Shown here: in pieces, positions 1 to 64,000 of the stretch | Layout of the letters: each line of letters begins with the position of its first letter | Numbering within the stretch: position 1 is the first letter of the stretch | NCBI RefSeq assembly: GCF_013167455.1 | Contig: NZ_CP038328.1 | Length of the DNA stretch: 64,000 nucleotides | Strand: one strand, 5' to 3' | Origin: Escherichia coli O157:H7 | Lineage (GTDB): Bacteria; Pseudomonadota; Gammaproteobacteria; Enterobacterales; Enterobacteriaceae | The notes under the pieces: model-generated | What the model was told of the DNA's origin: nothing | Seen by the model: only the letters and a program-made list of their open reading frames with translations | Database searches by the model: none | Made by a program: the position numbers and the translations under genes

Positions 1-964
<964 letters not shown>

Positions 965-1082
965 CTAAAATTAGTCGCTTTTGGCGGTGAATGCTGAATT
1001 AAAACGCAGAATTTTGTCCGATAGTGGTATCGGTGTACCATTCGCGCAGAAGAAAATTCTTAACCTTAATCTGGAATACGCC

Positions 1083-1901
1083 ATGACCACACGCGTGATT
1101 GCTCTCGACTTAGACGGCACCTTATTGACCCCGAAAAAGACCCTGCTACCTTCATCGATAGAAGCCCTGGCCCGCGCTCGCGAAGCAGGTTATCAATTAA
1201 TCATCGTCACAGGTCGCCATCACGTCGCTATTCATCCTTTTTATCAGGCGCTGGCGCTGGATACACCTGCTATTTGCTGTAATGGCACCTATTTGTATGA
1301 TTATCATGCAAAAACCGTGCTGGAAGCGGACCCAATGCCCGTTAATAAAGCCCTACAACTCATTGAGATGCTGAATGAACACCACATTCACGGTCTGATG
1401 TATGTCGATGACGAGATGGTTTATGAGCACCCGACCGGGCATGTCATTCGCACGTCTAACTGGGCGCAAACCCTGCCGCCGGAACAGCGTCCGACTTTCA
1501 CACAAGTCGCTTCTCTGGCTGAAACGGCGCAACAAGTTAACGCCGTATGGAAGTTCGCCCTCACGCACGATGACCTGCCGCAATTGCAGCATTTTGGTAA
1601 GCATGTCGAACATGAACTGGGACTGGAGTGTGAATGGTCCTGGCACGATCAGGTTGATATTGCACGCGGCGGCAACAGCAAAGGTAAACGTTTGACGAAA
1701 TGGGTTGAGGCGCAAGGCTGGTCGATGGAAAACGTCGTGGCGTTCGGCGATAACTTTAATGATATCAGTATGCTGGAGGCCGCTGGTACAGGCGTGGCGA
1801 TGGGCAACGCCGATGACGCGGTAAAAGCGCGCGCCAACATTGTGATTGGTGATAACACCACCGACAGCATTGCCCAGTTCATTTATAGCCACCTGATTTA
1901 A
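1083..1901 (+). CDS. ybhA: HAD/Cof-family phosphatase (pyridoxal phosphate phosphatase YbhA)
   Basis: ORF track 981..1901; ATG at 1083 gives 272 aa starting MTTRVIALDLDGTLLTP (HAD motif DxDGT); upstream in-frame extension judged non-coding. Confidence 0.85.
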   Translation: MTTRVIALDLDGTLLTPKKTLLPSSIEALARAREAGYQLIIVTGRHHVAIHPFYQALALDTPAICCNGTYLYDYHAKTVLEADPMPVNKALQLIEMLNEHHIHGLMYVDDEMVYEHPTGHVIRTSNWAQTLPPEQRPTFTQVASLAETAQQVNAVWKFALTHDDLPQLQHFGKHVEHELGLECEWSWHDQVDIARGGNSKGKRLTKWVEAQGWSMENVVAFGDNFNDISMLEAAGTGVAMGNADDAVKARANIVIGDNTTDSIAQFIYSHLI

Positions 1902-2960
1902 TCAGGCGGTTATCGACACACTTTTAATTTGCGCGTACAGCCACAGGCCAGGTTTGATCGCCAGTTCATCCCTGGCCCACGGGCTGATACGCGCCCACAG
2001 CGTTTTACCGCCGACTTCCAGTTCCACTTCCACCTGGCCGTTGTCGTCATAACTATTAACAACTTTTGCCCGCAATACGTTACGAATGCTGGTTTGCTGC
2101 GGCGGTTGTAAAACCAGAGAAACATCGGAAGCCTGAATGCGGATACGTAGCGCAGCTTGCAGCGGTTCGTCCAGCTTATTGACCCACAAATGCTGATCGC
2201 CCAGCGCCAGCGCGGTCATCGCGTAATGCGGATGATGCTCAAGTACCGTCACTTTCAGAATGCTACTTTGTTGCTCTTTCGGCAGCCACGGATTCATCAC
2301 GCTACTACCCCAGACTTCTTCCAGCGCGCCAAAGGCTTTCACCTGACCGTTTTCCAGTACCATCACTCTGTCTGCCAGATGGAGGATCTCATCCAGCGAA
2401 TGGCTGACATACAACATCGGGATGTTGATTTCCCGCGTCAGACGTTGCAGATAAGGCAACAGTTCGCGTTTACGCGGAATATCCAGTGACGCCAGCGGTT
2501 CATCCAGCAACAGCAATTCTGGTGCCGTCAGCAAAGCCCGCCCAATCGCTACGCGCTGTTTTTCGCCTCCGGACAGGCTGCCTGGTAAACGGTCAAGCAA
2601 CGGTTCAATGCCTAAAAGCGCCACCAGCTTATCGAACTGATCGACCATGCTTTTCGCCATGCCGTAGCGCAGATTGCCACGCACTTTGTAATGCGGGAAC
2701 AGCCGCGCATCCTGAAAAACATAGCCAACGCGACGCTTTTCCGGCGTCAGGCAGATACCTTTTTCGGCATCATTTAGTACCCGACCATTGAGGACAATCC
2801 TCCCTTTTTGCGGGCGCGTCAGTCCACTGATGGCGTTAATCAGCGAAGTTTTTCCGGCACCGGAGACGCCAAAGATAGCAGTGATGCCATTGGCGGGCAG
2901 CGTTTCATTAATAGTCAGGCAATGGTTGCCCAACGTCTGGGAAAAATTCAGTTCCAGCAT
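1902..2960 (-). CDS. modC: molybdate ABC transporter ATP-binding protein
   Basis: 352 aa ORF with Walker [10 protein letters not shown] and ABC signature LSGGEKQRV; modABC order. Confidence 0.9.
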
Positions 2961-2962
2961 GA

Positions 2963-3652
2963 TTAGCGCCCCGCCCGTTCACGGCTGATTCTGGCCAGCC
3001 ATTCTGAAATCAACAGGGAGATCATCGCCAGCGCAATAGAAATAATGCACAGTCTCGCTGCGCCACTTTCCCCGCCGGGGGTCTGAATCAGGGTATACAT
3101 GGCAGAAGGAATGGTTCGCGTTTCACCAGGAATGTTCGACACAAAGGTGATGGTTGCGCCAAATTCACCGAGAGAACGAGCAAAAGCCAGTACCGTACCA
3201 ACAATAATTCCCGGTAAGGTCAGCGGTAACGTGATAGTAAAGAAAACGCGCCAGCGCCCGGCCCCCAGTGTTCTTGCGGCCTGTTCCAGTTTGACATCAA
3301 CCCCTTCCAGCGCCAGACGAATTGCCCGCACCATCAGCGGAAACGACATGACGGCGGCAGCGAGAACCGCGCCGCGCCAGCTAAAGGCGAAGGTAATACC
3401 AAACCAGTCATACAGACGTTCACCGATAAATCCGCGCCGCCCCATCGAAACTAATAATAAGTAACCGACGACCACGGGCGGTAACACCAGCGGTAGATGC
3501 AGTACGCTGTCGAGCAGAGCTTTGCCCGGAAACGTGCAACGCACCAGTAACCAGGCAAAAAAGATCCCAAACGGCAGGCTAAACAGCACAGCCAGGGAAG
3601 AAACTTTCAGGCTTAATAAAACTGCCTGCCATTCTGGATCGGTCAGTATCAT
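2963..3652 (-). CDS. modB: molybdate ABC transporter permease
   Basis: 229 aa hydrophobic ORF between modA and modC; 1-nt overlap with modA stop. Confidence 0.9.
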
Positions 3653-4425
3653 TACTTGGTTGTAAATCCGTAACGTTTAAAGATTTCCGCTGCCTGCGGT
3701 CCCTTCAGATAATCATAAAATGCTTTCACTGTCGCATTGTTATGCCCTTCCACAACAGCAACCGGATATTCCACTTTTTTATGTGAATCTTCCGGGAAGG
3801 TGGCAACCACTTTTACCCCTTTGCTAGCAACTGCGTCAGAACCGTAAACAATGCCCAACGGCGCTTCATTGCGTTCGACCAACGCCAGCGCGCCACGAAC
3901 ATCTTCCGCCGGAGCCAGTTTCGGGGAGAGCGTATCCCATGCGCCCAGTTTTTGCAGTGCTTCTTTTGCATAAATGCCAGCGGGAACATGTTCCGGATCG
4001 CCAACCGCCAGGCGACCGCCATTCAGCAGTGAAGTCCAGTTGGTTTTGCTGTCGATGGTAAAATCTTTCTGCTCGCTGGCTTTCGGTGCTACAACGACCA
4101 GGCTATTGCCGAGCAGTGTCTGACGCGTAGCTGTATCGATCGCTTTTTTATCAACCGCATAATCCATCCATTTCTGATCGGCAGAAATAAACAGATCCGC
4201 AGGGGCACCCGCTTCAATCTGACGGGCGAGAGTAGATGACGAAGCGAAAGAAGAAACCACATCCACGCCTTTCTCTTTTTTATACTGCGTAGCAATGTCC
4301 TGCATTGCGTTAGTCAGTGATGCGGCGGCGAACACCGTGATTTTCCCTTCATCTGCCAGTGCATTGCCAGCAACAGCGAAAGAGAGTGCCGCCCCAGCAA
4401 ACAAGTTCAACCATTTACGAGCCAT
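3652..4425 (-). CDS. modA: molybdate ABC transporter periplasmic binding protein
   Basis: 257 aa ORF with N-terminal signal peptide MARKWLNLFAGAALSFAVAGNALA; first gene of modABC. Confidence 0.9.
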   Translation of the reverse strand: MARKWLNLFAGAALSFAVAGNALADEGKITVFAAASLTNAMQDIATQYKKEKGVDVVSSFASSSTLARQIEAGAPADLFISADQKWMDYAVDKKAIDTATRQTLLGNSLVVVAPKASEQKDFTIDSKTNWTSLLNGGRLAVGDPEHVPAGIYAKEALQKLGAWDTLSPKLAPAEDVRGALALVERNEAPLGIVYGSDAVASKGVKVVATFPEDSHKKVEYPVAVVEGHNNATVKAFYDYLKGPQAAEIFKRYGFTTK

Positions 4426-4437
4426 TGGTAACCCCTT

Positions 4438-4469
4438 AATGTAACGTTATGTAGGCGACAATATAACGA
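4438..4469. promoter_or_regulatory. ModE operator in the modA promoter
   Basis: Sequence reads (reverse complement) CGTTATATTGTCGCCTACATAACGTTACATTAAGG, matching the known ModE-binding operator, immediately upstream of modA. Confidence 0.65.
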
Positions 4470-4562
4470 CTAACTCGGAATTTTCCCAGCAGTTATTGCT
4501 AACCTTTGTGAGGTAGATAAGAAAAAATATCGGCAGGAAAAGCAGGAAGTTGAGAAAAAGAA

Positions 4563-4586
4563 AATGCCCGACTAAGCGGGCATTCA
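4563..4586 (-). terminator. Rho-independent terminator downstream of acrZ
   Basis: GC hairpin GCCCG-N5-CGGGC followed by a T-run on the minus strand just after the acrZ stop. Confidence 0.5.
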
Positions 4587-4591
4587 GGGAA

Positions 4592-4759
<168 letters not shown>

Positions 4760-4869
4760 TCATGAGACTATTCTAACCGCTAAGCACAGAAAAGCACTCC
4801 CCTTTTGTGCGGTCAGCTTTGCGTGGCGTTCGTTTTCCGTCACAATAAGACTTTTGCCAGGACATTGTT

Positions 4870-5658
4870 ATGCAGGCCGAAATCCTTCTCACCCTTAAGC
4901 TCCAACAAAAATTATTCGCCGACCCGCGCCGCATTTCGCTACTAAAACACATTGCGCTTTCCGGTTCCATTAGCCAGGGAGCGAAAGATGCCGGTATCAG
5001 CTATAAAAGCGCCTGGGATGCCATTAACGAGATGAATCAGTTAAGTGAGCATATTCTGGTCGAGCGCGCAACAGGCGGTAAAGGTGGCGGCGGCGCAGTA
5101 CTGACCCGCTATGGTCAGCGACTGATTCAGCTCTATGACTTACTGGCGCAAATCCAGCAAAAAGCCTTTGATGTGTTAAGTGACGATGACGCCCTGCCGC
5201 TGAACAGCCTGCTGGCCGCGATCTCACGTTTTTCACTCCAAACCAGCGCCCGTAACCAGTGGTTCGGTACCATCACCGCCCGCGATCATGATGACGTTCA
5301 ACAGCATGTTGATGTCTTACTGGCTGATGGAAAAACACGCCTGAAAGTCGCAATTACCGCACAAAGCGGCGCGCGTCTGGGGCTGGATGAAGGCAAAGAA
5401 GTGTTGATATTGCTAAAAGCGCCGTGGGTAGGCATTACTCAGGACGAAGCGGTCGCGCAAAACGCTGACAACCAATTACCGGGTATTATTAGTCATATTG
5501 AGCGCGGCGCAGAGCAGTGCGAAGTATTAATGGCGCTACCGGACGGGCAAACACTGTGCGCCACAGTGCCGGTAAATGAAGCGACTTCTCTTCAGCAAGG
5601 ACAGAATGTCACGGCCTACTTTAATGCCGACAGCGTGATTATCGCCACACTGTGCTAA
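4870..5658 (+). CDS. modE: molybdate-responsive transcriptional regulator ModE
   Basis: 262 aa ORF divergent from modABC; N-terminal HTH and C-terminal Mop domains recognised by eye. Confidence 0.9.
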   Translation: MQAEILLTLKLQQKLFADPRRISLLKHIALSGSISQGAKDAGISYKSAWDAINEMNQLSEHILVERATGGKGGGGAVLTRYGQRLIQLYDLLAQIQQKAFDVLSDDDALPLNSLLAAISRFSLQTSARNQWFGTITARDHDDVQQHVDVLLADGKTRLKVAITAQSGARLGLDEGKEVLILLKAPWVGITQDEAVAQNADNQLPGIISHIERGAEQCEVLMALPDGQTLCATVPVNEATSLQQGQNVTAYFNADSVIIATLC

Positions 5659-5725
5659 GCGTGTTGACAATTTGTTATGAAACACGTATCCCTGTCAGTA
5701 ATCGCTGCACAAAATGGGATATAAA

Positions 5726-7198
5726 ATGTCATCGTTGCAAATTTTGCAAGGCACGTTTCGTCTTAGCGACACAAAAACGCTGCAATTGCCTCAGCTAACG
5801 TTAAACGCGGGTGATAGTTGGGCGTTTGTCGGTTCGAATGGAAGCGGGAAATCGGCCCTGGCCCGCGCGCTGGCGGGGGAACTTCCGCTTTTGAAAGGTG
5901 AACGGCAAAGCCAGTTTTCCCACATCACTCGTCTCTCCTTCGAGCAATTGCAAAAGCTCGTCAGCGACGAATGGCAGCGGAATAACACCGATATGCTCGG
6001 CCCTGGCGAAGATGACACCGGACGCACTACGGCTGAGATTATTCAGGATGAAGTAAAGGATGCACCGCGCTGCATGCAACTGGCACAGCAGTTCGGTATT
6101 ACCCCCCTCCTCGACCGACGCTTTAAATACCTTTCCACTGGCGAGACGCGAAAAACCCTGCTGTGTCAGGCGCTGATGTCGGAGCCTGACTTGTTGATTC
6201 TTGATGAGCCGTTCGATGGCCTGGATGTTGCCTCACGTCAGCAGCTGGCTGAGCGACTCGCCTCGTTACATCAGTCCGGTATTACTCTGGTACTGGTGCT
6301 CAATCGCTTCGATGAGATCCCGGAGTTTGTCCAGTTTGCTGGCGTGCTGGCGGATTGCACGTTAGCGGAAACTGGCGCTAAAGAGGAACTGCTCCAACAA
6401 GCACTCGTCGCGCAACTGGCGCATAGTGAACAGCTTGAAGGTGTGCAACTGCCGGAGCCGGATGAACCTTCAGCACGTCACGCCTTACCCGCCAACGAAC
6501 CGCGCATTGTGCTGAATAATGGCGTGGTTTCTTATAACGATCGCCCCATTCTTAATAACCTTAGCTGGCAGGTGAATCCAGGTGAACACTGGCAAATTGT
6601 CGGGCCAAATGGCGCGGGAAAATCGACGTTATTAAGCCTGATTACTGGCGATCATCCGCAAGGTTACAGCAACGATTTGACGCTTTTCGGACGACGTCGT
6701 GGCAGCGGCGAAACCATCTGGGATATCAAAAAGCATATCGGTTACGTCAGCAGTAGTTTGCATCTGGATTACCGGGTCAGTACTACTGTGCGTAATGTGA
6801 TTCTTTCTGGCTATTTTGATTCGATTGGCATTTATCAGGCCGTTTCGGATCGCCAGCAAAAACTGGTGCAGCAGTGGCTGGATATTCTCGGCATTGATAA
6901 ACGCACGGCTGACGCTCCGTTCCATAGTCTTTCCTGGGGACAGCAGCGTCTGGCGCTGATCGTCCGCGCACTGGTGAAACATCCGACGTTGCTTATTCTC
7001 GACGAACCATTGCAGGGGCTTGATCCGCTCAATCGCCAGCTTATTCGCCGTTTTGTTGATGTGCTGATTAGCGAAGGTGAAACGCAATTGTTGTTTGTTT
7101 CGCACCATGCTGAAGATGCGCCGGCTTGTATTACCCATCGTCTGGAGTTCGTGCCGGACGGTGGCCTCTATCATTATGCGCTGACAAAAATAAACTAA
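5726..7198 (+). CDS. modF: ABC-type ATPase ModF (two ATP-binding domains)
   Basis: ORF track 5714..7198; ATG at 5726 gives 490 aa starting MSSLQILQGTF; two Walker A motifs (GSNGSGKSA, GPNGAGKST). Confidence 0.85.
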   Translation: MSSLQILQGTFRLSDTKTLQLPQLTLNAGDSWAFVGSNGSGKSALARALAGELPLLKGERQSQFSHITRLSFEQLQKLVSDEWQRNNTDMLGPGEDDTGRTTAEIIQDEVKDAPRCMQLAQQFGITPLLDRRFKYLSTGETRKTLLCQALMSEPDLLILDEPFDGLDVASRQQLAERLASLHQSGITLVLVLNRFDEIPEFVQFAGVLADCTLAETGAKEELLQQALVAQLAHSEQLEGVQLPEPDEPSARHALPANEPRIVLNNGVVSYNDRPILNNLSWQVNPGEHWQIVGPNGAGKSTLLSLITGDHPQGYSNDLTLFGRRRGSGETIWDIKKHIGYVSSSLHLDYRVSTTVRNVILSGYFDSIGIYQAVSDRQQKLVQQWLDILGIDKRTADAPFHSLSWGQQRLALIVRALVKHPTLLILDEPLQGLDPLNRQLIRRFVDVLISEGETQLLFVSHHAEDAPACITHRLEFVPDGGLYHYALTKIN

Positions 7199-7214
7199 GT
7201 CGGTAATGCTGACT

Positions 7215-7288
7215 GTGCCGGATGCGGCGTAAACGCTTTATCCGGCACACGGTCAGACGCATCCAGGCATGAAACTGCGTCTTTTTTT
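7215..7288 (+). repeat. REP-like palindromic element plus terminator hairpin downstream of modF
   Basis: GCCGGATGCGGCGTAAACGCTTTATCCGGC palindrome followed by hairpin GACGCA...TGCGTC and a T7 run. Confidence 0.5.
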
Positions 7289-7365
7289 CAGATAAAAAGC
7301 GCAATCATTCACAATCCCTCTGTTTTATAATCACTTAATCGCGCATAAAAAACGGCTAAATTCTT

Positions 7366-7381
7366 GTGTAAACGATTCCAC
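7366..7381. promoter_or_regulatory. gal operator OE (GalR/GalS site)
   Basis: GTGTAAACGATTCCAC upstream of galE, matching the gal external operator. Confidence 0.7.
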
Positions 7382-7459
7382 TAATTTATTCCATGTCACA
7401 CTTTTCGCATCTTTGTTATGCTATGGTTATTTCATACCATAAGCCTAATGGAGCGAATT

Positions 7460-8476
7460 ATGAGAGTTCTGGTCACTGGTGGTAGCGGTTACATTGGAAG
7501 TCATACCTGTGTGCAATTACTGCAAAACGGTCATGATGTCATCATTCTTGATAACCTCTGTAACAGTAAGCGCAGCGTACTGCCTGTTATCGAGCGTTTA
7601 GGCGGCAAACATCCGACGTTTGTTGAAGGCGATATCCGTAACGAAGCGTTGATGACCGAGATCCTGCACGATCACGCTATCGACACCGTGATCCACTTCG
7701 CCGGGCTGAAAGCCGTTGGCGAATCGGTACAAAAACCGCTGGAATATTACGACAACAATGTCAACGGTACTCTGCGCCTGATTAGCGCCATGCGCGCCGC
7801 TAACGTCAAAAACTTTATTTTTAGCTCCTCCGCCACCGTTTATGGCGATCAGCCCAAAATTCCATACGTTGAAAGCTTCCCGACCGGCACACCGCAAAGC
7901 CCTTACGGCAAAAGCAAGCTGATGGTGGAACAGATCCTCACCGATCTGCAAAAAGCCCAGCCGGACTGGAGCATTGCCCTGCTGCGCTACTTCAACCCGG
8001 TTGGCGCACATCCGTCGGGCGATATGGGCGAAGATCCGCAAGGCATTCCGAATAACCTTATGCCATACATCGCCCAGGTTGCTGTAGGCCGTCGCGACTC
8101 GCTGGCGATTTTTGGTAACGATTATCCGACCGAAGACGGTACTGGCGTACGCGATTACATCCACGTAATGGATCTGGCGGACGGTCACGTCGTGGCGATG
8201 GAAAAACTGGCGAACAAGCCAGGCGTACACATCTACAACCTCGGTGCTGGCGTAGGCAGCAGCGTGCTGGACGTGGTTAATGCCTTCAGCAAAGCCTGCG
8301 GCAAACCGGTTAACTATCATTTTGCACCGCGTCGCGAGGGCGACCTTCCGGCCTACTGGGCGGACGCCAGCAAAGCCGACCGTGAACTGAACTGGCGCGT
8401 AACGCGCACACTCGATGAAATGGCGCAGGACACCTGGCACTGGCAGTCACGCCATCCACAGGGATATCCCGATTAA
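7460..8476 (+). CDS. galE: UDP-glucose 4-epimerase
   Basis: ORF track 7418..8476; ATG at 7460 gives 338 aa MRVLVTGGSGYIGSHT (Rossmann GxxGxxG). Confidence 0.9.
   Translation: MRVLVTGGSGYIGSHTCVQLLQNGHDVIILDNLCNSKRSVLPVIERLGGKHPTFVEGDIRNEALMTEILHDHAIDTVIHFAGLKAVGESVQKPLEYYDNNVNGTLRLISAMRAANVKNFIFSSSATVYGDQPKIPYVESFPTGTPQSPYGKSKLMVEQILTDLQKAQPDWSIALLRYFNPVGAHPSGDMGEDPQGIPNNLMPYIAQVAVGRRDSLAIFGNDYPTEDGTGVRDYIHVMDLADGHVVAMEKLANKPGVHIYNLGAGVGSSVLDVVNAFSKACGKPVNYHFAPRREGDLPAYWADASKADRELNWRVTRTLDEMAQDTWHWQSRHPQGYPD
7489..7504. promoter_or_regulatory. gal operator OI (internal, within galE)
   Basis: GTGGTAGCGGTTACAT inside the 5' end of galE, matching the internal gal operator. Confidence 0.65.
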
Positions 8477-8485
8477 GGAACGACC

Positions 8486-9532
8486 ATGACGCAATTTAAT
8501 CCCGTTGATCATCCACATCGCCGCTACAACCAGCTCACCGGGCAATGGATTCTGGTTTCACCGCACCGCGCTAAGCGCCCCTGGCAGGGGGCGCAGGAAA
8601 CGCCAGCCAAACAGGTGTTACCTGCGCACGATCCAGATTGCTTCCTCTGCGCAGGTAATGTGCGGGTGACAGGCGATAAAAACCCCGATTACACCGGGAC
8701 TTACGTTTTCACTAATGACTTTGCGGCCTTGATGTCTGACACGCCAGATGCGCCAGAAAGCAACGATCCTTTGATGCGTTGCCAGAGCGCGCGCGGTACC
8801 AGCCGGGTGATCTGCTTTTCACCGGATCACAGTAAAACGCTGCCAGAACTGAGCGTTGCGGCATTGACGGAAATCGTCAAAACCTGGCAGGAGCAAACCG
8901 CAGAACTGGGGAAAACATACCCGTGGGTGCAGGTCTTTGAAAACAAAGGTGCGGCGATGGGCTGCTCTAACCCGCATCCGCACGGACAGATTTGGGCAAA
9001 TAGCTTCCTGCCTAACGAAGCTGAGCGCGAAGACCGCCTGCAAAAAGAATATTTTGCCGAGCAGAAATCGCCAATGCTGGTGGATTATGTTCAGCGCGAG
9101 CTGGCAGACGGTAGCCGTACCGTTGTCGAAACCGAACACTGGTTAGCAGTTGTGCCTTACTGGGCTGCCTGGCCGTTCGAAACGCTACTTCTGCCCAAAG
9201 CCCACGTTTTGCGGATCACCGATTTGACCGACGCCCAGCGCAGCGATTTGGCACTGGCGTTGAAAAAGCTGACCAGTCGTTATGACAACCTCTTCCAGTG
9301 CTCCTTCCCCTACTCTATGGGCTGGCACGGCGCACCGTTTAATGGCGAAGAGAATCAACACTGGCAGCTGCACGCGCACTTTTATCCGCCTCTGTTGCGC
9401 TCCGCCACCGTACGTAAATTTATGGTTGGTTATGAAATGCTGGCAGAAACCCAGCGAGACCTGACCGCAGAACAGGCAGCAGAGCGTTTGCGCGCAGTCA
9501 GCGATATCCATTTTCGCGAATCCGGAGTGTAA
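8486..9532 (+). CDS. galT: galactose-1-phosphate uridylyltransferase
   Basis: 348 aa ORF; HPH active-site motif (NPHPHGQ) present; gal operon order. Confidence 0.9.
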
Positions 9533-9535
9533 GAA

Positions 9536-10684
9536 ATGAGTCTGAAAGAAAAAACACAATCTCTGTTTGCCAACGCATTTGGCTACCCTGCCACTCATAC
9601 CATTCAGGCGCCTGGCCGCGTGAATTTGATTGGTGAACACACCGACTACAACGACGGTTTCGTTCTGCCCTGCGCGATTGATTATCAAACCGTGATCAGC
9701 TGTGCGCCACGCGATGACCGTAAAGTTCGCGTAATGGCAGCCGATTATGAAAATCAGCTTGATGAGTTTTCCCTTGATGCGCCCATTGTCGCGCATGAAA
9801 ACTATCAATGGGCGAACTACGTTCGTGGCGTGGTGAAACATCTGCAACTGCGTAACAACAGCTTCGGCGGTGTGGACATGGTGATCAGCGGCAATGTGCC
9901 GCAGGGTGCCGGGTTAAGTTCTTCCGCTTCACTGGAAGTCGCGGTCGGAACCGTATTGCAGCAGCTTTATCATCTGCCGCTGGACGGCGCACAAATCGCG
10001 CTTAACGGTCAGGAAGCAGAAAACCAGTTTGTTGGCTGTAACTGCGGGATCATGGATCAGCTAATTTCCGCACTCGGCAAGAAAGATCATGCCTTGCTGA
10101 TTGACTGTCGCTCACTGGGGACCAAAGCAGTTTCCATGCCGAAAGGTGTGGCTGTCGTCATCATCAACAGTAACTTCAAACGTACCCTGGTTGGCAGCGA
10201 ATACAACACCCGTCGTGAACAGTGCGAAACCGGTGCGCGTTTCTTCCAGCAGCCAGCTCTGCGCGATGTCACCATTGAAGAGTTCAACGCTGTTGCACAT
10301 GAGCTGGACCCAATCGTGGCGAAACGCGTGCGTCATATCCTGACTGAAAACGCCCGCACCGTTGAAGCTGCCAGCGCGCTGGAGCAAGGCGACCTGAAAC
10401 GTATGGGCGAGTTGATGGCGGAGTCTCATGCCTCTATGCGCGATGATTTCGAAATCACCGTGCCGCAAATTGACACTCTGGTAGAAATCGTCAAAGCTGT
10501 GATTGGCGACAAAGGTGGCGTACGCATGACCGGCGGCGGATTTGGCGGCTGTATCGTCGCGCTGATCCCGGAAGAGCTGGTGCCTGCCGTACAGCAAGCT
10601 GTCGCAGAACAATATGAAGCAAAAACAGGTATTAAAGAGACTTTTTACGTTTGTAAACCATCACAAGGAGCAGGACAGTGCTGA
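9536..10684 (+). CDS. galK: galactokinase
   Basis: 382 aa ORF with GHMP-kinase motif [11 protein letters not shown]. Confidence 0.9.
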
Positions 10685-11718
10685 ACGAAACTCCCGCACT
10701 GGCACCCGATGGTCAGCCGTACCGACTGTTAACTTTGCGTAACAACGCAGGGATGGTAGTCACGCTGATGGACTGGGGTGCGACTTTACTTTCAGCCCGT
10801 ATTCCGCTTTCCGATGGCAGCGTCCGCGAGGCGCTGCTCGGCTGTGCCAGCCCGGAATGCTATCAGGATCAGGCCGCGTTTCTGGGTGCCTCTATTGGTC
10901 GTTATGCCAACCGCATCGCCAATAGTCGTTATACCTTTGACGGTGAAACCGTGACGCTTTCGCCAAGTCAGGGCGTTAACCAGCTGCACGGCGGCCCGGA
11001 AGGGTTCGACAAACGTCGCTGGCAGATTGTGAACCAGAACGATCGTCAGGTGCTGTTTGCCCTGAGTTCAGATGATGGCGATCAGGGCTTCCCGGGTAAT
11101 CTCGGCGCGACGGTGCAATATCGTCTGACCGACGATAACCGTATCTCCATTACTTATCGCGCCACAGTTGATAAACCTTGCCCGGTGAATATGACTAATC
11201 ACGTCTATTTCAATCTTGACGGCAAGCAGTCTGACGTGCGCAATCACAAGTTGCAGATTCTGGCGGACGAATATCTGCCGGTTGATGAAGGCGGTATTCC
11301 GCACGACGGCCTGAAATCTGTCGCCGGAACGTCTTTTGATTTCCGCAGCGCCAAAATCATCGCCAGTGAGTTTCTTGCCGACGACGATCAGCGCAAAGTG
11401 AAAGGTTACGATCACGCATTCTTGTTACAGGCCAAAGGCGATGGCAAGAAAGTGGCGGCGCATGTCTGGTCAGCAGATGAAAAATTGCAGCTGAAGGTCT
11501 ACACCACCGCTCCGGCTCTGCAATTCTACTCCGGCAACTACCTCGGCGGCACACCGTCGCGGGGAACCGAACCTTACGCCGACTGGCAAGGGCTGGCGTT
11601 GGAAAGCGAGTTTCTGCCGGACAGCCCGAACCACCCTGAATGGCCGCAACCGGACTGTTTCCTGCATCCTGGTGAAGAGTATTCCAGCCTGACGGAATAT
11701 CAGTTTATTGCTGAGTAA
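10678..11718 (+). CDS. galM: galactose mutarotase (aldose 1-epimerase)
   Basis: 346 aa ORF overlapping the galK 3' end; last gene of galETKM. Confidence 0.9.
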
Positions 11719-11723
11719 TGTTA

Positions 11724-11746
11724 AGCCCTCGTCATGAGGGCTTTAT
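11724..11746 (+). terminator. Hairpin terminator after galM
   Basis: GCCCTC-GTCAT-GAGGGC hairpin followed by TTTAT, directly after the galM stop. Confidence 0.45.
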
Positions 11747-11919
11747 CTCATATTGTTCAAATCACCAGCAAACACCGACATATTTGCAACTCAATATTCA
11801 CAACAACCTTACACTGCGCCACTATTTTCGCTATGGTTATGCGTAAGCATTGCTGTTGCTTCGTCACGGCAATATAATGAGAATTATTATCATTAAAAGA
11901 TGATTTGAGGAGTAAGTAT

Positions 11920-12672
11920 ATGGCTGTAACTAAGCTGGTTCTGGTTCGTCATGGCGAAAGTCAGTGGAACAAAGAAAACCGTTTCACCGGTTGGTACGAC
12001 GTGGATCTGTCTGAGAAAGGCGTAAGCGAAGCAAAAGCAGCAGGTAAGCTGCTGAAAGAGGAAGGTTACAGCTTTGACTTTGCTTACACCTCTGTGCTGA
12101 AACGCGCTATCCATACCCTGTGGAATGTGCTGGACGAACTGGATCAGGCATGGCTGCCCGTTGAGAAATCCTGGAAACTGAACGAACGTCACTACGGTGC
12201 GTTGCAGGGTCTGAACAAAGCGGAAACTGCTGAAAAATATGGCGACGAGCAGGTGAAACAGTGGCGTCGTGGTTTTGCAGTGACTCCGCCGGAACTGACT
12301 AAAGATGATGAGCGTTATCCGGGTCACGATCCGCGTTACGCGAAACTGAGCGAGAAAGAACTGCCGCTGACGGAAAGCCTGGCGCTGACCATTGACCGCG
12401 TGATCCCTTACTGGAATGAAACCATTCTGCCGCGTATGAAGAGCGGTGAGCGCGTAATCATCGCTGCACACGGTAACTCGTTACGTGCGCTGGTGAAATA
12501 TCTCGATAACATGAGCGAAGAAGAGATTCTTGAGCTGAATATCCCGACCGGCGTGCCGCTGGTTTATGAGTTTGACGAGAACTTCAAACCGCTGAAACGC
12601 TATTATCTGGGTAATGCTGACGAGATCGCGGCGAAAGCAGCAGCCGTTGCGAACCAGGGTAAAGCGAAGTAA
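11920..12672 (+). CDS. gpmA: 2,3-bisphosphoglycerate-dependent phosphoglycerate mutase
   Basis: ORF track 11905..12672; ATG at 11920 gives 250 aa [17 protein letters not shown] (RHGE catalytic motif). Confidence 0.9.
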
Positions 12673-12696
12673 ACGTCATTCGTTTAAAAATGAGAA

Positions 12697-12726
12697 AGCC
12701 GACTGCAAGTGAGTCGGCTTTTTTGT
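12697..12726 (+). terminator. Rho-independent terminator of gpmA
   Basis: AAGCCGACT-loop-AGTCGGCTT hairpin followed by TTTTT. Confidence 0.6.
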
Positions 12727-12753
12727 TTGTCGTCGCTAACAATGGAGCACATT

Positions 12754-12828
12754 GCCTGATGCGACGCTGCGCGTCTTGTCAGGGCTACGGTGATTCATCG
12801 GATACGCCACTCTGACGGCGCATCCGAC
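12754..12828. repeat. REP elements between gpmA and aroG
   Basis: GCCTGATGCGACGCTGCGCGTCTTGTCAGGGCTACGG and a second REP-like palindrome (GGATACGCC...GGCGCATCCG). Confidence 0.55.
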
Positions 12829-12837
12829 AATTAAACT

Positions 12838-13890
12838 TTACCCGCGACGCGCTTTCACTGCGTTCGCCAGTTGACGTAACAGAGCATCGGTATCTTCCCA
12901 GCCAATGCAGGCATCGGTGATGCTCTTACCATAGGCCAGCGGCTCCCCGCTCTCCAGGCTCTGATTGCCTTCCACCAGATGACTTTCCACCATCACACCG
13001 ATAATGGCCTTTTCGCCACCGGCAATCTGCTGGCAAACGTCAGCACAAACATCCATCTGCTTTTTGAATTGTTTGGACGAATTAGCATGGCTGAAATCGA
13101 TCATCACCTGAGCTGGCAGACCTGCTTTGTTCAGCCCTTCTTTCACTTCAGCAACGTGCTTCGCGCTGTAGTTAGGCTCTTTACCGCCGCGCAGAATGAT
13201 ATGGCAATCGCCGTTACCGCTGGTATTCACAATCGCCGAATGCCCCCATTTAGTTACGGACAGGAAGCAGTGCGGCGCACCGGCGGCATTAATGGCATCG
13301 ATAGCCACTTTAATCGTACCGTCTGTGCCATTTTTAAAACCTACCGGACAAGAAAGACCAGACGCCAGTTCGCGGTGCACCTGCGATTCCGTGGTACGTG
13401 CACCAATTGCGCCCCAGCTCATCAGGTCAGCGAGATACTGAGGAGTGATCATATCGAGGAATTCACCCGCCGCTGGCAGACCGCTGTCGTTAATATCAAG
13501 CAGCAATTTACGGGCTATACGCAGACCGTCGTTGATCTGGAAGCTGTTATCCATATGCGGATCGTTAATCAGCCCTTTCCAGCCCACCGTAGTACGCGGC
13601 TTTTCAAAATAGACGCGCATTACGATTTCCAGCTCATCTTTCAGCTCTTCACGCAGCGCCAGCAAGCGAGTGGCATACTCTTTAGCCGCGACAGGATCAT
13701 GAATTGAGCACGGGCCAATCACCACCAACAGGCGATCATCATTACCTTTCAGGATCTTATGGATCGCTTTTCGGGCATGGGCAACCGTATTCGCGGCATT
13801 TTCAGTAGCGGGGAATTTTTCCAGCAATGCGACAGGAGGAAGTAACTCTTTGATTTCTTTGATGCGTAAATCGTCGTTCTGATAATTCAT
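12838..13890 (-). CDS. aroG: Phe-sensitive DAHP synthase
   Basis: 350 aa ORF MNYQNDDLRIKEIKELLPPVALLEKFPATENAANTVAHARKAIHKIL. Confidence 0.9.
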   Translation of the reverse strand: MNYQNDDLRIKEIKELLPPVALLEKFPATENAANTVAHARKAIHKILKGNDDRLLVVIGPCSIHDPVAAKEYATRLLALREELKDELEIVMRVYFEKPRTTVGWKGLINDPHMDNSFQINDGLRIARKLLLDINDSGLPAAGEFLDMITPQYLADLMSWGAIGARTTESQVHRELASGLSCPVGFKNGTDGTIKVAIDAINAAGAPHCFLSVTKWGHSAIVNTSGNGDCHIILRGGKEPNYSAKHVAEVKEGLNKAGLPAQVMIDFSHANSSKQFKKQMDVCADVCQQIAGGEKAIIGVMVESHLVEGNQSLESGEPLAYGKSITDACIGWEDTDALLRQLANAVKARRG

Positions 13891-13960
13891 GTCTGTTCCA
13901 GTGTTGCCATACTTATCTTAGTGAATGCAATACTTCCAATCTATATCTTCCGTCAGAATG

Positions 13961-13978
13961 TGTAAACGGGGTTTTACA
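13961..13978. promoter_or_regulatory. TyrR box upstream of aroG
   Basis: TGTAAACGGGGTTTTACA matches TGTAAA-N6-TTTACA, about 70 bp upstream of the aroG start. Confidence 0.6.
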
Positions 13979-14205
13979 CTATGAACGGATTAATCCTGGA
14001 ATTAGCAAGAAAAACGCCAGATTGTCGCGAAAAACGAGATCTCTCCTACAATTTCTAACTGTAACTCCTTTGTTTGTTAATTATTTCAAGATTCTCTGCT
14101 GGATTTCTTTGCCTGGCTGAAATCTTAAACCAATGCCTTATATTCACCTGCAAATGCACTGTTGGAAGAGGTTATCCGACATAACGACCATAACAGGAGC
14201 ATCCT

Positions 14206-14586
14206 ATGAAAATGACAAAACTGGCCACACTATTTCTGACTGCCACTCTAAGCCTTGCCAGCGGTGCCGCACTGGCTGCCGATAGCGGAGCGCAAACCAA
14301 TAACGGCCAGGCAAACGCCGCAGCTGATGCGGGCCAGGTAGCCCCTGACGCCCGTGAAAATGTCGCGCCAAATAACGTCGACAATAACGGGGTAAATACC
14401 GGTTCTGGCGGCACTATGCTGCATCCGGATGGTTCTTCAATGAACAATGACGGCATGACCAAAGATGAAGAGCACAAGAACACCATGTGCAAAGATGGTC
14501 GCTGCCCGGATATCAATAAAAAGGTACAAACCGGTGATGGCATCAATAATGATGTCGATACCAAAACCGACGGTACCACGCAGTAA
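14206..14586 (+). CDS. ybgS: secreted protein of unknown function YbgS
   Basis: 126 aa ORF with signal peptide and low-complexity N/G/D-rich body; conserved position. Confidence 0.8.
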
Positions 14587-14607
14587 CCCTGCAAAATAGC
14601 CAATAAT

Positions 14608-14631
14608 GGGAGAGCGGAGTCTCTCCCTTTT
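14608..14631 (+). terminator. Rho-independent terminator of ybgS
   Basis: GGGAGAG-CGGAGT-CTCTCCC hairpin followed by TTTT. Confidence 0.55.
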
Positions 14632-14699
14632 AATTTTTCCCTTCTAAAAGCAGTATGATGTCATAAAGTTAAGTGAGAATAATTAAGGGATGACTCGTC

Positions 14700-15641
14700 A
14701 TGGCGCACTCACACTCACACACGTCCTCACACCTGCCAGAAGATAATAATGCTCGTCGCTTGTTGTATGCTTTCGGCGTGACTGCCGGGTTTATGCTGGT
14801 AGAAGTCATTGGTGGTTTTCTTTCCGGTTCTCTGGCTTTGCTGGCCGATGCGGGTCATATGTTGACCGATACTGCCGCCCTGCTTTTCGCCCTACTCGCC
14901 GTGCAATTTTCACGTCGTCCTCCCACCATTCGCCACACTTTCGGTTGGCTAAGATTGACCACGCTCGCGGCGTTTGTGAATGCCATCGCCCTCGTGGTAA
15001 TTACCATTTTGATTGTCTGGGAGGCGATAGAACGCTTCCGCACGCCGCGTCCGGTCGAGGGCGGCATGATGATGGCAATTGCCGTGGCTGGGTTGCTGGC
15101 AAATATACTTTCTTTCTGGTTACTTCATCACGGCAGCGAAGAGAAAAACCTCAACGTACGAGCAGCGGCACTGCATGTGCTCGGGGACCTGCTGGGTTCG
15201 GTTGGGGCTATTATTGCCGCGTTGATTATTATCTGGACCGGCTGGACACCTGCTGACCCCATTCTCTCGATACTGGTGTCGCTTCTGGTTCTGCGTAGCG
15301 CGTGGCGACTGTTGAAAGATAGCGTGAATGAATTACTTGAGGGTGCACCGGTATCGCTGGATATCGCTGAACTGAAGCGTCGTATGTGCCGGGAAATCCC
15401 GGAAGTCCGCAATGTGCACCATGTGCATGTATGGATGGTAGGCGAGAAGCCGGTGATGACGTTGCATGTGCAGGTGATCCCGCCACACGATCACGATGCC
15501 TTGTTGGATCAGATCCAACACTACCTGATGGATCACTATCAGATTGAGCACGCCACCATTCAGATGGAATATCAACCTTGTCATGGGCCAGACTGCCACC
15601 TGAATGAAGGGGTGTCTGGCCATTCACATCATCACCATTAA
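14700..15641 (+). CDS. zitB: zinc efflux transporter (cation diffusion facilitator)
   Basis: 313 aa ORF with His-rich N and C termini and CDF membrane core. Confidence 0.88.
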
Positions 15642-16357
15642 TGGGACAGCGCGCGTGAGCCTCTTTCGCGTGCGCTATTGATCCACATCCGGCTGCCGTT
15701 GAGCGCAATAAAGGTCAGGATGATGTACTCCAGAGACATGGCGTAAACGCCCTGAAGTGCAAAAATAACGACGCTAATCACGTTAATAATCACCCACAAC
15801 AGCCAGTTTTCCACATACTTACGAGTCATCAGAATCATTGCCACGATAGATAACACCATCATGCAAGAATCCCAGAACGGGAAAGCGTCCGGTTGTAGTT
15901 CAGGCATCGCAACCTGTAATCCTAATGCTTGCATGATGATGACTGCCACGCGGGTCAAAAATGCAAACACCGGATTGATAAATACCGTCATCAGACCAAT
16001 CGAAACAACGCAAACCGCCAACCAGCTGAGTGCCTTCGGCAATGGCAACCAGCGAATTTTTAACTCCGCCTCGTTCTGACTGGTTTGTCGCGACCACGCA
16101 TACCAGCCGTAAATATTCGCGGCAAAGAAAAACACCTGTAATAGCAGGCTGGCATACAGCTGAATCTGAAAGAAAATAATGCCAAACAAGGTGACGTTGA
16201 TCAGGCCAAAGAAGTAGTTGCTGATCTTCTCCAGACTGGCAAGGCCAATACACAGCAACCCGGCGATTGTGCCTACCGCTTCGATCCATGAGAGATCATA
16301 ACCGCCTGCTCCTATTGGTATATGTACCAGGATATTCTGCACACTAAAAAAATCCAT
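15638..16357 (-). CDS. pnuC: nicotinamide riboside transporter
   Basis: 239 aa membrane ORF downstream of nadA on the same strand; 4-nt convergent overlap with zitB. Confidence 0.88.
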
Positions 16358-16394
16358 CTTTCCCCCAAAGCGTAACGTTACGCCTTATTATTCG

Positions 16395-17438
16395 TTATCC
16401 ACGTAGTGTAGCCGCAAAATCCAGCATACGATTGAGCGGCACCAGCGCCCTCTCTCGCAGCCTTTCATCAACATGAACCTCGTAATTGCTTCCTTCCTGT
16501 TCTAATGCCTCAGCGATGGCCTGGAGGCCATTCATGGCCATCCACGGACAATGCGCGCAGCTGCGGCAGGTTGCGCCCTCACCCGCGGTTGGTGCTTCCA
16601 GTAACTCTTTATCTGGCACCGCCTGCTGCATTTTGTAGAAAATACCCCGATCGGTTGCCACAATAAGCCTCTGATGTGGCAATGTTTTCGCAGCAGCGAT
16701 CAGTTGACTGGTGGAACCGACCGCATCCGCCATATCGACAATAGCTTGTGGTGATTCTGGATGCACCAGTATGGCAGCATCCGGGTATTCTTCTTGCAAG
16801 CGGGTTAACGCCTGAGTCTTAAACTCATCATGCACAATGCAGGCACCCTGCCAGCATAAAATGTCTGCGCCCGTCTTTTTTTGCACGTAACGCCCCAGAT
16901 GTTTGTCGGGTGCCCAGATGATTTTTTCACCCAAACTATCCAGATGATCAATAAGTTCGACGGCAATGCTTGAAGTTACCACCCAATCTGCCCGCGCTTT
17001 TACCGCAGCAGAAGTGTTGGCGTAGACGACGACAGTACGATCGGGATGGGCATCGCAAAATGCGTTAAATTCTTCAACAGGGCAGCCGAGATCCAGTGAA
17101 CACTCAGCCTGAAGTGTCGGCATCAGAATTGTTTTTTCCGGACTGAGAATTTTGGCGGTTTCTCCCATAAATCTCACCCCAGCGACTAACAACGTAGAAG
17201 CGGGATGCTTTGCACCGAAGCGCGCCATTTCCAGAGAATCAGAAATACAGCCACCGGTTTCTTCTGCCAGTTGTTGAATTTCGGGATCGGTATAGTAGTG
17301 GGCAACCATCACCGCATTACGTTCTTTTAGCAGACGTTTTATCTTCTCGCGGTAATACGCTTTTTCATCAATGCTTAACGGCGTCGGCTTCGGGGGGAAA
17401 GGATAAATCGCCGTGTCTGGATCAAACATCACGCTCAT
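16395..17438 (-). CDS. nadA: quinolinate synthase A
   Basis: 347 aa [24 protein letters not shown] with conserved Cys residues for the Fe-S cluster. Confidence 0.9.
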
Positions 17439-17510
17439 CTTACCATCTCGTTTTACAGGCTTAACGTTAAAACCGACATTAGCGTGATATTCGCTGTTAT
17501 CGGTGTAATT

Positions 17511-17528
17511 TGTTTTATATGCTAAACA
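17511..17528. promoter_or_regulatory. NadR operator upstream of nadA
   Basis: Palindrome TGTTTTATATGCTAAACA (TGTTTA-N6-TAAACA type) about 75 bp upstream of nadA. Confidence 0.6.
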
Positions 17529-17684
17529 AGATAGTCGAATGGTGGGGAAAAGTCACTCGAATTACGTATGAGATGCCGAATGCCACACTTTGCGTCTTAT
17601 TCCTCCGACGTAAAGTTGTTTACGCAGCAAGCGCGGAGTATGTCATCAGGGTCAAGAATTGAAATTGAGAGATGCCTGAATAGC

Positions 17685-17712
17685 AAAAAAGCGCCTTTAG
17701 GGCGCTTTTTTA
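17685..17712 (-). terminator. Rho-independent terminator at the 3' end of the tRNA array
   Basis: AAGCGCCC-TAAA-GGGCGCTT hairpin followed by TTTTTT on the minus strand, just beyond the last tRNA-Lys. Confidence 0.65.
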
Positions 17713-17715
17713 CAT

Positions 17716-17791
17716 TGGTGGGTCGTGCAGGATTCGAACCTGCGACCAATTGATTAAAAGTCAACTGCTCTACCAACTGAGCTAACGACCC
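17716..17791 (-). tRNA. tRNA-Lys (UUU)
   Basis: 76 nt; reverse complement reads GGGTCGTTAGCTCAGTTGGTAGAGCAGTTGACTTTTAATCAATTGGTCGCAGGTTCGAATCCTGCACGACCCACCA. Confidence 0.95.
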
Positions 17792-17839
17792 ATACGGGTG
17801 TTACCTGAAAGATTTCTACTCGGAACCAATCTTTAAAAT

Positions 17840-17856
17840 TGGTGGGTCGTGCAGGA
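17840..17856 (-). pseudogene. tRNA-Lys 3'-end fragment (17 nt remnant)
   Basis: TGGTGGGTCGTGCAGGA is identical to the 3' end (including CCA) of the intact tRNA-Lys copies, then diverges; upstream context TTAAAATTGG also matches a spacer. Confidence 0.6.
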
Positions 17857-17937
17857 TGACTCGCTTCGCTTGCCCTACGGGCCGTTGCTGACGCAACGTT
17901 ATCCTTCACGCTTAACATCTGAGTTTGATGTTAAAAT

Positions 17938-18013
17938 TGGTGGGTCGTGCAGGATTCGAACCTGCGACCAATTGATTAAAAGTCAACTGCTCTACCAACT
18001 GAGCTAACGACCC
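17938..18013 (-). tRNA. tRNA-Lys (UUU)
   Basis: 76 nt, identical to the copy at 17716-17791. Confidence 0.95.
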
Positions 18014-18016
18014 GAG

Positions 18017-18092
18017 TGGTGGGTGATGACGGGATCGAACCGCCGACCCCCTCCTTGTAAGGGAGGTGCTCTCCCAGCTGAGCTAATCACCC
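18017..18092 (-). tRNA. tRNA-Val (UAC)
   Basis: 76 nt; reverse complement reads GGGTGATTAGCTCAGCTGGGAGAGCACCTCCCTTACAAGGAGGGGGTCGGCGGTTCGATCCCGTCATCACCCACCA. Confidence 0.95.
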
Positions 18093-18143
18093 GATACTGC
18101 GCTGGATACTACAAACTACTTCCACCGAACCCACCGTAATTAG

Positions 18144-18219
18144 TGGTGGGTCGTGCAGGATTCGAACCTGCGACCAATTGATTAAAAGTCAACTGCTCTA
18201 CCAACTGAGCTAACGACCC
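18144..18219 (-). tRNA. tRNA-Lys (UUU)
   Basis: 76 nt, identical to the other tRNA-Lys copies. Confidence 0.95.
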
Positions 18220-18221
18220 GG

Positions 18222-18297
18222 TGGTGGGTGATGACGGGATCGAACCGCCGCCCCCCTCCTTGTAAGGGAGGTGCTCTCCCAGCTGAGCTAATCACCC
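18222..18297 (-). tRNA. tRNA-Val (UAC), one-base variant
   Basis: 76 nt; differs from the copy at 18017-18092 by one base in the variable-loop region (GCCCCCC versus GACCCCC on the plus strand). Confidence 0.9.
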
Positions 18298-18332
18298 GAT
18301 ATTACGCTGGATACTACAACTAACTAGGTTAG

Positions 18333-18408
18333 TGGTGGGTCGTGCAGGATTCGAACCTGCGACCAATTGATTAAAAGTCAACTGCTCTACCAACTGAGCT
18401 AACGACCC
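18333..18408 (-). tRNA. tRNA-Lys (UUU)
   Basis: 76 nt, identical to the other tRNA-Lys copies; first gene of the array (promoter lies at higher coordinates). Confidence 0.95.
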
Positions 18409-18572
18409 ACTTTTTCGTTGCTTTCGGTTTGTTTGATATCCCGTGGCAACGGCGGCATATATTACTGATTTCAGACTTGAGCGCAACAAAAATTTCGATG
18501 TAGATCACTCAACTGCTTATGATTCGCACGACACGACCAGAAATAATGCGACTTCTGGTCGTGTGTTATGCA

Positions 18573-19364
18573 TTACATCGCGTTCAGACGTTTTTGTGCC
18601 TGTTTAGCGCCATCAGTACCAGGGTATTTACTGATAACCTGCTGGTATACGGCTTTCGCTTTTGCGGTGTCACCTTTGTCCTGCATGATGACGCCGACTT
18701 TAAACATCGCATCTGCAGCCTTTGGTGACTTCGGATAGTTTTTCACTACCGAAGCAAAATAGTACGCCGCATCATCTTTTTTACCCTTGTTGTAGTTTAA
18801 CTGACCCAGCCAATAATTGGCGTTTGGCAGGTAAGTTGAATCAGGGTAATTTTTGATGAAATTCTGAAATGCCACCATTGCGTCATCCTGGCGGGATTTA
18901 TCCTGCACCAGCGCAATAGCTGCATTGTAATCCGTGTTTGCATCACCGCTTTTCACCGGCGCGCCAGCATTCGCAGTACCAGCATCAGCTGTCGGCGTCG
19001 TTGATGCCGCCGCACCGCTTTGATCACCGCTGGTTGATTGCGCCGCTGCACCACCGCTGCTGAGGCTGTCGATCTGCAACAGGATCTGCTTTTGCCGCTC
19101 CACGACCTGATTCAGTTGATACTGATTTTCCTGAATCTGACCACGCAGGGAATCAATATCGGATTGATTATCAGAGAGTTGTTGCTGGAGTTGGGTTAAA
19201 AGCTGGCTGTGAGCATTAGAAATACGCTCAAGTTGAATGACGCGGTCTTCGACCGAGCCTGAGCCGACACTACTGATTGGTGCCTGAGCAAAAGCGGCCC
19301 AGGGGGCCGCTATACCAACCAGTAACGACAGACTCAATAGTTGATGTCTGAAGTTACTGCTCAT
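18573..19364 (-). CDS. cpoB: cell-division coordinator CpoB (YbgF), TPR protein
   Basis: 263 aa ORF with signal peptide, coiled-coil and C-terminal TPR repeats; last gene of the tol-pal cluster. Confidence 0.88.
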   Translation of the reverse strand: MSSNFRHQLLSLSLLVGIAAPWAAFAQAPISSVGSGSVEDRVIQLERISNAHSQLLTQLQQQLSDNQSDIDSLRGQIQENQYQLNQVVERQKQILLQIDSLSSGGAAAQSTSGDQSGAAASTTPTADAGTANAGAPVKSGDANTDYNAAIALVQDKSRQDDAMVAFQNFIKNYPDSTYLPNANYWLGQLNYNKGKKDDAAYYFASVVKNYPKSPKAADAMFKVGVIMQDKGDTAKAKAVYQQVISKYPGTDGAKQAQKRLNAM

Positions 19365-19373
19365 GCAATTCTC

Positions 19374-19919
<546 letters not shown>

Positions 19920-19929
19920 TTAATTATTA

Positions 19930-21222
19930 TCACAGATACGGCGACCAGGCAGGGAATTTGACCTGTCCATCAGTTGCCGGAAGACGCGCTTTGAAACGCC
20001 CATCTGTAGAAACCAAATTCAGCACGGATCCCATCCCCTGAGAAGAGCTGTAGATTACCATAGTGCCGTTAGGTGCCAGACTTGGCGTTTCATCCAGGAA
20101 CGTGGACGACAGAACTTGTACGCCTCCCGTTGCCAGATCTTGTTTGGCAATGTGCTGCTGCCCACCATTGGAGCTGACCATTACCATAAATTTACCGTCG
20201 CTGCTGACATCCGCATCCTGGTTCTGCGAACCTTCCCAGGTAATACGTTGTGGCGCACCGCCGTTGATATTCACTTTATAAACCTGTGGACGACCGGCCT
20301 GGTCAGAAGTAAATGCCAGGTTCTGGCTGTCCGGGAACCAGGTCGGTTCGGTATTGTTACTGCGACCATCAGTCACCTGGCGGATCTGACCAGAAGCCAA
20401 ATCCATTACGTACAGGTTCAGGCTACCGGTTTTCGACAAGGCGAATGCCAGTTTGCTGCCGTCTGGCGAGAATGCAGGCGCACCGTTGTGACGCGGGAAT
20501 GAAGCCACCTGACGTACAGCGCCGTTTGCCAGCGTTTGTATAACCAGCGCGGAACGACCGCTTTCGAAGGTCACATAAGCCAGTTTAGAACCGTCTGGTG
20601 ACCACGCCGGGGACATCAGCGGCTGTGGTGAACGGTGAACGACAAACTGGTTGTAACCGTCATAGTCAGATACGCGCAGTTCATACGGGAACTGACCGCC
20701 GTTGGTCTGAACAACGTAGGCAATACGGGTACGGAACGCACCTTTAATACCGGTCAGTTTTTCAAACACTTCATCACTGGCGGTATGACCAGCATAACGC
20801 AGCCACTGCTTGTTCACTTTGTACGAGTTCTGAGCAAGTACAGTACCCGGTGCGCCGCCAGTGTCAACAAGTTGATAAGCAACATTGTAAGAACCATCCG
20901 GATTCGGAGTGACCTGACCGACAACTACAGCGTCAATACCCAGCGCGGACCATGCAGCTGGTTGTACTTCCTGCGCACTACCCGGCTGCTGTGGCAGACG
21001 AGCGCGATCTAACGGATTAAATTTACCGCTGTTACGCAAGTCGGCAGCAACGATGCCGCCAATATCTTCAGGTGCCGCACCAGGGCCCGCCCACTGGAAA
21101 GGAACAACTCCAATAGGACGACCGGAATCTACACCGCTGTCGATCACAATGCGGACTTCAGCATGCAGAACTGATGCCCACAGTATGAGAAAACCAAATG
21201 CTACTCGTAATGCCTGCTTCAT
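19930..21222 (-). CDS. tolB: Tol-Pal system periplasmic protein TolB
   Basis: 430 aa from the second in-frame ATG ([21 protein letters not shown]); beta-propeller protein. Confidence 0.9.
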
Positions 21223-21354
21223 CATATCTCCCTTATCTGGACCGATGGCCCACGATAATTTAGCAGAATGTTAACAAACTAAAATACACAAAACTACCAG
21301 AACCCCGTGGCAACCGGTGCCTGATGTTGACCGTCGGAACAGTCAACATCGCGA

Positions 21355-22569
21355 TTACGGTTTGAAGTCCAATGGCGCGTTTTTGAACACTTCATATACT
21401 GCCTGGCTTGGTGGTTTCGGGATCTTCGCAAGTTTAGCTGCTGCCAACGCAGCCTGACAAAGTGCGGGATCGCCACCTTCAGGTTTGATATCCAGTAACA
21501 TACCATCGGGTGCCAGTTTTATGCGCAGCGTACAGGTTTTGCCTGCATAGGACGATGCGTCATAGAACTTACTTTCGATAGCAGATTTAATCTGCCCGGC
21601 ATAGTTATTGATATCGGCCCCTGATGCGCCATTGTTTTTAGTATTACCACTCCCGGCAGGCGAAGCATTGTTCCCTTTCGCCCCTCCCCCCGTTTTCGGT
21701 GCATTCTTACCAGAGCTTAGCTCACCGAAAATATCATCTGCCTCCGCGGCAGCTTTTGCTGCAGCGGCTTTTTCAGCTGCTGCTTTTGCAGCTGCCGCTT
21801 TTTTGTCTGCGGCGGCTTTTTCTGCCGCTGCTTTCTTATCAGCTGCTGCCTTTTCAGCAGCCGCTTTTTCTGCTGCTTTTTTGTCGGCTGCAGCTTTCTC
21901 TGCTGCTTTTTTGTCGGCTGCAGCTTTCTCTGCTGCCGCTTTCTTTCTTGCTTCAGCTGCAGCTGCTTCTGCCGCTTCCGCTTTCTTCTTCAGCGCCGCA
22001 GCTGCTGCCTCGGCTTTTTTCTGCGCTTCGGCTGCGGCTTTGGCGGCTTCTGCTTCTGCTTTTTTCTTCGCGTCTGCAGCCGCTTTCTTCGCTGCTTCTT
22101 CCGCAGCTTTATCATCCGCTTCGGCCTTCGCTTTAGCATCTGCCGCCGCTTTCGCTGCCGCCTCTTCCGCTTGCTTCTGCTTTAACTCGGCCTGTTTTGC
22201 GGCTTCTTCAGCCTGCTTTTTCTGTTCCTGAGCAGCTAACCGCTCTTTCTCAAGTTGCTTCAGGCGTTCCTGTTCAGCCGCTTGTTTCTCACGCAGTTCT
22301 TCAGCAGCCTGCTGTTCCTTCATCTTGCGCTGCTCATCAGAACGCTTCGCGCTTGATTCCTGGCTTTGCATGCGTTTGTACTGCTCAACTACCGCACCTG
22401 AATCAACCATGACAGCGTCGATGGACGAACCACCGCCGCCTCCAGCTGAAGCTTCTATATTCTCATCGAACGAACTCCAGATCAGCGCCGCAAATAAGAT
22501 GACATGCAGCACTGCTGAAATAATTATCGCCCGCTTGAGCTTGTCGTTTTGTTCGGTTGCCTTTGACAC
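21355..22569 (-). CDS. tolA: Tol-Pal system protein TolA
   Basis: 404 aa ORF; N-terminal TM anchor, long Ala/Lys/Glu-rich helical domain II, C-terminal domain III. From memory K-12 TolA is 421 aa. Confidence 0.88.
   Translation of the reverse strand: MSKATEQNDKLKRAIIISAVLHVILFAALIWSSFDENIEASAGGGGGSSIDAVMVDSGAVVEQYKRMQSQESSAKRSDEQRKMKEQQAAEELREKQAAEQERLKQLEKERLAAQEQKKQAEEAAKQAELKQKQAEEAAAKAAADAKAKAEADDKAAEEAAKKAAADAKKKAEAEAAKAAAEAQKKAEAAAAALKKKAEAAEAAAAEARKKAAAEKAAADKKAAEKAAADKKAAEKAAAEKAAADKKAAAEKAAADKKAAAAKAAAEKAAAAKAAAEADDIFGELSSGKNAPKTGGGAKGNNASPAGSGNTKNNGASGADINNYAGQIKSAIESKFYDASSYAGKTCTLRIKLAPDGMLLDIKPEGGDPALCQAALAAAKLAKIPKPPSQAVYEVFKNAPLDFKP
21871..21930. repeat. Exact 30-bp tandem duplication within tolA domain II
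   Basis: TGCTGCTTTTTTGTCGGCTGCAGCTTTCTC occurs twice consecutively (21871-21900 and 21901-21930), inside a larger degenerate Ala/Lys repeat region. Confidence 0.85.
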
Positions 22570-22633
22570 TCTCGGTTTCCAAAAACTGTTCGCCTGTTAC
22601 CCGCTCTCTTTCAAGCAAGGGAAACGCAGATGT

Positions 22634-23062
22634 TTAGATAGGCTGCGTCATTAAACCAACCGATTTCACACCCGCACTATGTAACAAGTTCAGTGCTTTA
22701 ATTATTTCATCGTAAGGCACATCTTTTGCGCCACCGATCAGAAAGACCGTTTTCGGGTTGGCCTTGAAACGGCTGGACACTTCCGCCACCACCTGCTCTG
22801 GTGGTAAACGCTCCAGGCGATCTTTCTCAACCACCACGGTGTACTGACCAATACCAGACACTTCAACAATCACTGGCGGATTATCGTTACTGCTCACCGC
22901 CTGTGATTCAGTAGCGTCTGGCAAATCGACCTCCACGCTCTGGGTGATGATGGGCGCTGTCGCCATAAAGATCAGCAACAGCACCAGCAGTACGTCCAGC
23001 AACGGTACAATGTTGATTTCGGACTTGAGATCGCGACGACCTCGTCCACGCGCTCTGGCCAT
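22634..23062 (-). CDS. tolR: Tol-Pal system protein TolR
   Basis: 142 aa ORF, ExbD/TolR family. Confidence 0.9.
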   Translation of the reverse strand: MARARGRGRRDLKSEINIVPLLDVLLVLLLIFMATAPIITQSVEVDLPDATESQAVSSNDNPPVIVEVSGIGQYTVVVEKDRLERLPPEQVVAEVSSRFKANPKTVFLIGGAKDVPYDEIIKALNLLHSAGVKSVGLMTQPI

Positions 23063-23065
23063 GGC

Positions 23066-24159
<1,094 letters not shown>

Positions 24160-24308
24160 TTTACATCCCGGTAATGCAACAAAAGTTAGAGCTTTTAAAC
24201 GCTGCTACTATACGCGCGCGATTGAGGTTTGGGAATGAGGGCAAGTTAAGGGAGCGTAAAAATTTATGGGCCTGGCACGGCCCATAATTTTTTAAAGAGA
24301 ATTCTGAT

Positions 24309-24602
24309 TTAAAAGAAGAAGAAAATCAGCCCGACAATGAGAACAATATCGGCAAGCAATGGGCAAAAAATCCCTTGCCAAAGAACCTTCTGCGGACGAA
24401 AGCCCACGCCGTGAATCACACCAGCACAGACGGCCCACATCAGCAATAAACCATGCCAGATTTCCAGTTCACTGGTCTTCGCGGCGAAACGAGATGGGTC
24501 CCAAAACATACATCCTGCTAACAGAAGCGCCATCACGAAGGAAAGCGCCCGCAGGGGGCGCTTGTCCATTACCGCATACAAGGTTGCGATAATCTTACTC
24601 AT
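24309..24602 (-). CDS. ybgE: cyd operon protein YbgE
   Basis: 97 aa hydrophobic ORF immediately downstream of cydX. Confidence 0.8.
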   Translation of the reverse strand: MSKIIATLYAVMDKRPLRALSFVMALLLAGCMFWDPSRFAAKTSELEIWHGLLLMWAVCAGVIHGVGFRPQKVLWQGIFCPLLADIVLIVGLIFFFF

Positions 24603-24715
24603 CAGATGTCTTCTTGACCGGCTTTGCCTGATTCGACGTGCTCAAGCGCCAGCGCGGTGATTACCCCAAACGAACAGGCAAGAAGCGTTCCCAGAATCCA
24701 TGCGAAATACCACAT
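24602..24715 (-). CDS. cydX: cytochrome bd-I accessory subunit CydX
   Basis: 37-aa ORF translating to MWYFAWILGTLLACSFGVITALALEHVESGKAGQEDI; below the ORF-track size threshold. Confidence 0.8.
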   Translation of the reverse strand: MWYFAWILGTLLACSFGVITALALEHVESGKAGQEDI

Positions 24716-24729
24716 TTTTAGCTCCTTAC

Positions 24730-25869
24730 TTAGTACAGAGAGTGGGTGTTACGTTCAATATCTTCTTTGGTGATACGACCGAACATTTTCCAGTAACACC
24801 AGGCGGTGTAGAGCAGAATGATCGGTACCAGAACCACCGCAACCCAGGTCATGACGTTAAGTGTCAGCTGGCTGGAAGTTGCATCCCACATTGTCAGACT
24901 TGCGTTCATCATGGTGCTGGACGGCATCACAAACGGGAACATTGCGATACCGGCAGTCAGGATGATGCAGGCCAGCGTCAGGGAGGAGAACACAAACGCC
25001 CACGCGGCTTTATCCATACGTGCAGTCAGGATGGTCAGCAGCGGCAGAACCACACCCAGTGCCGGAATAGCCCACAGAATTGGCGTGTTGTTGAAGTTAA
25101 CCAGCCATGCGCCAGCTTCACGAACCACTTCTTTATTCAGCGGGTTAGAGGCTGCGTAATGGTCCATTGTCGATTTCACGACATAACCATCGATACCGTA
25201 CATCACCCATACGCCAGCCAGTGCGAAACAGACCAGTGTCACCAGTGCCGCCACCTGAGCCGTTGCACGGGTACGCAGGTGCAGTTCGCCCACGGTACGC
25301 ATTTGCAGATAGGTTGCGCCCTGAGTAATGATCATCCCTACGCTCACCACGCCTGCCAGCAGGCCGAACGGGTTAAGCAGCTGGAAGAAGTTACCGGTGT
25401 AGTACAGACGCAGATATTCATCAACGTTGAACGGTACGCCCTGCAACAGGTTACCGAACGCTACACCAATCACCAACGGCGGAACGAAGCTACCAATGAA
25501 GATGCCCCAGTCCCACATGTTACGCCAGCGGGTTTCTTCAATCTTGGAGCGGTAGTCAAAACCGACCGGACGGAAGAACAAAGACGCCAGCACGAGGATC
25601 ATCGCCACATAGAAGCCGGAGAACGCAGCGGCATAGACCATCGGCCAGGCAGCAAACAGTGCGCCGCCTGCGGTGATCAGCCAAACCTGGTTACCGTCCC
25701 AGTGTGGTGCGATGGAGTTAATCATAATTCGACGCTCGGTGTCGTTACGACCGAGGAAACGGGTGAGCATGCCCACCCCCATGTCGAAACCATCAGTGAC
25801 TGCAAAACCAATCAGCAGAACGCCAACCAGCAGCCACCAGATAAAACGCAATACTTCATAATCGATCAT
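24730..25869 (-). CDS. cydB: cytochrome bd-I ubiquinol oxidase subunit II
   Basis: 379 aa membrane ORF downstream of cydA. Confidence 0.9.
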   Translation of the reverse strand: MIDYEVLRFIWWLLVGVLLIGFAVTDGFDMGVGMLTRFLGRNDTERRIMINSIAPHWDGNQVWLITAGGALFAAWPMVYAAAFSGFYVAMILVLASLFFRPVGFDYRSKIEETRWRNMWDWGIFIGSFVPPLVIGVAFGNLLQGVPFNVDEYLRLYYTGNFFQLLNPFGLLAGVVSVGMIITQGATYLQMRTVGELHLRTRATAQVAALVTLVCFALAGVWVMYGIDGYVVKSTMDHYAASNPLNKEVVREAGAWLVNFNNTPILWAIPALGVVLPLLTILTARMDKAAWAFVFSSLTLACIILTAGIAMFPFVMPSSTMMNASLTMWDATSSQLTLNVMTWVAVVLVPIILLYTAWCYWKMFGRITKEDIERNTHSLY

Positions 25870-25884
25870 TTGACGACTCCTGTC

Positions 25885-27453
25885 TTAGCGTGCCGGCTGA
25901 GTAGTCGTGGAAGACTGCTCAAAGTGATAGCGACCGGTTTTCAGGCTGCTTGGGCCGAGGCGTGCAAACTTGAACATTAAGAACAATTCTGCCACCAGGA
26001 ACAGGGTATACAGGCCGCAAATCAGCACCATTGAGAAGATGAGATCGCCTGCGGTCAGTGACGAGTTCGCCACAGCTGTCGGCAGCACTTCACCGATAGC
26101 CCACGGTTGGCGGCCATATTCAGCCACGAACCAGCCCGCTTCTACAGCAATCCACGGCAGCGGAATACCGTACAGCGCGGCGCGCAGGAGCCATTTTTTC
26201 TCGCCAATGCGGTTGCGGATGACACTCCAGAAAGAGAGCGCGATGATTGCCAGCAGCAGGAAGCCACACGCCACCATGATACGGAACGCGAAGTACAGCG
26301 GCGCTACACGCGGAATGGAGTCTTTGGTTGCCTGTTGAATCTGCGCTTCAGTCGCATCAGCCACGTTTGGCGTATAGCGTTTCAGCAGCAGACCGTAACC
26401 GAGGTCCTTCTTCATGCTATTGAACTGGTCACGAACCGCCTGGTCGGTAGAACCAGAACGCAGTTGTTCGAGCAGAGAGTACGCCTTCATCCCGTTACGA
26501 ATGCGTTCTTCATGCTGCACCATCAGTTCTTTCAGGCCGATAACTGGAGTATCCACGGAACGCGTTGCAATTATGCCCAGCGCGTAAGGGATCTGGATCG
26601 CAAATTTGTTCGTCTCCTCTTCCTGATCAGGAATGCCGAACAGAGTAAAGGCAGCAGGCGCAGGTTGCGTTTCCCACTCAGCTTCAATAGCAGCCAGTTT
26701 GGTTTTCTGCACGTCGCCCATTTCGTAGCCGGATTCATCACCCAGAACAATAACAGACAGAACGGCAGCCATACCGAAGCTGGCAGCGATAGCAAAGGAG
26801 CGTTTAGCGAAGGCGAAGTCACGACCTTTCAGCATATACCATGCGCTGATACCGAGGATGAACATCGCGCCAGTCACATAACCAGACGCTACAGTGTGAA
26901 CGAATTTCACCTGAGCAACCGGGTTAAGCACCAGCTCGGAGAAGCTCACCATCTCCATACGCATAGTTTCAAAGTTGAAATCGGACGCGATTGGGTTTTG
27001 CATCCAGCCGTTCGCAACCAGAATCCACAGTGCGGACAGGTTTGAACCGAGCGCCACCAGCCAGGTGACACACATATGCTGAACTTTACCCAGACGATCC
27101 CAACCGAAGAAGAACAGACCTACAAAGGTGGATTCGAGGAAGAAGGCCATCAGACCTTCGATTGCCAGCGGCGCACCGAAGATATCCCCTACATAGTGGG
27201 AATAGTAAGACCAGTTAGTCCCGAACTGGAACTCCATGGTCAGACCGGTAGCCACACCCAGAGCGAAGTTGATACCAAACAACTTGCCCCAGAACTTGGT
27301 CATATCTTTATAAATCTGTTTGCCGGAAAGGACGTAGACCGTTTCCATAATGGCCAGCAGGAACGCCATACCGAGCGTCAGTGGCACAAAAAGGAAGTGG
27401 TACATCGCGGTCAAGGCAAACTGTAAGCGCGACAGTTCGACTATATCTAACAT
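25885..27453 (-). CDS. cydA: cytochrome bd-I ubiquinol oxidase subunit I
   Basis: ORF track 25885..27456; second ATG gives 522 aa [28 protein letters not shown]. Confidence 0.9.
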
Positions 27454-27790
27454 CATGACTCCTTGCTCATCGCATGAAGACTCCGAGAGTGAACCCCGTT
27501 AGAAAGGGTCACACGCATGCCCCAATACAAAATTATTTGCTCGCCTCTATCGTTGCCATTTCATCAAAAGAGGAAAAGACAATGATAAAAAAGTTACAAA
27601 TATGTTAATGAATAAACCAAATTGATCCCGTAATTATATTACGCCGCAAAATCCTTACAATAAACAGGTTTTTATTGAGCAAATTTGCATTTTTCGACAG
27701 TGATCAATTTATAGCGAAATTGTCACGATCTCACCAATTTGATCTACGACAATTTATCGTGTTTTGCAGATTTTTTTCAAGAATTAAAAA

Positions 27791-27804
27791 TTGATTTATA
27801 TCAA
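27791..27804. promoter_or_regulatory. FNR-type site in the cydAB upstream regulatory region
   Basis: TTGATTTATATCAA is a perfect TTGAT-N4-ATCAA match, about 340 bp upstream of the cydA start in a long AT-rich region. Confidence 0.55.
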
Positions 27805-28258
27805 AACCAACCAAATATGTTAATTATGTATAAACCATAGATCATTGGTGATTTTATTGTTAATTTATTGTGAAATATTTATGCAACACAATTATTACAA
27901 TGAAAAGGTATAGATAAAAAACCAGTATTTTATTTAACAGAACCGCCTTATCCACTTTTTATAATACCAATTGATTAGAGTAGCCAATTTGTTGCTATTT
28001 TACATAACATATTTTTATCAAAGTTAATTGATTGTTGCCTTTATGAGCACCGACCGTAAGCCCGTTATGTTATTGTTTCATTAGTAATAATCACTTAAAT
28101 GTATCGATGAAACAGGTATGACTTACCGGGAGTGATTGTTTCTGAGTGAACAGAGGCCACTTTCGCCTGATAAATGAAAAATGAGCGATTTTTGCAAGTT
28201 AGTTTTTCTATAGCCGAGTACGCTCAGCGCCTCGCTTGATTACAATGAGGTTGCTGCT

Positions 28259-29203
28259 ATGAGTCCTGATAATATCGGTTCGGCTGTCAATCGCTTCTCA
28301 GGTTGGCCATCTAATGATTCTCTAAAAACAGATAAAGAATCAATGACATCACCCGTGACTGTGCAGGTAATAAAGATGATTGCCGCCATCCTTGACCCAC
28401 ATCGGATAGTCGTTGGAATTGATACACTTTATACAACGCAGCGCGAAACATTTACCTCAGAGAGTCAACAGCTCATTGAATCAGCATTGCAAACACTTCA
28501 TGTGATGAATTTAAATAATCTGGAAACAAATCGCGATGAAGAAAGTCACTATCTGGCTTTTGAATATAACGTTGACACCTCTGACAGAATAACCGTTTCT
28601 GCTTATAATGAAAAAAAACCTGGCTGCTATGGCCAATGTCTTGTAATACAGGATGACGAAACAGACTTATTTAACCTGATAAAAATTAAAATTTTCGAAG
28701 CCAGGCATAATTATGTCGCTCAATTGATGAGCGATCCGGAATTTATGTTCAAATTCAGTTATAGCGCTCAACAAAATAGATTAGAACCTCATCTTCTGGT
28801 TCCCGCTTATTTCCCTCTAAAAACAAACGAACCGGTTACGCAAGAGGATGTACTGTTACTTTATCGTTTCTTTAAAATGAATGATGATTTTAATAAATTA
28901 ACATCAGATGAATACATGAGTATCCTGACACCTCTGATGAAGTGTGAGCGTAGCGTCCACGACAACAACAGGTATGTGACGGGCAAAGATACCCTTCTTC
29001 TGGACTATCCTCCTTCTGGTAACCAGATACATTTCCATGTTTTCCCTGACGAATCAGCAACACTAGTCCTTTATTTTTCAAACAATGACATTGAATGTTT
29101 CGTCTTTGAAAGAGATATTCCGAGCCAGTATCGCTTTTTCAAAATGTTTACCAATCTGGCACTGGTTATAGATCAGTTAACCGAAGCCAATAAAATACTT
29201 TAA
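28259..29203 (+). CDS. hypothetical protein, 314 aa, no recognisable family (AT-rich gene)
   Basis: 945-nt ORF in markedly AT-rich DNA where chance ORFs of this length are unlikely; no motif recognised by eye; start could alternatively be the internal ATG near 28345. Confidence 0.6.
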   Translation: MSPDNIGSAVNRFSGWPSNDSLKTDKESMTSPVTVQVIKMIAAILDPHRIVVGIDTLYTTQRETFTSESQQLIESALQTLHVMNLNNLETNRDEESHYLAFEYNVDTSDRITVSAYNEKKPGCYGQCLVIQDDETDLFNLIKIKIFEARHNYVAQLMSDPEFMFKFSYSAQQNRLEPHLLVPAYFPLKTNEPVTQEDVLLLYRFFKMNDDFNKLTSDEYMSILTPLMKCERSVHDNNRYVTGKDTLLLDYPPSGNQIHFHVFPDESATLVLYFSNNDIECFVFERDIPSQYRFFKMFTNLALVIDQLTEANKIL

Positions 29204-29284
29204 TTTTCTATATATCCCCTATGGCAAATATTGCTAAACAATGCCTGGGGATTAATTTTTATTACTCACGGAAAGATTTAAATA

Positions 29285-29707
29285 ATGATACCATCTCAGA
29301 TCTCTTTCAATACCCTTCCAGTCAATGCAACATACGCTTCAGAGACAACAGTTGACACACAAAAATTCTCTGACATCCTCTACTCAGCGGGGTGTTCCCT
29401 AAAGGATATGGCTTATCTGAGCAGATGTCTGGCATCAATACACCCGACTCTCGCCAAAAACATTTATGAAACAGAAAATCTCAGCGATCAAAAATTACTA
29501 CATATTGATTGCCGTAGTACAAATGAAATCAAGATAAATATCTTTTTTGGTCAACAACGAGAAGGATTAATTGAAATTAATTCTGACACAGTCATTTTTT
29601 CGATATTGTCTTCATTAATTGACTCCGCCATTTCTAAATTTCAACACCAAATCCCCGTTAACGGTTCAGTTAATCGTGAACTATTGTATGAGGATTATAC
29701 TGATTAA
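29285..29707 (+). CDS. hypothetical protein, 140 aa, no recognisable family (AT-rich gene)
   Basis: 423-nt ORF 81 bp downstream of the 314-aa ORF, same strand and similar composition; no signal peptide or motif recognised. Confidence 0.55.
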   Translation: MIPSQISFNTLPVNATYASETTVDTQKFSDILYSAGCSLKDMAYLSRCLASIHPTLAKNIYETENLSDQKLLHIDCRSTNEIKINIFFGQQREGLIEINSDTVIFSILSSLIDSAISKFQHQIPVNGSVNRELLYEDYTD

Positions 29708-30254
29708 ATCCACCCTGTCGCGAAAAATGGCCTGCGTTATTGCCAGACGTAATAAAACCTTTGATTAACGTTACTCATACTGATAGCACCTTCATGTACC
29801 TCTCTTTTTTACGAAAAATTAAAAGAGCTAACTAAGGTCATAATTCGCATGAATCATTAACCATTTGTTATTTTCAACATTATTTTTACATTAAGCAGAG
29901 ATGAATTGCAGTGAAATTCGACTTAAATCTTATGAAATGCATTTACTCATGGCTAAAACCACGTCACAAAAATGCAAATTAGAAGTAGATCACAATTATC
30001 TCAATACATTAAATCAAGTTAATTTTAAAAATTTAACACTCATGACATTAGTTGACATAACACACTGAATTAACATGGAAATTTAAAAACACACTTCAAA
30101 CAATCATTTCCCGAAAGACATTTTGAAAATAGATCAATTGCAACATTACGGTCAGATAAAGACACTCCTGTGATATTAAACCTGTGCCGTTATGAACGGC
30201 CATAAATACGACGTGTGTAACTTATTTTACTCTCTGTCTTACAAAGGATTACCC

Positions 30255-30704
30255 ATGAAGAAAGCAACACTTGTGATTGGCGTTATTGGCGCGGACTGCC
30301 ATGCAGTAGGCAATAAAGTTCTGGACCGCGTTTTTAGCAACCACGACTTCAGAGTCATTAATCTGGGCGTAATGGTCAGCCAGGACGAATATATTGATGC
30401 TGCCATTGAAACTGGCGCTGACGCGATTGTCGTCTCCTCTATCTATGGGCATGGCGATATCGACTGTCTGGGCATGCGCGAACGCTGCATCGAGCGTGGA
30501 CTGGGGGACATCCTGCTCTATGTGGGCGGTAACCTGGTGGTCGGAAAACATGACTTCGCTGACGTGGAAACCAAATTCAAAGAGATGGGATTTGATCGCG
30601 TCTTTGCCCCAAGTCATGACTTAGAAGATGTTTGCCAGCTGATGGCCCACGATATCAACCAACGTCATGACGTTGATACTCGTATTCTTGAAGAGGCTAT
30701 CTGA
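30255..30704 (+). CDS. mamA: glutamate mutase (methylaspartate mutase) S subunit, B12-binding
   Basis: ORF track 30192..30704; ATG at 30255 gives 149 aa [22 protein letters not shown] with the cobalamin-binding DxHxxG motif (DCHAVG); closely resembles clostridial GlmS/MutS. Confidence 0.88.
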
Positions 30705-32092
30705 TGCAAATCGTCTCTGTCGATATTGGATCGACGTGGACCAAAGCAGCCCTCTTTACCCGGGAGGGGGACGCGTTAACGTTGGTTAACCACGTACTGA
30801 CCCCAACCACCACCCATCATCTGGCGAAGGGGTTTTTCTCCAGCCTGAACCAGGTGTTAAACGTAGATAATGCCCTCCCCCTGTTAAACAGCGGTGAGGT
30901 TGCATTGAAGTATTCCTCCTCTGCCAAAGGTGGGCTGGCGGTTGCCGCAATGGGATTGGTGCCTTCTATCACCCTGGAAACCGCGAAAGTAACCGCTCAC
31001 TCTGCGGGTGCTAAAATTGCGCAATATTACGCCTACAAGCTGAACCGCCGTGATATCCAGGCACTGGAAGAAACGCAGCCCGATATTCTCTTGTTCACCG
31101 GCGGCACCGACGGCGGAGAAGAAAGCTACGGACTGAATAACGCCCGTGTGCTGGCAGAATCCAAACTCGACTGCGCCATTATTTATGCCGGAAACCGGGA
31201 TATTCAGGACGAGGTGCAGGAGATCCTCGGGCATAAAGACCTGACCATTGTCGACAACGTTCTGCCCGATCTTGACCATCCGAACCCTGTAGCTGCACGC
31301 CAGGCTATTTGCGACATATTCCTTAAACGCATCGTTAAAGGGAAAGGGCTGGATGTCATTGTTGATAAAACAGGCGAAGAACCAATGCCGACACCATGGA
31401 CGGTCTTTGAACTGGTCAAGGCAATCAGTAACGTCGATCACAGCTGGAAAGAGTTCATGCTGATCGACATGGGCGGCGCAACCACCGATGTTTATTCCGC
31501 CTGTGCCAACACGCTCTCGCCCGACACCGTTTTACACGGCGTACCGGAACCCTTCGTAAAACGGACGGTGGAAGGCGATCTGGGAATGCGCGTCTCGGCA
31601 GTGGTGGTTGGTGAAAGTGCGAAAGAGTTAGTCAATGTGAATTTTGCTCAGCAACCCGCACAGCTGGACGCTTTTTATCATTACCTCCGTCATCTAGTCG
31701 CTCATCCCGACTACTTACCCGCAAATGCAGAAGAGAAATATTTCGATACCGTCCTGGCCGGACTGTGTGTGGGTTATGCCACCGAAAGACATGCGGGCAC
31801 CAAAAAAGAGGTCTGCACCTGCGTCGGCAATGTCGATTTACAGATGGGACGTGACCTGACAACCGTGCGTAAAGTCGTCGGATCCGGCGGATGGCTCTCG
31901 CGTGCCAGTCAGTTCGATATGCATCACTGGTTGAAATACCGCGAGTTAAACGACGACGGTAAACGCATTCTCTTACCGACCGAATTTGAATATTACCGCG
32001 ATTCCCGGGGGCTATTACCACTGCTGGCAAACGTCGCCAGAGTCGATCCGCTGGCCGCCGCGCGCACCAGTATTCAATGCTTAACCCTATAA
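30704..32092 (+). CDS. glmL: glutamate mutase-associated protein GlmL/MutL (actin-like ATPase fold; proposed chaperone/reactivase)
   Basis: 462 aa ORF whose start overlaps the S-subunit stop by 1 nt; lies between S and E subunits as in clostridial operons. Confidence 0.7.
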   Translation: MQIVSVDIGSTWTKAALFTREGDALTLVNHVLTPTTTHHLAKGFFSSLNQVLNVDNALPLLNSGEVALKYSSSAKGGLAVAAMGLVPSITLETAKVTAHSAGAKIAQYYAYKLNRRDIQALEETQPDILLFTGGTDGGEESYGLNNARVLAESKLDCAIIYAGNRDIQDEVQEILGHKDLTIVDNVLPDLDHPNPVAARQAICDIFLKRIVKGKGLDVIVDKTGEEPMPTPWTVFELVKAISNVDHSWKEFMLIDMGGATTDVYSACANTLSPDTVLHGVPEPFVKRTVEGDLGMRVSAVVVGESAKELVNVNFAQQPAQLDAFYHYLRHLVAHPDYLPANAEEKYFDTVLAGLCVGYATERHAGTKKEVCTCVGNVDLQMGRDLTTVRKVVGSGGWLSRASQFDMHHWLKYRELNDDGKRILLPTEFEYYRDSRGLLPLLANVARVDPLAAARTSIQCLTL

Positions 32093-32110
32093 CAATTAAG
32101 GCTGCAATCA

Positions 32111-33556
32111 ATGGAACTTCGAAATAAGAAATTAACCCATGACGAATTCATGACCGAGCGGCAACAGGTACTGAAAACCTGGGAAACCGGCAAGGATGTT
32201 GAAAACTTTGAAGATGGCGTTAAATACCAACAAACCATCCCTGAGCATAAACGTTTCTCTCTTGCGCTGCTGAAAGCAGACAAGGAAGGTAAAACCCTTA
32301 GCCAACCGCGCGCAGGTGTGGCGCTGATGGACGAACACATCGAACTGCTGAAAACACTACAAGAAGAGTGCGATCTGCTGCCAAGCACCATCGATGCATA
32401 TACCCGTCTGAATCGGTACGAAGAAGCGGCTGTAGGGATTAAAAAATCCATCGAAGCCGGAACCTCTAAACTGAACGGTTTACCGGTAGTTAACCATGGT
32501 GTCGCAGCTTGCCGTCGCCTCACCGAAACCCTGCAAAAACCGCTACAGATCCGCCACGGCACGCCAGATGCGCGTCTGCTGGCTGAAATCTCAATGGCCA
32601 GCGGCTTTACCAGTTATGAAGGCGGTGGCATTTCCTACAACATTCCGTATGCCAAACGCGTAACGCTGGAAAAATCGATCCGCGACTGGCAGTACTGCGA
32701 CCGTTTAATGGGGATGTATGAAGAACACGGGATCCGCATCAACCGCGAACCGTTTGGCCCACTAACGGGTACGCTGATCCCGCCGTTTATCTCGCACTCT
32801 ATCGCGATAATCGAAGGCTTGCTGGCGCTGGAACAGGGTGTGAAATCTATCACCGTTGGTTATGGCCAGGTCGGCAGCCTGACGCAGGATGTTGCGGCGA
32901 TCCAGTCTCTGCGTGAACTTGCACACGAATATTTTCAGAGCTATGGCTATACCGACTATGAATTGAGTACCGTGTTTCACCAGTGGATGGGCGGCTTTCC
33001 GGAAGACGAATCGAAAGCGTTCGCTATTATCTCCTGGGGCGCAGCCGTCGCGGGGATGTCTGGTGCCACCAAAGTCATCACCAAAAGTCCGCACGAAGCC
33101 TGGGGTATCCCGACTGCCGCTGCCAACATTCAGGGGCTGAAAGCCTCCCGCCAAATGCTCAACATGGTCAATGAGCAGAAATTCCCGCCGTGCCCTGCGG
33201 TTGAACTGGAAATTGAACTGATTAAGAGCGAGGTTCGCGCGGTACTGAATAAAGTGTTCGAACTGGGTAATGGTGATATTGCGCGCGGAACGGTGCTGGC
33301 ATTTGAAGCGGGCGTACTGGATGTGCCGTTTGCGCCAGCCGCCTGCAACGCGGGCAAAATTCTTCCGGTCCGTGACAACACCGGCGCGATACGCGTACTG
33401 GAAGCCGGAGCCGTTCCATTGCCAAAAGATATTCTCGACCTCCACCACGATTACGTTGCGGAACGCGCACGCTGTGAAGGACGCCAACCGACATTCCAGA
33501 TGGTTGTAGATGACATCAATGCTGTATCCCACAGTAAATTAATAGGAAGACCATAA
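32111..33556 (+). CDS. glmE: glutamate mutase (methylaspartate mutase) E subunit, catalytic
   Basis: 481 aa ORF MELRNKKLTHDEF...QPRAGVALMDEHIELLK...LPSTIDAYTRLNRYEE, closely resembling clostridial GlmE. Confidence 0.9.
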   Translation: MELRNKKLTHDEFMTERQQVLKTWETGKDVENFEDGVKYQQTIPEHKRFSLALLKADKEGKTLSQPRAGVALMDEHIELLKTLQEECDLLPSTIDAYTRLNRYEEAAVGIKKSIEAGTSKLNGLPVVNHGVAACRRLTETLQKPLQIRHGTPDARLLAEISMASGFTSYEGGGISYNIPYAKRVTLEKSIRDWQYCDRLMGMYEEHGIRINREPFGPLTGTLIPPFISHSIAIIEGLLALEQGVKSITVGYGQVGSLTQDVAAIQSLRELAHEYFQSYGYTDYELSTVFHQWMGGFPEDESKAFAIISWGAAVAGMSGATKVITKSPHEAWGIPTAAANIQGLKASRQMLNMVNEQKFPPCPAVELEIELIKSEVRAVLNKVFELGNGDIARGTVLAFEAGVLDVPFAPAACNAGKILPVRDNTGAIRVLEAGAVPLPKDILDLHHDYVAERARCEGRQPTFQMVVDDINAVSHSKLIGRP

Positions 33557-34797
33557 TGAAAATAAAACAGGCTCTGTTCACCGCTGGCTACTCCTCATTC
33601 TATTTCGATGACCAGCAGGCGATAAAAAACGGAGCGGGTCATGACGGCTTTTTTTATACCGGGGAGCCAGTAACACAGGGGTTTAACGCCGTACGTCAGG
33701 CCGGGGAGTGCGTATCGGTACAGTTGATTCTGGAAAACGGCGCGGTCGCCGTAGGTGACTGTACTGCCGTACAGTATTCCGGGGCAGGCGGTCGCGATCC
33801 ACTGTTCCTCGCAGAGCACTTTATTCCGTTCCTCAACGACCATATCAAGCCATTACTGGTAGGCCGCGATGTGGATGCTTTCCTGCCGAATGCCCGTTTC
33901 TTCGACAAATTGCGTATTGACGGCAACTTGCTGCATACCGCCGTGCGCTACGGATTATCACAGGCGCTGCTTGATGCTACCGCGCTGGCAACCGGCCGTC
34001 TGAAAACTGAAGTGGTCTGTGATGAATGGCAGTTGCCACGCGTGGCGGAATCCATTCCATTATTTGGTCAGAGCGGCGACGATCGATATATCGCCGTCGA
34101 TAAGATGATCCTTAAAGGCATCGACGTGCTGCCCCATGCGCTGATTAATAACGTCGAAGAGAAGCTGGGCTTTAAAGGTGAAAAACTGCGCGAATATGTC
34201 CGCTGGTTGTCGGATCGCATTCTAAGCAAGCGCACCAGCGCACGCTACCACCCTACCCTGCACATCGATGTATACGGCACTATCGGTCTGATCTTCGATA
34301 TGGATCCGCTTCGCTGTGCGCAATACATCGCCAGCCTGGAAAAAGAAGCGCAAGGCCTGCCGCTCTACATCGAAGGGCCGGTCGATGCCGGTAACAAGCC
34401 CGATCAAATTCGCCTGCTGACCGCGATTACCAAAGAGCTGACGCGCCTCGGTTCCGGCGTGAAAATTGTGGCCGATGAATGGTGTAACACCTACCAGGAT
34501 ATTGTTGATTTCACTGATGCTGCCAGTTGTCACATGGTGCAAATCAAAACCCCGGATCTGGGCAGTATTCACAACATCGTCGATGCGGTTCTTTACTGCA
34601 ACAGCCACAGCATGGAAGCGTACCAGGGCGGCACCTGCAATGAAACTGATGTCAGTGCCCGCACCTGTGTCCACGTCGCCCTTGCCGCTCGCCCCATGCG
34701 TATGCTGGTAAAACCAGGGATGGGCTTTGACGAAGGCCTCGATATCGTCTTCAACGAAATGAATCGTACTATCGCGCTGTTGCAGGCTAAGGATTAA
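33556..34797 (+). CDS. 3-methylaspartate ammonia-lyase (beta-methylaspartase)
   Basis: 413 aa ORF MKIKQALFTAGYSSFYFDDQQAIKNGAGHDGFFYTGE...VQYSGAGGRDPLFLAE, enolase-superfamily MAL; start overlaps the glmE stop by 1 nt. Confidence 0.9.
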   Translation: MKIKQALFTAGYSSFYFDDQQAIKNGAGHDGFFYTGEPVTQGFNAVRQAGECVSVQLILENGAVAVGDCTAVQYSGAGGRDPLFLAEHFIPFLNDHIKPLLVGRDVDAFLPNARFFDKLRIDGNLLHTAVRYGLSQALLDATALATGRLKTEVVCDEWQLPRVAESIPLFGQSGDDRYIAVDKMILKGIDVLPHALINNVEEKLGFKGEKLREYVRWLSDRILSKRTSARYHPTLHIDVYGTIGLIFDMDPLRCAQYIASLEKEAQGLPLYIEGPVDAGNKPDQIRLLTAITKELTRLGSGVKIVADEWCNTYQDIVDFTDAASCHMVQIKTPDLGSIHNIVDAVLYCNSHSMEAYQGGTCNETDVSARTCVHVALAARPMRMLVKPGMGFDEGLDIVFNEMNRTIALLQAKD

Positions 34798-34800
34798 CAA

Positions 34801-36171
34801 ATGGCTCGTTCTTTTAAAGTCTTATCGCCAACGGCAATCCTCGGGTATGGATTCCCGGAAGAGAGCTTCCGCAAAGCGATGGCAGAATCGCCCGATCTGA
34901 TCGCCGTTGATGCAGGCTCTTCCGATCCAGGCCCCCACTACCTCGGGGCAGGCAAACCGTTTACCGATCGCGCAGGGGTCAAGCGCGATCTGCGCTATAT
35001 GATCACCGCAGGCGTGCAAAATAATATACCGGTGGTGATCGGAACGGCTGGCGGTTCTGGTGCCGCACCACACCTGGAGTGGTGCCGAGAAATAATTCAT
35101 GAGATTGCCCGGGAAGAGCACCTCTCGTTCTCGATGGCGTTGATCCCGGCAGACGTTGACAAAGCCATCGTCCACCAGGCGCTGGATAACGGCAAAATCA
35201 CGGCGCTGGATTTTGTCCCGCCGTTAACCCACGACGCGATTGACGAAAGTACGTATATCGTCGCGCAAATGGGCATCGAACCCTTCCAGCGGGCGCTGAA
35301 AGAACGCGCGCAAGTGGTGCTGGGCGGGCGCGCTTACGACCCGGCCTGCTTTGCTGCGCTCCCGATCATGCAAGGCTTTGATGAAGGTCTGGCGCTGCAT
35401 TGTGGGAAAATCCTTGAATGCGCGGCAATCGCCGCAACGCCCGGCTCAGGCTCTGACTGTGCGATGGGCATCATTGATGACAACGGCTTTACGCTGAAAA
35501 CATTTAATCCGAAGCGTAAATTTACCGAAACGTCAGCAGCTGCACACACACTGTATGAGAAATCCGATCCCTACTTCCTGCCAGGACCTGGCGGCGTGTT
35601 GAACCTGAAAGGCTGCACATTTAAAGCAGTAAATGACGGCGAAGTCTACGTCAGCGGTTCTAAGCATGAAGAAACGCCGTATGCCCTGAAACTGGAAGGT
35701 GCACGACGGGTGGGCTTCCGCTGTCTGACCATCGCCGGAACGCGCGACCCGATTATGATCGCCGGGATCGATAAAATCATCGATGAAGTCAAAACCAGCG
35801 TTTCGCGTAACCTGTCGCTCGACGATGACAGCATTCGCATCAATTTCCACCTGTACGGCAAAAACGGGGTGATGGGAGACCATGAACCGATGCAAACTGC
35901 CGGGCATGAGCTGGGGATTGTCCTTGATGTAGTTGCACCGACCCAGGAAATTGCCAACAGCGTTTGCTCGCTGGTGCGCTCTACCATGCTGCACTACGGC
36001 TATGAAAACCGCATCGCTACCGCAGGTAATCTGGCGTTCCCGTTCTCCCCTTCTGATATCCAGGGCGGGCCGGTATACGAATTTTCCATATATCACCTGA
36101 TTGAAGCCAACGACGCTCTGCGTTTTGATTTCCATATTGAACAGGTGACGCCAGAAGGAGTTCAGGCATGA
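34801..36171 (+). CDS. uncharacterised conserved protein, 456 aa (possibly DUF1446/AtuA-like; assignment from memory, unverified)
   Basis: ORF begins 3 nt after the MAL stop; Gly-rich segment GTAGGSGAAPH; no characterised catalytic motif recognised. Confidence 0.6.
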   Translation: MARSFKVLSPTAILGYGFPEESFRKAMAESPDLIAVDAGSSDPGPHYLGAGKPFTDRAGVKRDLRYMITAGVQNNIPVVIGTAGGSGAAPHLEWCREIIHEIAREEHLSFSMALIPADVDKAIVHQALDNGKITALDFVPPLTHDAIDESTYIVAQMGIEPFQRALKERAQVVLGGRAYDPACFAALPIMQGFDEGLALHCGKILECAAIAATPGSGSDCAMGIIDDNGFTLKTFNPKRKFTETSAAAHTLYEKSDPYFLPGPGGVLNLKGCTFKAVNDGEVYVSGSKHEETPYALKLEGARRVGFRCLTIAGTRDPIMIAGIDKIIDEVKTSVSRNLSLDDDSIRINFHLYGKNGVMGDHEPMQTAGHELGIVLDVVAPTQEIANSVCSLVRSTMLHYGYENRIATAGNLAFPFSPSDIQGGPVYEFSIYHLIEANDALRFDFHIEQVTPEGVQA

Positions 36172-36485
36172 AACAGTCAATTGTCTCACTGGCGCAAGTC
36201 ATTCGTTCGAAAAATGCCGGACCTTACGAACTGGTTTTAGATATTTTATTTAAAACGAAAGAAAACTATGAGCGAGTTAAATCATCAGGGCAATTAACCC
36301 CAGAACTGATTGCACGCTTATATCATGTTGAACCTGACTTTATTCATCGTATTGTCTGGTTTGATCCTTCTAACGCAGTAAAAATCGTCATGCCACGAGA
36401 TATTATCTCCGGGAATGTAGGTGACAATGATGTCTATGGTGCACAGCAACATGCACCTTTATTAAATATGAGTTTCGATTTGTAA
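36168..36485 (+). CDS. uncharacterised small protein, 105 aa (possibly DUF4387-like; unverified)
   Basis: ORF overlapping the preceding gene by 4 nt (ATGA), indicating translational coupling. Confidence 0.55.
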   Translation: MKQSIVSLAQVIRSKNAGPYELVLDILFKTKENYERVKSSGQLTPELIARLYHVEPDFIHRIVWFDPSNAVKIVMPRDIISGNVGDNDVYGAQQHAPLLNMSFDL

Positions 36486-36568
36486 AAATCCGAATACTTT
36501 TAGCCAACTGACATCCCGTCACTTATTGCAGTTCAACACTTCAGCTATTTGTAAGGTTGTAATAGCAG

Positions 36569-36600
36569 GTAGATGCCTGAATCTCTATTCAGGCATCTAC
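36569..36600 (+). terminator. Perfect 14-bp inverted repeat (terminator or operator candidate)
   Basis: GTAGATGCCTGAAT-CTCT-ATTCAGGCATCTAC between the 105-aa ORF and the transporter gene; only a weak T-run follows. Confidence 0.45.
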
Positions 36601-36645
36601 TTCTCCTGATTCTGATTTATCGCCGTGCACCTGATGGAGGAAAAA

Positions 36646-37926
36646 ATGAAGAAAATAAGTTTAACCACGATGATTCTTTTGGCGCTGGTACTTGGAATGA
36701 TTATCGGCGTAGTGCTCAATAACACTGCTTCACCGGAAACCGCAAAACTCTATGCGCAAGAAATATCGATATTCACGACGATTTTCTTACGACTGATAAA
36801 AATGATTATCGCTCCGTTAGTGGTCTCTACCCTGGTGGTAGGTATTGCTAAAATGGGCGATGCCAAAGCCCTTGGTCGTATTTTTTCTAAAACACTCTTT
36901 TTATTTATTTGCGCCTCATTGCTGTCAATTGCCTTAGGCTTGATAACGGTAAATTTCTTCATGCCAGGTACAGGAATTAATTTTGTTGCACACGGTGCCG
37001 AAACCACCGGAGTGGTCGCGGCAGAACCCTTTACGCTAAAAGTATTTATTTCGCATGCTTTCCCCACCAGCATTGTCGATGCCATGGCGCACAATGAAAT
37101 TTTGCAAATCGTGGTGTTCTCAATTTTCCTCGGCTGTAGCCTGACGGCGATTGGCGAGAAAGGCAGCGCCATCGTTCACGCCTTAGATTCGCTGGCACAT
37201 GCCATGTTAAAGCTCACTGGCTACGTCATGCTCTTCGCTCCCCTGACCGTATTCGCTGCTATTTCAGCATTGATTGCTGAACGAGGACTGGCAGTTATGG
37301 TGAGCGCCGGGATCTTTATGGGTGAATTTTATTTCACCATGTTATTACTTTGGGTACTGCTTATCGGTCTGGCCATCGTTTATGTCGGCCCCTGCATCAG
37401 ACGCCTGACCCGCGCCCTTTCGGAACCCGCCCTGCTGGCATTTACCACATCCAGTTCTGAAGCGGCTTTTCCGGGAACGCTTGAAAAACTGGAGCAATTT
37501 GGCGTTTCCCCCAAAATTGCCAGCTTTGTCTTACCCATTGGCTACTCATTTAATCTCGTTGGATCAATGGCCTACTGCTCCTTCGCCACAGTTTTCATCG
37601 CCCAGGCCTGCAATATCCATTTATCCATCGGTGAGCAAATCACCATGCTGTTGATCCTGATGTTGACCTCGAAAGGAATGGCTGGCGTACCACGCGCCTC
37701 AATGGTGGTTATCGCCGCCACGCTCAACCAGTTCAATATTCCGGAAGCGGGGCTGATCTTGCTGATGGGCGTTGATCCGTTCCTTGATATGGGGCGTTCC
37801 GCGACAAACGTCATGAGCAACGCAATGGGCGCTGCGATGGTGAGTCGGTGGGAAGGCGAACATTTCGGCGAGGGCTGTCGGGGTAAAGCATTAAAACCCA
37901 ATGAATCGAACGTTGCTCTGCCCTGA
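36646..37926 (+). CDS. dicarboxylate/amino-acid:cation symporter (GltP/DctA family), probable glutamate or C4/C5-dicarboxylate uptake
   Basis: ORF track 36625..37926; ATG at 36646 is preceded by GGAGG; multi-TM protein MKKISLTTMILLALVLGMIIGVVLNN. Confidence 0.75.
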   Translation: MKKISLTTMILLALVLGMIIGVVLNNTASPETAKLYAQEISIFTTIFLRLIKMIIAPLVVSTLVVGIAKMGDAKALGRIFSKTLFLFICASLLSIALGLITVNFFMPGTGINFVAHGAETTGVVAAEPFTLKVFISHAFPTSIVDAMAHNEILQIVVFSIFLGCSLTAIGEKGSAIVHALDSLAHAMLKLTGYVMLFAPLTVFAAISALIAERGLAVMVSAGIFMGEFYFTMLLLWVLLIGLAIVYVGPCIRRLTRALSEPALLAFTTSSSEAAFPGTLEKLEQFGVSPKIASFVLPIGYSFNLVGSMAYCSFATVFIAQACNIHLSIGEQITMLLILMLTSKGMAGVPRASMVVIAATLNQFNIPEAGLILLMGVDPFLDMGRSATNVMSNAMGAAMVSRWEGEHFGEGCRGKALKPNESNVALP

Positions 37927-38033
37927 GGGGGATCTTAAGCAATCAGAAGCCAATGACTACGCATTTTTATAAGCCGGATCATGAAGTTAGACGGCAATTA
38001 AGTAACACTAACGTTTAAGGTGAAAAGTGAAAT

Positions 38034-39686
38034 ATGTCCAAACCATTTATCTGGCAAGAACCGTTTCTACAAAATAAAGACGGTACAGAATATACATTAA
38101 TTAGCGATCAACATATTACAGTAACGGAATTAGACGGCGAAGAAGTGATAAAAATCGCTCCTGAAGCATTAACGCTGCTTGCCCGGCAGGCATTTTATGA
38201 AGCCTCTTTTTTCTTACGTTCCGCTCATTTGCAACAGGTCGCCAGCATTCTTAACGATCAGCAGGCCAGCAGTAATGATAAATACGTTGCGTTGCAGTTA
38301 TTACGTAATGCTGAAGTCTCAGCAAAAGGGGTATTACCCAACTGTCAGGATACCGGCACCGCAACTATTGTTGCCAGTAAAGGGCAACAGATATGGACCG
38401 GAGGTAACGACGCCGAAGCCTTAAGTAAAGGCATTTACAGTACTTTCCAGGAAAATAATCTGCGCTTTTCACAAAATGCGCCGCTGGATATGTATACCGA
38501 AGTCAATACGCAAACCAATCTCCCGGCGCAGATTGATATCAGCGCTGTCGCTGGTGATGAGTACCATTTTCTCTGTGTTAATAAAGGGGGCGGCTCCGCC
38601 AATAAAGCCGCGCTTTATCAGGAAACCAAATCCTTATTGCAACCAGAAAAACTGACCGCATTTTTAATCGAAAAAATGAAATCGCTGGGCACCGCTGCCT
38701 GCCCGCCTTACCACATCGCCTTTGTCGTCGGAGGGCTTTCAGCCGATCAAACCTTAAAAATTGCCAAGCTGGCCTCAACGAAATATTACGACAATTTGCC
38801 CACCAGCGGAAACGAGCAGGGACAAGCATTCCGTGATATTGAGCTGGAAAAAGTGTTGCTCGAGGCCAGTCAGCAATTTGGTATTGGTGCGCAATTTGGG
38901 GGTAAATATTTCGCTCATGATATTCGCGTCATTCGTCTGCCGCGTCACGGTGGCTCTTGCCCGATAGCTATGGCGCTCTCCTGTTCTGCCGATCGCAATA
39001 TCAAAGCAAAAATTAACAAACACGGTATCTGGCTGGAAAAACTCGAACACAATCCGGGGCAATATATTCCAGCCTCACTGCGGGAAGAAAATCACGCGCA
39101 ACATGTACAACTGGATCTAAACCGTCCGTTGCGTGACGTGATGCAGGATCTCGCCAGATTACCAGTAGGCACCCGCGTGTCGTTAAGTGGTCCCATCGTA
39201 GTGGCGCGCGATATCGCCCACGCCAAAATAAAAGCGCGGCTGGATAGCGGCGAACCGATGCCGGAGTACCTGAAGCATCATATTGTCTATTACGCTGGCC
39301 CGGCGAAAACACCGGAGAACATGGCCTGCGGTTCACTGGGTCCAACCACGGGCGGTCGAATGGACGGTTATATCGATACCTTCCAGGCGGCTGGCGGCAG
39401 TCTAGTGATGTTATCGAAAGGTAACCGCAGCCAGCAGGTCACCGATGCCTGTCACAAACATGGCGGCTTCAATCTGGGAAGTATTGGCGGTGCAGCTGCG
39501 TTACTGGCGCAAGAATATGTCAAAAGTCTGCGTTGCCTGGAATACCCGGAGCTGGGTATGGAAGCGGTGTGGATGATGGAAGTGGAAAATCTGCCCGCAT
39601 TCATCCTGGTAGATGATAAAGGCAATAATTTCTTTAGTCAGTTTGAGCAGCAACACCGCTGCGCCAGTTGCCCTGCGGGACATTAA
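38034..39686 (+). CDS. fumD: class I (Fe-S) fumarate hydratase paralogue, FumD-type mesaconase/fumarase
   Basis: 550 aa ORF closely similar to FumA/FumB over its length ([38 protein letters not shown]), located in the glutamate mutase cluster. Confidence 0.85.
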
Positions 39687-39695
39687 GGAAAATGA

Positions 39696-40298
39696 ATGGA
39701 AGCGCGAATTTCAACTGAACGGCATGTGCAGCGCCAACAGAAATTGAAGGAACAGGTCGATACGCGCGTCGCGGCGGCGATAGAGAAAAAAGGGATCTTG
39801 ATTGTTTTCACCGGCAACGGCAAAGGGAAATCCACTGCCGCGTTTGGTACTGTGACGCGCGCGGTGGGTCATGGCAAAACGGTGGGGGTTGCGCAGTACA
39901 TCAAGGGGCAATGGGACAACGGCGAATACAACCTTCTCCAGCCGCTGGGGGTTGAGTTTCATATTATGGGAACCGGTTTTACCTGGGAGACACAGAACCG
40001 GCAAGCGGATATCGACGCGGCGAAAGAGGTCTGGTCGGAAAGCAAACGGATGCTGGCTGACAAGCGTTACGACTTAGTGGTGCTTGATGAGCTGACCTAT
40101 ATGCTGGCTTACCATTATCTGGATACCGAAGAAGTGATCGCTTCTCTGCAAAACCGCCCGGCACAACAAAGTGTCATTGTCACCGGACGCGGTTGCCACA
40201 GTCAGATATTAAAAATGGCAGATACGGTCAGCGAAATCCGCCCCGTCAAACATGCTTTTGATAACGGCATTCAGGCCCAGCCGGGTATCGACTGGTAA
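39696..40298 (+). CDS. cob(I)alamin adenosyltransferase, BtuR/CobA family
   Basis: 200 aa ORF with P-loop FTGNGKGKSTAAFG and strong resemblance to E. coli BtuR. Confidence 0.85.
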   Translation: MEARISTERHVQRQQKLKEQVDTRVAAAIEKKGILIVFTGNGKGKSTAAFGTVTRAVGHGKTVGVAQYIKGQWDNGEYNLLQPLGVEFHIMGTGFTWETQNRQADIDAAKEVWSESKRMLADKRYDLVVLDELTYMLAYHYLDTEEVIASLQNRPAQQSVIVTGRGCHSQILKMADTVSEIRPVKHAFDNGIQAQPGIDW

Positions 40299-40301
40299 TA
40301 A

Positions 40302-40334
40302 CTGCGCCTGGCATCCCGCCAGGCGCAGGTTTTA
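40302..40334. terminator. Bidirectional hairpin between convergent adenosyltransferase and LysR genes
   Basis: CTGCGCCTGG-loop-CCAGGCGCAG followed by GTTTTA; overlaps the LysR stop codon. Confidence 0.5.
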
Positions 40335-41237
40335 CATCTCCTGCGGTACGACCGATTTCGCCAGCAACCATTCACGAAATTGCTGCAAGTGCGGTGAGTC
40401 AGACTTCTCTTCCTGCCACGTCATAATAAAACGATTACCGGTACGAATAGGCACATCACAGGGAATCACCATATCGCCACTATCCAAATCATGTTGAATA
40501 GCGAAACGTGGTAACAGCGCCACGCCGAGATTAGAGCGCACGGCGGCAATCAGCATTGAAAGCAAATCGAAACGTGGTCCGTTGTTGACCAGCGGACTGC
40601 TAACGCCAGATAAAGCAAACCACTCTTCCCAGCCAGTAATACGGGTGCTTTGATGCAGAAGTGGTAACTCAGTAAGCAGTTCTGCCACTGACAGTTTTTG
40701 ATCGGACATTGCAAGCAAACTGCCGCTGCATACCGGCAAAATCTCCTCTTCAAAGAGATATTCTACTTCCGCCCAGGGCGCGCAAAAATTTTCGCGCATA
40801 ATGACAGCATCGTACTCCCGATTAAGAAAATCGCCGTTATTAGCTAAAGAATGAATATTAACAATAATATCGGGATGTAACTTTGTGAATTCATGTAAAT
40901 TTGGGATTAACCAGTGGGTACTAAAAGTAGGATTAACGGCAAGTTCAATAACCTGAACCGTAGGCTGCCAGGTCATAATGGTATTGGTATCGCGTTCCAG
41001 CTTATTTAATGTTTCTTTTACTATCCCCAGGTAATACTTCCCTGTATCATTAAGAAAAATGCGTTTTTTAGAGTGTGAAAATAACGGAGTACGTAAAAAT
41101 TCCTCCAGCGCACTTACTTGTCTGAATACTGCACTTTGGGTTAACGCTAACTCCTCTGCCGCTCTGGTATAACTTTCATGACGTGCGACGACCTCAAAAG
41201 TCACCAGCAGTTCCGTTTTAGGTATTTTCCCTCGCAT
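40332..41237 (-). CDS. LysR-family transcriptional regulator
   Basis: 301 aa ORF with N-terminal HTH (LLVTFEVVARHESYTRAAEELALTQSAVFRQVSALE) and C-terminal substrate-binding domain. Confidence 0.85.
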   Translation of the reverse strand: MRGKIPKTELLVTFEVVARHESYTRAAEELALTQSAVFRQVSALEEFLRTPLFSHSKKRIFLNDTGKYYLGIVKETLNKLERDTNTIMTWQPTVQVIELAVNPTFSTHWLIPNLHEFTKLHPDIIVNIHSLANNGDFLNREYDAVIMRENFCAPWAEVEYLFEEEILPVCSGSLLAMSDQKLSVAELLTELPLLHQSTRITGWEEWFALSGVSSPLVNNGPRFDLLSMLIAAVRSNLGVALLPRFAIQHDLDSGDMVIPCDVPIRTGNRFIMTWQEEKSDSPHLQQFREWLLAKSVVPQEM

Positions 41238-41802
41238 AATGCCGTCCCTTAAAAATAGTTTAAACCATCAAAAATACATTACTTATTACGAAGTAATGGT
41301 AACCAAAGCAGCAATAAATAATTTATAAGAATCATGATTGACATTTATAAACCAGTAAGGCTGGCGTGACAAATATCTTAATCAGATAATAATAATCCGA
41401 AAAGCACAGCGCCTTTCGAATTATCCGGAATCACATTAAGTGAAAATTATTAAATTGATATCATTTATCATATCTGTGGATATTATGATAAACAATCAAC
41501 AAAGATTTTATTTTTGATTTATAGCATATCCCTCTAAGAATTTTTGCGATGCTGCAATATCCGGGGTAAAGACCCGATCCTGGCTGACAAATGGCACGAC
41601 TTGACGAAAAGCGGTGAACATCGCTTTTGTTGATTTACTTAACGCTACGGTCAAACGCTGGGAAGCCAGTGCATCAGGTAACGATTCGAAATTCGCCGTC
41701 GTTCTTATTCGTGGCTTGCGGTCGGTTGCGGCAATCCACAGTGGCTGTGGTCATGCAGTCAAGCCTGCAGTCAGATTTCGACCGTGGTTAACCGTTTAAG
41801 GC

Positions 41803-41903
41803 ATAAAAAAGGCCATCATACGATGGCCAACCATGTCGAAACCGACAGCCCTTCGCCATTCCTGTAGAGGGAAGCGGCGAGGGCTATTTCTTATTACAGA
41901 TAT
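41803..41903 (-). ncRNA. sdhX: SdhX (RybD) sRNA region, sucD 3'UTR ending at an intrinsic terminator
   Basis: 3'UTR of sucD on the minus strand ends in GGCCATCGTATGATGGCC plus TTTTTT and contains ACAGGAATGGCGAAGGGCTGTCGGTTTCGACATGG, which I recall as the SdhX region; exact 5' end not determined. Confidence 0.55.
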
Positions 41904-42773
41904 TTATTTCAGAACAGTTTTCAGTGCTTCACCGATATCCGCCAGGCTGCGAACGGTTTTCACGCCTGCGGCTTCCAGAGCAGCGAATTTCTCATCCGCA
42001 GTCCCTTTCCCACCGGCAATGATGGCACCCGCGTGGCCCATACGTTTGCCTTTCGGCGCAGTCACACCAGCGATGTAACCCACAACTGGCTTGGTAACGT
42101 GCTCTTTGATGTACGCAGCTGCTTCTTCTTCAGCGCTACCGCCGATCTCACCGATCATCACGATCGCTTCGGTCTGCGGATCTTTTTCGAACATTTCGAG
42201 AATGTCGATAAAGTTAGAGCCAGGGATCGGGTCACCGCCGATACCGACACAGGTCGACTGACCGAAACCGTAATCCGTGGTCTGTTTAACCGCTTCATAG
42301 GTCAGTGTACCGGAACGGGAAACGATACCCACTTTACCCGGTTTGTGAATGTGACCAGGCTGAATACCGATTTTGCATTCACCCGGAGTGATAACGCCTG
42401 GGCAGTTCGGGCCGATCATACGAACGCCTGCTTCATCCAGCTTCACTTTCACGGTCAGCATATCCAGCGTCGGGATGCCTTCAGTGATGGTGATAATCAG
42501 TTTGATGCCTGCGTCGATGGCTTCCAGAATGGAGTCTTTGCAGAACGGTGCTGGTACGTAGATAACAGAAGCGGTAGCGCCAGTAGCAGCAACAGCTTCA
42601 CGCACGGTGTTGAACACCGGCAGGCCGAGGTGGGTAGTACCGCCTTTACCTGGGGTTACGCCGCCAACCATTTTAGTGCCGTATGCAATGGCCTGTTCTG
42701 AGTGGAAAGTCCCCTGGCTACCGGTAAAGCCCTGGCAGATAACCTTGGTGTTTTTATCAATTAAAATGGACAT
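41904..42773 (-). CDS. sucD: succinyl-CoA synthetase alpha subunit
   Basis: 289 aa [48 protein letters not shown]. Confidence 0.92.
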
Positions 42774-43939
42774 TATTTCCCCTCCACTGCGGCAACAACC
42801 TGCTGAGCTGCATCCGTCAGACCTTTTGCTGCAATAATATTCAGGCCGCTGTCAGCCAGTTTCTTCGCGCCGAGTTCGGCGTTGTTACCTTCCAGACGTA
42901 CCACGACCGGTACGTTAACACCCACTTCCGCTACCGCACCGATGATACCGTCAGCGATCAGGTCGCAACGAACGATACCGCCGAAGATGTTAACCAGAAC
43001 GGCTTTCACTTTGTCGTCAGAGAGGATGATTTTGAACGCTTCGGTTACACGTTCTTTGGTTGCGCCGCCGCCAACGTCCAGGAAGTTAGCCGGTTCGCCG
43101 CCGTGCAGTTTAACGATGTCCATCGTACCCATCGCCAGGCCTGCGCCGTTAACCATACAACCGATGTTACCGTCCAGCGCAACGTAGTTCAGTTCCCACT
43201 GTGCAGCCTGTGCTTCACGCGGATCTTCCTGCGACTGGTCACGCATTTCGCGCAGATCAGGCTGGCGGAACAGGGCGTTGCCATCAGCGCCCAGTTTGCC
43301 GTCGAGGCAAATCAGATCGCCCTGTTTGGTGATGACCAGCGGGTTGATTTCGATCAGCGCCAGGTCGCGCTCCAGGAAAATGGTCGCCAGGCCCATGAAG
43401 ATTTTGGTGAACTGCTGAACCAGTTTACCTTCCAGACCCAGTTTGAACGCCAGCTCGCGTCCCTGATACGGCATCGGGCCAGTCAGCGGATCAAGCGCAA
43501 CTTTGTGGATCAGGTGCGGAGTTTCTTCCGCCACTTTTTCGATTTCCACGCCGCCTTCGGTGGAGGCCATAAAGACCACGCGACGTGAACTACGGTCTAC
43601 AACGGCACCGAGATACAGCTCTTTAGCGATATCGGTCGCTGCTTCAACCAGAATCTGGTTAACCGGTTGGCCATTGGCATCTGTTTGATACGTTACCAGA
43701 CGCTTGCCCAGCCAGTTTTCTGCAAAAGCACGGATGTCTTCTTTGCTGTTTACAACTTTCACACCGCCCGCTTTACCGCGGCCACCAGCGTGAACCTGAC
43801 ATTTCACTACCCACGGACCGGCACCGATTTTTGAAGCGGCTTCTTCTGCTTCGCGCGGAGTAGTACAGGCATAACCCACCGGTGCTGGTAAGCCATAGCG
43901 GGCAAACAGTTGTTTTGCCTGATATTCATGTAAGTTCAT
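42773..43939 (-). CDS. sucC: succinyl-CoA synthetase beta subunit
   Basis: 388 aa [21 protein letters not shown]; stop overlaps the sucD start. Confidence 0.92.
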
Positions 43940-44032
43940 GTGTTCTGTCCATCCTTCAGTAATCGTTATCTTTTAAACCGTAGACCGACACCCTATCCAC
44001 GTCGGTCTACAGTGCAGGTGAAACTTAAACTA

Positions 44033-45250
44033 CTACACGTCCAGCAGCAGACGCGTCGGATCTTCCAGCAACTCTTTGATCGTTACCAGGAAGCCCACGG
44101 ATTCGCGACCATCGATCAGACGGTGATCGTAGGACAGCGCCAGGTACATCATCGGCAGGATCTCAACCTGACCATTCACAGCCATCGGACGATCTTTGAT
44201 AGCGTGCATACCCAGAATTGCGCTCTGCGGCGGGTTGATGATCGGCGTAGACATCAGGGAACCGAACACACCACCGTTGGTGATGGTGAAGTTACCACCG
44301 GTCAGATCTTCAACCGTCAGCTTGCCGTCACGGCCTTTAACTGCCAGCTCTTTGATTTTCTTCTCGATGTCTGCCATGCCGAGGGTATCGACATCACGCA
44401 GTACCGGCGTCACCAGGCCGCGCGGCGTAGAAACCGCCATGCTGACGTCGAAATAGTTGTGGTAAACCACGTCATCGCCGTCGATAGAAGCATTCACTTC
44501 CGGGTAACGTTTCAGGGCTTCAACCACCGCTTTCACGTAGAAGGACATAAAGCCCAGACGGATGCCGTGGCGTTTTTCAAACGCTTCACCGTACTGCTTA
44601 CGCAGATCCATAATCGGCTTCATGTTGACTTCGTTGAACGTGGTCAGCATGGCGGTGGAGTTTTTCGCTTCCAGCAGACGCTCTGCCACACGCTTACGCA
44701 GGCGAGTCATCGGGACACGTTTTTCGCTACGTGCAGCCAGAGCCGGTTGCGCCGCCGGAGCAGCCGCTGCCGGTGCAGACTCTTTCGCCGGAGCTTTCGC
44801 CAGATGTTTTTCCACATCTTCACGGGTCAGACGACCACCCACACCGGTGCCTTTAATGGCGCTGGCGTCGAGGTTATGTTCAGCCAGCAGGCGACGGATC
44901 GCCGGGCTTAACGCATCGTTGTTTTGCTCTTCCAGAGACGCCTGCTGGCGTTGCGCCGGAGTGGACGCTTTCTCTTCAGATTTGGCGCTGGTTTCTTTAC
45001 CGGCGCTGTTGCCTTCACGCAGGCGACCAAGGATCTGACGAGACGTTACCGTTGTACCTTCATCTTCCAGAACCGCATCCAGAATGCCGTCTGCTGATGC
45101 CGGTACTTCCAGTACCACTTTGTCAGTTTCGATTTCTACCAGCACTTCATCACGTACGACTGCGTCACCGGGTTTTTTATGCCAGGTTGCGACGGTGGCA
45201 TCGGCTACGGATTCAGGCAGGTCAGGGACCAGAATATCTACGCTACTCAT
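44033..45250 (-). CDS. sucB: 2-oxoglutarate dehydrogenase E2 (dihydrolipoyl succinyltransferase)
   Basis: 405 aa ORF with N-terminal lipoyl domain ([11 protein letters not shown]) and Ala/Pro linker. Confidence 0.92.
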
Positions 45251-45264
45251 TGTGTATCCTTTAT

Positions 45265-48066
45265 TTATTCGACGTTCAGCGCGTCATTAACCAGATCTTG
45301 TTGCTGTTTCTGGTGAACGGACATATACCCTACCGCCGGAGAGGCGGAGGCCGGGCGGCCTGCATAACGCAGAGAAGCCCCAAACGGAATCACTTCACGG
45401 AAATGATGCTGGCTGCAGTACCATGCGCCCTGGTTGAGCGGCTCTTCCTGGCACCAGACAAAATCCTTGACGTGAGCAAACTGCTGCAACACTTCCTGCA
45501 TCGCTTTATGCGGGAACGGGTAGAGTTGCTCGATACGCACAATGGCGACATCGTGTTGATTGTTCTTACGACGCTGTTCCAGCAGGTCGTAATAAACCTT
45601 ACCAGAACACATCACTACGCGCTTCACGCCCTTCGGATCAAGCTCGTCGATTTCACCGATGGCTGGCAGGAAGGTGCCGTTCGCCAGTTCTTCGAGGCTG
45701 GAAACCGCCAGCGGATGACGCAGCAGGGATTTCGGCGACATCACGACCAGCGGACGACGCATCCCGCGCAGCGCCTGACGACGCAGCATGTGGTAAACCT
45801 GTGCCGGGGTAGACGGTACGCACACCTGCATGTTTTGCTCAGCACAAAGTTGCAGATAACGTTCCAGACGCGCGGAGGAGTGCTCCGGCCCCTGCCCTTC
45901 GTAACCGTGCGGCAGCAACATCACCAGACCACACATCCGGCCCCATTTCTGTTCGCCAGAGGAGATGAACTGGTCGATAACCACCTGCGCACCGTTGGCG
46001 AAGTCACCGAACTGAGCTTCCCAGATAGTCAGAGTGCGTGGTTCTGCGGTGGCATAACCGTATTCAAACGCCAGCACTGCTTCTTCAGAAAGTACGGAGT
46101 CCCAGACACGGAACGCGCCCTGGCCGTTATGGATGTGTTGCAGCGGCGTGTAAGTGGAACCGTTAGACTGGTTGTGGATCACCGCGTGGCGGTGGAAGAA
46201 GGTACCGCGACCGGAGTCTTCACCCGACAGGCGAACCGGAATGCCTTCGTCAACCAGCGTGGCGTAAGCGAGGTTTTCCGCGCCGCCCCAGTCGAACAGT
46301 TTCTCACCGGCAGCCATCGCCTGGCGATCGCCATAAATTTTGGCAACGCGAGACTGCATTTCAACCGCTTCCGGCACCGTGCTGATGCGTTTCGCCAGCT
46401 CCTGCAGGCGCTTCATCTCAACTTTATTCGGGTACTCTTCGTCCCATTCGTGGTTGAGGTACGGCGACCAGGTGAAAGAGTGCATGTTCATCGGACGCCA
46501 CTCTGCCACTACGCAATCGCCAGCATCCAGCGCATCGCGGTACAGGTTAACCATCTCGGTGGCATCTTCCAGCGTCGCCACTTTTTCCTGCTCCAGCTTG
46601 TCAGCATAGATTTTGCGCGGCGTCGGATGTTTTTTGATTTTCTGATACATCAGCGGCTGGGTTGCGCTCGGCTCGTCGGCTTCGTTGTGGCCGTGACGGC
46701 GGTAGCACACCAGGTCGATGAAGACATCACGTTTAAAGGTGTTACGGAAATCGAGCGCCAGACGGGTCACAAAGGCAACGGCTTCCGGATCATCCGCGTT
46801 AACGTGAAAAATCGGTGCCTGAACCATCTTACCGATATCAGTACAGTACGGCGTTGAACGGGCATCCAGCGGGTTAGAGGTGGTGAAGCCAACCTGGTTG
46901 TTGATAACGATACGTACCGTACCGCCAACTTCATAACCACGCGCTTTCGACATGTTCAGAGTTTCCTGAACCACGCCCTGCCCGGTCACTGCGGCGTCAC
47001 CGTGAATGGTGATTGGCAGCACTTTGTTGCTGCTCGGCTCATCAAGTCTGTCCAGACGGGCACGAACAGAACCGATAACGACCGGGCTGACAATCTCAAG
47101 GTGAGACGGGTTAAACGCCAGCGCCAGATGTACCAGGCCGCCATCGGTCTGGAAGTCAGACGAGAAGCCCATGTGGTATTTCACGTCACCCGTGCCGAGG
47201 TGTTCTTTATGTTTACCGGCAAACTCGTCGAACAAGTCTTGCGGTTTTTTACCCAGCACGTTCACCAGCACGTTCAGACGACCACGGTGCGCCATCCCGA
47301 GAACCACTTCGCGGGTGCCGCTGTTGCCAGCGTGGCGAATCATCTCTTTAAGCATCGGGATTAACGCGTCACCGCCTTCCAGCGAGAAGCGTTTTGCGCC
47401 AGGGAATTTTGCACCGAGGTAACGTTCAAGGCCTTCAGCGGCGGTCAGTTCGCTTAGGAAGCGTTTTTTCTCTTCGCTATTGAAAGTCGCGCGACCAGAC
47501 TCGATACGCTGTTGGATCCAGCGTTTTTCTTCGGTGCTGGTAATGTGCATATACTCGGCACCAATCGGGCCGCAGTAGGTTTGCTTGAGGGCTTCCAGCA
47601 GCTCGCCGAGTTTCATGGTTTCTTTGCCGCTGGCAAATGAACCGACGTTGAAGGTCTCCTGGAAGTCTGCTTCGGTCAGATCGTGGAAAGACGGATCCAG
47701 ATCGGCCACTTTATCTTGCTGCCACAGTCCCAGCGGATCGAGATTCGCATGCTGGTGACCACGGAAGCGGTATGCGTTAATGAGCTGCAGGACTTTTACC
47801 TGCTTCACATTGGTGTCAGGGTCGGAGATCGTTGAAGAGTAACGTGAAGCGTCTTTCGCCAGGCGGCGGAAATATTCACGCGTTTGAGAGTGGAATTGAT
47901 CCGGTTTGACTCCCGTACCAGGTAACTGCTGGAACGTCGAACGCCAGTTAGCGTCAACCGAGTCAGGATCGGTTAAGAAGTCTTCATAGAGCTGTTCTAT
48001 CCAGCTCTGGTTTGCGCCAGAGAGGTAAGAAGAGTCCAACCAGGCTTTCAAAGCGCTGTTCTGCAT
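45265..48066 (-). CDS. sucA: 2-oxoglutarate dehydrogenase E1 component
   Basis: 933 aa [34 protein letters not shown]. Confidence 0.92.
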
Positions 48067-48245
48067 CGTGATCCCTTAAGCATCTTTTTTATGCTTACTT
48101 CGCCGTGGATACTACCACGCACAGTGATGTGCGTGCCGGGGTTCACTTGCGAGCTCTTGTCTACGTAGTGGCTCGCGAAGGAACCTTTAAAAACTGTCTT
48201 AGTGTCAGGGGCAGTTTTTAAAGATTTCCTGCATTTCTTTGTTAC

Positions 48246-48365
48246 GCCTGATGCGCTGCGCTTATCAGGCCTACGGGTAATGACTTGTAGGCCGGATAAG
48301 GCGTTCACGCCGCATCCGGCACTGGTTGCCTGATGCGACGCTTGCGCGTCTTATCAGGCCTACGG
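48246..48365. repeat. BIME with three REP units between sucA and sdhB
   Basis: GCCTGATGCGCTGCGCTTATCAGGCCTACG, GTAGGCCGGATAAGGCGTTCACGCCGCATCCGGCA and GCCTGATGCGACGCTTGCGCGTCTTATCAGGCCTACGG. Confidence 0.8.
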
Positions 48366-48366
48366 T

Positions 48367-49083
48367 TTACGCATTACGTTGCAACAACATCGACTTGATA
48401 TGGCCGATGGCGCGCGTCGGGTTCAGCCCCTTCGGACATACACTGACGCAGTTCATGATGCTATGACAGCGGAATACACTGAATGCATCGCTCAAACCGT
48501 CGAGGCGGCTGTCAGTCTCGGTATCACGGCTATCGATCAGGAAACGATATGCCGCTAACAAGCCTGCCGGGCCGATAAACTTATCGGGATTCCACCAGAA
48601 AGACGGACAAGAGGTTGAACAACATGCGCAGAGAATACATTCATACAGCCCGTCGAGTTTTTCGCGCTGCTCTGGCATCTGTAAATGCTCGCGAGCTGGC
48701 GGATTTTGTCCATTATTCAACAGGTAAGGCTTAATTTTCTCATATTGCGCATAGAATTGTCCCATGTCTACCACCAAATCGCGGATCACCGGTAAACCTG
48801 GCAGCGGGCGAATCACAATCTTCTTGCCCGGCTGGTTGAGTGCCGAAATCGGGGTAATACAGGCCAGACCATTCTTGCCGTTCATGTTCAGACCGTCGGA
48901 ACCGCACACACCTTCACGGCAGGAGCGGCGGAACGACAGGCTGGGATCTTTCTCTTTCAGCTGGATAAGCGCATCCAGCAGCATCATGTCGCGACCTTCT
49001 TCCGCTTCCAGGGTGTAATCCTGCATACGCGGAGCATCATCAACATCCGGGTTATAGCGATAAATTGAAAACTCGAGTCTCAT
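48367..49083 (-). CDS. sdhB: succinate dehydrogenase iron-sulfur subunit
   Basis: 238 aa ORF with Cys clusters (CREGVCGSDG, CILCACCSTSCP, CHSIMNCVSVCP). Confidence 0.92.
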   Translation of the reverse strand: MRLEFSIYRYNPDVDDAPRMQDYTLEAEEGRDMMLLDALIQLKEKDPSLSFRRSCREGVCGSDGLNMNGKNGLACITPISALNQPGKKIVIRPLPGLPVIRDLVVDMGQFYAQYEKIKPYLLNNGQNPPAREHLQMPEQREKLDGLYECILCACCSTSCPSFWWNPDKFIGPAGLLAAYRFLIDSRDTETDSRLDGLSDAFSVFRCHSIMNCVSVCPKGLNPTRAIGHIKSMLLQRNA

Positions 49084-49098
49084 TTTCCTGTCTCCGCA

Positions 49099-50865
49099 TT
49101 AGTAAGTACGAATCTTCGGCGGGAATGCCGGGCGCAGTTTCGGTTCCATGTTGACGCTTCGGCGCGTCATGGATTCCGACTCTGGCAGATACAGGGAGTG
49201 GCACAGCCAGTTTTCATCATCACGATCCGGGAAGTCGAAGCGGCTATGTGCGCCACGGCTTTCGGTACGGAAGTTGGCAGAAACAGCCGTTGCATACGCC
49301 GTTTCCATCAGGTTATCCAGTTCCAGGCACTCAACGCGCTGGGTGTTGAACTCGCTGGAAGTGTCATCCAGACGGGCATTTTTCAGACGCTCGCGGATCA
49401 CTTTCAACTGCTCAAGCCCTTTAGCCATCGCATCACCTTCACGGAAGACCGAGAAGTTATGCTGCATACATTCTTGCAGCGCTTTACGAATCGCCACCGG
49501 ATCTTCACCGTTACGATTATTGTTCCAGCGGTTCAGACGATCCAAAGATGCTTCAACATCAGACTCGCTGGCATCGCGCAATGCGCCCTGCTCGGCGATA
49601 GACTCTTGCAGATGCAGACCCGCTGCGCGACCAAAGACCACCAGGTCCAGCAGCGAGTTGCCGCCCAGACGGTTAGCACCGTGTACCGATACGCAGGCAA
49701 TTTCACCTACCGCGAACAGCCCCGGAACAACCACATCTTCGCCTTTCTCATTCACAGTCAGCGCCTGACCGGTAACTTTGGTCGGAATACCGCCCATCAT
49801 GTAGTGACAGGTTGGGATAACCGGAATCGGCTCTTTCACCGGATCAACGTGAGCGAAGGTACGGGAAAGCTCCAGGATACCCGGCAGACGGGATTCGAGA
49901 ACTTCTTTACCCAGGTGATCGAGTTTCAGTTTCGCGTGTGGCCCCCACGGACCATCACAGCCGCGACCTTCACGGATTTCAATCATGATTGAACGCGCCA
50001 CCACATCACGGCCCGCCAGGTCTTTGGCGTTCGGCGCATAACGCTCCATAAAGCGTTCGCCATGTTTGTTCAGCAGATAACCGCCTTCACCACGGCAACC
50101 TTCGGTGACCAGTACGCCCGCACCGGCAATGCCGGTCGGGTGGAATTGCCACATTTCCATATCCTGCACCGGTACGCCTGCGCGGATAGCCATGCCGACG
50201 CCGTCGCCGGTGTTAATGTGGGCGTTAGTGGTAGACTGATAAATACGCCCTGCTCCGCCAGTCGCCAGCACGGTAGCGCGGGCTTTAAAATAAACCACTT
50301 CACCGGTTTCGATGCACAGTGCGGTACAACCCACCACCGCGCCATCCTGGTTTTTCACCAGATCCAGCGCATACCACTCGGAGAAAATGGTGGTGTGGTT
50401 TTTCAGGTTCTGCTGATAAAGCGTGTGCAACAGTGCGTGACCGGTACGGTCAGCCGCTGCCGCAGTGCGTGCCGCCTGCTCGCCGCCGAAGTTTTTCGAC
50501 TGACCGCCAAACGGACGTTGATAGATACGACCATCATCGAGACGCGAGAACGGCAGGCCCATGTGTTCGAGTTCCAGAATCGCTTCCGGCCCGGTTTTAC
50601 ACATATATTCAATCGCGTCCTGGTCACCGATATAGTCCGACCCTTTCACGGTGTCGTACATATGCCATTCCCAGTTATCTTCATGGGTATTACCCAGCGC
50701 AACGGTAATGCCGCCTTGCGCAGAAACGGTATGGGAACGGGTCGGGAAGACTTTAGAGAGCAGCGCACAGGTCTGGCCGCTCTGGGAAATTTGCAGCGCC
50801 GCGCGCATACCTGCGCCGCCGGCACCAATCACAACTGCATCAAATTCTCTGACTGGCAATTTCAT
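49099..50865 (-). CDS. sdhA: succinate dehydrogenase flavoprotein subunit
   Basis: ORF track 49099..50877; start at 50865 gives 588 aa [24 protein letters not shown] (FAD-binding GxGxxG). Confidence 0.92.
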
Positions 50866-51212
50866 CACACACCCCACACCACAACGAATCCATAAATCAC
50901 GTAAACCACCAGTGCAACGACAATCACCAGTTGCAGCATCAGGCGCAAAGCCAGCGGTTTAACGTAGTCGGTCAACACCTGCCACATGCCGATCCAGGCA
51001 TGGATCAAGATAGAAAACAGCGCCAGCAGGGTGAACACTTTGGTGAACGCAGAGGCGCAGAAACCGATCCAGACTTCATATGTCAGCTCGCCACTGGTGG
51101 CGAAAAAACCGACCATATAAATGATGTAGAGCGTCAGGACGATAGCGGTAGCGCGAACGAGGATGAAATCATGTACGCCATTGCGTCCTAATGCGGAGGC
51201 GTTGCTTACCAT
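50865..51212 (-). CDS. sdhD: succinate dehydrogenase membrane anchor subunit
   Basis: 115 aa hydrophobic ORF between sdhC and sdhA. Confidence 0.9.
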
Positions 51213-51595
51213 ACGAGGACTCCTGCGAGAAGTGAAAGCACGACAGTAATAACAAAGGAGATTTTGGCGGAGCGTTTACCCGCTTCGAATGTTTCTTCCA
51301 GATAGCCAAAATCCATCATCATGTGGCGAATACCTACGACGACGTGATACGCCAGAGCGGTAAGGATGCCCCACATGATAAATTTGACGAAGAAGCTGCC
51401 CATAATCGCGGAAGCTTGCTCGAAACCTTCAGGGGAAGAGAGGCTGGTACCCAGAAGCCACAGCAGGATACCCACTGCAACAAAGGTGATCACACCGGAA
51501 ACGCGATGGAGAATGGACGCTATCGCCGTGATGGGGAACCGGATGGTCTGTAGGTCCAGATTAACAGGTCTTTGTTTTTTCACATTTCTTATCAT
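51206..51595 (-). CDS. sdhC: succinate dehydrogenase cytochrome b556 subunit
   Basis: ORF track 51206..51610; start at 51595 gives 129 aa [21 protein letters not shown]. Confidence 0.9.
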
Positions 51596-52303
51596 GAATA
51601 ACGCCCACATGCTGTTCTTATTATTCCCTGGGGACTACGGGCACAGAGGTTAACTTTCTGTTACCTGGAGACGTCGGGATTTCCTTCCTCCGGTCTGCTT
51701 GCGGGTCAGACAGCGTCCTTTCTATAACTGCGCGTCATGCAAAACACTGCTTCCAGATGCGAAAACGACACGTTACAACGCTGGGTGGCTCGGGATTGCA
51801 GGGTGTTCCGGAGACCTGGCGGCAGTATAGGCCGTTCACAAAATCATTACAATTAACCTACATATAGTTTGTCGGGTTTTATCCTGAACAGTGATCCAGG
51901 TCACGATAACAACATTTATTTAATTTTTAATCATCTAATTTGACAATCATTCAACAAAGTTGTTACAAACATTACCAGGAAAAGCATATAATGCGTAAAA
52001 GTTATGAAGTCGGTATTTCACCTAAGATTAACTTATGTAACAGTGTGGAAGTATTGACCAATTCATTCGGGACAGTTATTAGTGGTAGACAAGTTTAATA
52101 ATTCGGATTGCTAAGTACTTGATTCGCCATTTATTCGTCATCAATGGATCCTTTACCTGCAAGCGCCCAGAGCTCTGTACCCAGGTTTTCCCCTCTTTCA
52201 CAGAGCGGCGAGCCAAATAACAAACGGGTAAAGCCAGGTTGATGTGCGAAGGCAAATTTAAGTTCCGGCAGTCTTACGCAATAAGGCGCTAAGGAGACCT
52301 TAA

Positions 52304-53587
52304 ATGGCTGATACAAAAGCAAAACTCACCCTCAACGGGGACACAGCTGTTGAACTGGATGTGCTGAAAGGCACGCTGGGTCAAGATGTTATTGATATCC
52401 GTACTCTCGGTTCAAAAGGTGTGTTCACCTTTGACCCTGGCTTCACTTCAACCGCATCCTGCGAATCTAAAATTACTTTTATTGATGGTGATGAAGGTAT
52501 TTTGCTGCACCGCGGTTTCCCGATCGATCAGCTGGCGACCGATTCTAACTACCTGGAAGTTTGTTACATCCTGCTGAATGGTGAAAAACCGACTCAGGAA
52601 CAGTATGACGAATTTAAAACTACGGTGACCCGTCATACCATGATCCACGAGCAGATTACCCGTCTGTTCCACGCTTTCCGTCGCGACTCACATCCAATGG
52701 CAGTCATGTGTGGTATTACCGGCGCGCTGGCGGCGTTCTATCACGACTCGCTGGATGTTAACAATCCTCGTCATCGTGAAATTGCCGCGTTCCGCCTGCT
52801 GTCGAAAATGCCGACCATGGCAGCGATGTGTTACAAGTATTCCATTGGTCAGCCATTTGTTTATCCGCGCAACGATCTCTCCTATGCCGGTAACTTCCTG
52901 AATATGATGTTCTCCACGCCGTGCGAACCGTATGAAGTTAATCCGATTCTGGAACGTGCTATGGACCGTATTCTGATCCTGCACGCTGACCATGAACAGA
53001 ACGCCTCTACCTCCACCGTGCGTACCGCTGGCTCTTCGGGTGCGAACCCGTTTGCCTGTATCGCAGCAGGTATTGCTTCACTGTGGGGGCCTGCACACGG
53101 TGGTGCTAACGAAGCGGCGCTGAAAATGCTGGAAGAAATTAGCTCCGTTAAACACATTCCGGAATTTGTTCGTCGTGCGAAAGATAAAAATGATTCTTTC
53201 CGCCTGATGGGCTTCGGTCACCGCGTGTACAAAAATTACGACCCGCGCGCCACCGTAATGCGTGAAACCTGCCATGAAGTTCTGAAAGAGCTGGGCACCA
53301 AAGATGACCTGCTGGAAGTGGCTATGGAGCTGGAAAACATCGCGCTGAACGACCCGTACTTTATCGAGAAGAAACTGTACCCGAACGTCGATTTCTACTC
53401 TGGTATCATCCTGAAAGCGATGGGTATTCCGTCTTCCATGTTCACCGTCATCTTCGCTATGGCCCGTACCGTTGGCTGGATCGCTCACTGGAGCGAAATG
53501 CACAGTGACGGCATGAAGATCGCCCGTCCGCGCCAGTTGTACACCGGCTATGAAAAACGAGACTTTAAATCAGATGTTAAACATTAA
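52304..53587 (+). CDS. gltA: citrate synthase
   Basis: 427 aa [50 protein letters not shown]; divergent from sdhC across a ~700-bp regulatory region. Confidence 0.92.
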
Positions 53588-53614
53588 TTATCTGATTTGA
53601 ACCATATATCGTTT

Positions 53615-53648
53615 AGCCCGCCTGAATATCTGGCGGGCTTTTTTTTGT
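53615..53648 (+). terminator. Rho-independent terminator of gltA
   Basis: AGCCCGCC-TGAATATC-TGGCGGGCT hairpin followed by a T8 run. Confidence 0.7.
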
Positions 53649-53958
53649 TCGTTAGTTATGTCTATCGACAAAAAAACGTAATCGGACACAAATACATAAT
53701 TACACGTTACAAGAATACATATCCGATAACTAAATAAAATCCTAATTTTTCATTCACCACCACCGTTATCCCGCCAATCGATGTAGAATACATTGGGTAG
53801 CACCCACAATTAAATAAACTCGTAATAGGATTAATTCACTTTATTTATGATTCGAGAGCTTTGAGAAACTCTCAAACATAATGTAGCAACATTAATATTA
53901 TTACATGAACAAAAAACCACTATTCTGTCGGAATAATTAGTATACTTTATCATAGCCC

Positions 53959-54459
53959 ATGAAGGATTCATGTATGTTTAAAGGACAAAAAACACTGGCC
54001 GCCCTGGCCATATCTCTACTATTCGCTTCACCTGTTTTTGCTGCAGATGAAGGATCTGGTGAAATCCACTTTAAAGGTGAAGTTATTGAAGCACCATGTG
54101 AAATTCACCCTGATGACCTTGATATGAACATTGACCTGGGTGAAGTAACCACATCCCACATAAATCGAGAACATCATAGCGAGAAAAAACCTGTCAATAT
54201 TCGCTTAATCAACTGTGATATTGCAGGCTGGGATGATGGCAAGGGTGGCGTGGTCTCAAAGGTAGGCGTGACCTTCGACAGCACGGCTAAAACGACAGGT
54301 GCAACCCCGCTCCTTAGTAACATCAGTGCTGGCGAGGCTACCGGCGTTGGCGTACGTCTCATGAACAAAGATGAATCATTTGTTACATTGGGAACAGAAG
54401 CGCCAACAATTGACTTATTGGCAAGTTCAACAGAACAAACGTTAAACTTCTTTGCCTAG
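53959..54459 (+). CDS. ybgD: fimbrial major subunit (chaperone-usher pilus)
   Basis: 166 aa ORF with signal peptide (start may be the ATG at 53974, MFKGQKTLAALAISLLFASPVFA) and fimbrial-subunit C-terminus. Confidence 0.75.
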   Translation: MKDSCMFKGQKTLAALAISLLFASPVFAADEGSGEIHFKGEVIEAPCEIHPDDLDMNIDLGEVTTSHINREHHSEKKPVNIRLINCDIAGWDDGKGGVVSKVGVTFDSTAKTTGATPLLSNISAGEATGVGVRLMNKDESFVTLGTEAPTIDLLASSTEQTLNFFA

Positions 54460-54548
54460 ATGGAACAGATGGATAACGCAGTTTCGGTTACCGCGGGGGC
54501 CGTTACTGCTAACGCAACTTACGTTCTGGATTACCAATAATCCTTTTT

Positions 54549-54575
54549 AAGGCGGCTGATTAGCCGCCTTTTGCG
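54549..54575 (+). terminator. Hairpin between fimbrial subunit and usher genes (likely attenuator)
   Basis: AAGGCGGCT-GATT-AGCCGCCTT hairpin followed by TT; such structures commonly set subunit:usher stoichiometry. Confidence 0.5.
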
Positions 54576-54589
54576 AATATTGTTCAGGT

Positions 54590-57049
54590 ATGGATGCCGT
54601 GAATATTTATCGACTCTCTGTTCTTTCCTGTCTGGCAATGGTAACCCCTCCTGCGCTGACAGCTGAATTTAACCTTAACGTTCTCGATAAGTCGATTCGG
54701 GATAGCGTTGATATTTCGTTGCTCAATCAAAAAGGCGTCGTAGCTCCCGGCGATTACTTTGTTAGTGTTACGGTTAATAATAATAAAATCAGTAATGGGC
54801 AACAAATTCGCTGGCAAAAATCTGGCGATAAAATTATTCCTTGTATCAATGAATCGCTGATCGAACTCTTCGGACTTAAATCTGACTTTCGTAAAAAATT
54901 ACCGGCAATAAAAGAATGTGTCGATTTTAGTGTCTTCCCTGAAATCATCTTTACTTTCGATCAGGCAAATCAACAGCTCAATATTACAATCCCGCAGGCA
55001 TGGCTGGCGTGGCATTCAGAAAACTGGACGCCACCCTCAACGTGGAATAACGGTATTCCTGGCTTCCTGATGGATTACAACCTGTTTGCCAGCACTTATC
55101 GCCCACAAAGCGGCAGCAGCAGCAACAACCTGAACGCCTATGGCACCACGGGCCTCAACGCCGGGGCATGGCGTCTGCGCAGCGATTATCAGCTTAGCCA
55201 GTCCGATAGCGGCGACAACCGTGAACAATCTGGGGCGATTTCACGGACCTACCTGTTCCGCCCGTTACCGCAAATAGGTTCCCGATTAACCCTGGGCGAA
55301 ACCGATTTTAGCTCTAACATTTTTGATGGTTTCTCCTATACCGGTGCGGCGTTAGCCAGCGACGATCGAATGCTCCCCTGGGAGTTACGCGGCTACGCGC
55401 CGCAAATCAGCGGCATCGCACAGACTAACGCCACGGTCACGATAAGCCATTCTGGTCGCGTGATTTACCAGAAAAAAGTTCCACCAGGCCCATTTATTAT
55501 TGATGACCTGAATCAGTCAGTGCAAGGTACACTGGATGTCAAAGTGAGCGAAGAAGATGGACGGGTGAATAACTTCCAGGTTTCAGCGGCCTCTACCCCG
55601 TTCCTGACGCGTCAGGGCCAGGTGCGCTATAAACTGGCTGCCGGTCGCCCGCGTTCCTCTATGTCGCACCACACCGAGGATGAAACCTTCATTAGCCATG
55701 AAGTCTCCTGGGGAATGCTCTCCAACACTTCACTATATGGCGGCATGCTTCTCGCAGGCGATGACTATCGTTCCGGCGCGCTGGGTATTGGGCAAAATAT
55801 GCTCTGGATGGGGGCGCTGTCGTTTGACGTGACCTGGGCCGACAGCCATTTTGATACCCAACAGGATGAGCAGGGTTACAGCTACCGCTTTAACTACAGC
55901 AAACAGGTTGATGCGACCAACAGCACCATCTCATTGGCAGCCTATCGCTTCTCCGATCGCCATTTTCACAGCTACGCTAACTACATTGATCACAAATACA
56001 ATGACGCCGACGCGCAGGATGAAAAGCAAACAATCAGCCTCTCCTTCGGTCAGCCTATTACTCTGCTGAATCTTAATCTCTACGCCAACATCCTGCATCA
56101 GAGCTGGTGGAATGCGGATACCTCCACCACGGCCAACATTACCGTCGGTTTTAACGTCGACATTGGCGACTGGAAAGATATTTCTGTCTCGACCTCGTTC
56201 AACACCACCCATTATGAAGATAAAGATCGCGACAACCAGATTTACTTTTCGATCTCCTTACCGATTGGGGAAAGTGGTCGACTGGGTTATGACATGCAGA
56301 ACAACAGTAATACTACCACCCACCGCATGTCGTGGAACGATACCCTGGATGAACGAAACAGTTGGGGAATGTCGGCTGGAATACAATCCGATCGCCCGGA
56401 TAACGGTGCGCAGGTCAGCGGCAATTACCAACACCTCAGTTCGGCGGGGGAATGGGATCTGACCGGAACCTATGCCGCCAATGATTACACTTCCGCCAGT
56501 GCCAGTTGGAGCGGCTCGTTTACCGCGACTCAACATGGCGCGGCATTCCATCGCCGCAGTTCCACCAATGAACCACGCCTGATGGTCAGCACCGACGGCG
56601 TGGGCGATATTCCGATTCAGGGCAATATTGACTACACCAACCGCTTTGGTATTGCCGTGGTACCGTTTGTTTCCAGCTACCAGCCTACGACGGTGGCGGT
56701 CAATATGAACGACTTGCCTGACGGCGTTACCGTTTCCGAAAACGTGGTGAAAGAAACCTGGACCGAAGGCGCCATCGGCTTTAAATCGCTGGCGTCCCGC
56801 GCCGGGAAAGATCTCAACGTCATTATCAGCGATGCTAACGGGCATTTCCCGCCGCTCGGTGCCGATGTTCGCCAGGCTGAAGGCGGTGTCAGCGTCGGGA
56901 TGGTTGGCGAAAACGGTCACGCATGGCTGAGTGGGGTCGATGAAAATCAACAATTTACCGTGCACTGGGGCGACCAGAAAACGTGTGCCATTCATCTGCC
57001 GGAACATCTGGAAGATGTGACTAAGCGCCTGATTTTACCCTGTCATTAA
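54590..57049 (+). CDS. ybgQ: fimbrial outer-membrane usher
   Basis: 819 aa ORF of typical usher size and composition, between subunit and chaperone genes. Confidence 0.8.
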   Translation: MDAVNIYRLSVLSCLAMVTPPALTAEFNLNVLDKSIRDSVDISLLNQKGVVAPGDYFVSVTVNNNKISNGQQIRWQKSGDKIIPCINESLIELFGLKSDFRKKLPAIKECVDFSVFPEIIFTFDQANQQLNITIPQAWLAWHSENWTPPSTWNNGIPGFLMDYNLFASTYRPQSGSSSNNLNAYGTTGLNAGAWRLRSDYQLSQSDSGDNREQSGAISRTYLFRPLPQIGSRLTLGETDFSSNIFDGFSYTGAALASDDRMLPWELRGYAPQISGIAQTNATVTISHSGRVIYQKKVPPGPFIIDDLNQSVQGTLDVKVSEEDGRVNNFQVSAASTPFLTRQGQVRYKLAAGRPRSSMSHHTEDETFISHEVSWGMLSNTSLYGGMLLAGDDYRSGALGIGQNMLWMGALSFDVTWADSHFDTQQDEQGYSYRFNYSKQVDATNSTISLAAYRFSDRHFHSYANYIDHKYNDADAQDEKQTISLSFGQPITLLNLNLYANILHQSWWNADTSTTANITVGFNVDIGDWKDISVSTSFNTTHYEDKDRDNQIYFSISLPIGESGRLGYDMQNNSNTTTHRMSWNDTLDERNSWGMSAGIQSDRPDNGAQVSGNYQHLSSAGEWDLTGTYAANDYTSASASWSGSFTATQHGAAFHRRSSTNEPRLMVSTDGVGDIPIQGNIDYTNRFGIAVVPFVSSYQPTTVAVNMNDLPDGVTVSENVVKETWTEGAIGFKSLASRAGKDLNVIISDANGHFPPLGADVRQAEGGVSVGMVGENGHAWLSGVDENQQFTVHWGDQKTCAIHLPEHLEDVTKRLILPCH

Positions 57050-57063
57050 TTAAGGAAAAGACG

Positions 57064-57795
57064 ATGACATTTGTTAAAGGATTCCCTTTGATTCTTCTGG
57101 TTGCCAGTATGTGCAGCCACGGCGCAGTGCAGCCTGACCGCACGCGCATCATCTTTAATAGCAAAGATAAAGCAACCAGCCTGCGCGTGGAAAACCGCAG
57201 CGATAAACTCCCCTACCTCGCCTATTCATGGATAGAAAATGAAAAGGGAGAGAAAAGCGATGAATTTCTCGTCGCCCTGCCGCCTATCCAGCGACTGGAG
57301 CCAAAAGCGACTTCGCAGGTTCGGATCATGAAACAAGCCGCCACCGCGAAATTACCCACCGATCGCGAATCTCTCTTTTACTATAACCTGCGTGAAATTC
57401 CGCCTGTCCCGGAAGGCAGCGAGGGCCATGCGATCCTGCAAGTCGCCGTCCAAAGTCGCATTAAGCTATTCTGGCGACCCGCCGCATTACGCAAAAAAAT
57501 GGGCGATCATGTTGAGCAACAGCTACAGGTTAGCCAGCAGAATAACCAGCTTACCCTGAAAACCCCGACCGGATACTATCTGACTATTGCCTATCTTGGG
57601 CGGGATGAGAAAGGCGTGCTGCCTGGCTTTAAAAGCACGATGGTCGCACCGTTCAGTTCGGTCACCACCAGCACGGGCAGCTATAGCGGCAAGCAGTTTT
57701 ATCTTGGCTACATGGACGACTACGGCGCATTGCGTATGAACACGCTCTCCTGCCAGCGGCAATGCCGCCTGCAGCCGGTGGAGAATAAAAAATGA
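57064..57795 (+). CDS. ybgP: fimbrial periplasmic chaperone
   Basis: 243 aa ORF with signal peptide and PapD-like features ([20 protein letters not shown]). Confidence 0.8.
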
Positions 57796-58853
57796 GATTC
57801 GCCAAAGGCGTGTTGCTCGCCATCTGTCTGATTTTTTTGCCGCTAAAAGCGGCGCTGGCGCTGAACTGCTATTTTGGTACCGCAAACGGCGCTGTAGAAA
57901 AATCGGAAGCTATTATGCCCTTCGCCGTTCCGGCCAATTCCAAACCCGGCGATAAAATCTGGGAATCTGACGATATAAAAATTCCGGTCTACTGTGACAA
58001 CAACACAAACGGTAATTTTGAAAGCGAGCACGTCTACGCCTGGGTAAACCCTTACCCCGGTATTCAGGATCCCTATTATCAATTGGGCGTAACCTATGAA
58101 GGCGTGGACTATGACGCAAGCCTTGGGAAAAGCCGCATCGACACGAATCAGTGCATCGACAGTAAGAATATTGATATTTACACCCCGGAGCAGATCATTG
58201 CGATGGGCTGGCAAAATAAACTTTGCTCCGGCGATCCAACCGTTATGCACAAATCGCGGACGTTTGTGGCGCGTATGCGGCTTTACGTTAAAGTTCGCGC
58301 CATGCCGCCCCATGATTATCAGAGCAAACTCAGCGATTACATCGTCGTACAGTTTGATGGCGCAGGCAGCGTGAACGAAGACCCTACCGCGAAGAATCTG
58401 AAATATCACATTACCGGTCTGGAAAATATCCGCGTGCTGGATTGCAGCGTCAACTTTGCTATCTCACCTGAAACCCAGGTCGTTGATTTTGGCCGATTTA
58501 ACGTGCTGGATATTCGTCGCCATACGATGTCGCAGCAATTTAAAATAACTACAACCAAATCACAAAACGACCAGTGTACCGACGGTTTTAAAGTCAGCTC
58601 TTCGTTTTATACCGATGAAACCCTTATCGACGAAGATAAATCACTGCTCATTGGCAATGGCTTGAAGCTTCGATTGTTGGATGAAAATGCCTCACCCTAT
58701 ACTTTCAACAAATACAGTGAGTATGCCGATTTTACCAGCGACCTGTTAGTGTATGAAAAAACCTACACGGCAGAATTGTCATCCACGCCGGGTACGCCCA
58801 TCGACGTTGGTCCCTTTGATACAGTGGTACTTTTCAAAATTAACTACAACTGA
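57792..58853 (+). CDS. ybgO: fimbrial adhesin-like protein
   Basis: 353 aa ORF with signal peptide, last gene of the fimbrial operon; 4-nt overlap with the chaperone gene. Confidence 0.75.
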
Positions 58854-59001
58854 TTTAGCCTATTGCCCTTTCCAGCCGGAGAGGGCTTCTTCGGTTAATT
58901 GCCAATTTTCCGGCTTTTATTGATTACCGTTATTTTTTCCATGCCCGGCATTCTTTATGCTGTATCGATACACCAAAGAGAAAATAATGAGGGAGCAAAG
59001 G

Positions 59002-60048
59002 ATGCCAGTTTTGCAGTGGGGAATGTTATGTGTGCTATCACTTCTCCTTTCTATTGGTTTCCTCGGATTACATCTCCCGGCGGCACTCTTACTTGGACCG
59101 ATGATCGCCGGGATCATCTTCAGTATGCGCGGGGTTACCCTGCAACTCCCCCGCTCCGCTTTTCTCGCCGCGCAGGCCATTCTTGGCTGCATGATTGCGC
59201 AAAACTTGACCGGTTCGATCCTGACCACGCTGGAGGTTAACTGGCCGATTGTGTTAGCTATTTTACTGGTGACGTTGCTTTCCAGCGCTATCGTGGGATG
59301 GCTACTGGTGCGCTATAGCTCACTGCCCGGAAATACTGGTGCCTGGGGCTCCTCGCCTGGCGGGGCGGCGGCAATGGTCGCGATGGCGCAGGATTACGGC
59401 GCAGATATCCGCCTGGTGGCGTTTATGCAGTATCTGCGAGTGCTGTTTGTCGCGGGGGCCGCAGTTCTGGTCACGCGAATGATGCTGGGCGATAACGCTG
59501 AAGCGGTTAACCAGCATATCGTCTGGTTCCCGCCAGTGAGCATTAATCTCCTGCTTACTATTTTGCTCGCGGTCGTTGCCGGTACAGTGGGATGCCTGCT
59601 GCGTCTTCCTTCCGGCACGATGCTCATCCCGATGCTGGCGGGCGCAGTGCTCCAGTCTGGTCAGCTCATCACCATCGAACTACCGGAATGGCTACTGGCG
59701 ATGGCGTATATGGCAATTGGCTGGCGGATTGGCCTTGGTTTCGATAAACAAATCTTACTGCGGGCACTACGCCCGCTACCACAAATCCTGCTGTCGATTT
59801 TTGCTCTGCTGGCTATTTGTGCGGGTATGGCGTGGGGACTGACCCGGTTTATGCACATTGATTTTATGACTGCCTACCTCGCCACCAGCCCCGGCGGGCT
59901 TGATACCGTGGCGGTCATCGCCGCAGGGAGCAATGCCGATATGGCGCTCATTATGGCGATGCAAACCCTGCGCCTGTTCAGTATTTTGCTGACAGGGCCT
60001 GCCATTGCGCGGTTTATTTCAACCTATGCGCCGAAACGTACGGCCTAG
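59002..60048 (+). CDS. abrB: AbrB-family membrane protein (putative transporter)
   Basis: ORF track 58957..60048; ATG at 59002 gives 348 aa [25 protein letters not shown], polytopic membrane protein. Confidence 0.8.
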
Positions 60049-60836
60049 TGCTGGCAGCCCGGACACCAGTAAAACGGGCGAGATGACAGCGTGGTTTTCT
60101 CAATGATGCCGCCACAGCGTTCGCACAGTTCGCCATCACGATGAAAAACCTTAAAGCGAAACAGCGCCCCATGATGCTTATTCTCATCCACCTGCCCCCG
60201 CGTAGCGTAAGAAAACCGAGGAATATCCAGTAACGCGTGTGCGAGTGCATCCAGTTGCGCCGCATTGAGGTCTTTCGCTTTATGATTTCCAGTCAACCCA
60301 ACCTGCCAGAGGATCTCCACACGCAAATAATTGCCAAGCCCAGCCAGAAACGCCTGATCGAGCAGTAATCCAGCAAACTGACGGTTACGAAAGCGCGGCG
60401 ACAATAACCGTTCTTTCACCACCTCCGGCGTCAGATTCGGATCCAGCACATCGGGACCAACGCGTTGTAAAAACGGATGCGTGGTCAGTTGTTCCGGGGT
60501 CAACATCTCAATATCCGAGGCGCTATAAAGCAGAATGGTTTTGTCAGCCGTTTGCAGTTTTACCCGCAATACTCGCGTGGTCTGCGACTCTTCGCCGGTA
60601 TCAACCACGCGCCAGACGCCATAAAGCTGATTATGGCTGTAGAGCGTTAAGTCGTTGGAAAAATGAGTTAACAACGCCTTACCACGCGTTTCCACATGGG
60701 TAACGTGTTGACCGATAAGTTGTGATTGATAAGTTTTTAACTGCGGGAAGGCAAACCAGACATCAGTTAGTGGTTTGCCTTTGATCGCCGCCTCCAGGTT
60801 ATCCGCTGCACGGCGGATCTCCGGGCCTTCAGGCAT
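60045..60836 (-). CDS. nei: endonuclease VIII (DNA glycosylase/AP lyase)
   Basis: 263 aa [24 protein letters not shown] (N-terminal PEGPE catalytic motif) with C-terminal zinc finger CxxC...CxxC. Confidence 0.9.
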
Positions 60837-60871
60837 GGTGATATCCTTTTTTCATTCTTTATTAATCGGGG

Positions 60872-61606
60872 TTATGCTGCGACAACAATCCCCTTTTCGG
60901 CAAATGCAGAGCGTAGTCGGCGGGCGAACGCCAGTGCGTGCTCGCCGTCGCCATGCAGGCAGACCGTTTGCGCCGTGACCGTTGCCCATTCGCCGGTGAT
61001 ACTTTTGACTCTGCCGTGTTGCACCATCTCCAACGTTTGCGCAAGCGCCTGTTCTTCGTCTTCAATCAGCGCGCCTGACTGGCTTCGCGGCACCAGCGAG
61101 CCGTCAGCCTGATAACCGCGATCGGCAAACACTTCCTCGCGCGTTGTCAGGCCATATTGCTTGCCTGCACGAATCAGCTCGCTTCCTGCCAGCCCAACGA
61201 GAACCAATGCTGGATCGCAAGCGTATACCGCTCTGGCGATGGCGTCTGCCAGTTGTGCCTCTTTCGCCGCCTGGTTGTATAACATGCCGTGCGGTTTGAC
61301 ATGACGCATTACACCACCTTGCGCACGGGTAATCGTTGCCAGCGCGCCAATTTGATACAGCGTCTGGGCGTAAACGGTTTCTGGCGGCAGCTGCATAGCG
61401 CTGCGACCAAAATTTTTCCTGTCGGGAAAACTCGGATGAGCGCCAATCGCGACACCATTTTTTATTGCTTCACGCACGCAAGCCTGCATGGTTTGCGCAT
61501 CGCCTGCATGAAATCCACAGGCAATATTGGCAGAGGAAACCAGCGTTAATAGCTCTGCGTCGCTGGTGCAGCCTTCGCCCAGATCGGCGTTCAGGTCAAT
61601 TTTCAT
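60872..61606 (-). CDS. pxpA: 5-oxoprolinase subunit A (LamB/YcsF family)
   Basis: 244 aa [39 protein letters not shown]. Confidence 0.88.
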
Positions 61607-62528
61607 TGTGCAGCCGCCACGCTAATTGTTCGAAATAACGTTGCTGATCTTGCCGCGCTTTCAGTGCCTCTTCCAGTGAACACTGGACAAAATGAATCGG
61701 CTGACCGAGCGGAATTTGCGCCAGATGGTACATATCAGCCTCAATGATACAGGCAATACGCGGGTAACCACCGGTGGTCTGTGCGTCGTTCATCAACACA
61801 ATGGGCTGCCCGTTATGCGGCACCTGCACCACGCCCGGTAACAAACCGTGAGATAACAGTTCGCGATCGGTGGTGCGTTTTAAAATTTGCCCCTGTAAGC
61901 GATAGCCCATGCGGTTACTTTGCGAGCTAAGCTGCCAGGGCGAACGCCAGAATGCATCCTGCGAGGCGCGATCGAACTCATGATATTCCGGCCCCGGCAA
62001 GGCGCGAATGCGGTTGCCCCACAGCAGCTGTTTAACGCCCTGCGCTTCCATAAAATCACGCTTCGCTTTGCCAATCGGGAGTCGGTCACCATCCTTCAGT
62101 AAACGGCCTTCCAGCCCGCCAATCCCCACTTTGAGATCGGTGCTGCATGACCCCATTACCGGCGGAACATCAATACCACCCGCGACCGCCAGATAACTGC
62201 GCATCCCGTGCTGCGGGCGTTTAAGCGTTAAACGCTGGCCTGCTTTCATCGGCAATCGCCAGCCGGTCCAGACGGCATTATCATCCAGCCGCGCTTCGCA
62301 ACCGGCACCCGTCAGAGCAAACCACCCATCAGTTTCGAACTCAACCGTTAACTGACCGAGCGTGATCTCCAGCGCGGGGGCATTGGCATCATTACCCACC
62401 AGCAGGTTAGCAATGCGTAACGCAGGCATATCCAGTGCGCCGCAGTGGCTGATACCCGACTGGCGAAAACCGTGACGACCGCCATCTTGCACAGTGGTAT
62501 ACATGCCCGCACGAATAATCTTCAGCAT
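61596..62528 (-). CDS. pxpC: 5-oxoprolinase subunit C
   Basis: 310 aa ORF downstream of pxpB, overlapping pxpA by 11 nt. Confidence 0.85.
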
Positions 62529-63178
62529 ACTCCCTCCTTTTGCGGTACAAAGCGCACGCTGTCTCCCGGACGTAATAAGATGGGTTCGTCACGCGCCGGA
62601 TCAAACAGGCTGAGTGAGGTATGACCAATCAACTGCCAGCCACCCGGCGTTGCCAGCGGATAAACACCAGTCTGCGGCCCGCCGATCCCGACAGAACCTG
62701 CCGGAACGAGCAAGCGCGGTTCAGCGCGCCGTGGCGTGTGTAGTTGTTCCGGCAAACTCCCGAGATACGGGAAGCCCGGTTGAAAACCTAAAAACCAGAC
62801 CACGTATTCCACGGAGGAGTGCAATTCAACAACCTGTTTTTCGCTCAACCCGCAATGCGCCGCGACCACCGCCAAATCCGGTCCGCCTGCACCACCGTAA
62901 ACCACCGGAATTTCAATAAAGCGAGACTCAGGTTCCAGGGCCTCGCTCTCCTCCCACCAGCGTTGCAAACGCTCTATGGCATCCAGCGCCAGCGACTCAG
63001 GATTACGCAAAATCACCGTGATATTGTTCATGCCGGGAATGGCTTCAACCACATTCGGCATATCCACCAGACGCTGCGCCAGTCGCCAGATCCGTTTCTG
63101 GCTAGCCAGCGTCACCGGCGGTTCCAGTTCCAGCACTACCGCCGTTTCACCTATCAGATAACAACGCGCTCGTTGCAC
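62522..63178 (-). CDS. pxpB: 5-oxoprolinase subunit B
   Basis: 218 aa ORF downstream of ybgI; conserved ybgI-ybgJ-ybgK-ybgL order. Confidence 0.85.
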
Positions 63179-63200
63179 TTTCGATCCCTCTGATTATTCG

Positions 63201-63944
63201 TTATGCAGGATTAGGAATATCAATAAAGGTCACATCAAGATCGGTATTTTCATTCAGCCACTCGCTCAATGCGCGAATACCACCACGTTCAGTGGCATGG
63301 TGACCTGCAGCATAAAAATGCAATCCCTGCTCGCGGGCTGAATGAATGGTCTGTTCAGAAACTTCGCCAGTAATAAAAGCATCCACGCCAAAACGCGCGG
63401 CGCTATCGATAAAACTTTGCCCGCCGCCCGTGCACCAGGCGACGCGCTGGACCACCTCAGGTCCGGTATCGCCACACCATAACGGCTTACGTCCCAGACG
63501 CGCTTCAATCCAGGAAGCCAGCTCCAGTCCCGGCACAGGCATGGTCAGTTCGCCCCACGGCACCAACGGCTCAATTTCGCCCATGACCGTGATCCCCAGT
63601 AACGCCGCCAGCTGTGCGTTATTGCCCAGCTCAGGATGTGCGTCAAGCGGCAAATGCCAGCCATACAGGTTGATATCATTCGCCAGCAACGTTTTTAAAC
63701 GGTTACGCTTCATGCCGCGAATGACCGGAGATTCGCCTTTCCAGAAGTAGCCATGATGCACAATGACCGCATCCGCGCCCAGACGCACTGCCTCATCGAG
63801 CAAAGCCTGGCTGGCAGTGACACCGGTAACAATTTTTTGCACCGTCTCTTTGCCTTCCACCTGCAAACCATTCGGCGCGTAATCACTAATCGCCGCGCTG
63901 TTCAGTTTTTCGTTAATCAGTTGTTCCAGTTCGGTGTTTTTCAT
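63201..63944 (-). CDS. ybgI: Nif3-family dinuclear metal-binding protein YbgI
   Basis: 247 aa ORF MKNTELEQLINEKLNSAAISDYAPNGLQVEG. Confidence 0.88.
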   Translation of the reverse strand: MKNTELEQLINEKLNSAAISDYAPNGLQVEGKETVQKIVTGVTASQALLDEAVRLGADAVIVHHGYFWKGESPVIRGMKRNRLKTLLANDINLYGWHLPLDAHPELGNNAQLAALLGITVMGEIEPLVPWGELTMPVPGLELASWIEARLGRKPLWCGDTGPEVVQRVAWCTGGGQSFIDSAARFGVDAFITGEVSEQTIHSAREQGLHFYAAGHHATERGGIRALSEWLNENTDLDVTFIDIPNPA

Positions 63945-64000
63945 CTTCGCGCCTTCCGTATTCTGATAGCTACACCGTTAACATAGCGTTACCTCGCCTG

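Follow-up and report, generated by a model that had tools for sequence, protein, structure and literature searches.

The array of tRNA genes analysed here, located in a stretch of 64,000 nucleotides of Escherichia coli O157:H7 DNA (the window), is the O157:H7 allele of the lysT tRNA operon of E. coli, which lies between cpoB and nadA. In our interpretation, this allele has lost a 109-bp unit with one tRNA-Lys gene, the short tRNA-like fragment inside it is the 3' end of TLR3, a tRNA-linked repeat (TLR), and one of its two tRNA-Val genes carries a young substitution, U47G; as a whole, this explanation is held with high confidence. The operon, the repeat family and the O157:H7 array are all already known, the array being the annotated reference-genome allele of a heavily sequenced clone. 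Sequence comparison established the structures described below, the 109-bp gap, the conservation of TLRs by position and the frequencies in the population.

Six tRNA genes were identified by ARAGORN on the minus strand at positions 17716-18408, in the order Lys-Val-Lys-Val-Lys-Lys, and all six were confirmed by the Rfam tRNA model, with scores of 79.2 and 65.9 bits (Table 1). The same six intact genes in the same order had been read from the sequence in an earlier note. No tRNAs beyond these six were found in the rest of the 64-kb window. The open reading frame upstream of the array encodes CpoB by its translation, and the RefSeq annotation of matching O157:H7 genomes gives the gene order pal-cpoB-tRNAs-nadA-pnuC. 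As in the lysT operon, the array is on the same strand as cpoB (ybgF), between this gene and nadA, and consists of alternating tRNA-Lys(UUU) and tRNA-Val(UAC) genes, then several Lys genes in succession and a single terminator at the end. In K-12 MG1655 the locus comprises five Lys and two Val genes, as the earlier note had stated, whereas the window has six genes, four Lys and two Val. The six-gene array is a copy-number variant of the lysT operon and not another operon; it shares with the K-12 operon the location, the identical upstream region, the tRNA-Lys sequence, the gene order and the terminator.

Within the cpoB-lysT intergenic region, where the promoter would be placed by analogy with K-12, a simple sigma-70 consensus scan gave no match, the known promoter being missed too. 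The same simple scan missed the terminator after the last Lys gene, probably since the A and T runs on either side can lengthen its stem. The sole match of the scan was a TLR hairpin, on the wrong strand, and the scan was given no weight. Elsewhere in the window, the Rfam CpoB/ybgF RNA thermometer (RF02782, 142 bits) was detected at 19335-19473 on the minus strand, across the pal-cpoB junction, and naRNA4 (RF02564, 88 bits), a family of nucleoid-associated non-coding RNAs, at 48290-48360 on the plus strand.

Table 1. Features of the O157:H7 lysT operon in transcription order (window coordinates).
Feature	Position	Strand	Basis
cpoB-lysT intergenic region, with putative operon promoter and leader	18409..18572	-	base-for-base the same as K-12 upstream of lysT (alignment)
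tRNA-Lys(UUU), lysT	18333..18408	-	ARAGORN; Rfam tRNA, 79.2 bits; called lysT in the O157:H7 Sakai annotation
tRNA-Val(UAC), valT, with G for U at position 47 (window base 18251)	18222..18297	-	ARAGORN; alignment
tRNA-Lys(UUU), lysW	18144..18219	-	ARAGORN; Rfam; Sakai annotation
tRNA-Val(UAC), valZ, with the usual U47 (window base 18046)	18017..18092	-	ARAGORN; Rfam
tRNA-Lys(UUU), lysY	17938..18013	-	ARAGORN; Rfam; Sakai annotation
TLR3 body (RtT family): position-specific 5' hairpin, then conserved core CGTGAAGGATAACGTTGC..GCAACGGCCCG.AGGGC..GAGTC	17858..17937	-	Rfam RF00391; orthology
18-nt copy of the tRNA-Lys 3' end ('remnant'), the 3' end of TLR3	17840..17857	-	identity to tRNA-Lys
Constant 48-nt spacer ahead of the next Lys gene	17792..17839	-	kept with or without TLR3: K-48-K in UTI89, K-TLR-48-K in K-12
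tRNA-Lys(UUU), lysZ/lysQ fusion	17716..17791	-	alignments with 23AR0303 and O55:H7 CB9615; called lysZ in the Sakai annotation
Operon terminator region ATGTAAAAAAGCGCCCTAAAGGCGCTTTTTTGCTAT	17680..17715	-	same sequence as after lysQ in K-12

Alignment of the window with K-12 contains three gaps, of 100 bp after lysT, of 98 bp after lysW, and one larger block extending from the 3' end of lysZ to a point past lysQ, and the same 18-nt sequence borders every one of them. Downstream of each K-12 Lys gene come, in this order, a body of about 80 nt and an 18-nt copy of the tRNA 3' end, which gives K-12 five such 'remnants' compared with one in the window. The window allele differs from the K-12 operon in having one Lys gene fewer, with lysZ and lysQ fused, in keeping one of the five TLRs, those after lysT, lysW, lysZ and lysQ being absent, and in the U47G substitution of valT.

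O55:H7 is the serotype generally regarded as the closest relative or progenitor lineage of O157:H7, and it was represented in our comparison by one genome, CB9615. Over the 3.7-kb span from pal to pnuC, the CB9615 and window sequences differ only in three SNPs and one 109-bp gap, which is equal to one 76-nt Lys gene plus a 33-nt spacer. The CB9615 layout is K-35-V-2-K-51-V-3-K-146-K-33-K, with five Lys genes; both alleles have K-35-V-2-K-51-V-3-K-TLR3-48-K, to which CB9615 adds the extra 33-nt spacer and the fifth Lys gene, and it has U47 in both Val genes. Comparison of the window with strain 23AR0303 again reveals one 109-bp gap, composed of a 76-nt Lys gene and a 33-nt spacer, plus a few SNPs. 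The suggestion made in the earlier note, that one Lys copy had been lost between identical repeats, is borne out by the five Lys genes and the gap in CB9615.

The last gene of the array has the upstream flank of lysZ and the downstream flank of lysQ, and the breakpoint of the 109-bp deletion is located somewhere inside its 76 nt; as the recombining genes do not differ in sequence, it is not placeable more exactly. One 109-bp repeat unit would have been removed when lysZ and lysQ, which are identical, underwent either unequal homologous recombination or replication slippage; RecA-dependent crossover, slippage and gene conversion look alike in sequence. Four Lys genes are left at the O157:H7 locus. 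A query containing a whole tRNA-Lys gene found five matching places in O157:H7 genomes and six in most strains, and these match counts suggest genome-wide totals of five and six Lys genes, respectively.

To estimate the frequency of such alleles, 59 genomes were sampled at even spacing, and BLAST coverage bands were used in addition. Alleles were retrieved with a query made of two unique flanks, which returns the full cpoB-nadA span and the gene counts for each genome; it replaced a BLAST search with the whole K-12 array, which yielded fragmented and partly joined matches and tRNA counts that are only lower bounds. The commonest state in the sample is five Lys genes (at least 45 of the 59 genomes), four were observed in six or seven genomes, and three and seven in one genome each. 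Within E. coli the locus ranges from three to seven Lys genes, from one to three Val genes and from zero to five TLRs. The O157-type junction, composed of the 48-nt spacer, a Lys gene and the terminator, is covered in at most 398 of 5,426 complete E. coli genomes.

Several individual alleles illustrate this range. The Lys genes number seven in strain MS21324, with a tandem unit of 124 bp, and three in FDAARGOS_1371; four Lys genes are accompanied by three Val genes in ABU 83972, by one Val gene in strain 729_141114, and by TLRs 1-3 in 2011C-4251. In NZ_CP034803.1 (strain 2009C-3554), whose flanks are 100% identical to those of the window, the pal-to-pnuC span contains an insertion of the IS1203 family (5,007 vs 3,693 bp). 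A non-chromosomal record of 50,485 bp, NZ_CP098226.1, carries one tRNA-Val and one tRNA-Lys gene matching the array, and a few other plasmid records match it as well (15 places on plasmids).

The absence of the fifth Lys gene from O157:H7 could be read in two other ways. Four Lys genes might be the ancestral state, the fifth copy of K-12 and most other E. coli having been gained by duplication. Tandem gains do occur at this locus, as seen in MS21324 with its seven Lys genes, and one cryptic Escherichia species has the array K-V-K-V-K-K. This polarity is nevertheless highly unlikely in view of the five Lys genes of O55:H7 with near-identical flanks, the prevalence of five genes in the sampled E. 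coli, and the conservation in other genera of the very 33-nt spacer unit that is absent from O157:H7. The usual array in 80 cpoB loci of other Enterobacteriaceae is K-V-K-K-K, with spacers of about 45 and 33 nt between the last three Lys genes; a tail of the form K-(41-48)-K-(31-34)-K is common to Salmonella, Citrobacter, Enterobacter, Klebsiella and others, and the spacing K-48-K-33-K is also the layout in other genera. Because other Enterobacteriaceae have the same spacer of about 33 nt, the unit missing from O157:H7 is ancestral, and 'lost' is the right word for it. The second alternative, that identical repeats collapsed in the assembly and the true genome has five Lys genes, was mentioned in the earlier note, and collapse is a real risk at this locus: in about 20 of 80 draft genomes of other Enterobacteriaceae a contig ends inside the array or just after it, and tRNA counts from short-read drafts are unreliable here because contigs often end at the array. 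However, the best 30 matches to the 961-bp array region are all complete genomes, nearly all labelled O157, and 100% identical to the window; Sakai and two EDL933 assemblies have the same array of four Lys and two Val genes; and complete genomes of other lineages resolve five to seven Lys copies at the locus. Collapse of the repeats has next to no probability, and an assembly artefact is excluded for the missing Lys gene by the exact agreement of many independent complete O157:H7 genomes with the array. The preferred reading is thus a deletion of the 109-bp unit in the lineage of O157:H7.

The fragment between the last two Lys genes is a separate matter. The earlier note described it as 17 nt matching the tRNA-Lys 3' end; the match is real, but its length is 18 nt, as ATCCTGCACGACCCACCA is identical at 18/18 positions to the last 18 nt of tRNA-Lys, and in this strain the identity runs 7 nt on into the trailer to form a 25-nt direct repeat. 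The 18-mer occurs five times in the window, in the four Lys genes and in this copy, compared with approximately 0.03 such repeats expected by chance in 64 kb. This 'remnant' is the defining 3' end of a known TLR (Rfam RtT) and not debris of a lost Lys gene. Egan and Landy were the first to observe TLRs, in 1978, and Rudd compiled a catalogue of them in 1999. TLRs end in 18-19 bp that repeat the 3' end of the preceding tRNA or 5S rRNA gene, and are defined by this copy; K-12 has 22 of them at ten loci, one to five per locus, and tRNA-linked TLRs have no known function (PMC8144298). Like other members of the family, the element in the window lies after a tRNA gene of the same operon, beginning at the base directly downstream of lysY (17937), and its last 18 bp are the same as the 3' end of this gene (18/18). 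It is matched by the Rfam RtT model RF00391 at 17840-18006 with 55.1 bits, above the curated gathering score of 45 (E = 5e-8 for the whole window), and is predicted to have the outer helix of the family, in which the core is paired with the 3' copy. The same model has five matches in K-12, one per Lys gene. Matches below the Rfam thresholds (Plastid-ycf2, YrlA, RNAI and AgrB) were dismissed as tRNA look-alikes or chance. The body of the element is orthologous to K-12 TLR3 and to TLRs in the same position in Kluyvera, Klebsiella, Raoultella, Enterobacter and others. It differs from the founding RtT RNA, which belongs to the tyrT operon and copies the tRNA-Tyr 3' end, in copying that of tRNA-Lys. 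Release as a stable processed RNA is known only for the tyrT and rRNA-linked RtT/TLR members.

The spacers are constant in the eleven E. coli cpoB-nadA alleles that we parsed (35, 2, 51, 3, 48 and 33 nt), and the TLR after each Lys gene is optional. In strains with five Lys genes, all of TLRs 1, 2, 3, 4 and 5 are present in K-12, TLRs 1, 2, 3 and 5 in strain 789, TLRs 1, 3 and 4 in BL21, TLRs 1, 2 and 3 in LH09-a, and TLR3 only in 23AR0303, while UTI89 has none; the window, with four Lys genes, has TLR3 only. Occupancy thus varies from zero (UTI89) to five (K-12) in many combinations, and the boundaries are always exact at the 18-nt repeat. Among 73 TLRs linked to Lys genes, collected from E. 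coli and some 30 further species, the invariant core and the 18-nt end are common to all sequences and the first 28 nt or so vary by position. In non-Escherichia genera, the TLRs preceding the spacer of about 33 nt are of the K-12 TLR4 type in 10 of 10 cases, those preceding the spacer of about 45 nt are of the TLR3 type in 12 of 15, and those preceding a Val gene are of the TLR1 type in 13 of 18. The position-specific segments match across genera, and therefore the TLRs were in place before those genera diverged.

Absent TLRs are most likely losses, in the form of secondary exact deletions or imported empty alleles. A TLR would once have been present after every Lys gene, with the O157:H7 lineage retaining only that of lysY, and the elements after lysT, lysW, lysZ and lysQ would each have been removed exactly between the tRNA 3' end and the 18-nt copy. 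The exact boundaries point to removal between the 18-nt repeats; empty alleles could also come by recombination from other lineages. Some elements have other structures: the K-12 element after lysQ duplicates the terminator as well as the 18-nt end, and Enterobacteriaceae RIT714, Franconibacter and Atlantibacter have units spaced at about 156 bp (137-138 nt plus the 18-nt copy), repeated two to three times in tandem, which recall the repeated 178-bp unit of the tyrT locus.

Three other origins were considered for the 18-nt copy and the element that it terminates. The link between the fragment and the lost copy that the earlier note implied would make it a scar, the truncated end of a deleted fifth tRNA-Lys gene. 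A fragment identical to the tRNA 3' end and placed between the last two Lys genes would fit such a scar; the link fails, however, as K-12, O55:H7 CB9615 and 23AR0303, all with five Lys genes, carry this fragment too, preceded by the same 80-nt body. Moreover, the fragment belongs to the Rfam RtT family and has orthologues at the same position in other genera, and the actual deletion took the unit downstream of it, leaving the scar with a negligible probability. As regards the possibility, also raised there, that K-12 has the same count and the same fragment, K-12 does have the fragment and its count is different. Partial tRNA genes are also known to mark the ends of integrated elements, as attachment-site duplications (PMC9897764), and the window indeed has, shortly downstream of an intact tRNA gene, a copy of its 3' part. 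Here, in contrast to such duplications, only about 80 nt of conserved non-coding sequence separate the gene from the copy, there is no integrase or cargo, and the element is conserved by position in many genera instead of being strain-specific; this candidate was rejected.

In the third possibility, TLRs are mobile and insert at the tRNA-Lys 3' end with duplication of 18 bp, so that the empty sites of O157:H7 are ancestral and the K-12 insertions recent. An exact 18-bp direct repeat flanks the TLRs, strains have or lack them with exact boundaries and in many different combinations, and the 18-nt block, which starts in the T-loop, is similar to the identity blocks that Williams reportedly described in 2002 for integrase attachment sites located in tRNA genes. 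Against this, each position has its own TLR subtype common to long-diverged genera, the elements are about 100 nt long with no integrase or other gene associated, and decayed, intermediate copies exist. Recent insertion is very improbable, and TLRs as active mobile insertions were rejected on account of the subtypes conserved by position. We therefore retain the reading of the 18-nt copy as the end of an old TLR, and of the empty sites as losses.

The TLR3 of the window has a predicted folding energy of -33 kcal/mol (z = -3.7). In the consensus fold predicted from 43 Lys-linked TLRs, the core segment CGUGAAGGAU would pair with the first 10 nt of the remnant, AUCCUGCACG, in 9 pairs; inside the predicted helix are a GUUGC-loop-GCAAC hairpin and small hairpins with GAA loops, and ACCCACCA would be single-stranded. 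The same outer helix is present in the Rfam RtT model, which was built from the tRNA-Tyr version. The columns of the main helix are invariant, and covariation speaks neither for nor against it; compensatory change is seen at two predicted pairs only, in 6 sequences at one and in just one sequence at the other. BL21 (ACGAGCCACCA) and LH09-a, 789 and 2011C-4251 (ACGACACACCA) have single substitutions in the TLR3 remnant, all of them in the predicted unpaired tail and none in the helix-forming part. A processing or decoy role for the TLR is plausible.

The two Val genes of the window, valT and valZ, differ in one base, G or U at tRNA position 47, which agrees with the single variable-loop difference reported in the earlier note. 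Three combinations of valT and valZ at this position were found: U/U in O55:H7, G/U in the window, and G/G in Sakai and both EDL933 assemblies. Because O55:H7 has U in both copies, G47 is the derived state. An exact Val gene with G47 is present in 206 of 5,428 E. coli records, mostly O157:H7 with few others, and G47 occurs in the valZ context in 117 records. The U47G change of valT is a young substitution, frequent only in O157:H7. The mixed state of the window fits a spread of G47 by gene conversion, probably in the direction from valT to valZ. Position 47 is normally an unpaired base of the variable loop, and a large effect of G47 is not expected for this reason.

In K-12, all tRNAs of the operon are transcribed from one promoter upstream of lysT as a single transcript, which ends at a Rho-independent terminator; RNase P removes the terminator first and then works in the 3' to 5' direction, and without RNase P, RNase E can cut the long TLR-bearing spacers (PMC4176162). 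By analogy with these experiments, the O157:H7 operon would likewise have one promoter and produce a single precursor that RNase P cuts to individual tRNAs. Of the six genes for the only lysine tRNA, five are in the K-12 operon, whose deletion failed without a complementing plasmid (PMC11480407). A natural four-gene allele is fixed in a major pathogen, which indicates that some reduction in the number of Lys genes is tolerated. The changes in copy number and in the Val genes may have been selected, for example as a tuning of the sole lysine tRNA. A bolder version, in which the operon is no fixed housekeeping cluster but a fast-evolving dosage locus where O157:H7 has fixed a reduced tRNA-Lys dose and U47G is in the middle of its spread from valT to valZ, seems to us unlikely. 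TLRs may be functional processing decoys, in which the matching core keeps the copied tRNA 3' end in a helix, and if so, their repeated exact loss would alter maturation of the precursor. The lysT locus illustrates how identical tandem genes and 18-nt repeats give rise to exact variation in copy number and spacers.

Follow-up and report, generated by a model that had tools for sequence, protein, structure and literature searches.

A tolA allele of Escherichia coli O157:H7 with an exact 30-bp tandem duplication in a shortened domain II repeat tract

The tolA gene and its repeat tract

The window analysed here, a stretch of 64,000 nucleotides from Escherichia coli O157:H7, contains the ybgC-tolQ-tolR-tolA-tolB-pal operon at positions 19,374–24,159 on the minus strand, the strand of all features described below. 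The gene order ybgC-tolQ-tolR-tolA-tolB-pal-cpoB was found among the open reading frames of the window and in the RefSeq annotation of the O157 strain FDAARGOS_293, in which a 7.2-kb stretch around tolA is identical. According to the open reading frame list, the tolA coding sequence (21,355–22,569) comprises 1215 bp, starts with GTG and encodes 404 amino acids; the tolA annotated in FDAARGOS_293 has the same sequence (100% identity). The protein matches curated TolA models over its full length and above their cut-offs, with 543.7 bits over residues 1–404 for the NCBIfam equivalog NF007065 (cut-off 213) and 298 bits for TIGR02794. The N-terminal membrane helix of domain I (22,471–22,518; SAVLHVILFAALIWSS, read from the translation) carries all four residues, S18, H22, L29 and S33, of the SHLS motor-binding motif as defined by Williams-Jones et al. 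(PNAS 2023, PMC10666116). The C-terminal domain III (amino acids 308–402; 21,364–21,648) is covered by Pfam PF06519 with 131 bits, and in the protein alignment its sequence equals that of K-12.

Compared with TolA of K-12, the 421-aa reference of the Tol-Pal system, domain I, the last repeat units and domain III are identical, the first ~150 residues of domain II differ by one A-to-D change, and the operon context is the same. Because the membrane anchor, the SHLS motif, the last repeat units and domain III are all retained, the window protein should be a working TolA, its Tol-Pal function being predicted from the intact domains. Outer-membrane integrity and the entry of group A colicins and Ff phages would likewise be predicted, from intact domains I and III together with published constructs of 6–39 repeat units.

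The repeat-unit region of tolA spans 21,742–21,945 according to a unit parse, and Tandem Repeats Finder (TRF), a check that the sequence-only reading of this DNA had proposed, reported arrays with periods of 15 and 66 across 21,746–21,942, i.e., head-to-tail units inside the coding sequence. When parsed as K(K)AA(A)(E/D/A), the K-12 tract shows 13 good units preceded by three degenerate ones; the good units number 11 in the Sakai-type allele and 13 in the window allele, which lacks the degenerate ones.

The tolA gene of K-12 MG1655 has a length of 1266 bp, corresponding to 421 aa. The sequence-only reading had given this protein length, had attributed the difference to the Ala/Lys/Glu-rich repeat region, and had noted an exact 30-bp unit duplicated at 21,871–21,930; all three statements proved correct. 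In the alignment, every length difference between the window tolA and that of K-12 is confined to the Lys/Ala/Glu tract, and in a self-comparison the 30-mers at 21,871–21,900 and 21,901–21,930 are identical. The 17-aa deficit in domain II is the net outcome of two changes in opposite directions, as alignment and exact reconstruction agree: the window protein lacks 27 residues, KKAATEAAEKAKAEAEKKAAAEKAAAD, and contains the 10-residue segment AAEKAAADKK twice. A single deletion of 17 aa was ruled out by the same alignment and reconstruction. The shortness relative to K-12 is due to a presumably older 81-bp deletion common to the O157 alleles examined, and the spacer of the window protein is 17 residues shorter than that of K-12 and 10 residues longer than that of Sakai. 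With the rise of 1.5 Å per residue in an alpha-helix, 17 residues amount to about 25 Å of spacer, if the tract is a straight helix.

In gene orientation, the 30-bp unit reads GCAGCAGAGAAAGCTGCAGCCGACAAAAAA and encodes AAEKAAADKK. The phase of the repeat is arbitrary; in the phase used here, copy 1 occupies 21,907–21,936 (gene nt 634–663) and copy 2, an exact replica without counterpart in the Sakai/EDL933-type alleles, occupies 21,877–21,906 (gene nt 664–693). The adjoining 8 bp, GCAGCAGA (21,869–21,876), repeat the start of the unit and constitute the microhomology that borders the duplicated block. At offset 30, the exact self-match therefore extends over 38 bp (30 + 8; 21,869–21,906 vs 21,899–21,936), so that 21,869–21,936 holds the unit twice in full and its first 8 bp once more. 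The next-longest exact direct repeat in tolA measures 12 bp, and other pairs of 30-mers in the array share at most 27 of 30 positions. When the codons of domain II were shuffled 200 times, the longest exact repeat averaged 12.8 bp with a maximum of 18 bp, compared with the 38 bp observed. The duplication is well beyond the background repetitiveness of the tract. It lengthens TolA by 10 aa compared with the immediate ancestor and, because the two copies are identical, appears to be recent. The 38-bp perfect repeat that it created should itself be unstable.

Alleles within O157:H7 and across E. coli

O55:H7 is the lineage that gave rise to O157:H7. In the O55:H7 strain CB9615, tolA has 1266 bp, and removing 81 bp from it yields the 1185-bp O157 allele with 0 mismatches; when the 81 bp are removed from K-12 tolA instead, 14 sites differ. 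The 81-bp deletion has 13 equivalent placements, and therefore a 12-bp direct repeat flanks it. In the window, this sequence, AAGAAAGCGGCA, marks the junction of the deletion vs O55:H7 and K-12 at 21,934–21,945. The 1185-bp allele (394 aa) was found in Sakai, EDL933, Xuzhou21, 86-24, ATCC 35150, 493/89 and LSU61, the last two of which we take to be early-branching O157 strains. Subtracting one 30-bp copy from the window allele gives the 1185-bp allele, again with 0 mismatches, and in this single-copy allele the 30-bp block is flanked by the 8-bp direct repeat GCAGCAGA. Given these exact derivations, the carriers of the 1185-bp allele and the 1266-bp length in O55:H7, the most parsimonious order of events would be 1266 to 1185 to 1215 bp, based on a few reference strains and on background on the O157 phylogeny.

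Longer alleles extend this series. A 60-bp block (21,848–21,907; gene nt 663–722) that is single-copy in the window is present twice in the 1275-bp and three times in the 1335-bp O157:H7 alleles. The TW14359 allele (1275 bp, 424 aa) minus 60 bp is exactly the window allele, with a 6-bp microhomology flanking the block, and the F8797 allele (1335 bp) minus 60 bp is exactly that of TW14359. EC4115, SS17 and SS52 show the same 99.9% match to the 1275-bp allele as TW14359, the strain used for the exact derivation. Further 30-bp copies as the source of the 1275-bp allele were rejected: synthetic alleles with three to six copies had no match, and the additional sequence comes from a different duplication, of 60 bp. 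A subset of the 1275-bp alleles (ECP17-46 type) carries the SNP G1223A in domain III. Taking one 30-bp copy out of the ECP17-46 1275-bp allele produces exactly the 1245-bp allele of strains 272, 28RC1 and NE122, which also has G1223A; this points to a probable secondary loss of one copy from 1275 bp. Construction of the 1245-bp allele as 1185 + 60 bp leaves 1 mismatch and was discarded. Altogether, the O157 lengths of 1185, 1215, 1245, 1275 and 1335 bp differ by whole 30- or 60-bp blocks plus one SNP outside the tract. The history of the tract in this clade, as read from these derivations, would comprise one deletion, at least three expansions and, probably, one contraction.

To count alleles, we used identity bands (≥99%) in a set of 5,426 complete E. 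coli genomes. The 1215-bp allele of the window was present in ~143 independently assembled genomes of the 5,426, the 1185-bp allele in ~105–106, the 1275-bp allele in 44–45 (band count 45, with 44 listed at ≥99.9%) and the 1245-bp allele in 3–4 (band count 4, with 3 listed at 100%). A few partial matches at most may be among these band counts, with one such record probably raising some bands by one, and the counts are weighted by the heavy sampling of outbreak strains. The named 1215-bp carriers seen were all O157-type genomes of 5.4–5.8 Mb. The common length in E. coli is 1266 bp, found in 26 of 39 and 40 of 59 full-length matches (67–68%) in evenly spaced samples of all genomes, and differs from that of the window allele. 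Among the samples and matches listed there were at least 16 in-frame lengths (1185, 1215, 1224, 1233, 1245, 1251, 1260, 1266, 1272, 1275, 1290, 1299, 1311, 1335, 1344 and 1389 bp). The suggestion that the tract is undergoing ongoing expansion and contraction, made from the window alone, agrees with this variety and with the five O157 lengths.

All full-length alleles seen were multiples of three except for one 1265-bp span (NZ_OZ489144.2, 1,887,593–1,888,857), which reflects a frameshift or else an error of assembly. For VTB96937v, which has the 1389-bp allele, RefSeq places the tolA start at nt 43 of the match, although the sequence ahead of it is conserved and all the other strains start from the GTG; this constitutes an annotation inconsistency. 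In Ec15103, whose genome measures 4.99 Mb, the 81-bp deletion recurs in a 1185-bp tolA on another SNP background, which departs from the O157 allele at 16 sites. It seems that this five-unit deletion originated or spread on more than one occasion, and its presence in Ec15103 parallels the predominant five-unit deletions among published laboratory revertants.

Published tolA variation and effects of domain II length

Repeat-length polymorphism of tolA has been published before (Zhou, Michiels, Aertsen, PLoS One 2012, PMC3477136), and in this respect the observation made here is correct but ordinary. In their description, the K-12 tract comprises 13 imperfect repeats, each 15 or 18 bp long; the gene, the 15/18-bp unit tract, K(K)AAA(E/D), and the in-frame gain or loss of units are the same in the window. 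By their unit count the window allele has about 10 units, whereas the direct parse gives the 13 well-formed units mentioned above, with the three degenerate ones missing. According to the survey of 234 isolates as cited in PMC3477136, strains have 8–16 units, with 13 units in 66% of them and a different unit distribution in some pathogens. The frequency of the 13-unit K-12 allele in that citation, about two thirds of strains, resembles that in our samples, and the cited minimum of eight units would fit the 1185-bp class (K-12 minus five units). The natural lengths now available, up to 1389 bp or roughly 21 units, exceed the range as cited there. In their laboratory revertants, five-unit deletions were commonest, and some reached into degenerate upstream units (PMC3477136), as does the O157 deletion. 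The stepwise chain from O55:H7 through the Sakai-type, window and TW14359-type alleles to F8797 was worked out here from genomes. The natural-isolate survey is reportedly that of Zhou, Vanoirbeek, Aertsen and Michiels (2012, Res Microbiol 163:316).

Regarding function, SDS sensitivity was complemented by all constructs with 2–39 units, deoxycholate tolerance increased with unit number, and plating of phage fd on every construct other than the 13-unit one was 28–43% of wild type; the 13-unit length gave full sensitivity to fd and, overall, the best stress profile (PMC3477136). The variants phenotyped were synthetic K-12 constructs with 2, 6, 8, 13, 26 and 39 units, and the structure of the window allele is not among them. 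Stabilisation of the outer membrane requires a structured domain II; deletion of the domain abolishes killing by colicins, and constructs of varied length and composition stay colicin-sensitive (Williams-Jones et al., PMC10666116). The sequence-only reading had remarked that domain II length can affect colicin and phage uptake, and the published constructs in both studies support that length matters. Any effect of spacer length in the window allele is expected to be quantitative, on bile-salt tolerance and filamentous phage entry, rather than a loss of function.

With head-to-tail units and whole-unit copy-number differences between close relatives that keep the reading frame, the tract is an intragenic in-frame VNTR. 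It resembles the enteric loci used for VNTR typing (MLVA) in that copy number changes stepwise among very close relatives; in contrast to these loci, its units are coding, imperfect and long, and because of this the tract changes far more slowly than the 6–9-bp MLVA loci of O157. A literature search gave one hit suggesting a mention of tolA in Salmonella Enteritidis MLVA papers, and no evidence for tolA as a standard O157 MLVA locus. A role as contingency locus was proposed by Zhou et al. (PMC3477136). We do not class tolA as such a locus; the O157 series would contain one reversal, from 1275 to 1245 bp.

Origin of the window allele

We consider it highly probable that the tolA of the window is an allele of an O157:H7 sub-lineage that originated from two misalignment events and that it encodes a likely working TolA with quantitative effects. 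After the split from O55:H7, an 81-bp deletion between two 12-bp direct repeats, AAGAAAGCGGCA, would have taken out five repeat units, leading to the 394-aa allele still present in Sakai and EDL933. In a descendant, a two-unit block of 30 bp would then have been duplicated between the 8-bp direct repeats GCAGCAGA, leading to 1215 bp and 404 aa. Misaligned replication, by strand slippage or template switching at short direct repeats within a diverged array, is the most likely mechanism.

Because of the published effect of recA, RecA-dependent unequal recombination between misaligned units on sister chromosomes is the main alternative, and we regard it as possible though rather unlikely. For efficient pairing, RecA requires roughly 20–30 bp of homology, and the exact homology at the three junctions is just 12, 8 and 6 bp, although the array offers long stretches of 70–90% similarity around them. 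In clonal culture of an engineered K-12 allele, contractions occurred at 6.9e-5, and this rate dropped to 15% in a recA mutant and rose 3.3-fold in a uvrD mutant, from which Zhou et al. concluded that recombination is the main mechanism (PMC3477136). However, residual events persisted in the recA mutant and included novel alleles, and the published data concern contractions of one engineered allele, with no expansion among 150 colonies (PMC3477136). Import of the allele from another E. coli lineage by homologous recombination has a starting point in Ec15103, whose genome is not of O157 size and carries the 81-bp deletion, so that the deletion state is not unique to one background. Nevertheless, no SNP and just the 30-bp block separate the window allele from the Sakai-type allele, compared with 16 sites in Ec15103; together with the mismatch-free derivation of the 1185-bp allele from O55:H7 (vs 14 sites from K-12) and the O157-type background of all named carriers seen, this makes import very improbable. 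Low-complexity sequence with short, perfect tandem duplications is well known as a place where assemblies go wrong, and the sequence-only reading had allowed for a sequencing artefact. Here, such an error can be excluded with near certainty: the identical allele occurs in the ~143 complete genomes, which were produced in different years by many laboratories in many countries, the related alleles form a consistent chain of whole repeat blocks, and the 68-bp repeat region lies well inside the length of a single read.

A further question is whether the expansions following misaligned replication were adaptive. Following the ancestral loss of 27 aa, the duplications of +10, +20 and +20 aa might have been selected because they brought domain II back near the optimal length typical of the species, a proposal we judge doubtful; it is similarly doubtful that the window allele would be an intermediate on the way to about 421–424 aa. 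The O157 chain comprises at least three expansions vs one inferred contraction, the 1275-bp allele with its 424 aa comes close to the modal 421 aa, and re-lengthened alleles are found in ~190 of ~296 O157-type complete genomes; the advantage of 13 units and the rise of deoxycholate tolerance with unit number in the published constructs (PMC3477136) point in the same direction. On the other hand, outbreak and surveillance sampling distorts the genome counts, as does clonal descent, and the counts therefore represent strains, not events. Moreover, strains of the Sakai/EDL933 type are successful pathogens with the shortest allele, and the 1335-bp allele overshoots the proposed optimum. If selection for length were nevertheless at work, the window allele would be a compensatory intermediate caught in the act, affecting the length of a periplasm-spanning force transducer.

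Returning to the two misalignment events as the preferred origin, the increment over previous work is only the exact allele chain within the O157 clade. The tolA lengths of 1185, 1215, 1245, 1275 and 1335 bp provide a simple in-frame marker that separates O157:H7 sub-lineages, namely Sakai/EDL933 vs the group of the window strain vs TW14359/EC4115, and the series would represent natural expansions, a type of event that was unrecovered in the laboratory study of 2012. Comparisons of TolA phenotypes between K-12 and O157 involve periplasmic spacers that differ by 17 to 27 residues, at a locus whose hypervariable repeat length has been tied by published work to bile-salt tolerance and filamentous-phage entry.

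Additionally, we noticed in O55:H7 CB9615 a block of ~13 kb between sucD and cydA, just upstream of the cyd-tol region (6645–19,561 of the CB9615 locus examined). It encodes methylaspartate mutase, methylaspartate ammonia-lyase, a class I fumarate hydratase and a dicarboxylate symporter, and to our knowledge it has no equivalent in K-12. The block probably continues into the window beyond cydA.

Follow-up and report, generated by a model that had tools for sequence, protein, structure and literature searches.

The cydAB oxygen-control region of Escherichia coli O157:H7, probably an ancestral Escherichia form adjoining two orphan genes

Layout of the cydA–glmS interval

The DNA analysed here is a stretch of 64,000 nucleotides from Escherichia coli O157:H7 (assembly GCF_013167455.1, contig NZ_CP038328.1), referred to as the window. 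The genes at the locus follow in the order cydA, a spacer, two open reading frames (ORFs) designated orf314 and orf140, glmS with the rest of the glutamate-fermentation (methylaspartate) cluster, and sucD/sdhX from about 41801. The O157:H7 cluster was described by Kronen and Berg (2015, PMC4682846). The segment 27300–30300 is 100% identical to that of E. coli strain 2017C-4109. The genes and the homology layers between them are:

25885–27453, minus strand: cydA (cytochrome bd-I subunit I), 522 amino acids, from the ORF list and the RefSeq annotation of an identical genome
27457 to about 27835, minus strand: layer 1, cydA control module common to Enterobacteriaceae, from BLAST
27836–28094, minus strand: layer 2, far-upstream segment confined to Escherichia and missing from K-12-type genomes, from BLAST
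28095–28258: layer 3, 5′ flank of the orphan module, 164 bp, from homology breakpoints
28095–29963, plus strand: orphan module (5′ flank, orf314, orf140, 3′ flank), 1.87 kb, from homology breakpoints
28178–28258, plus strand: conserved block before orf314 with GAGG 8 nt ahead of the ATG, near-identical in the E. coli variants and E. albertii
28259–29203, plus strand: orf314, Escherichia-restricted orphan, 314 amino acids, from the ORF list
29285–29707, plus strand: orf140, Escherichia-restricted orphan, 140 codons, from the ORF list
30255–30704, plus strand: glmS, first gene of the glutamate-fermentation cluster, from the RefSeq annotation, with a Pfam B12-binding domain

The longest cydA reading frame in the ORF list extends to 27456, and the encoded CydA is 100% identical in amino acids to that of K-12. 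The spacer between cydA on the minus strand and the 314-codon ORF on the plus strand (27457–28258) is 802 bp long. Its GC content is 0.33 overall and drops to 0.26 at the centre in 300-bp windows, against about 0.52 in the flanks; that of the 314-codon ORF is 0.36–0.41. The AT-rich tract continues unbroken from 27.5 to 30.2 kb at 26–41% GC and is the most AT-rich part of the window. A preliminary description, made from the letters of the window, had reported an AT-rich region of about 800 bp upstream of cydA and had placed the cydAB control sequences back to back with the AT-rich divergent ORF. The first statement holds with the same coordinates, and the second is borne out by the ORF list and the GC content.

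A scan with an exact 21-mer of the cydA leader over one genome per bacterial species produced 74 Enterobacteriaceae loci; it returned no locus from E. fergusonii, E. marmotae or E. ruysiae. Four forms of the sucD–cydA interval were distinguished. In Pluralibacter, Kosakonia and Raoultella there are no inserted genes and sucD adjoins cydA. In Enterobacter, Lelliottia, Kluyvera, Citrobacter sedlakii and K-12 the interval is occupied by mngRAB. The Citrobacter freundii group, Klebsiella oxytoca and Salmonella arizonae carry the glutamate cluster, the start of glmS being some 1.2 kb away from cydA, and the fourth form comprises the Escherichia-specific variants.

The spacer falls into three layers according to how far homology reaches from cydA. 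BLAST homology to the window ends at 27759–27835 in Salmonella, Citrobacter, Klebsiella, Pluralibacter, Trabulsiella and K-12, whatever the upstream neighbour is. In the comparison with K-12 that the preliminary description had proposed, homology stops short of 28258, at 27829 (−376 from the ATG, by short-word BLAST). A reading of this limit as the scar of an island insertion was rejected, since all other genera stop there too; the limit seen with K-12 is thus where the shared control module naturally ends. Layer 2 is common to all the Escherichia lineages compared other than K-12-type E. coli, namely LF82 and E69 (both B2-like), E. whittamii, Escherichia sp. E1V33 and MOD1-EC7003, and E. albertii, in which homology reaches 28094–28099.

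Predicted FNR and ArcA sites upstream of cydA

The regulatory features of the cydA side, together with one further site near glmS, are:

27457–27535, minus strand: ultra-conserved cydA leader with Shine-Dalgarno sequence and a hairpin at 27489–27512, near-invariant across 18 genera
27591–27608 (−155 to −138 from the ATG), plus strand: predicted proximal ArcA box, 20.5 bits, from the position weight matrix (PWM) scan
27739–27752, minus strand: predicted second FNR site TTGTCGTAGATCAA, a partial match, aligned with K-12 TTGTTCTCGATCAA at 770385
27751–27780, minus strand: P1-like promoter TTGAAA-18-TAAATT, from the consensus scan, with a predicted start near 27744
27791–27804, unstranded: perfect FNR palindrome TTGATTTATATCAA, a match to TTGATNNNNATCAA, the predicted FNR site at −53.5 of P1
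27817–27900 (−364 to −447 from the ATG), unstranded: predicted middle ArcA-box cluster, 16.2, 14.5, 20.5 and 13.9 bits, from the PWM scan
28004–28038 (−551 to −585 from the ATG), unstranded: predicted distal ArcA-box cluster, 17.3 and 14.0 bits, from the PWM scan
29874–29891, unstranded: predicted ArcA box upstream of glmS, 18.7 bits, from the PWM scan

The dyad TTGATNNNNATCAA (TTGAT-N4-ATCAA) occurs a single time in the window, at 27791–27804. In shuffled sequences the mean number of matches is 0.08, and 8 of 100 shuffles contain at least one. The palindrome TTGATTTATATCAA aligns with K-12 TTGATATTTATCAA at 770333 (U00096.2 coordinates) and is kept in 16 of the 18 genera aligned. Both TTGATATTTATCAA and TTGTTCTCGATCAA lie under the K-12 cydA FNR ChIP peak, and the site position is given as −53.5 (Myers et al. 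2013). The second FNR box of the window is 52 bp from the first, and both boxes align with K-12 sites under the peak; judging by this spacing, the second site would be located at about −1.5 of P1. The perfect FNR-type palindrome noted upstream of cydA in the preliminary description is thus an exact match, unique in the window, and equal to the known P1 site. It is predicted to be the canonical FNR operator of cydA P1 on this allele. Since that operator is found in K-12 as well, nothing about it is specific to this strain.

The predicted P1 start near 27744 is exactly 53.5 bp from the centre of the palindrome. The 18-genus alignment also shows conservation of both P1 hexamers and of the second FNR box. 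On the cydA strand the promoter scan detected the P1-like site and several weaker matches, the total being no higher than in shuffles. Five promoters (P1–P5) have been reported in K-12, and P1 alone was placed on the spacer of the window. In the leader, the hairpin includes 4 pairs with compensatory changes by RNAalifold; no Rfam family was matched in the leader at E ≤ 1, and none across 27300–30400.

ArcA boxes were predicted with a PWM built from 115 of the boxes that Park et al. (2013) reported; the scan was repeated without the three cydA boxes. Seven boxes reach 12 bits or more in the 802-bp spacer, where shuffles give 0.44. This corresponds to 8.7 boxes per kb, compared with 1.0 in the equally AT-rich orphan module and 0.04–0.15 in the rest of the window. 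In K-12, ArcA ChIP-seq sites upstream of cydA are located at −125 to −155 (cydA3), −370 to −421 (cydA2) and −570 to −600, the last being the strongest (Park 2013). The three clusters predicted in the window match these three sites in distance from the ATG, and the proximal box is at the same position as cydA3. The box upstream of glmS falls in a patch, 29849–29890, that the window shares with E. whittamii.

The spacing of the clusters is kept well outside Escherichia. PWM scans gave boxes near −393 to −421 in nearly all genera and a distal box at −534 to −638 in most, so that most genera repeat the three-part arrangement in spite of DNA that is unalignable between them beyond about −380. The distal ArcA site of K-12 sits in DNA that is non-homologous to the distal cluster of the window. 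Within Escherichia, the distal cluster is inside a block of about 100 bp that is identical in E. albertii and more conserved than orf314. Because the distal cluster keeps its position across genera and lies in this block, the working cydAB control region probably extends to about 28038, leaving 57 bp to the variable junction at 28094 and 221 bp to the orf314 start codon. The ArcA and FNR sites described here are predicted from motif matches and positional conservation, and we infer FNR, ArcA and H-NS binding and function on this allele by carrying them over from K-12.

The orphan module and its two reading frames

The extent of the orphan module is defined by the points at which homology breaks. 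In E. whittamii and E1V33, similarity to the window stops at 28094/28099 and resumes at 29964/29966, and the 440 bp that separate the two matching parts are unrelated spacer sequence. In E. coli variant L007 the identity to the window falls from 98.1% to 86.0% exactly at 28095. The module has about 36% GC in surroundings of about 52% and is absent from K-12 and B2 genomes. In E. albertii and E. albertii-like DNA, orf314 adjoins cydA with the same cydA-side junction and without the glm cluster. Conversely, in Citrobacter, K. oxytoca, S. arizonae, E. whittamii and E1V33 the glutamate cluster adjoins cydA without the orphans. The possibility that the orphans form part of the glutamate-fermentation island was rejected, as each occurs without the other across species.

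A mobile origin was likewise rejected, there being no phage, genuine plasmid match or flanking repeat. The search for repeats flanking the module gave none that was convincing, only one weak 24-nt inverted pair with 79% complementarity; the module contains no mobility genes; phage searches gave no match, and the plasmid matches were mislabelled chromosomes. Searches of 5.8 billion clusters and 1.84 billion representatives yielded no donor lineage or homologue outside Escherichia, Shigella being included in the latter. The module had been termed foreign in the preliminary description. That term fits insofar as neither ORF occurs in K-12 or in any other genus, and it fails insofar as the module bears no mobility signature and occupies the same place in E. 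albertii. On the sequence comparisons, the module is best described as an old, fast-evolving and dispensable Escherichia resident, not a recent island: old because orf314 is also next to cydA in E. albertii, and dispensable because the E. albertii type strain has a frameshift in orf314 and MOD1-EC7003 carries it in fragments. It is best described, too, as sitting within an ancestral bidirectional cydA–glmS spacer, which is 1.2 kb long in Citrobacter, K. oxytoca and S. arizonae.

Whether the two ORFs are genes has to be weighed against the alternative that 27457–30254 is one oversized AT-rich divergent cydA–glmS spacer in which orf314 and orf140 are open by chance. Several results agree with chance ORFs. 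Neither ORF has a homologue beyond Escherichia or a recognizable domain: profiles of Pfam, NCBIfam, PADLOC, PHROG and PDB gave no family match above noise for either, and when 1.84 billion representatives were searched exhaustively with HMMER for orf314, the matches were fragments of orf314 itself and one further sequence, a low-complexity repeat protein (E=1.5e-4) judged to be spurious. The named matches of orf140 are confined to E. coli, Shigella and E. albertii, the other matches being 49–98% identical. The AlphaFold2 model of orf314, built on a 4-sequence alignment, is unusable (pLDDT 45). For orf314, no plus-strand sigma-70 consensus match of at least 9/12 was detected, and inspection of the block 28178–28258 by hand revealed no convincing −35/−10 or sigma-54 match. 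The breakage of orf314 in the E. albertii type strain and MOD1-EC7003, and its dS of about three times that of cydA, point the same way.

Against chance, orf314 is uninterrupted through all 314 codons in a comparison of E. coli with an E. albertii-like contig, in which the two are 63% identical in amino acids. At the composition of orf314 about 7% of random codons are stops, and by our arithmetic the chance of 314 open codons is about 1e-10. Intact 314-amino-acid copies number in the thousands. The dN/dS ratio is 0.40–0.46 for orf314 (below 1, p ≤ 0.005) and 0.31 for orf140, with p from 3e-8 to 0.006 across both ORFs, a pattern that suggests weak purifying selection. Since the frame remains open at 63% identity and dN/dS is significantly below 1, orf314 and orf140 are probably real genes, and we regard the chance-ORF alternative as quite unlikely. 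A literature search by the locus tags ECs0765-0767 and Z0897-0899 gave no relevant paper.

Alleles of the cydA promoter and control of the region

The promoter region of K-12 differs from those of its relatives. Over the proximal 400 bp, Escherichia alleles other than that of K-12 are 91–98% identical among themselves and track the relationships within the genus, the window-type allele being 94% identical to E. albertii and 93% to E. whittamii. The K-12 allele is 76–78% identical to every Escherichia allele and 74–78% identical to Salmonella or Citrobacter, and a neighbour-joining tree of the 400 bp puts it outside the Escherichia clade. The tract in which K-12 and the window diverge begins in the leader, between −77 and −130, and ends shortly beyond sdhX. 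In the cydA coding sequence the two differ by 14 synonymous changes (dS 0.038), one of which is in the first 690 nt.

Identity to the K-12 allele is bimodal across 5426 complete E. coli genomes: 3178 genomes are at 99% or above, 2233 are at 80–90% (about 81%), and almost none are between. The K-12 arrangement, in which mngB is joined to the K-12 spacer, is present in 3173 genomes (58%), the full O157-type arrangement in 1134 (21%), and the B2-type arrangement in about 1120. The K-12-type copies, nearly all of them at least 99% identical, point to one origin of fairly recent date. The search for a donor of the K-12 allele found none, the best spacer match being 82% and the MngB relatives having at most 84% amino-acid identity. 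Taken at the level of sequence, the K-12-type cydA promoter appears to be a horizontally replaced ("switched") allele that arrived with mngRAB, and the allele of the window is most likely the ancestral, genus-wide Escherichia form. Switched intergenic regions, or horizontal regulatory transfer, are known from earlier work (Oren 2014 as described in Thorpe 2018, PMC5890482). As in those cases, cydA is a core gene with two deeply divergent upstream alleles within the species, and the relationships of the alleles do not fit those of the gene. Unlike a switched intergenic region alone, the cydA switch appears to have brought a whole neighbouring operon, mngRAB, and to have kept the architecture of the predicted regulator sites.

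The replacement could also be read in the opposite direction, with the K-12-type promoter as the original and the O157/B2-type allele introgressed from other Escherichia species. Recombination occurs among Escherichia species, and the K-12 type is the majority with its 3173 genomes. An original E. coli allele is nevertheless hard to reconcile with a K-12 sequence as distant from every Escherichia allele as from Salmonella or Citrobacter, with the remaining alleles following the genus, E. albertii and E. whittamii included, with the near-uniformity of the K-12-type copies, and with a linked mngB whose best relatives are in other genera. The reversed polarity is very unlikely. We favour, with reasonable confidence, the interpretation that 27457–28258 is the complete ancestral Escherichia cydAB oxygen-control region, of which the last 164 bp belong to the orphan pair, and that the K-12-type promoter is the replaced allele. 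Under this interpretation FNR would bind the palindrome at −53.5 and the weaker site at about −1.5 of P1 to give anaerobic repression, as in K-12. In microaerobic growth the silencing of the AT-rich DNA by H-NS would be relieved by phosphorylated ArcA bound to the boxes of all three clusters (about −145, −365 to −447 and −551 to −585 relative to the ATG).

According to published work on K-12, H-NS is a repressor of cydAB, and activation by ArcA comes about largely through displacement of H-NS. In anaerobic K-12 there is no H-NS ChIP signal over the two cydA FNR sites, and the cydA FNR peak is present in both the wild type and an hns stpA mutant (Myers et al. 2013), so H-NS occupancy is condition-dependent. 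A literature search for H-NS ChIP or expression at this locus in O157-type strains gave nothing usable. The preliminary description had suggested, as a speculation, that silencing proteins spreading across the AT-rich DNA could couple the expression of cydAB and the foreign module. Spelled out, this proposal has a recent foreign AT-rich module set against a K-12-like cydAB region, with H-NS filaments as the spreading agent. The unbroken tract of 26–41% GC, the known repression of cydAB by H-NS in K-12, the absence of the ORFs from K-12, and near-matches to the H-NS nucleation motif at 27751–27760 and 28098–28107 are in line with that proposal. Yet the count of that motif across the window, 9 against 4.85 expected, is not significant; orf314 has the same position and the same cydA-side junction in E. 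albertii; the module is without repeats, mobility genes, and phage or plasmid relatives; and the limit of homology to K-12 is the limit for all genera, K-12 itself carrying what appears to be the replaced allele. Coupling of a recent module in this manner is accordingly judged unlikely.

Some coupling within the ancestral region is mechanistically plausible, because the distal ArcA cluster lies near orf314 in an AT-rich tract that is unbroken from 27.5 to 30.2 kb. By analogy with K-12, shared H-NS silencing of cydAB and orf314 with ArcA-dependent relief of both is a plausible arrangement. The more definite proposal is that the distal ArcA anti-silencing cluster also de-represses orf314/orf140 in the O157-type subset (21%), alongside cydAB control by the ancestral region in about 40% of genomes. 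We hold this to be doubtful. If it were true, orf314 and orf140 would be Escherichia-specific genes induced at low oxygen, and lineages with the O157-type region would have a different oxygen-response curve of the bd oxidase.

Cytochrome bd-I is needed for E. coli respiration at low oxygen in the gut. To our knowledge, the textbook account of its regulation by FNR, ArcA and H-NS rests entirely on K-12. The present comparison suggests that 58% of complete E. coli genomes have an imported-looking promoter of the K-12 type and that the other 42%, which include O157:H7 and B2, have the genus-wide allele. As 42% of genomes carry a different allele, K-12 promoter maps need checking before they are transferred to pathogens. 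The ArcA clusters that keep their position through unalignable DNA offer a testable definition of the length of a control region. In sum, a known regulatory region, most likely in ancestral form, lies beside two orphans, and current understanding is not overturned. The apparent import of the K-12 allele, the retained ArcA positions and the precise delimitation of the orphan module are useful by-products.

Compared with the K-12 cydAB promoter region (Cotter 1997, Govantes 2000, Myers 2013, Park 2013), the window has the same gene, leader, FNR positions, P1-like promoter and ArcA distances. The two are 77–81% identical over the proximal 380–400 bp and unalignable beyond about −380, and in the leader the segment −76 to −130 is unrelated. 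The predicted ArcA boxes of the window are stronger than those of K-12 in the proximal and middle positions and weaker distally, and the second FNR site has a weaker left half than its K-12 counterpart. The upstream neighbour of cydA is a divergent orphan gene in the window and the co-oriented mngB in K-12.

The ORFs orf314 and orf140 resemble orphan genes silenced in AT-rich DNA in being AT-rich, genus-restricted, domain-less, fast-evolving and sporadically pseudogenised. Unlike typical xenogeneic islands they lack a mobility signature and hold a fixed position across Escherichia species. The pair makes a tidy case of genus-restricted genes lodged within a bidirectional regulatory spacer. The glutamate-fermentation cluster (PMC4682846) adjoins the orphan module and fills the same sucD–cydA interval; it has about 52% GC, against about 36% in the orphans, and is separable from them by distribution.

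Origin of the K-12 cydA promoter allele

When nt 8613–9458 of the K-12 locus (L001) are compared with nt 27457–27835 of the window, the cydA promoter of K-12 shows no more than 76–81% identity to the allele common to all other Escherichia lineages. The K-12 allele groups outside the genus Escherichia, and 3173 of 5426 genomes carry it together with mngRAB. From these sequence comparisons, it is the reference strain K-12 whose cydA regulatory region looks imported. Myers et al. reported an aerobic sigma-70 ChIP peak at K-12 position 770039 (U00096.2), −642 from the cydA ATG. The DNA underlying this peak is confined to the K-12-type allele; in the O157-type allele, the junction with the orphan module lies at the same distance from cydA.

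Conserved elements of the cydA control region

Conserved features of the cydA side of the spacer are:

27457–27535, minus strand: final ~80 nt of the cydA 5′ leader, near-invariant across Enterobacteriaceae
27489–27512, minus strand: leader hairpin GUGACCC...GGGGUUCAC, within the conserved leader segment
27694–27707, −241 to −254 from the cydA ATG: AAATTGATCAC(T/C)GTCGAAAA motif, near-invariant in all genera aligned

Compensatory changes were found at four pairs of the hairpin when 21 diverse sequences were compared, and an Rfam search gave no matching family. For the K-12 ChIP peak two FNR motifs are listed, and the motif at 27694–27707 is not among them.

Divergence of the orphan module

Identity with another E. 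coli variant falls from 98.1% to 86.0% at exactly nt 28095, the start of the module, and dS is threefold higher in orf314 (0.13) than in the adjacent cydA (0.04). Taken together, the drop at the junction and the raised dS suggest that the orphan-module alleles within E. coli are old and deeply diverged. The module is roughly flanked by a weak inverted repeat:

28118–28141 and 30098–30121: arms of 24 nt, 79% complementary

The right arm sits in glm-upstream DNA that is kept in other genera, and therefore the repeat is probably due to chance.

The glutamate-fermentation cluster and the B2 arrangement

In the B2-like E. coli E69 (L025), a TPR gene replaces the island. Short glmS remnants nevertheless persist there, matching window nt 30226–30284 and 30413–30465, so that the B2 arrangement appears to have arisen by deletion from one bearing the glutamate cluster. 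A predicted regulatory site lies upstream of glmS:

29874–29891: strong predicted ArcA box (18.7 bits), ~380 bp upstream of glmS

S. arizonae and Citrobacter also have predicted ArcA boxes at a comparable distance from glmS, so the glutamate-fermentation operon may be under ArcA control. The longest glmS ORF spans nt 30192–30704 (170 aa); the start at nt 30255 (149 aa) is favoured by the RefSeq annotation and all homologues.

Follow-up and report, generated by a model that had tools for sequence, protein, structure and literature searches.

The methylaspartate-pathway glutamate cluster between cydA and sucD of Escherichia coli O157:H7: proposed mechanism and origin

What lies between cydA and sucD in E. 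coli O157:H7, how far does the pathway encoded there run, and how did the locus acquire its present form? In the window analyzed here (the whole 64,000-nucleotide stretch of O157:H7 DNA), comparison with other alleles by blastn delimits a variable, accessory segment at 27,830/28,095–41,800. On the left, as compared with loci L003, L004 and L005, homology to K-12 stops at 27829, while that to TPR-type alleles reaches 28094; on the right, it restarts at 41801. An earlier note, made from the sequence alone, had placed an accessory B12-dependent methylaspartate-route cluster at 28170–41600, which is the right locus, drawn slightly too narrowly. All of the ORFs it named are present, intact and on the strands given; two others, within 28,259–29,707, had been left out (Table 1). 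As it also held, K-12 lacks the cluster and has mngB-mngA-mngR at the same site; mngRAB is not in the window. The segment is the already published B12-dependent glutamate-breakdown cluster, which O157:H7 shares with roughly one in five other E. coli. Among 5,426 complete genomes of the species, 1,117 are carriers, with at least 80% of the segment present; over 14.5 kb, the match to E. coli CDC#03-98 and NZRM3614 is 100%. The primers published for fumD (Kronen & Berg 2015, PMC4682846) match exactly at 38034–38055 and 39669–39686, the ends of the ORF, in line with the note's statement that a FumD cluster had been reported for O157:H7. We are thus left with considerable confidence that this is the O157:H7 form of the known enterobacterial methylaspartate-pathway glutamate cluster, with the mechanism and origin proposed below.

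Table 1. Features of the cydA–sucD interval and its flanks (positions in the window)
Feature	Position	Strand	Description
cydA	25885-27456	-	left flanking gene
left junction zone	27830..28258	.	AT-rich, GC about 0.35-0.40 (composition profile; blastn)
ORF314	28259-29203	+	314 aa; low GC; annotated hypothetical; Escherichia-only orphan
ORF140	29285-29707	+	140 aa; low GC; second Escherichia-restricted orphan
spacer upstream of glmS	29708..30254	+	547 bp, AT-rich, GC 0.35-0.37
glmS	30255-30704	+	glutamate (methylaspartate) mutase sigma subunit, B12-binding; NF002612 253 bits (cut-off 110)
glmL (mutL)	30704-32092	+	glutamate mutase accessory/reactivating protein; NF040745 510.7 bits (cut-off 475); TIGR01319 898 bits
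glmE	32111-33556	+	glutamate mutase epsilon (catalytic) subunit; TIGR01503 866 bits (cut-off 390)
mal	33556-34797	+	3-methylaspartate ammonia-lyase; TIGR01502 542.7 bits (cut-off 286)
cmlA	34801-36171	+	putative citramalate lyase large subunit, CoA/ACP-independent; AtuA/DUF1446 family; Pfam AtuA
cmlB	36168-36485	+	putative citramalate lyase small subunit; DUF4387; 4-bp overlap with cmlA
symporter	36646-37926	+	DAACS dicarboxylate/amino acid:cation symporter; best models DctA subfamily 312.7 bits, GltP equivalog 300.1 bits
fumD	38034-39686	+	class I Fe-S fumarase, mesaconate-preferring (mesaconase); NF011921 1287 bits (cut-off 1060)
cobO	39696-40298	+	ATP:cob(I)alamin adenosyltransferase, makes AdoCbl; NF004637 295.6 bits (cut-off 185); TIGR00708 246.6 (cut-off 167.75)
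hairpin	40302..40328	.	GC-rich, 11 pairs, 9 G-C; between convergent cobO and LysR genes
LysR-family (GcvA-like) regulator	40332-41237	-	NF008352 220.9 bits, below cut-off 288
hutH-like (HAL/PAL/TAL) ammonia-lyase remnants	41508..41701	-	3' end and one internal piece
RtcB-family gene remnants	41705..41801	+	3' part; two pieces, 57 + 40 bp
sucD (sdh-suc operon) terminator hairpin	41811..41828	-	right junction; homology to all other alleles restarts at 41801
sucD	41904-42773	-	right flanking gene

The similarity to glutamate mutase and methylaspartase recognized in the earlier note is borne out. GlmS, GlmL, GlmE and MAL, together with the FumD-type fumarase and CobA/CobO, exceed their NCBIfam equivalog cut-offs, and RefSeq annotation is consistent with these identities. 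Solved homologues match over their full length: GlmS aligns with 1i9c_A at 171 bits, its DxHxxG motif in register as D14/H16/G19; GlmE aligns with 6h9e_B and 1cb7_B at about 630 bits; and MAL is 93.5% identical to the Citrobacter amalonaticus enzyme of structure 1kko, retaining the catalytic and Mg2+ residues H194, D238, E273, D307, Q329 and K331. FumD scores under the cut-off of the FumA model, and kinetically it prefers mesaconate 2-3-fold (PMC4682846). Upstream of glmS, the spacer presumably contains the operon's promoter and control region; no cobalamin riboswitch was found in it, nor any Rfam match at E<=1. At the far end, the hairpin between cobO and the LysR gene is likely a bidirectional terminator. 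The LysR gene occupies the same end of the cluster across genera, and its product is presumed to act as the operon switch. Like the symporter, this regulator scores below all equivalog cut-offs.

The two coupled ORFs downstream of mal had been called uncharacterised, and the pathway had been taken to end at (S)-citramalate. Neither view holds up well. CmlA aligns from 1-456 to 1-456 with the chain deposited as "Citramalate lyase, subunit A (cmlA)" (9erq_A/9evf; 970 bits, 92.1% identity), and CmlB matches "Citramalate lyase, subunit B (cmlB)" (9erq_B) over its full length (193.5 bits, 84.6% identity). These identities imply that the pathway probably continues to pyruvate and acetate. The Raoultella planticola cmlAB pair has been used as a lyase that converts citramalate directly to pyruvate and acetate, a use supported in vivo by mesaconate-dependent growth and by labelling (bioRxiv 10.64898/2026.01.16.699985). 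From the names given by the PDB depositors and this one preprint on the Raoultella enzyme, E. coli CmlAB is predicted to be a citramalate lyase. Gene order points the same way: glmS-glmL-glmE-mal-cmlA-cmlB recurs in every spanning locus but one, from Enterobacterales to Aromatoleum, Telmatospirillum, Desulfotomaculum and Dictyoglomaceae, the sole exception being a Bacillota MAG in which mal lies downstream of cmlAB. Kronen and Berg raised, as one suggestion in 2015, that (S)-citramalate is itself the end-point, to be secreted or used otherwise (PMC4682846); the AtuA/DUF4387 pair would then do something else. Their O157:H7 extracts had no detectable citramalate lyase activity, but they came from cells that did not express the cluster (PMC4682846). 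Given the 92% and 85% identity of the two subunits to deposited lyase chains, the mesaconate-dependent acetyl-CoA formation conferred by the Raoultella orthologue, and the adjacency of cmlAB to mal across phyla, we think it very improbable that the route stops at citramalate.

The cluster would then operate as follows. Glutamate, the presumed substrate of the DAACS symporter, would be imported and converted to (2S,3S)-3-methylaspartate by the AdoCbl-dependent mutase GlmS/GlmE; GlmL would keep the mutase active, and CobO would adenosylate imported cobalamin. To our knowledge, E. coli does not synthesize B12 de novo. Methylaspartase would release ammonia from 3-methylaspartate to leave mesaconate, and FumD would hydrate mesaconate to (S)-citramalate, a step demonstrated biochemically for this gene product (PMC4682846). 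The two-subunit CmlAB, whose chains share 92% and 85% identity with those of the solved Raoultella-type enzyme, would cleave citramalate directly, so that the net, redox-neutral conversion would be glutamate to NH4+, acetate and pyruvate. The pyruvate might yield one ATP by way of pyruvate formate-lyase, phosphotransacetylase and acetate kinase. All steps of the pathway are reversible except the lyase.

This established reversibility also allows for another substrate. Some external C5-dicarboxylate, be it mesaconate, citramalate or methylaspartate, might enter through the symporter, with the mutase secondary or running in reverse; FumD and CmlAB would by themselves suffice for mesaconate use. 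Kronen and Berg named the symporter GltP (PMC4682846); the DctA model, for C4-dicarboxylates, gives it a slightly higher score than the GltP model does, and it reaches the cut-off of neither. On the other hand, the B12 mutase, its chaperone and the adenosyltransferase, which are needed for glutamate only, are retained by most species found to carry the cluster, and the additions seen at the locus, hut genes in some E. coli and glutaminase in Klebsiella, produce glutamate. We therefore regard a C5-dicarboxylate as quite unlikely to be the true substrate, and retain glutamate.

Does the cluster still function in O157:H7? The earlier note proposed growth assays on glutamate with and without cobalamin, but these had already been performed on O157:H7, with a negative result: neither cluster expression nor growth on glutamate was obtained under any condition, whether or not cobalamin was supplied in one of three forms, and MAL activity was undetectable (PMC4682846). 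Such silence might mark a decaying relic with no present function. The adjoining hut and rtcB genes are reduced to stumps in the same lineage, strain A34 has a deletion running from cmlA into the LysR gene, and the AT-rich region upstream may be of the kind typical for silenced DNA. Against this, none of the ten pathway and regulator ORFs is disrupted, either in the window or in the four full-length matches listed among the 1,117 carriers. Furthermore, dN/dS across the pathway genes is 0.00-0.23 between the two E. coli lineages compared, which implies purifying selection. A relic thus seems unlikely to us, and a maintained glutamate pathway the better account.

The right-hand spacer, between the LysR gene and sucD, bears on the origin of the locus. 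Window positions 41238-41645 correspond to 328-735 of locus L007 at 86%, and 41641-41701 to 1079-1139 of the same locus. Judged by the annotation of L007, the hutH-like fragments here are leftovers of a hut operon; about 144 E. coli genomes still have that operon whole at the same site, adjoining the cluster. The rtcB fragments match L002 and L006 at 93-95% (blastn) and RtcB residues 375-394 (tblastn), and other E. coli carriers of the cluster have an intact rtcB gene. Together, the remnants argue for an origin of the O157 form by deletion, with a larger arrangement of glm + hut + rtcB pared down to the present version and its gene stumps.

The earlier note instead read the locus as a replacement of mngRAB. 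In its strongest form this would be a recently acquired island that displaced mngRAB in one step, since mngRAB is missing here and present at the same place in K-12. Mobility genes are absent, as had been noted: no tRNA was found in 20000-50000, no integrase or transposase is annotated, and flanking repeats amount to short, chance-sized matches. Yet strain P31_YH1 has the full cluster beside rtcB-mngB-mngA-mngR, and a LysR-rtcB-mngB junction is common to about 145 E. coli genomes; the counts for the three configurations, 835 + 145 + 144, come close to the total of carriers. The remnants in the spacer mark successive deletions rather than one exchange. The cluster also lies between cydA and sucD in Klebsiella, Citrobacter, Salmonella enterica arizonae, Pseudescherichia and other Escherichia species, with cross-genus identities of 80-93% for the cluster proteins versus 92-96% for CydA and 94-95% for SucD. 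One-step replacement is accordingly the reading to which we give the least credence. The cluster is better seen as a probable long-standing occupant of a cydA–sucD intergenic hotspot of the Enterobacteriaceae, lost from K-12-type lineages.

The two ORFs beside cydA probably form a module separate from the glutamate cluster. ORF314 has no match in Pfam, NCBIfam, PADLOC or PHROGs; the homologues found are of Escherichia type only, and one locus (L009) carries a 63% identical orthologue with the glm cluster absent. All source-named homologues of ORF140 come from E. coli, Shigella or E. albertii. dN/dS is 0.40-0.45 for ORF314 and 0.17 for ORF140, and the AF2 model of each has a pLDDT of 45.

How does the locus compare with known systems? 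The chemistry, glutamate to pyruvate plus acetate, is shared with the clostridial methylaspartate pathway (Clostridium tetanomorphum / C. cochlearium), which uses GlmS/GlmE or MutS/MutE, MutL, MAL, MesAB and a CitDEF-type citramalate lyase. E. coli GlmS, GlmE and MAL are homologous over their full length to the solved clostridial enzymes (171, about 630 and 500 bits). The later steps differ: a single-chain, FumA-like class I fumarase serves as mesaconase instead of the two-subunit MesAB, and the lyase would be CmlAB, of the AtuA/DUF4387 type, in place of an acyl-carrier-protein-dependent enzyme of the citrate-lyase type, no citDEF-like genes being found within the cluster. Unlike in the clostridial hosts, we know of no onward fermentation to butyrate in E. 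coli. The haloarchaeal methylaspartate cycle likewise makes mesaconate via glutamate mutase and methylaspartase, but then converts it to mesaconyl-CoA in acetate assimilation, whereas the E. coli cluster has a mesaconase and, by our proposal, a direct lyase, with no CoA-transferase.

Closest of all is the cluster of Kronen and Berg (PLoS One, PMC4682846), which is alike in gene content, order and type of organism and shows no sequence difference from the window. Both contain glmS, glmL (mutL), glmE, mal, the DUF1446 gene, the gltP-like gene, fumD, cobA/cobO and the LTTR gene; the DUF4387 gene, the two orphan ORFs by cydA and the hut and rtcB remnants are absent from the published description, in which neither the role of the DUF1446 gene nor what becomes of citramalate was settled. 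The CmlAB pair of R. planticola (PDB 9erq, 9evf; Berg laboratory) has subunits of the same lengths as the E. coli pair (456 and 105 aa), aligns with it end to end and occupies the same context, directly downstream of mal. The E. coli pair is known from its sequence, and its probable identity supplies the last enzyme missing from the published cluster.

Between cydA and sucD the ORF scan gives consecutive ORFs on the plus strand and then a single one on the minus strand, in agreement with the RefSeq genes (see table). The cluster that the earlier note had placed at 28170-41600 is therefore real, and it is absent from K-12, where mngB-mngA-mngR stands at this site. The measured junctions, at which homology to K-12 or to alleles with a TPR gene ends and restarts, show that range to be accurate to a few hundred bases. 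The right junction abuts the sucD terminator hairpin, at a base that in K-12 comes just after the stop codon of mngR, and therefore all alleles diverge exactly there. The chromosomes of E. coli CDC#03-98 and NZRM3614 match the stretch 27400-41950 at 100% identity, and O157:H7 strains TR01 and ATCC 43888 do so over its 2.1-kb left end; at least 80% of the stretch is carried by 1,117 of the 5,426 complete genomes of E. coli. Other alleles have a TPR protein gene at this hotspot, alone or with mngRAB, and share with the cluster-bearing type a short stretch that is not in K-12.

Features of the cydA-sucD segment and of related loci, with RefSeq annotation and NCBIfam equivalog scores against curated cut-offs
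Feature	Position	Annotation or description	NCBIfam model	Bits (cut-off)
cydA	25885-27456, minus			
Left end of K-12 homology	27829			
Stretch shared with TPR-gene alleles	27830-28094	left homology to these alleles ends at 28094		
ORF314	28259-29203	hypothetical protein		
ORF140	29285-29707	hypothetical protein		
glmS	start 30255	glmS	NF002612	253 (110)
glmL		glmL	NF040745	511 (475)
glmE		methylaspartate mutase subunit E	TIGR01503	866 (390)
mal		methylaspartate ammonia-lyase	TIGR01502	542.7 (286)
cmlA	34801-36171	acyclic terpene utilization AtuA family protein		
cmlB	36168-36485	DUF4387 domain-containing protein		
Symporter		dicarboxylate/amino acid:cation symporter		
fumD		class I fumarate hydratase (neither FumA nor FumB type)	NF011921	1287 (1060)
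fumD primer matches	38034-38055, 39669-39686	exact, at both ORF ends		
cobO		cobO (cobalamin adenosyltransferase)	TIGR00708	247 (168)
Strong hairpin	40302-40328	between convergent cobO and LysR genes		
LysR gene		LysR-type regulator		
Spacer, part 1	41238-41645	86% identical to type C LysR-hutH intergenic region and last ~138 bp of hutH-like gene		
hutH-like stumps	41508-41701	only ones left in O157-type		
Spacer, part 2	41641-41701	internal piece of type C hutH-like gene		
Spacer, part 3	41705-41761	internal rtcB piece		
Spacer, part 4	41762-41801	rtcB 3' end		
Restart of K-12 homology	41801			
Right junction	41801-41828			
sucD	41904-42773, minus			
TPR protein gene, FDAARGOS_1286	L004 2883-3998			
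TPR protein gene, EcPF7	L005 3097-4290			
hut module, 2021CK-00607	L007 598-8339, and L008			
ORF314 orthologue, Logan SRR11658232	L009 11786-12562			
Glutaminase A gene, Klebsiella grimontii	L014 13237-14238	between symporter and fumD		
AraC/PocR-like regulator gene, K. grimontii	L014 17986-18690	between LysR gene and sucD		
Split cmlA, Yersinia aldovae	L068 10001-11370	two tblastn matches		

Judged by equivalog models, the identities of the mutase, methylaspartase (MAL), FumD and CobO are directly supported at the level of sequence. Both glutamate mutase subunits are encoded. GlmS aligns over its full length with 1i9c_A (171 bits) and keeps the B12 cobalt-ligand motif DxHxxG as D14-x-H16-x-x-G19, an alignment that supports the annotated start over the longer ORF from 30192; GlmE aligns full-length with 6h9e and 1cb7 at about 630 bits. 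MAL matches the Citrobacter amalonaticus enzyme 1kko over its full length at 93.5% identity, as well as 1kcz from Clostridium tetanomorphum, and retains H194, D238, E273, D307, Q329 and K331, which from the MAL structure literature we take to be the catalytic and metal-binding residues. The fumarase, an extra one encoded in the same cluster as glm and mal, matches solved class I fumarases, and the FumA model gives it 924.5 bits, below the cut-off of 1105. The gene-specific parts of the published fumD cloning primers match both of its ends exactly; the enzyme so named prefers mesaconate, with a kcat/Km of 2 x 10^6 versus 7.5 x 10^5 M-1 s-1 for fumarate (PMC4682846). The accessory genes are all present (GlmL/MutL, cobalamin adenosyltransferase, a GltP-like transporter and an LTTR), with transporter and LTTR placed to family level only and matching no equivalog. 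The equivalog scores, solved homologues and primer matches thus bear out, in outline, the initial reading of a B12-dependent methylaspartate route.

That reading ended at (S)-citramalate, one step short, and left as uncharacterised coupled ORFs what can now be recognized as cmlA and cmlB. CmlA aligns at residues 1-456 with residues 1-456 of chain A of PDB 9erq/9evf (970 bits, 92.1% identity), and CmlB over residues 1-104 with chain B (193.5 bits, 84.6% identity); the names given to the two chains at deposition are 'Citramalate lyase, subunit A (cmlA)' and 'subunit B (cmlB)'. The large subunit is of the AtuA family and the small one is DUF4387, both with full-length homology to the solved enzyme, and their genes overlap by 4 bp. 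The Raoultella planticola orthologue is reported to convert (S)-citramalate to pyruvate and acetate without CoA or ACP, in a preprint that put the enzyme to use, and growth of an acetyl-CoA auxotroph was both mesaconate-dependent and plasmid-dependent, with label transfer (bioRxiv 10.64898/2026.01.16.699985). A citramalate lyase of the citrate-lyase type (CitDEF, ACP-dependent), as found in clostridial clusters, is not encoded in the cluster: neither citD, citE or citF homologues nor activation genes occur in 27400-41950 among the ORFs, in the RefSeq annotation or by NCBIfam.

Gene order points the same way. When all window proteins were mapped onto the 61 loci found in a scan of one genome per species, the order glmS-glmL-glmE-mal-cmlA-cmlB held in every locus spanning it except that of a Bacillota MAG (L063), where mal comes after cmlAB. 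It is seen in Klebsiella, Citrobacter, Salmonella enterica arizonae and diarizonae, Enterobacter, Lelliottia, Buttiauxella, Yersinia, Morganella, Hafnia, Budvicia, Aromatoleum/Azoarcus and Telmatospirillum, and also, at a CmlA identity of only 48-56%, in a Clostridiales MAG, Desulfotomaculum copahuensis and Dictyoglomaceae. This conservation lends independent support to CmlAB as a citramalate lyase. Taken together, the cmlAB matches and the gene order argue that the encoded pathway is complete, predicted to run from glutamate through 3-methylaspartate, mesaconate and (S)-citramalate to pyruvate and acetate.

Aside from this common core, several variants are evident. Escherichia whittamii and Escherichia sp. 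E1V33 carry the cluster without the symporter and cobO, with fumD about 290 bp past cmlB and the LysR gene about 170 bp past fumD by tblastn. Klebsiella grimontii has two additional genes, for a glutaminase A and an AraC/PocR-like regulator; the glutaminase in the Klebsiella version was noted by Kronen and Berg (PMC4682846). In Yersinia the fumD and LysR genes are found on the other strand, upstream of glmS, and in Yersinia aldovae cmlA is split into matches of 84% and 69% identity, which points to a frameshift, a mosaic or disruption of the gene. Contigs in two MAGs, labelled 'Citrobacter sp.' and 'Collinsella sp.', carry the cluster with proteins 92-100% identical to those of E. coli; one contig includes the Escherichia-only orphan ORFs, and both look like mis-binned E. 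coli contigs.

The symporter (313 bits with the DctA model and 300 bits with the GltP model, both under cut-off) would import glutamate, GlmL would reactivate the mutase, and the LysR-type protein, which is GcvA-like (221 bits, below cut-off), would control the operon. CobO would adenosylate imported cobalamin, since E. coli is not known to make the vitamin de novo. From glmS through cmlB the genes overlap or lie 3-18 bp apart, with gaps of 160 bp before the symporter, 107 bp before fumD and 9 bp before cobO; such distances point to between one and three transcription units. Upstream of glmS, the 547-bp leader has a GC content of about 0.35. Control of the operon by a cobalamin riboswitch finds no support in it, since neither such a riboswitch nor any other known RNA is matched in Rfam at E<=1 in 27000-42500.

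Whether the cluster is expressed has been addressed in O157:H7 ATCC 700728, in which no pathway expression was detectable; with and without hydroxo-, cyano- or adenosylcobalamin, this strain neither grew anaerobically on glutamate nor was stimulated by it, and it had no methylaspartase activity (PMC4682846). The growth test with and without cobalamin proposed in the earlier note had thus already been done, with a negative outcome. A literature search for Sakai/EDL933 expression data (ECs0751-0757, ECs0760-0767, Z0889-0894) gave nothing beyond the neighbouring suc and cyd genes or papers on other subjects. We infer that silencing of the AT-rich leader DNA is a plausible explanation of the absent laboratory expression. 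All pathway genes show dN/dS of 0.00-0.23 between two E. coli lineages, and this purifying selection argues against a dead relic.

Two orphan ORFs near cydA, ORF314 and ORF140, lie in DNA of 35-38% GC within the range first read as the cluster and had been overlooked. Both occur in four of four full-length, annotated E. coli carrier loci examined, and together they are found in 1,134 genomes, nearly the same number as the cluster; in other genera the cluster lacks them. An ORF314 orthologue of 63% identity adjoins cydA in an Escherichia-like contig that lacks the glm cluster, which makes ORF314 and ORF140 a separate module; there, the order is cydA, the orthologue, a 258-aa ORF without NCBIfam match, and sucD. 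Neither ORF could be assigned to a family by NCBIfam, PADLOC or PHROGs, nor ORF314 by Pfam, and no convincing relatives other than Escherichia-type ones appeared among 5.8 billion clustered sequences (both ORFs) or 1.84 billion representatives (ORF314), the single marginal match beyond them (P0063) being unconvincing. Every homologue with a named source falls within Escherichia and Shigella. Values of dN/dS (0.40-0.45 for ORF314, 0.17 for ORF140) indicate real but fast-evolving genes. AlphaFold models built from the shallow alignments were unusable (pLDDT 45.3 and 44.7), and a beta-beta-beta-alpha module common to the two ORFs was rejected by BLASTP (E = 3.1) and hhalign (probability 0.4%).

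Carriers differ in what follows the LysR gene. In type A, that of the window (835 genomes), a short spacer leads to sucD. In type B, exemplified by P31_YH1, rtcB-mngB-mngA-mngR-sucD follows (the LysR-rtcB-mngB junction occurs in 145 genomes), and in type C, exemplified by 2021CK-00607 (about 144 genomes), the order is hutH-like, hutG, hutI, hutD, permease, hutU, rtcB and sucD. The three sum to 1,124, near the 1,117-1,134 carriers. The type A spacer consists of hutH-like and rtcB remnants, so the O157 type is a deletion derivative of a glm, hut and rtcB arrangement. A one-step replacement of mngRAB, as the locus had first been interpreted, is rejected by these stumps and by the coexistence of cluster and mngRAB in type B. 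An integrative island or other mobile element had been discounted from the start, and that view stands, because the locus has no tRNA, integrase or transposase, its flanking repeats are short and chance-sized, and there is no att site of note. Strain A34 shows another form of decay, a deletion running from cmlA into the LysR gene.

The cydA-sucD site also houses the cluster in Klebsiella grimontii, K. michiganensis, many Citrobacter, Salmonella enterica arizonae, Pseudescherichia vulneris, E. whittamii and others, with cluster proteins 80-93% identical to those of the window, CydA 92-96% and SucD 94-95%. This fits long residence at the site with repeated loss; transfer of the cluster through the conserved flanks could also have taken place. 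In 2021CK-00607 the six-gene hut module adjoins the cluster's LysR gene, and since histidine breakdown yields glutamate, the hut and glm modules may form one catabolic route. The hut genes may once have fed glutamate into glm-mal-fumD-cmlAB under one LysR regulator, in an ancestral histidine-plus-glutamate fermentation island of which the O157 form would be the stump. A linked idea is that ORF314/ORF140 and the 547-bp AT-rich leader form a lineage-specific control module. We consider these two proposals rather unlikely; if true, such a module could explain why attempts to induce the pathway in laboratory cultures have failed.

The cluster would equip about a fifth of E. coli, O157:H7 among them, to convert glutamate in the gut to pyruvate, acetate and ammonia with vitamin B12 scavenged from the surroundings. 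What matters from here is regulation and ecology, namely the conditions of expression and a possible benefit for colonisation. The history of the cydA-sucD site, with its three configurations, hut and rtcB stumps and cross-genus position, is possibly useful for E. coli typing.

Finally, the cluster is already known. Kronen and Berg described it in PLoS One in 2015, in 26.5% of E. coli and 90.6% of O157:H7 strains (PMC4682846), and FumD of this very sequence has been characterised; with genes, pathway and last enzyme on record, discovery by genome scan adds little. What the present analysis contributes is modest, namely the cmlAB assignment here, the exact junctions, the three configurations, the stumps, the cross-genus position and the two orphan ORFs. 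For the 2015 study, what the DUF1446 gene does and what becomes of citramalate were still questions (PMC4682846); with cmlAB recognized by homology to the CmlAB structures, the gap at citramalate cleavage would now be closed.

Follow-up and report, generated by a model that had tools for sequence, protein, structure and literature searches.

A two-subunit, non-Cit-type citramalate lyase predicted in the methylaspartate pathway cluster of Escherichia coli O157:H7

Gene content of the cluster

We analyzed a window of 64,000 nt from the chromosome of Escherichia coli O157:H7, which was fully collinear with the O157:H7 strain PA20. Between positions 30255 and 40298, the gene order was glmS-glmL-glmE-mal, an AtuA/DUF1446 gene, a DUF4387 gene, a gltP-like gene, fumD, and cobO, followed by a convergent LysR-family gene (Table 1). 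The segment 30255-39686 runs from the annotated start of glmS to the stop of fumD. The products GlmS, GlmL, GlmE, methylaspartate ammonia-lyase, and class I fumarase all scored above curated NCBIfam equivalog cut-offs. Two ORFs in the cluster were left without an NCBIfam name; they matched the Pfam families AtuA (PF07287) and DUF4387 (PF14330), respectively. The island was present in 1135 of 5426 complete E. coli genomes (approximately one fifth) and in most O157:H7 strains.

Table 1. Features of the glutamate mutase cluster and its borders (coordinates in the 64-kb window).
Feature	Coordinates	Strand	Evidence
glmS, glutamate (methylaspartate) mutase small B12-binding subunit	30255..30704	+	NF002612 252.7 bits, cut-off 110
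glmL, glutamate mutase accessory/reactivating protein	30704..32092	+	NF040745 510.7 bits, cut-off 475; TIGR01319 898 bits
glmE, glutamate mutase large subunit	32111..33556	+	TIGR01503 866 bits, cut-off 390
mal, 3-methylaspartate ammonia-lyase	33556..34797	+	TIGR01502 542.7 bits, cut-off 286
cmlA, predicted large subunit of non-Cit-type citramalate lyase (AtuA/DUF1446 family), 456 aa	34801..36171	+	PDB 9ERQ/9EVF chain A
cmlB, predicted citramalate lyase small subunit (DUF4387), 105 aa	36168..36485	+	9erq_B; PF14330 E 2.9e-39
Dicarboxylate/amino acid:cation symporter (GltP/DctA family)	36646..37926	+	302-314 bits vs DctA and GltP models, below equivalog cut-offs; annotated symporter
fumD, class I fumarase serving as the mesaconase that converts mesaconate to (S)-citramalate	38034..39686	+	NF011921 1287 bits, cut-off 1060
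cobO, cob(I)alamin adenosyltransferase	39696..40298	+	NF004637 295.6 bits, cut-off 185
G+C-rich hairpin between convergent cobO and LysR genes	40302..40328	.	Stem 11 pairs, 9 G-C
LysR-family regulator	40332..41237	-	Subfamily-level LysR/GcvA-like matches

The annotated glmS start is preceded by AAAGGA; the mechanical ORF begins at 30192, with the profile match starting at residue 22, which coincides with 30255. The symporter, named GltP by Kronen and Berg (2015; PMC4682846), presumably takes glutamate as its substrate. For purified O157:H7 FumD, the same authors reported a mesaconase kcat/Km of 2e6 M-1 s-1. The hairpin downstream of cobO is likely a bidirectional terminator closing the unit; the total of terminator-like sites in the region was no higher than in shuffled sequences, and this hairpin is suggestive by position only. 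We presume that the LysR-family gene, which adjoined the cluster in 36 of the 80 loci compared below, regulates it. Upstream of glmS, a promoter scan returned no candidate on the plus strand, and the two low-G+C ORFs found there had no match with PADLOC, NCBIfam, or Pfam.

Absence of Cit-type lyase and CoA-transferase genes

A profile search gave no match to CitD, CitE, CitF, or CoA-transferase models among the cluster ORFs, the 456-aa ORF had no BLASTP match to E. coli CitF or CitE (E about 1), and the window annotation contained no citrate/citramalate lyase or CoA-transferase gene. On this point, the original prediction was confirmed. A CitDEF-type enzyme combines an alpha subunit, CitF (acetyl-ACP:citrate transferase), with a beta subunit, CitE (HpcH/HpaI-type citryl-ACP lyase), and neither was found among the cluster ORFs. 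Genes for the acyl-carrier gamma subunit CitD, for CitX and CitG (prosthetic group), and for CitC (acetylation) were absent from the window; the citCDEFXG operon of the same genome lies outside it, approximately 110 kb away. The citramalyl-CoA route was likewise not represented: the profile search of the cluster and the annotation of the whole window revealed neither a CoA-transferase nor an HpcH-type citramalyl-CoA lyase. Most enterobacteria lack genes for these two enzymes (Kronen and Berg, PMC4682846).

Matches of the two ORFs to a crystallised citramalate lyase

In a PDB sequence search, the 456-aa ORF matched 9erq_A/9evf, a chain named "Citramalate lyase, subunit A (cmlA)", across residues 1-456 (E 1.3e-291). 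The full-length, ungapped alignment contained 420 identical residues of 456 (92.1%) and 36 substitutions. The 105-aa ORF matched 9erq_B, "Citramalate lyase, subunit B (cmlB)" (E 5e-57), with 88 of 104 residues identical (~85%) and 16 substitutions, again at full length and ungapped. Both entries also came up in a fold search: 9evf, released on 2025-10-08, bears the title "Citramalate lyase - ADP - pyruvate complex", and 9erq, released on 2025-10-22, the title "Citramalate lyase - AMPPNP - citramalate complex". The product of a Klebsiella michiganensis gene was 100% identical to 9erq_A.

The match of CmlA to Pfam AtuA (PF07287) was significant but weak and partial (E 1.5e-17, 64 bits, residues 63-394); O157 CmlA thus belongs to a divergent AtuA subfamily. 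Of the 229 columns showing at least 90% conservation across 76 homologues, it retained 228. Residue 169 is Arg in O157 CmlA (R169, G169R) and Gly in 73 of the 76. Both ORFs were intact and full length; 3 nt separate mal from cmlA, and the ATG of cmlB overlaps the TGA of cmlA as ATGA.

The original prediction had seen no citramalate lyase and had therefore ended the pathway at citramalate. The first statement held for CitD/E/F-like ORFs and failed for the cluster as a whole, which very probably encodes CmlAB at 34801-36485; the proposed end point is therefore not supported, given the identities of 92% and ~85%. The prediction had itself named the discovery of such an enzyme in the cluster as its refutation, and the AtuA-family and DUF4387 ORFs very probably supply it. 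The alternative offered alongside it, that the uncharacterised ORFs handle citramalate, proved the better one, as both match the CmlA/CmlB structures.

Support from the literature came from a 2026 preprint in which Raoultella planticola cmlAB, a gift of the Berg laboratory, enabled E. coli to make acetyl-CoA from mesaconate; an acetyl-CoA auxotroph grew on mesaconate in a plasmid-dependent manner, and isotope labelling confirmed the result. Our literature search did not find a primary description of the Cml enzyme, and the enterobacterial lyase is not mentioned in the 2025 itaconate paper from the Berg laboratory or in Buckel's 2021 review. As neither a primary Cml paper nor an assay of O157 CmlAB was found, the functional label rests on the names given by the depositors, the ligands in the entry titles, and one preprint using the genes. 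The function of O157 CmlAB is predicted from the conserved gene order and from how closely its subunits resemble the crystallised proteins (92% and ~85% identity).

Gene neighbourhood across genomes

The comparison of gene order covered 80 genome loci whose CmlA homologues were 60-99% identical, spread from Enterobacterales to Riflebacteria, Spirochaetes, Lentisphaerae, Holophagaceae, and others. The gene directly upstream of cmlA was mal in 77 loci, and the gene directly downstream was cmlB in 77 loci. CitC, CitD, CitE, CitF, CitX, and CitG were detected by tblastn within 10 kb of cmlA at none of the 80 loci. CmlA homologues below ~55% identity occurred in other gene contexts, and cmlAB was also found without glm/mal, for example in Accumulibacter. 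At a 50% identity threshold, the AtuA+DUF4387 pair as a whole falls into ~2,400 clusters, the majority of them with unrelated gene neighbourhoods. A search for Mal homologues gave at least 120 proteins; the matches listed were all >71% identical and included no clostridial Mal. In Dictyoglomus, a DUF1446 gene adjoins mal, possibly together with cit genes (Kronen and Berg, PMC4682846).

Proposed pathway

On gene content, the cluster very probably encodes the complete methylaspartate pathway from glutamate to pyruvate, acetate, and NH3, with the non-clostridial CmlAB as its last step; glutamate mutase, methylaspartase, mesaconase, and citramalate lyase are all represented, the lyase by homology. 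Glutamate would be taken up by the GltP-like symporter and converted to (2S,3S)-3-methylaspartate by the adenosylcobalamin-dependent GlmS/GlmE, with GlmL expected to reactivate the mutase and CobO to adenosylate cobalamin, supplying the cofactor. Mal would deaminate 3-methylaspartate to mesaconate, which FumD, with its activity shown for the O157:H7 enzyme, would hydrate to (S)-citramalate. The two-subunit CmlAB would then cleave citramalate to pyruvate and acetate, dispensing with the acyl-carrier prosthetic group and the CitC/X/G helpers.

The orthologue binds AMPPNP with citramalate and ADP with pyruvate, so ATP has a part in catalysis or in its control. Going by the entry titles, we tentatively suggest that CmlAB might use ATP to activate citramalate, turning its C4 carboxylate into an acyl phosphate, although we consider this rather doubtful. 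By analogy with the thioester of Cit-type lyases, the acyl phosphate may stabilise the acetate-derived carbanion, and the enzyme may either release acetyl phosphate or regenerate ATP while bound, leaving the net reaction "direct". If ATP activation is true, AtuA+DUF4387 would stand for a broad class of C-C lyases that depend on a nucleotide and act on 3-hydroxy-3-alkyl acids, the tentative AtuA step of terpene degradation would join the same class, and the activity would have been beyond the reach of the nucleotide-free assay of 2015. The depositors of 9ERQ/9EVF probably already know the role of the nucleotide.

Glutamate is an abundant intestinal amino acid. If the pathway reaches pyruvate and acetate, the gut pathogens that carry the island are genetically equipped to ferment it, given cobalamin. 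The finding itself is already known: the missing step was reported in 2015, and the enzyme entered the PDB, with its name, in 2025. The two genes are currently labeled "AtuA family", "DUF4387", or, wrongly, "3-methylaspartate ammonia-lyase", and with such labels automated pathway reconstruction keeps reporting a false gap at citramalate.

Activity data and alternative explanations

The pathway could end at citramalate after all, with O157 CmlAB inactive or acting on another substrate and citramalate excreted or otherwise used. Kronen and Berg (2015; PMC4682846) found O157 extracts to be without detectable citramalate lyase activity, strain ATCC 700728 did not grow anaerobically on glutamate with or without cobalamins under all conditions they tried, and G169R is unusual for the family. 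However, the cells used for the extracts did not express the cluster, Mal activity being absent too, and the assay mixture contained no nucleotide (PMC4682846). The intact ORFs with their high identity to the crystallised enzyme, the near-complete retention of conserved CmlA columns, and the translational coupling of cmlA and cmlB within the operon further make this explanation very improbable.

We regard cleavage of citramalate by an enzyme encoded elsewhere, whether CitDEF, isocitrate lyase, or methylisocitrate lyase, as very improbable. The citCDEFXG operon is available in the same genome, and citrate lyase has a homologue in the clostridial citramalate lyase (PMC4682846). Yet extracts high in citrate lyase, isocitrate lyase, or methylcitrate-pathway activity had citramalate lyase activity of <1 mU/mg (PMC4682846); the citrate lyase suggested by the original prediction had thus been tried in the same strain background with a negative outcome. 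The cit genes are also missing from the surroundings of cmlA at the 80 loci compared, whereas mal is its nearly constant neighbor.

That the AtuA/DUF4387 pair is an accessory factor for the mutase or Mal, or a second methylaspartate ammonia-lyase, as several database names of homologues and its tight adjacency to mal might suggest, is scarcely credible: the pair does not resemble the Mal family, Pfam gives AtuA only for the large ORF, Kronen and Berg saw no basis for the name (PMC4682846), the solved complexes (9ERQ/9EVF) hold citramalate and pyruvate, and cmlAB occurs without glm/mal, as in Accumulibacter.

Comparison with known systems

The closest known system is the CmlAB of Klebsiella/Raoultella, which shares with O157 the two-subunit composition (a 456-aa subunit of the AtuA family with a 105-aa DUF4387 subunit) and the order glmS-glmL-glmE-mal-cmlA-cmlB. 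O157 differs by 36 + 16 substitutions, with R169 at a Gly-conserved position. The Klebsiella/Citrobacter clusters carry ~1 kb of extra DNA between the transporter gene and fumD, with room for one gene, possibly the glsA listed for enterobacterial clusters by Kronen and Berg (PMC4682846).

The clostridial citramalate lyase (CitDEF-like; Buckel and Bobi 1976, cited in PMC4682846) has the same net reaction, splitting (S)-citramalate into pyruvate and acetate, and occupies the same last-step place beside glm/mal/mesaconase genes (PMC4682846). CmlAB is unrelated to it in sequence and fold, has no acyl-carrier subunit or CitC/X/G maturation genes, and, in the Cml structure, binds an adenine nucleotide.

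AtuA shares with CmlA the family PF07287 and a proposed reaction class, in which a tertiary 3-hydroxy acid loses acetate (PMC4847356). Its substrate, however, is a CoA ester, the AtuA activity itself is tentative, and the protein consists of one longer polypeptide (615 aa in Thauera; PMC4847356), whereas the DUF4387 part is a separate gene in O157. Finally, E. coli CitDEF, encoded in the same genome, is like CmlAB a lyase that frees acetate from a tertiary hydroxy acid, but it is unrelated in sequence, distant on the chromosome, and inactive on citramalate by experiment (PMC4682846).

Gene Content and Location of the Island

The island is flanked by cydA and sucD, within the gene order pgl/mod/gal, tol-pal, cydAB, island, sucDCBA, sdh, gltA, and fimbrial operon. 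The interval 30255–39686 singled out in the original prediction runs exactly from the glmS start to the fumD stop. Only 3 nt separate the mal stop from the cmlA start, and cmlA and cmlB overlap at an ATGA junction. Many E. coli O157:H7 chromosomes matched a 10.5-kb query (window 30000–40500) at 100% identity, and this stretch is carried by 1135 of 5426 complete E. coli genomes. O157:H7 strain PA20 is collinear with the entire 64-kb window; in its record, the fimbrial usher gene after gltA (about 54590–57049, + strand) is annotated as a pseudogene with an internal stop.

Genes of the island and the evidence for their assignment (window coordinates)
Feature	Position	Strand	Evidence
glmS	30255–30704	+	NCBIfam equivalog model above cut-off
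glmL	30704–32092	+	NCBIfam equivalog model above cut-off
glmE	32111–33556	+	NCBIfam equivalog model above cut-off
mal, methylaspartate ammonia-lyase	33556–34797	+	NCBIfam equivalog model above cut-off
456-aa ORF (cmlA)	34801–36171	+	NCBIfam: unnamed; Pfam AtuA; PDB 9ERQ/9EVF chain A
105-aa ORF (cmlB)	36168–36485	+	NCBIfam: unnamed; Pfam DUF4387; PDB chain B
GltP/DctA-type symporter gene	36646–37926	+	
fumD, class I fumarase	38034–39686	+	NCBIfam equivalog model above cut-off
cobO, adenosyltransferase	39696–40298	+	NCBIfam equivalog model above cut-off
LysR-type regulator gene	40332–41237	convergent to island genes	

The cobO and LysR genes converge, and exactly between their stop codons lies an 11-bp G+C-rich hairpin (40302–40328), which is likely a two-way terminator. 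Upstream of glmS, two + strand ORFs annotated as hypothetical (28259–29203, 314 aa; 29285–29707, 140 aa) are located in a patch with a G+C content of 36.7% (28–30 kb), compared to about 51% in the surroundings. Neither ORF had a match in Pfam, NCBIfam, or PADLOC, and the island as carried by Citrobacter, Klebsiella, or Salmonella has no counterpart of window 27805–30240.

Identity of the Two Unnamed ORFs

The original prediction held that the cluster lacks a CitE/CitF-like lyase or CoA-transferase, and this was borne out: no cluster ORF matched the CitD, CitE, CitF, or CoA-transferase models in an NCBIfam profile search, the 456-aa protein had no BLASTP match to CitF or CitE of the same genome, and the citCDEFXG operon of this genome is about 110 kb away, beyond the window. 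Its headline, that the pathway stops at citramalate, was refuted by the prediction's own standard, as cluster ORFs match citramalate lyase subunits in the PDB. A lyase is present, though not of the Cit type. Since the uncharacterised ORFs had been named as a possible answer, the interpretation was supported in that part.

In the PDB sequence search, residues 1–456 of the larger ORF aligned without gaps to chain A of 9ERQ and 9EVF (E 1.3e-291), named "Citramalate lyase, subunit A (cmlA)" by the depositors. The 105-aa ORF aligned to chain B, "Citramalate lyase, subunit B (cmlB)" (E 5e-57). We consider this match decisive for predicting the identity of both ORFs from sequence. Identity to the crystallised proteins was 420/456 (92.1%) for the large subunit and, counted from the alignment, 88/104 for the small one. 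Pfam matches were to AtuA (PF07287, weak, E 1.5e-17, residues 63–394) and DUF4387 (PF14330, E 2.9e-39), respectively. The overall fold of the lyase protein has no other PDB counterpart. Among 76 homologues, 229 columns were conserved at ≥90%, and O157 CmlA keeps 228 of them; the lone exception is R169 (codon at 35305–35307), which is Gly in 73 of the homologues, including the crystallised protein.

CmlA homologues (P0002, P0060, and P0072) are called "3-methylaspartate ammonia-lyase" in public records, a family with which they have nothing in common, and the RefSeq name for CmlA is now "AtuA family protein". Both names leave the function unstated.

Conservation of cmlA Loci

A scan at one genome per species yielded 80 loci with CmlA homologues (60–99% identity), which were screened by tblastn using the window proteins and E. 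coli CitC/D/E/F/X/G as queries. The loci originated from Enterobacterales, Betaproteobacteria (Aromatoleum, Azoarcus, Propionivibrio, and Paludibacterium), Telmatospirillum, Riflebacteria, Lentisphaerae, Spirochaetes, Erysipelotrichia, Aminicenantes, Holophagaceae, and Oligoflexales. The mal gene was immediately upstream of cmlA in 77 loci, and cmlB immediately downstream, likewise in 77. Two of the three loci missing cmlB are contig ends (L005 and L068); in L064, cmlB was undetected despite about 3 kb of contig after cmlA. glmE was detected in 72/80 loci and a FumD-like class I fumarase in 49/80, while tblastn detected CitC/D/E/F/X/G in none of the 80. Riflebacteria and Spirochaetes possess a compact unit, glmS-glmL-glmE-mal-cmlA-cmlB-fumD.

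In loci L009–L033 (Klebsiella, Citrobacter, and Enterobacter; about 13100–14250 in locus coordinates), the match starts of the symporter and FumD are about 2.4–2.6 kb apart, compared to about 1.4 kb in E. coli, leaving space for one more gene, which the O157 island lacks. This is possibly the glutaminase gene glsA, listed by Kronen & Berg for enterobacterial clusters (PMC4682846). At the DNA level, loci L006 ("MAG: Collinsella sp.") and L005 ("MAG: Citrobacter sp.") share 98–99% identity with the E. coli O157 island and are probably E. coli contigs placed in the wrong genome bin.

Proposed Pathway and Earlier Functional Evidence

Glutamate would be converted to methylaspartate by GlmSE, with support from GlmL and CobO, and then to mesaconate and ammonia by Mal. 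FumD, whose activity has been measured, would hydrate mesaconate to (S)-citramalate, which CmlAB, judging from its orthologue, would cleave into pyruvate and acetate. CmlA binds ATP or ADP beside substrate and product, according to the titles of the nucleotide complexes (AMPPNP-citramalate, 9ERQ; ADP-pyruvate, 9EVF). These titles fit ATP as co-substrate, catalytic cofactor, or effector; one option is that ATP activates the carboxylate by forming an acyl phosphate, which would replace the thioester of Cit-type lyases.

Kronen & Berg purified E. coli O157:H7 FumD in 2015 and identified it as a mesaconase/fumarase, concluding that these bacteria are therefore able to turn glutamate into (S)-citramalate (PMC4682846). 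They found no conditions for cluster expression, and citramalate cleavage was negative in all extracts high in citrate lyase, isocitrate lyase, and methylcitrate-pathway activities (PMC4682846). Because no nucleotide is listed for their assay mixture and the cells used to prepare the extracts lacked methylaspartase activity (PMC4682846), we infer that this negative result has no bearing on CmlAB. The original prediction re-derived, from sequence alone, the question left open in 2015.

No primary description of Cml turned up in the paper library that was searched. In a 2026 preprint using Raoultella planticola cmlAB, an E. coli acetyl-CoA auxotroph carrying a cmlAB plasmid grew on mesaconate and did not grow without the plasmid, and labelling showed that mesaconate carbon reaches acetyl-CoA; the net reaction is described as direct cleavage, and ATP goes unmentioned. 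Others have already identified the citramalate lyase CmlAB, named it, and deposited it. The island is a real and biologically neat case of non-orthologous replacement of citramalate lyase, though the discovery belongs to them.

Scope of the Citramalate Lyase Assignment

The wider AtuA family comprises 2381 clusters at 50% identity (E 1e-3 or better). In all four contexts inspected for homologues of 41–55% identity, the DUF4387 partner was present and mal absent, and neighbours included M20 peptidases, amidohydrolases, a DcuC transporter, and a two-subunit class I fumarase. In view of these contexts, the citramalate lyase label seems reliable down to about 60% identity, a clade to which the window belongs, and not beyond.

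A cmlA-cmlB pair (63–68% identity) was also observed in Accumulibacter MAGs (L085/L086, 10001–11679), between a glycoside hydrolase gene and rpoC/rpoB, and in Holophagaceae (L084, 9651–11340). No glm or mal gene was detected within 10 kb of these pairs, so the lyase is not always linked to glutamate mutase. In the more distant loci L087 (8001–15596; 55% identity) and L090 (8001–11294; 41%), the AtuA and DUF4387 pair is followed by an M20 peptidase and, in L087, also by an amidohydrolase, a DcuC-type transporter, and a two-subunit class I fumarase. This context looks like a different, undescribed pathway, which may also end in the cleavage of a hydroxy acid. The reaction tentatively proposed for AtuA in terpene degradation is of the same type as citramalate cleavage: acetate is split off a tertiary hydroxy acid.

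Follow-up and report, generated by a model that had tools for sequence, protein, structure and literature searches.

A conserved sense-strand stem-loop between the enzyme genes and the symporter gene of the FumD cluster of Escherichia coli O157:H7

The gap between the DUF4387 gene and the symporter gene of E. coli O157:H7 encodes a stable stem-loop on the sense strand, 14–15 bp long and with a folding energy of about −21 to −23 kcal/mol. Alignments of orthologous gaps show that its helix is kept by compensatory change across the Enterobacteriaceae. The hairpin is a poor intrinsic terminator. The role that we infer for it, with a probability of roughly one half, is that of a decay barrier or a leaky stop acting within the operon.

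The stretch analyzed (the window; 64 kb) contains the published glmS-glmL-glmE-mal-AtuA-DUF4387-symporter-fumD-cobO cluster of E. coli O157:H7 (glutamate-to-citramalate); this is the glutamate-fermentation cluster in which Kronen and Berg (2015; PMC4682846) characterized FumD. The transporter of the cluster is labeled GltP in Fig. 5 of that paper, and operon structure, the intergenic hairpin and a leader motif are not treated there (PMC4682846). The cluster is present in 1123 of the 5426 complete E. coli genomes (about a fifth) and in most O157:H7. The symporter gene has the locus tag ECs0758, as deduced from "sucD...ECs0755" and FumD = ECs0757. The locus tags of the cluster are not mentioned in the literature full texts searched, the locus is absent from the Hfq-CLIP and small-gene supplementary tables, and the literature on DUF4387/DUF1446 contains nothing bearing on function. 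The features of the region are listed in Table 1. The sequence-only reading had placed the symporter start at 36486; this base merely opens the gap, and the true start is the ATG at 36646, as given by the RefSeq annotation and the orthologues. The same evidence rules out GTG 36625, the start in a mechanical list of open reading frames. The hairpin that follows cobO, opposite the convergent LysR gene, is where the operon is likely to have its real end.

Table 1. Positions of the features in and around the DUF4387-symporter gap (numbering of the window)
Feature	Coordinates	Strand	Basis
DUF4387 gene, end of the enzyme block (glmS-glmL-glmE-mal-AtuA-DUF4387)	36168–36485	+	Pfam PF14330, E = 2.6e-39; RefSeq annotation
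Intercistronic region DUF4387-symporter, 160 nt	36486–36645	+	degenerate copy of the P1-P2-P3 leader motif
5′ arm GTAGATGCCTGAAT, 5′ strand of RNA helix P3	36569–36582	+	repeat finder, raw sequence; orthologous helix covaries
Loop CTCT, 4 nt (TTTT in some E. coli)	36583–36586	+	repeat finder, variant genomes
3′ arm ATTCAGGCATCTAC, 3′ strand of P3	36587–36600	+	repeat finder, raw sequence
Pyrimidine-rich tail TTCTCCTGATTCTGATTTATCG, U-tract interrupted	36601–36622	+	sequence reading; nT = 2.4, d = −10
Shine-Dalgarno GGAGG of the symporter	36636–36640	+	sequence reading
Symporter gene, 426 aa, SDF/DAACS family	36646–37926	+	Pfam PF00375
fumD (mesaconase/fumarase), downstream, same orientation as symporter	38034–39686	+	NCBIfam NF011921, 1287 bits
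cobO (corrinoid adenosyltransferase), final gene of the block	39696–40298	+	Pfam PF02572
GC-rich 11-bp hairpin followed by GTTTTAC, likely operon end	40302–40328	+	best-ranked in terminator scan; d = +2.9

The perfect 14-bp inverted repeat noticed in the sequence-only reading at 36569–36600 was confirmed: the repeat finder and the raw sequence agree, and the arms are 100% complementary. The repeat is non-random, and its reported location is also exact: it separates the enzyme genes from the block symporter-fumD-cobO, lying 83 nt 3′ of the DUF4387 stop (36485) and 45 nt 5′ of the symporter ATG. Among the perfect inverted repeats of the window (loop 3–10), it is the longest, and arms of at least 12 were found in 0 of 40 first-order Markov simulations of the window. 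As RNA, the stem gains one G·U pair (36568/36601), and the folding energy is −20.9 kcal/mol for 36569–36600 and −22.5 kcal/mol for 36568–36601; for the entire 160-nt gap, comparing the folding with that of shuffles gives z = −2.63. A dispersed repeat (REP/BIME, MITE) is ruled out, as each of 1123 E. coli genomes has a single such locus; the two genomic matches to the repeat are the palindrome matching itself on both strands. A leader peptide or small ORF over the hairpin is likewise rejected: only unconserved ORFs of 27–49 aa were found, with no convincing ribosome-binding site, and the hairpin sequence varies among genera, so that there is no conserved peptide. Searching Rfam 15 gave no match at E ≤ 1 in 29000–42000 of the window or in the gaps of four orthologous loci, L026 (Citrobacter braakii, leader at 5832–6006), L029 (Trabulsiella, leader at 5835–6003), L050 and L034.

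The selection acting on the helix was assessed with two alignments: one of 29 orthologous gaps from the Enterobacteriaceae, made by MAFFT with no structure fitting, and the other fitted to a covariance model. In the former, 13 of the 14 helix pairs have changes on both sides and 93.5% of the cells are paired; in the latter, all 14 pairs are compensated. When the partner was slid by 1–3 columns as a control, 25–43% were paired in the MAFFT alignment and 25–44% overall, versus 93–94% for the helix. In the orthologous helix, G·U was counted 43 times and A·C 8 times, and the + strand RNA is stabler than the − strand RNA in 26 of the 29 orthologues, by a mean of 5.6 kcal/mol. The loop length ranges from 4 to 11 nt, and the sequence of the outer arms is wholly replaced between genera with complementarity retained. 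It is the base pairing of the sense RNA that selection keeps, as expected for an intercistronic mRNA stem-loop. Hairpins in unrelated sequence also occur at the same junction in Enterobacter ENT03 and Yokenella, whose 58-nt gaps contain little besides the hairpin. In Morganella, Yersinia and Hafnia, a hairpin is found 25–45 nt past the DUF4387 stop, and that of Yersinia alsatica has a proper U-run. One lineage (L018, L028 and L031) is entirely without P3, which counts against the within-operon role.

The sequence-only reading had suggested a terminator or an attenuator. A role at the RNA level proved to be the right class of explanation, while the U-tract, the terminator scan and the discriminant lend little support to a classical terminator. 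The tail after the stem begins UUCUCCUG, with 4 U among its first 8 bases; the scan of the window, which requires 5 of 8, left the hairpin 36569–36600 uncalled. The discriminant, the formula of which reportedly comes from d'Aubenton-Carafa in 1990, is d = −10 for the hairpin, versus +3 to +13 for three clear terminators of the same window. The base of the stem is AU-rich, and only 6 of the 14 pairs of the whole stem are G-C. In the orthologues of Citrobacter, Enterobacter and Salmonella, the tails are ACCCUAC... with no U-tract (d = −33 to −62), and a positive value among the orthologues scored was obtained only for Yersinia alsatica (d = +10). Since E. coli has only a poor U-tract and the orthologues of these three genera have none, termination is not the conserved function of the helix.

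The genes flanking the hairpin are co-oriented, with no promoter or start site detected between them, and the enzyme genes and the transporter-fumD-cobO half probably share one transcript. In the within-operon role that we favor, the whole cluster would be read as a single long transcript from upstream, and the hairpin would work on this RNA as an internal punctuation mark. Two routes are conceivable. One is that a fraction of the polymerases would be halted at the interrupted U-run UUCUCCUGAUU, acting as a weak, leaky stop. Another is that the hairpin may block 3′-to-5′ exonucleases once the RNA has been cut in the U/A-rich stretch that adjoins it on the downstream side. By either route, the upstream enzyme segment would become more abundant or longer-lived than the symporter-fumD-cobO segment.

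Intercistronic stem-loops set differential expression in operons, as known for the REP hairpins of malE-malF in E. coli and the puf hairpins of Rhodobacter. The present case resembles them in that a stable hairpin, conserved in structure rather than in sequence, separates co-oriented cistrons without any promoter in between, the upstream segment encoding abundant soluble proteins and the downstream gene a membrane protein. It differs in that the hairpin is single-copy rather than a dispersed REP/BIME element and is part of a longer, locus-specific conserved leader. With intrinsic terminators and leaky attenuators it shares a stem-loop followed by a pyrimidine- and U-rich stretch, and the gap of Yersinia alsatica carries a true terminator; unlike in intrinsic terminators, the U-tract here is interrupted and most orthologues lack one, the stem has an AU-rich base, and the scan makes no call.

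The hairpin is the surviving helix, P3, of a larger leader motif (P1-P2-P3) found upstream of the symporter gene in the Enterobacteriaceae. A covariance model built without Escherichia gave a single match in the window, at 36481–36651 (28.7 bits, E of about 1e-4), and the motif occurs in one copy per E. coli genome. Of the three helices, the E. coli copy keeps only P3 intact; P1 has been replaced, and P2 is broken. A tentative alternative is that a cis-regulatory leader of the symporter, consisting of a P1 hairpin, a long-range P2 and P3, responds to a ligand, a protein or Rho independently of what lies upstream, and is degenerate in E. coli. Covariation was found for 7 of the 9 pairs of P1 and for 13–14 of the 14 pairs of P3, and P2 is 97% paired, one of its pairs being seen as U·G, U-A and C-G. 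The unpaired segments UCACAACAG and ACCCUAC and the P1 loop GCUGUAUC are strongly conserved, and the motif is absent from Rfam. The block CCGATGGAG at the Shine-Dalgarno sequence is invariant in all 27 non-Escherichia orthologues, and both Escherichia sequences share GATGGAG. In Trabulsiella, the full motif (94.9 bits) precedes a stand-alone symporter gene with no other gene of the cluster, and is itself preceded by a 340-nt AT-rich region with promoter-like sites. This stand-alone occurrence and the constant distance between P3 and the ATG (41–45 nt) favor a leader belonging to the symporter itself. The Trabulsiella motif has no upstream operon to stabilize, which counts against a within-operon role.

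Several observations speak against such a leader. An expression platform could not be recognized: most genera have no terminator after P3, and in motif-bearing leaders the Shine-Dalgarno sequence and AUG are predicted to be no less accessible than when the upstream sequence is shuffled (z of −0.6 to +1). The motif is restricted to one family, with 1.6 effective independent sequences. P1 and P2 have been lost in E. coli, and such a switch therefore cannot work there in the same way. Sequestration of the Shine-Dalgarno sequence or start codon by the UUCAU:AUGAA helix proposed by RNAalifold was rejected: the helix never covaries, and the predicted accessibility equals that with shuffled upstream sequence. 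For the leaders of two symporter paralogues of Morganella, no homology was found. The motif resembles the riboswitch-like leaders of transporter genes in having, in other genera, covarying helices around conserved unpaired segments and a link to a stand-alone transporter gene; it differs from them in having no Rfam match, no expression platform and no nameable ligand, and two of the three helices are missing from the E. coli copy.

It is improbable that the hairpin is a functionless relic in E. coli, where the cluster would be cryptic and the palindrome would simply persist or be kept perfect by hairpin-templated repair at the DNA level. The decay of P1 and P2 in E. coli fits this explanation, as does the report that methylaspartase activity was undetectable in an O157:H7 strain, from one published attempt at induction (PMC4682846). 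The variation within E. coli, which also counts against the within-operon role, gives it some ground: an unbiased sample contained 6 SNPs in the 160-nt gap, 4 of them located in the 32 nt of the hairpin, and in one strain an IS1-associated deletion has removed half of the hairpin. Two of the four stem SNPs sampled, C36594G and A36595T, break a pair, and the other two, A36573G and A36591G, each give G·U. The idea that every stem SNP of E. coli keeps pairing is ruled out by these two transversions, found in further variant genomes. Nevertheless, most E. coli records (610 of 1124) carry the perfect form, single-mismatch variants still fold at about −18 kcal/mol, and the E. coli stem matches the Citrobacter stems in length and exceeds that of the nearest relative, Escherichia sp. 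MOD1.

Slightly less probable still is an efficient intrinsic terminator combined with an independent promoter of the symporter gene, which would make a true second transcription unit, as the sequence-only reading had suggested. The stem is strong, U occupies 9 of the first 20 positions of the tail, the equivalent gap of Yersinia alsatica holds the canonical terminator mentioned above, and AT-rich spacers of 90–270 nt precede the symporter gene in Yersinia, Hafnia and Morganella. Against this stand the absence of a scan call and the negative discriminant, and the fact that only 45 nt, with no promoter-like hexamers, separate the hairpin from the ATG; the 58-nt gaps of Enterobacter ENT03 and Yokenella leave no room for a promoter. 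No sigma-70-like site was detected on the + strand of 36100–36700. The Cappable-seq map of EDL933 under eight conditions has no start for the symporter gene or inside DUF4387/AtuA, and no canonical, internal or intergenic start from the LysR gene to the hypothetical gene upstream of glmS; this map is weak evidence, because the whole cluster is almost silent in that study. The covarying P1, located 5′ of P3 in the orthologues, indicates that the whole gap is transcribed from further upstream. The hairpin most likely does not mark an independent promoter, and the probable co-transcription directs attention to the promoter upstream of glmS and to control at the RNA level, rather than to a second promoter or an operator.

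A binding palindrome for a dimeric DNA-binding regulator such as the GcvA-like LysR protein of the cluster, also raised in the sequence-only reading, has a perfect dyad, a core (GCCTGA...TCAGGC) common to many orthologues and a LysR gene in the cluster on its side, and is nonetheless extremely improbable, since the arms covary across genera with the outer arms completely replaced and pairing retained, the two half-sites are 4 to 11 nt apart depending on the orthologue, the wobble pairs are confined to the + strand, unrelated hairpin sequences occupy the same junction in other genera, and no promoter on which the site could act lies nearby (36100–36700, + strand). The fixed spacing and half-sites, strand symmetry and adjacent promoter of a LysR-type T-N11-A box are all lacking, and the hairpin is most likely not a binding site of the LysR regulator.

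As for the downstream gene, its assignment to the sodium:dicarboxylate symporter family holds over the full length (Pfam PF00375, E = 3e-102, 343 bits versus a gathering cut-off of 27.9). The sequence-only reading held that the substrate is not readable from sequence, yet the choice can be narrowed: in its binding site the symporter has the Asp and Arg of GltP and of the solved aspartate transporters, and does not match DctA. GltP, GltPh, GltTk and 9bgz belong to the same fold family and share the Asp and Arg of ...D-M-G-R...; DctA has MSEAR, with Ser for the amino-group-binding Asp, whereas the symporter has LDMGR as in GltP. It differs from GltP and the solved aspartate transporters by Asp to Val in the NMDGT-type motif (FNLVGS) and by an Arg in the HP2 tip (GVPRAS). 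The scores fall below the cut-offs of both the GltP equivalog model (NCBIfam NF008440; 300 bits versus 638) and the NCBIfam DctA model (313 bits versus 513), and the identity is 38% to K-12 GltP and 34% to DctA. Judged by these scores, the symporter forms a distinct subfamily that is neither a GltP nor a DctA equivalog.

It is rather unlikely that the E. coli hairpin is what remains of a hitherto undescribed, structured cis-regulatory RNA, one that senses some metabolite or some protein of the glutamate-methylaspartate pathway and gates the synthesis of the transporter from a polycistronic mRNA. Such an RNA would be built of a P1 hairpin whose loop is conserved and of a long-range P2 enclosing conserved internal loops and P3, and would be tied to this distinct subfamily of acidic-amino-acid symporters in the Enterobacteriaceae. 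Citrobacter, Enterobacter, Salmonella arizonae and Trabulsiella would have it intact, and E. coli would have a half-decayed form. The E. coli hairpin taken alone is an ordinary feature, most likely a common punctuation mark within an operon. In the related genera, by contrast, the conserved leader can be put forward as a candidate new regulatory RNA that is both concrete and open to testing.

The inverted repeat between the DUF4387 gene and the symporter gene, which the sequence-only reading had described as a perfect 14-bp repeat, was confirmed: its two 14-nt arms (36569-36582 and 36587-36600) pair without a mismatch around a 4-nt loop, the RNA form can gain one additional G·U pair, and the folding energy is −20.9 to −22.5 kcal/mol. 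No perfect inverted repeat in the window is longer, and repeats with arms of at least 12 nt did not occur in 40 simulated windows. The hairpin starts 83 nt past the DUF4387 stop codon and ends 45 nt upstream of the symporter ATG (36646), a start that is preceded by GGAGG at 36636-36640 and matches RefSeq and the orthologues. The second-longest perfect inverted repeat of the window (18531-18564; 12-bp arms, 10-nt loop, no T-run) adjoins the 3′ end of a 263-aa gene (18573-19364, − strand), which we take from its position to be cpoB.

The host cluster is the one published by Kronen and Berg (2015; PMC4682846), whose pathway turns glutamate into citramalate by way of 3-methylaspartate and mesaconate; their Fig. 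5 legend also names glutaminase (GlsA) among the cluster genes. The window is 100% identical to many E. coli O157:H7 chromosomes, and the cluster, flanked by cydA on one side and sucD on the other, is carried by 1123 of 5426 complete E. coli genomes. The symporter-fumD interval (37927-38033) is 107 nt in E. coli, as against about 1.1-1.4 kb with an extra gene in most other genera; this gene is also missing in Escherichia sp. MOD1, one C. amalonaticus strain and S. arizonae. The hairpin downstream of cobO is probably a bidirectional terminator shared with the LysR-type gene.

Positions of the cluster features in the window and of the leader gaps in orthologous loci
Feature	Position	Strand	Remark
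Two hypothetical genes	28259-29203, 29285-29707		precede glmS
glmS	30255-30704	+	first of the enzyme genes, then glmL, glmE, methylaspartate ammonia-lyase
AtuA/DUF1446 protein gene	34801-36171	+	
DUF4387 gene	36168-36485	+	
Intergenic gap	36486-36645	+	160 nt, between DUF4387 and symporter
SDF-family symporter gene	36646-37926	+	
fumD	38034-39686	+	
cobO	39696-40298	+	
GC-rich hairpin, perfect 11 bp	40302-40328		between convergent cobO and LysR-type gene, 3 nt from each
LysR-type gene	40332-41237	−	convergent to cobO
Leader motif, window	36481-36651		counterpart of the three gaps below
Leader gap, Citrobacter braakii	L026:5832-6006		
Leader gap, orthologous locus	L006:5832-6006		
Leader gap, Trabulsiella	L029:5835-6003		

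The comparative evidence shows the repeat to be a stable RNA helix of the sense strand that compensatory changes have preserved; it lies between co-oriented genes without a detectable promoter. An ortholog scan with one genome per species provided 55 loci from other genomes (symporters 74-100% identical). In all but a few of them, the symporter immediately follows DUF4387, with gaps of 58 to 359 nt; gaps of about 165 nt that can be aligned to the E. coli gap were found in most Citrobacter, Enterobacter, Lelliottia, Pluralibacter, Buttiauxella and Salmonella arizonae genomes. In a MAFFT alignment of 29 distinct gaps, made with no structure fitting, the RNAalifold helix coincides exactly with the repeat: 13 of the 14 pairs have changes on both sides, and 93.5% of the cells are paired; sliding the 3′ partner by 1-3 columns lowers pairing over the whole structure to 25-43%. 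The arms are AGCGTGCGCCTGAGC-N10-GCTCAGGCGCACGCT in C. amalonaticus and GTAGATGCCTGAAT-N4-ATTCAGGCATCTAC in E. coli. A protein-binding palindrome would need fixed spacing and equal constraint on both strands. Across the aligned gaps, however, the loop measures 4 to 11 nt, the wobble pairs are strongly strand-biased (G·U 43 versus A·C 8), and for 26 of the 29 sequences the RNA of the + strand folds more stably than that of the − strand (mean 5.6 kcal/mol), so that the regulator-binding palindrome proposed earlier is not supported.

The helix is most likely a leaky stop and/or a barrier to decay within the operon. The cluster would be read as one transcript, on which the helix would act as the stop and/or impede 3′-to-5′ decay, and the enzyme segment and the symporter-fumD-cobO segment would thereby be expressed at different levels. 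Intercistronic hairpins cause such differential expression in other operons; the type is familiar, and this hairpin adds a new case. In Yersinia, Hafnia and Morganella, a hairpin of unrelated sequence stands 25-45 nt past the DUF4387 stop codon, followed by 90-270 nt of AT-rich sequence, and the 58-nt gaps of Enterobacter ENT03 and Yokenella are essentially a hairpin and a ribosome-binding site; judged from these gaps, a junction hairpin is a recurring solution reached with different sequences in different genera. The last codons of DUF4387 (36438-36457) themselves contain a terminator-like hairpin, GGTGCACAGCAACATGCACC followed by TTTATTAAAT, whose arms (GGTGCA...TGCACC) resemble the post-DUF4387 hairpin of Yersinia and Hafnia.

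The main rival reading makes the helix part of a regulatory leader that serves the symporter itself. The non-Escherichia gaps have three helices. P1 is a hairpin on the upstream side; 7 of its 9 pairs show compensation, and its loop, GCUGUAUC, is conserved. P2 joins GGUUGG to CCAGCC over a long range and is 97% paired, with one pair alternating among U·G, U-A and C-G. P3, the repeat itself, is nested in P2 and flanked by conserved unpaired UCACAACAG and ACCCUAC. The motif precedes the symporter gene in Citrobacter, Enterobacter, Salmonella arizonae, Buttiauxella and Trabulsiella; neither the window nor four orthologous loci gave a match in Rfam 15. A covariance model trained on 27 non-Escherichia gaps found a single match in the 64-kb window, at 36481-36651, with 28.7 bits and a rough E-value of about 1e-4, in which P3 is fully paired, P1 is swapped for 41 unrelated bases, and 4 of 6 P2 pairs are broken. 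In Escherichia sp. MOD1, the nearest relative, P1 survives in part and P3 is shortened, and one lineage (L018, L028, L031) has P1 and P2 with P3 missing. In Trabulsiella odontotermitis, where the symporter stands alone and no other cluster gene was detectable, the whole motif is present (94.9 bits), and a 340-nt region upstream (28-34% G+C) has several promoter-like sites. The motif of this stand-alone symporter, the conserved unpaired segments and the constant helix-to-ATG distance argue for a leader; however, no expression platform is visible, Shine-Dalgarno accessibility is unchanged, and P1 and P2 have decayed in E. coli.

As a terminator, the repeat appears only weakly suited. Its tail is UUCUCCUGAUUCUGAUUU, a consensus terminator scan did not call the site, and the d'Aubenton-Carafa discriminant, usable here as a ranking only, was −10 versus +3 to +13 for three clear window terminators. 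The Citrobacter-type P3 hairpins with the ACCCUAC... tail scored −33 to −62, and thus termination cannot explain the helix conservation in most genera; the Yersinia alsatica post-DUF4387 hairpin, with six U's, scored +10.

Nothing pointed to a second promoter in front of the symporter. No sigma-70-like site was found on the + strand in 36100-36700, and the covarying P1 starts about 23 nt past the DUF4387 stop codon in the orthologues, which argues that the gap is transcribed from further upstream. In the EDL933 Cappable-seq data (four media, two growth phases; PMC10469882), the canonical start site of the LysR gene (841944, +) stands next to 855177 (−) with nothing between, the latter (about window 28017, +) belonging to a hypothetical gene two genes upstream of glmS, and fumD, symporter, DUF4387 and AtuA have no internal sense-strand start sites; this negative is weak because the cluster is nearly silent there. 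The terminator or attenuator of the sequence-only reading, an RNA signal between the cluster halves, was right in kind; its separate transcription unit and its regulator palindrome appear to be wrong. The sole sense start for the region lies about 240 nt upstream of the first hypothetical gene; antisense starts (−) at about 38081, 38776, 35613 and 34783 lie inside fumD (nearly all conditions) and AtuA (PMC10469882), and that at 38081 would read through the symporter in the antisense direction.

The symporter is a PF00375 member that reaches neither the DctA nor the GltP cut-off of NCBIfam (34% identity to DctA, 38% to K-12 GltP). Its D-M-G-R motif retains the Asp and Arg that solved aspartate transporters also have; in GltPh, these residues bind the amino group and the side-chain carboxylate of the substrate, and DctA has Ser at the Asp position. 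A substrate once held to be untellable from sequence is narrowed by these residues, which favour an acidic amino acid (glutamate, aspartate or 3-methylaspartate) over mesaconate or citramalate. At the NMDGT-type motif, the aligned orthologues (E. coli, both Morganella paralogues, Yersinia) have Val for Asp (FNLVGS), versus FNLDGS/T in GltP and DctA; the Chitinophaga and Zymomonas homologues (52-55% identical) retain Asp. The HP2 tip is GVPRAS, versus GVPGVS in GltP, and this Arg and the Val may alter ion coupling. ATG 36634 and GTG 36625 are in frame with the E. coli symporter (ATG GAG GAA AAA ATG; 36625-36648). In the Citrobacter-type alignment, all 27 leaders from outside Escherichia continue this upstream ATG with GAG TAA or GAG TGA, so that a short N-terminal extension would be possible only in Escherichia.

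Within E. coli, the 44 nt around the hairpin are unchanged in 610 of 1124 records, with one difference in 482 and two or three in 32. Among seven sampled variants, the stem SNPs A36573G and A36591G give G·U on the + strand, C36594G and A36595T break one pair each (about −18.4 kcal/mol left), and C36583T and C36585T fall in the loop. In an unbiased sample, 4 of the 6 SNPs of the gap lie inside the 32-nt hairpin. SNPs are thus denser in the hairpin than elsewhere in the gap, and they include A-to-G changes in the stem and C-to-T changes in the loop; this suggests that the palindrome is a mutational hot spot. In strain 100416 (L002:3249-4070), an IS1 element has taken the place of DUF4387 and of 90 nt at the start of the gap; the deletion ends within the hairpin 5′ arm, the match resuming at 36576. 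Given this polymorphism, selection on the E. coli copy is not obvious, and what argues for function is the comparison between genera. The leader motif in the related genera is a more interesting by-product than the E. coli hairpin.
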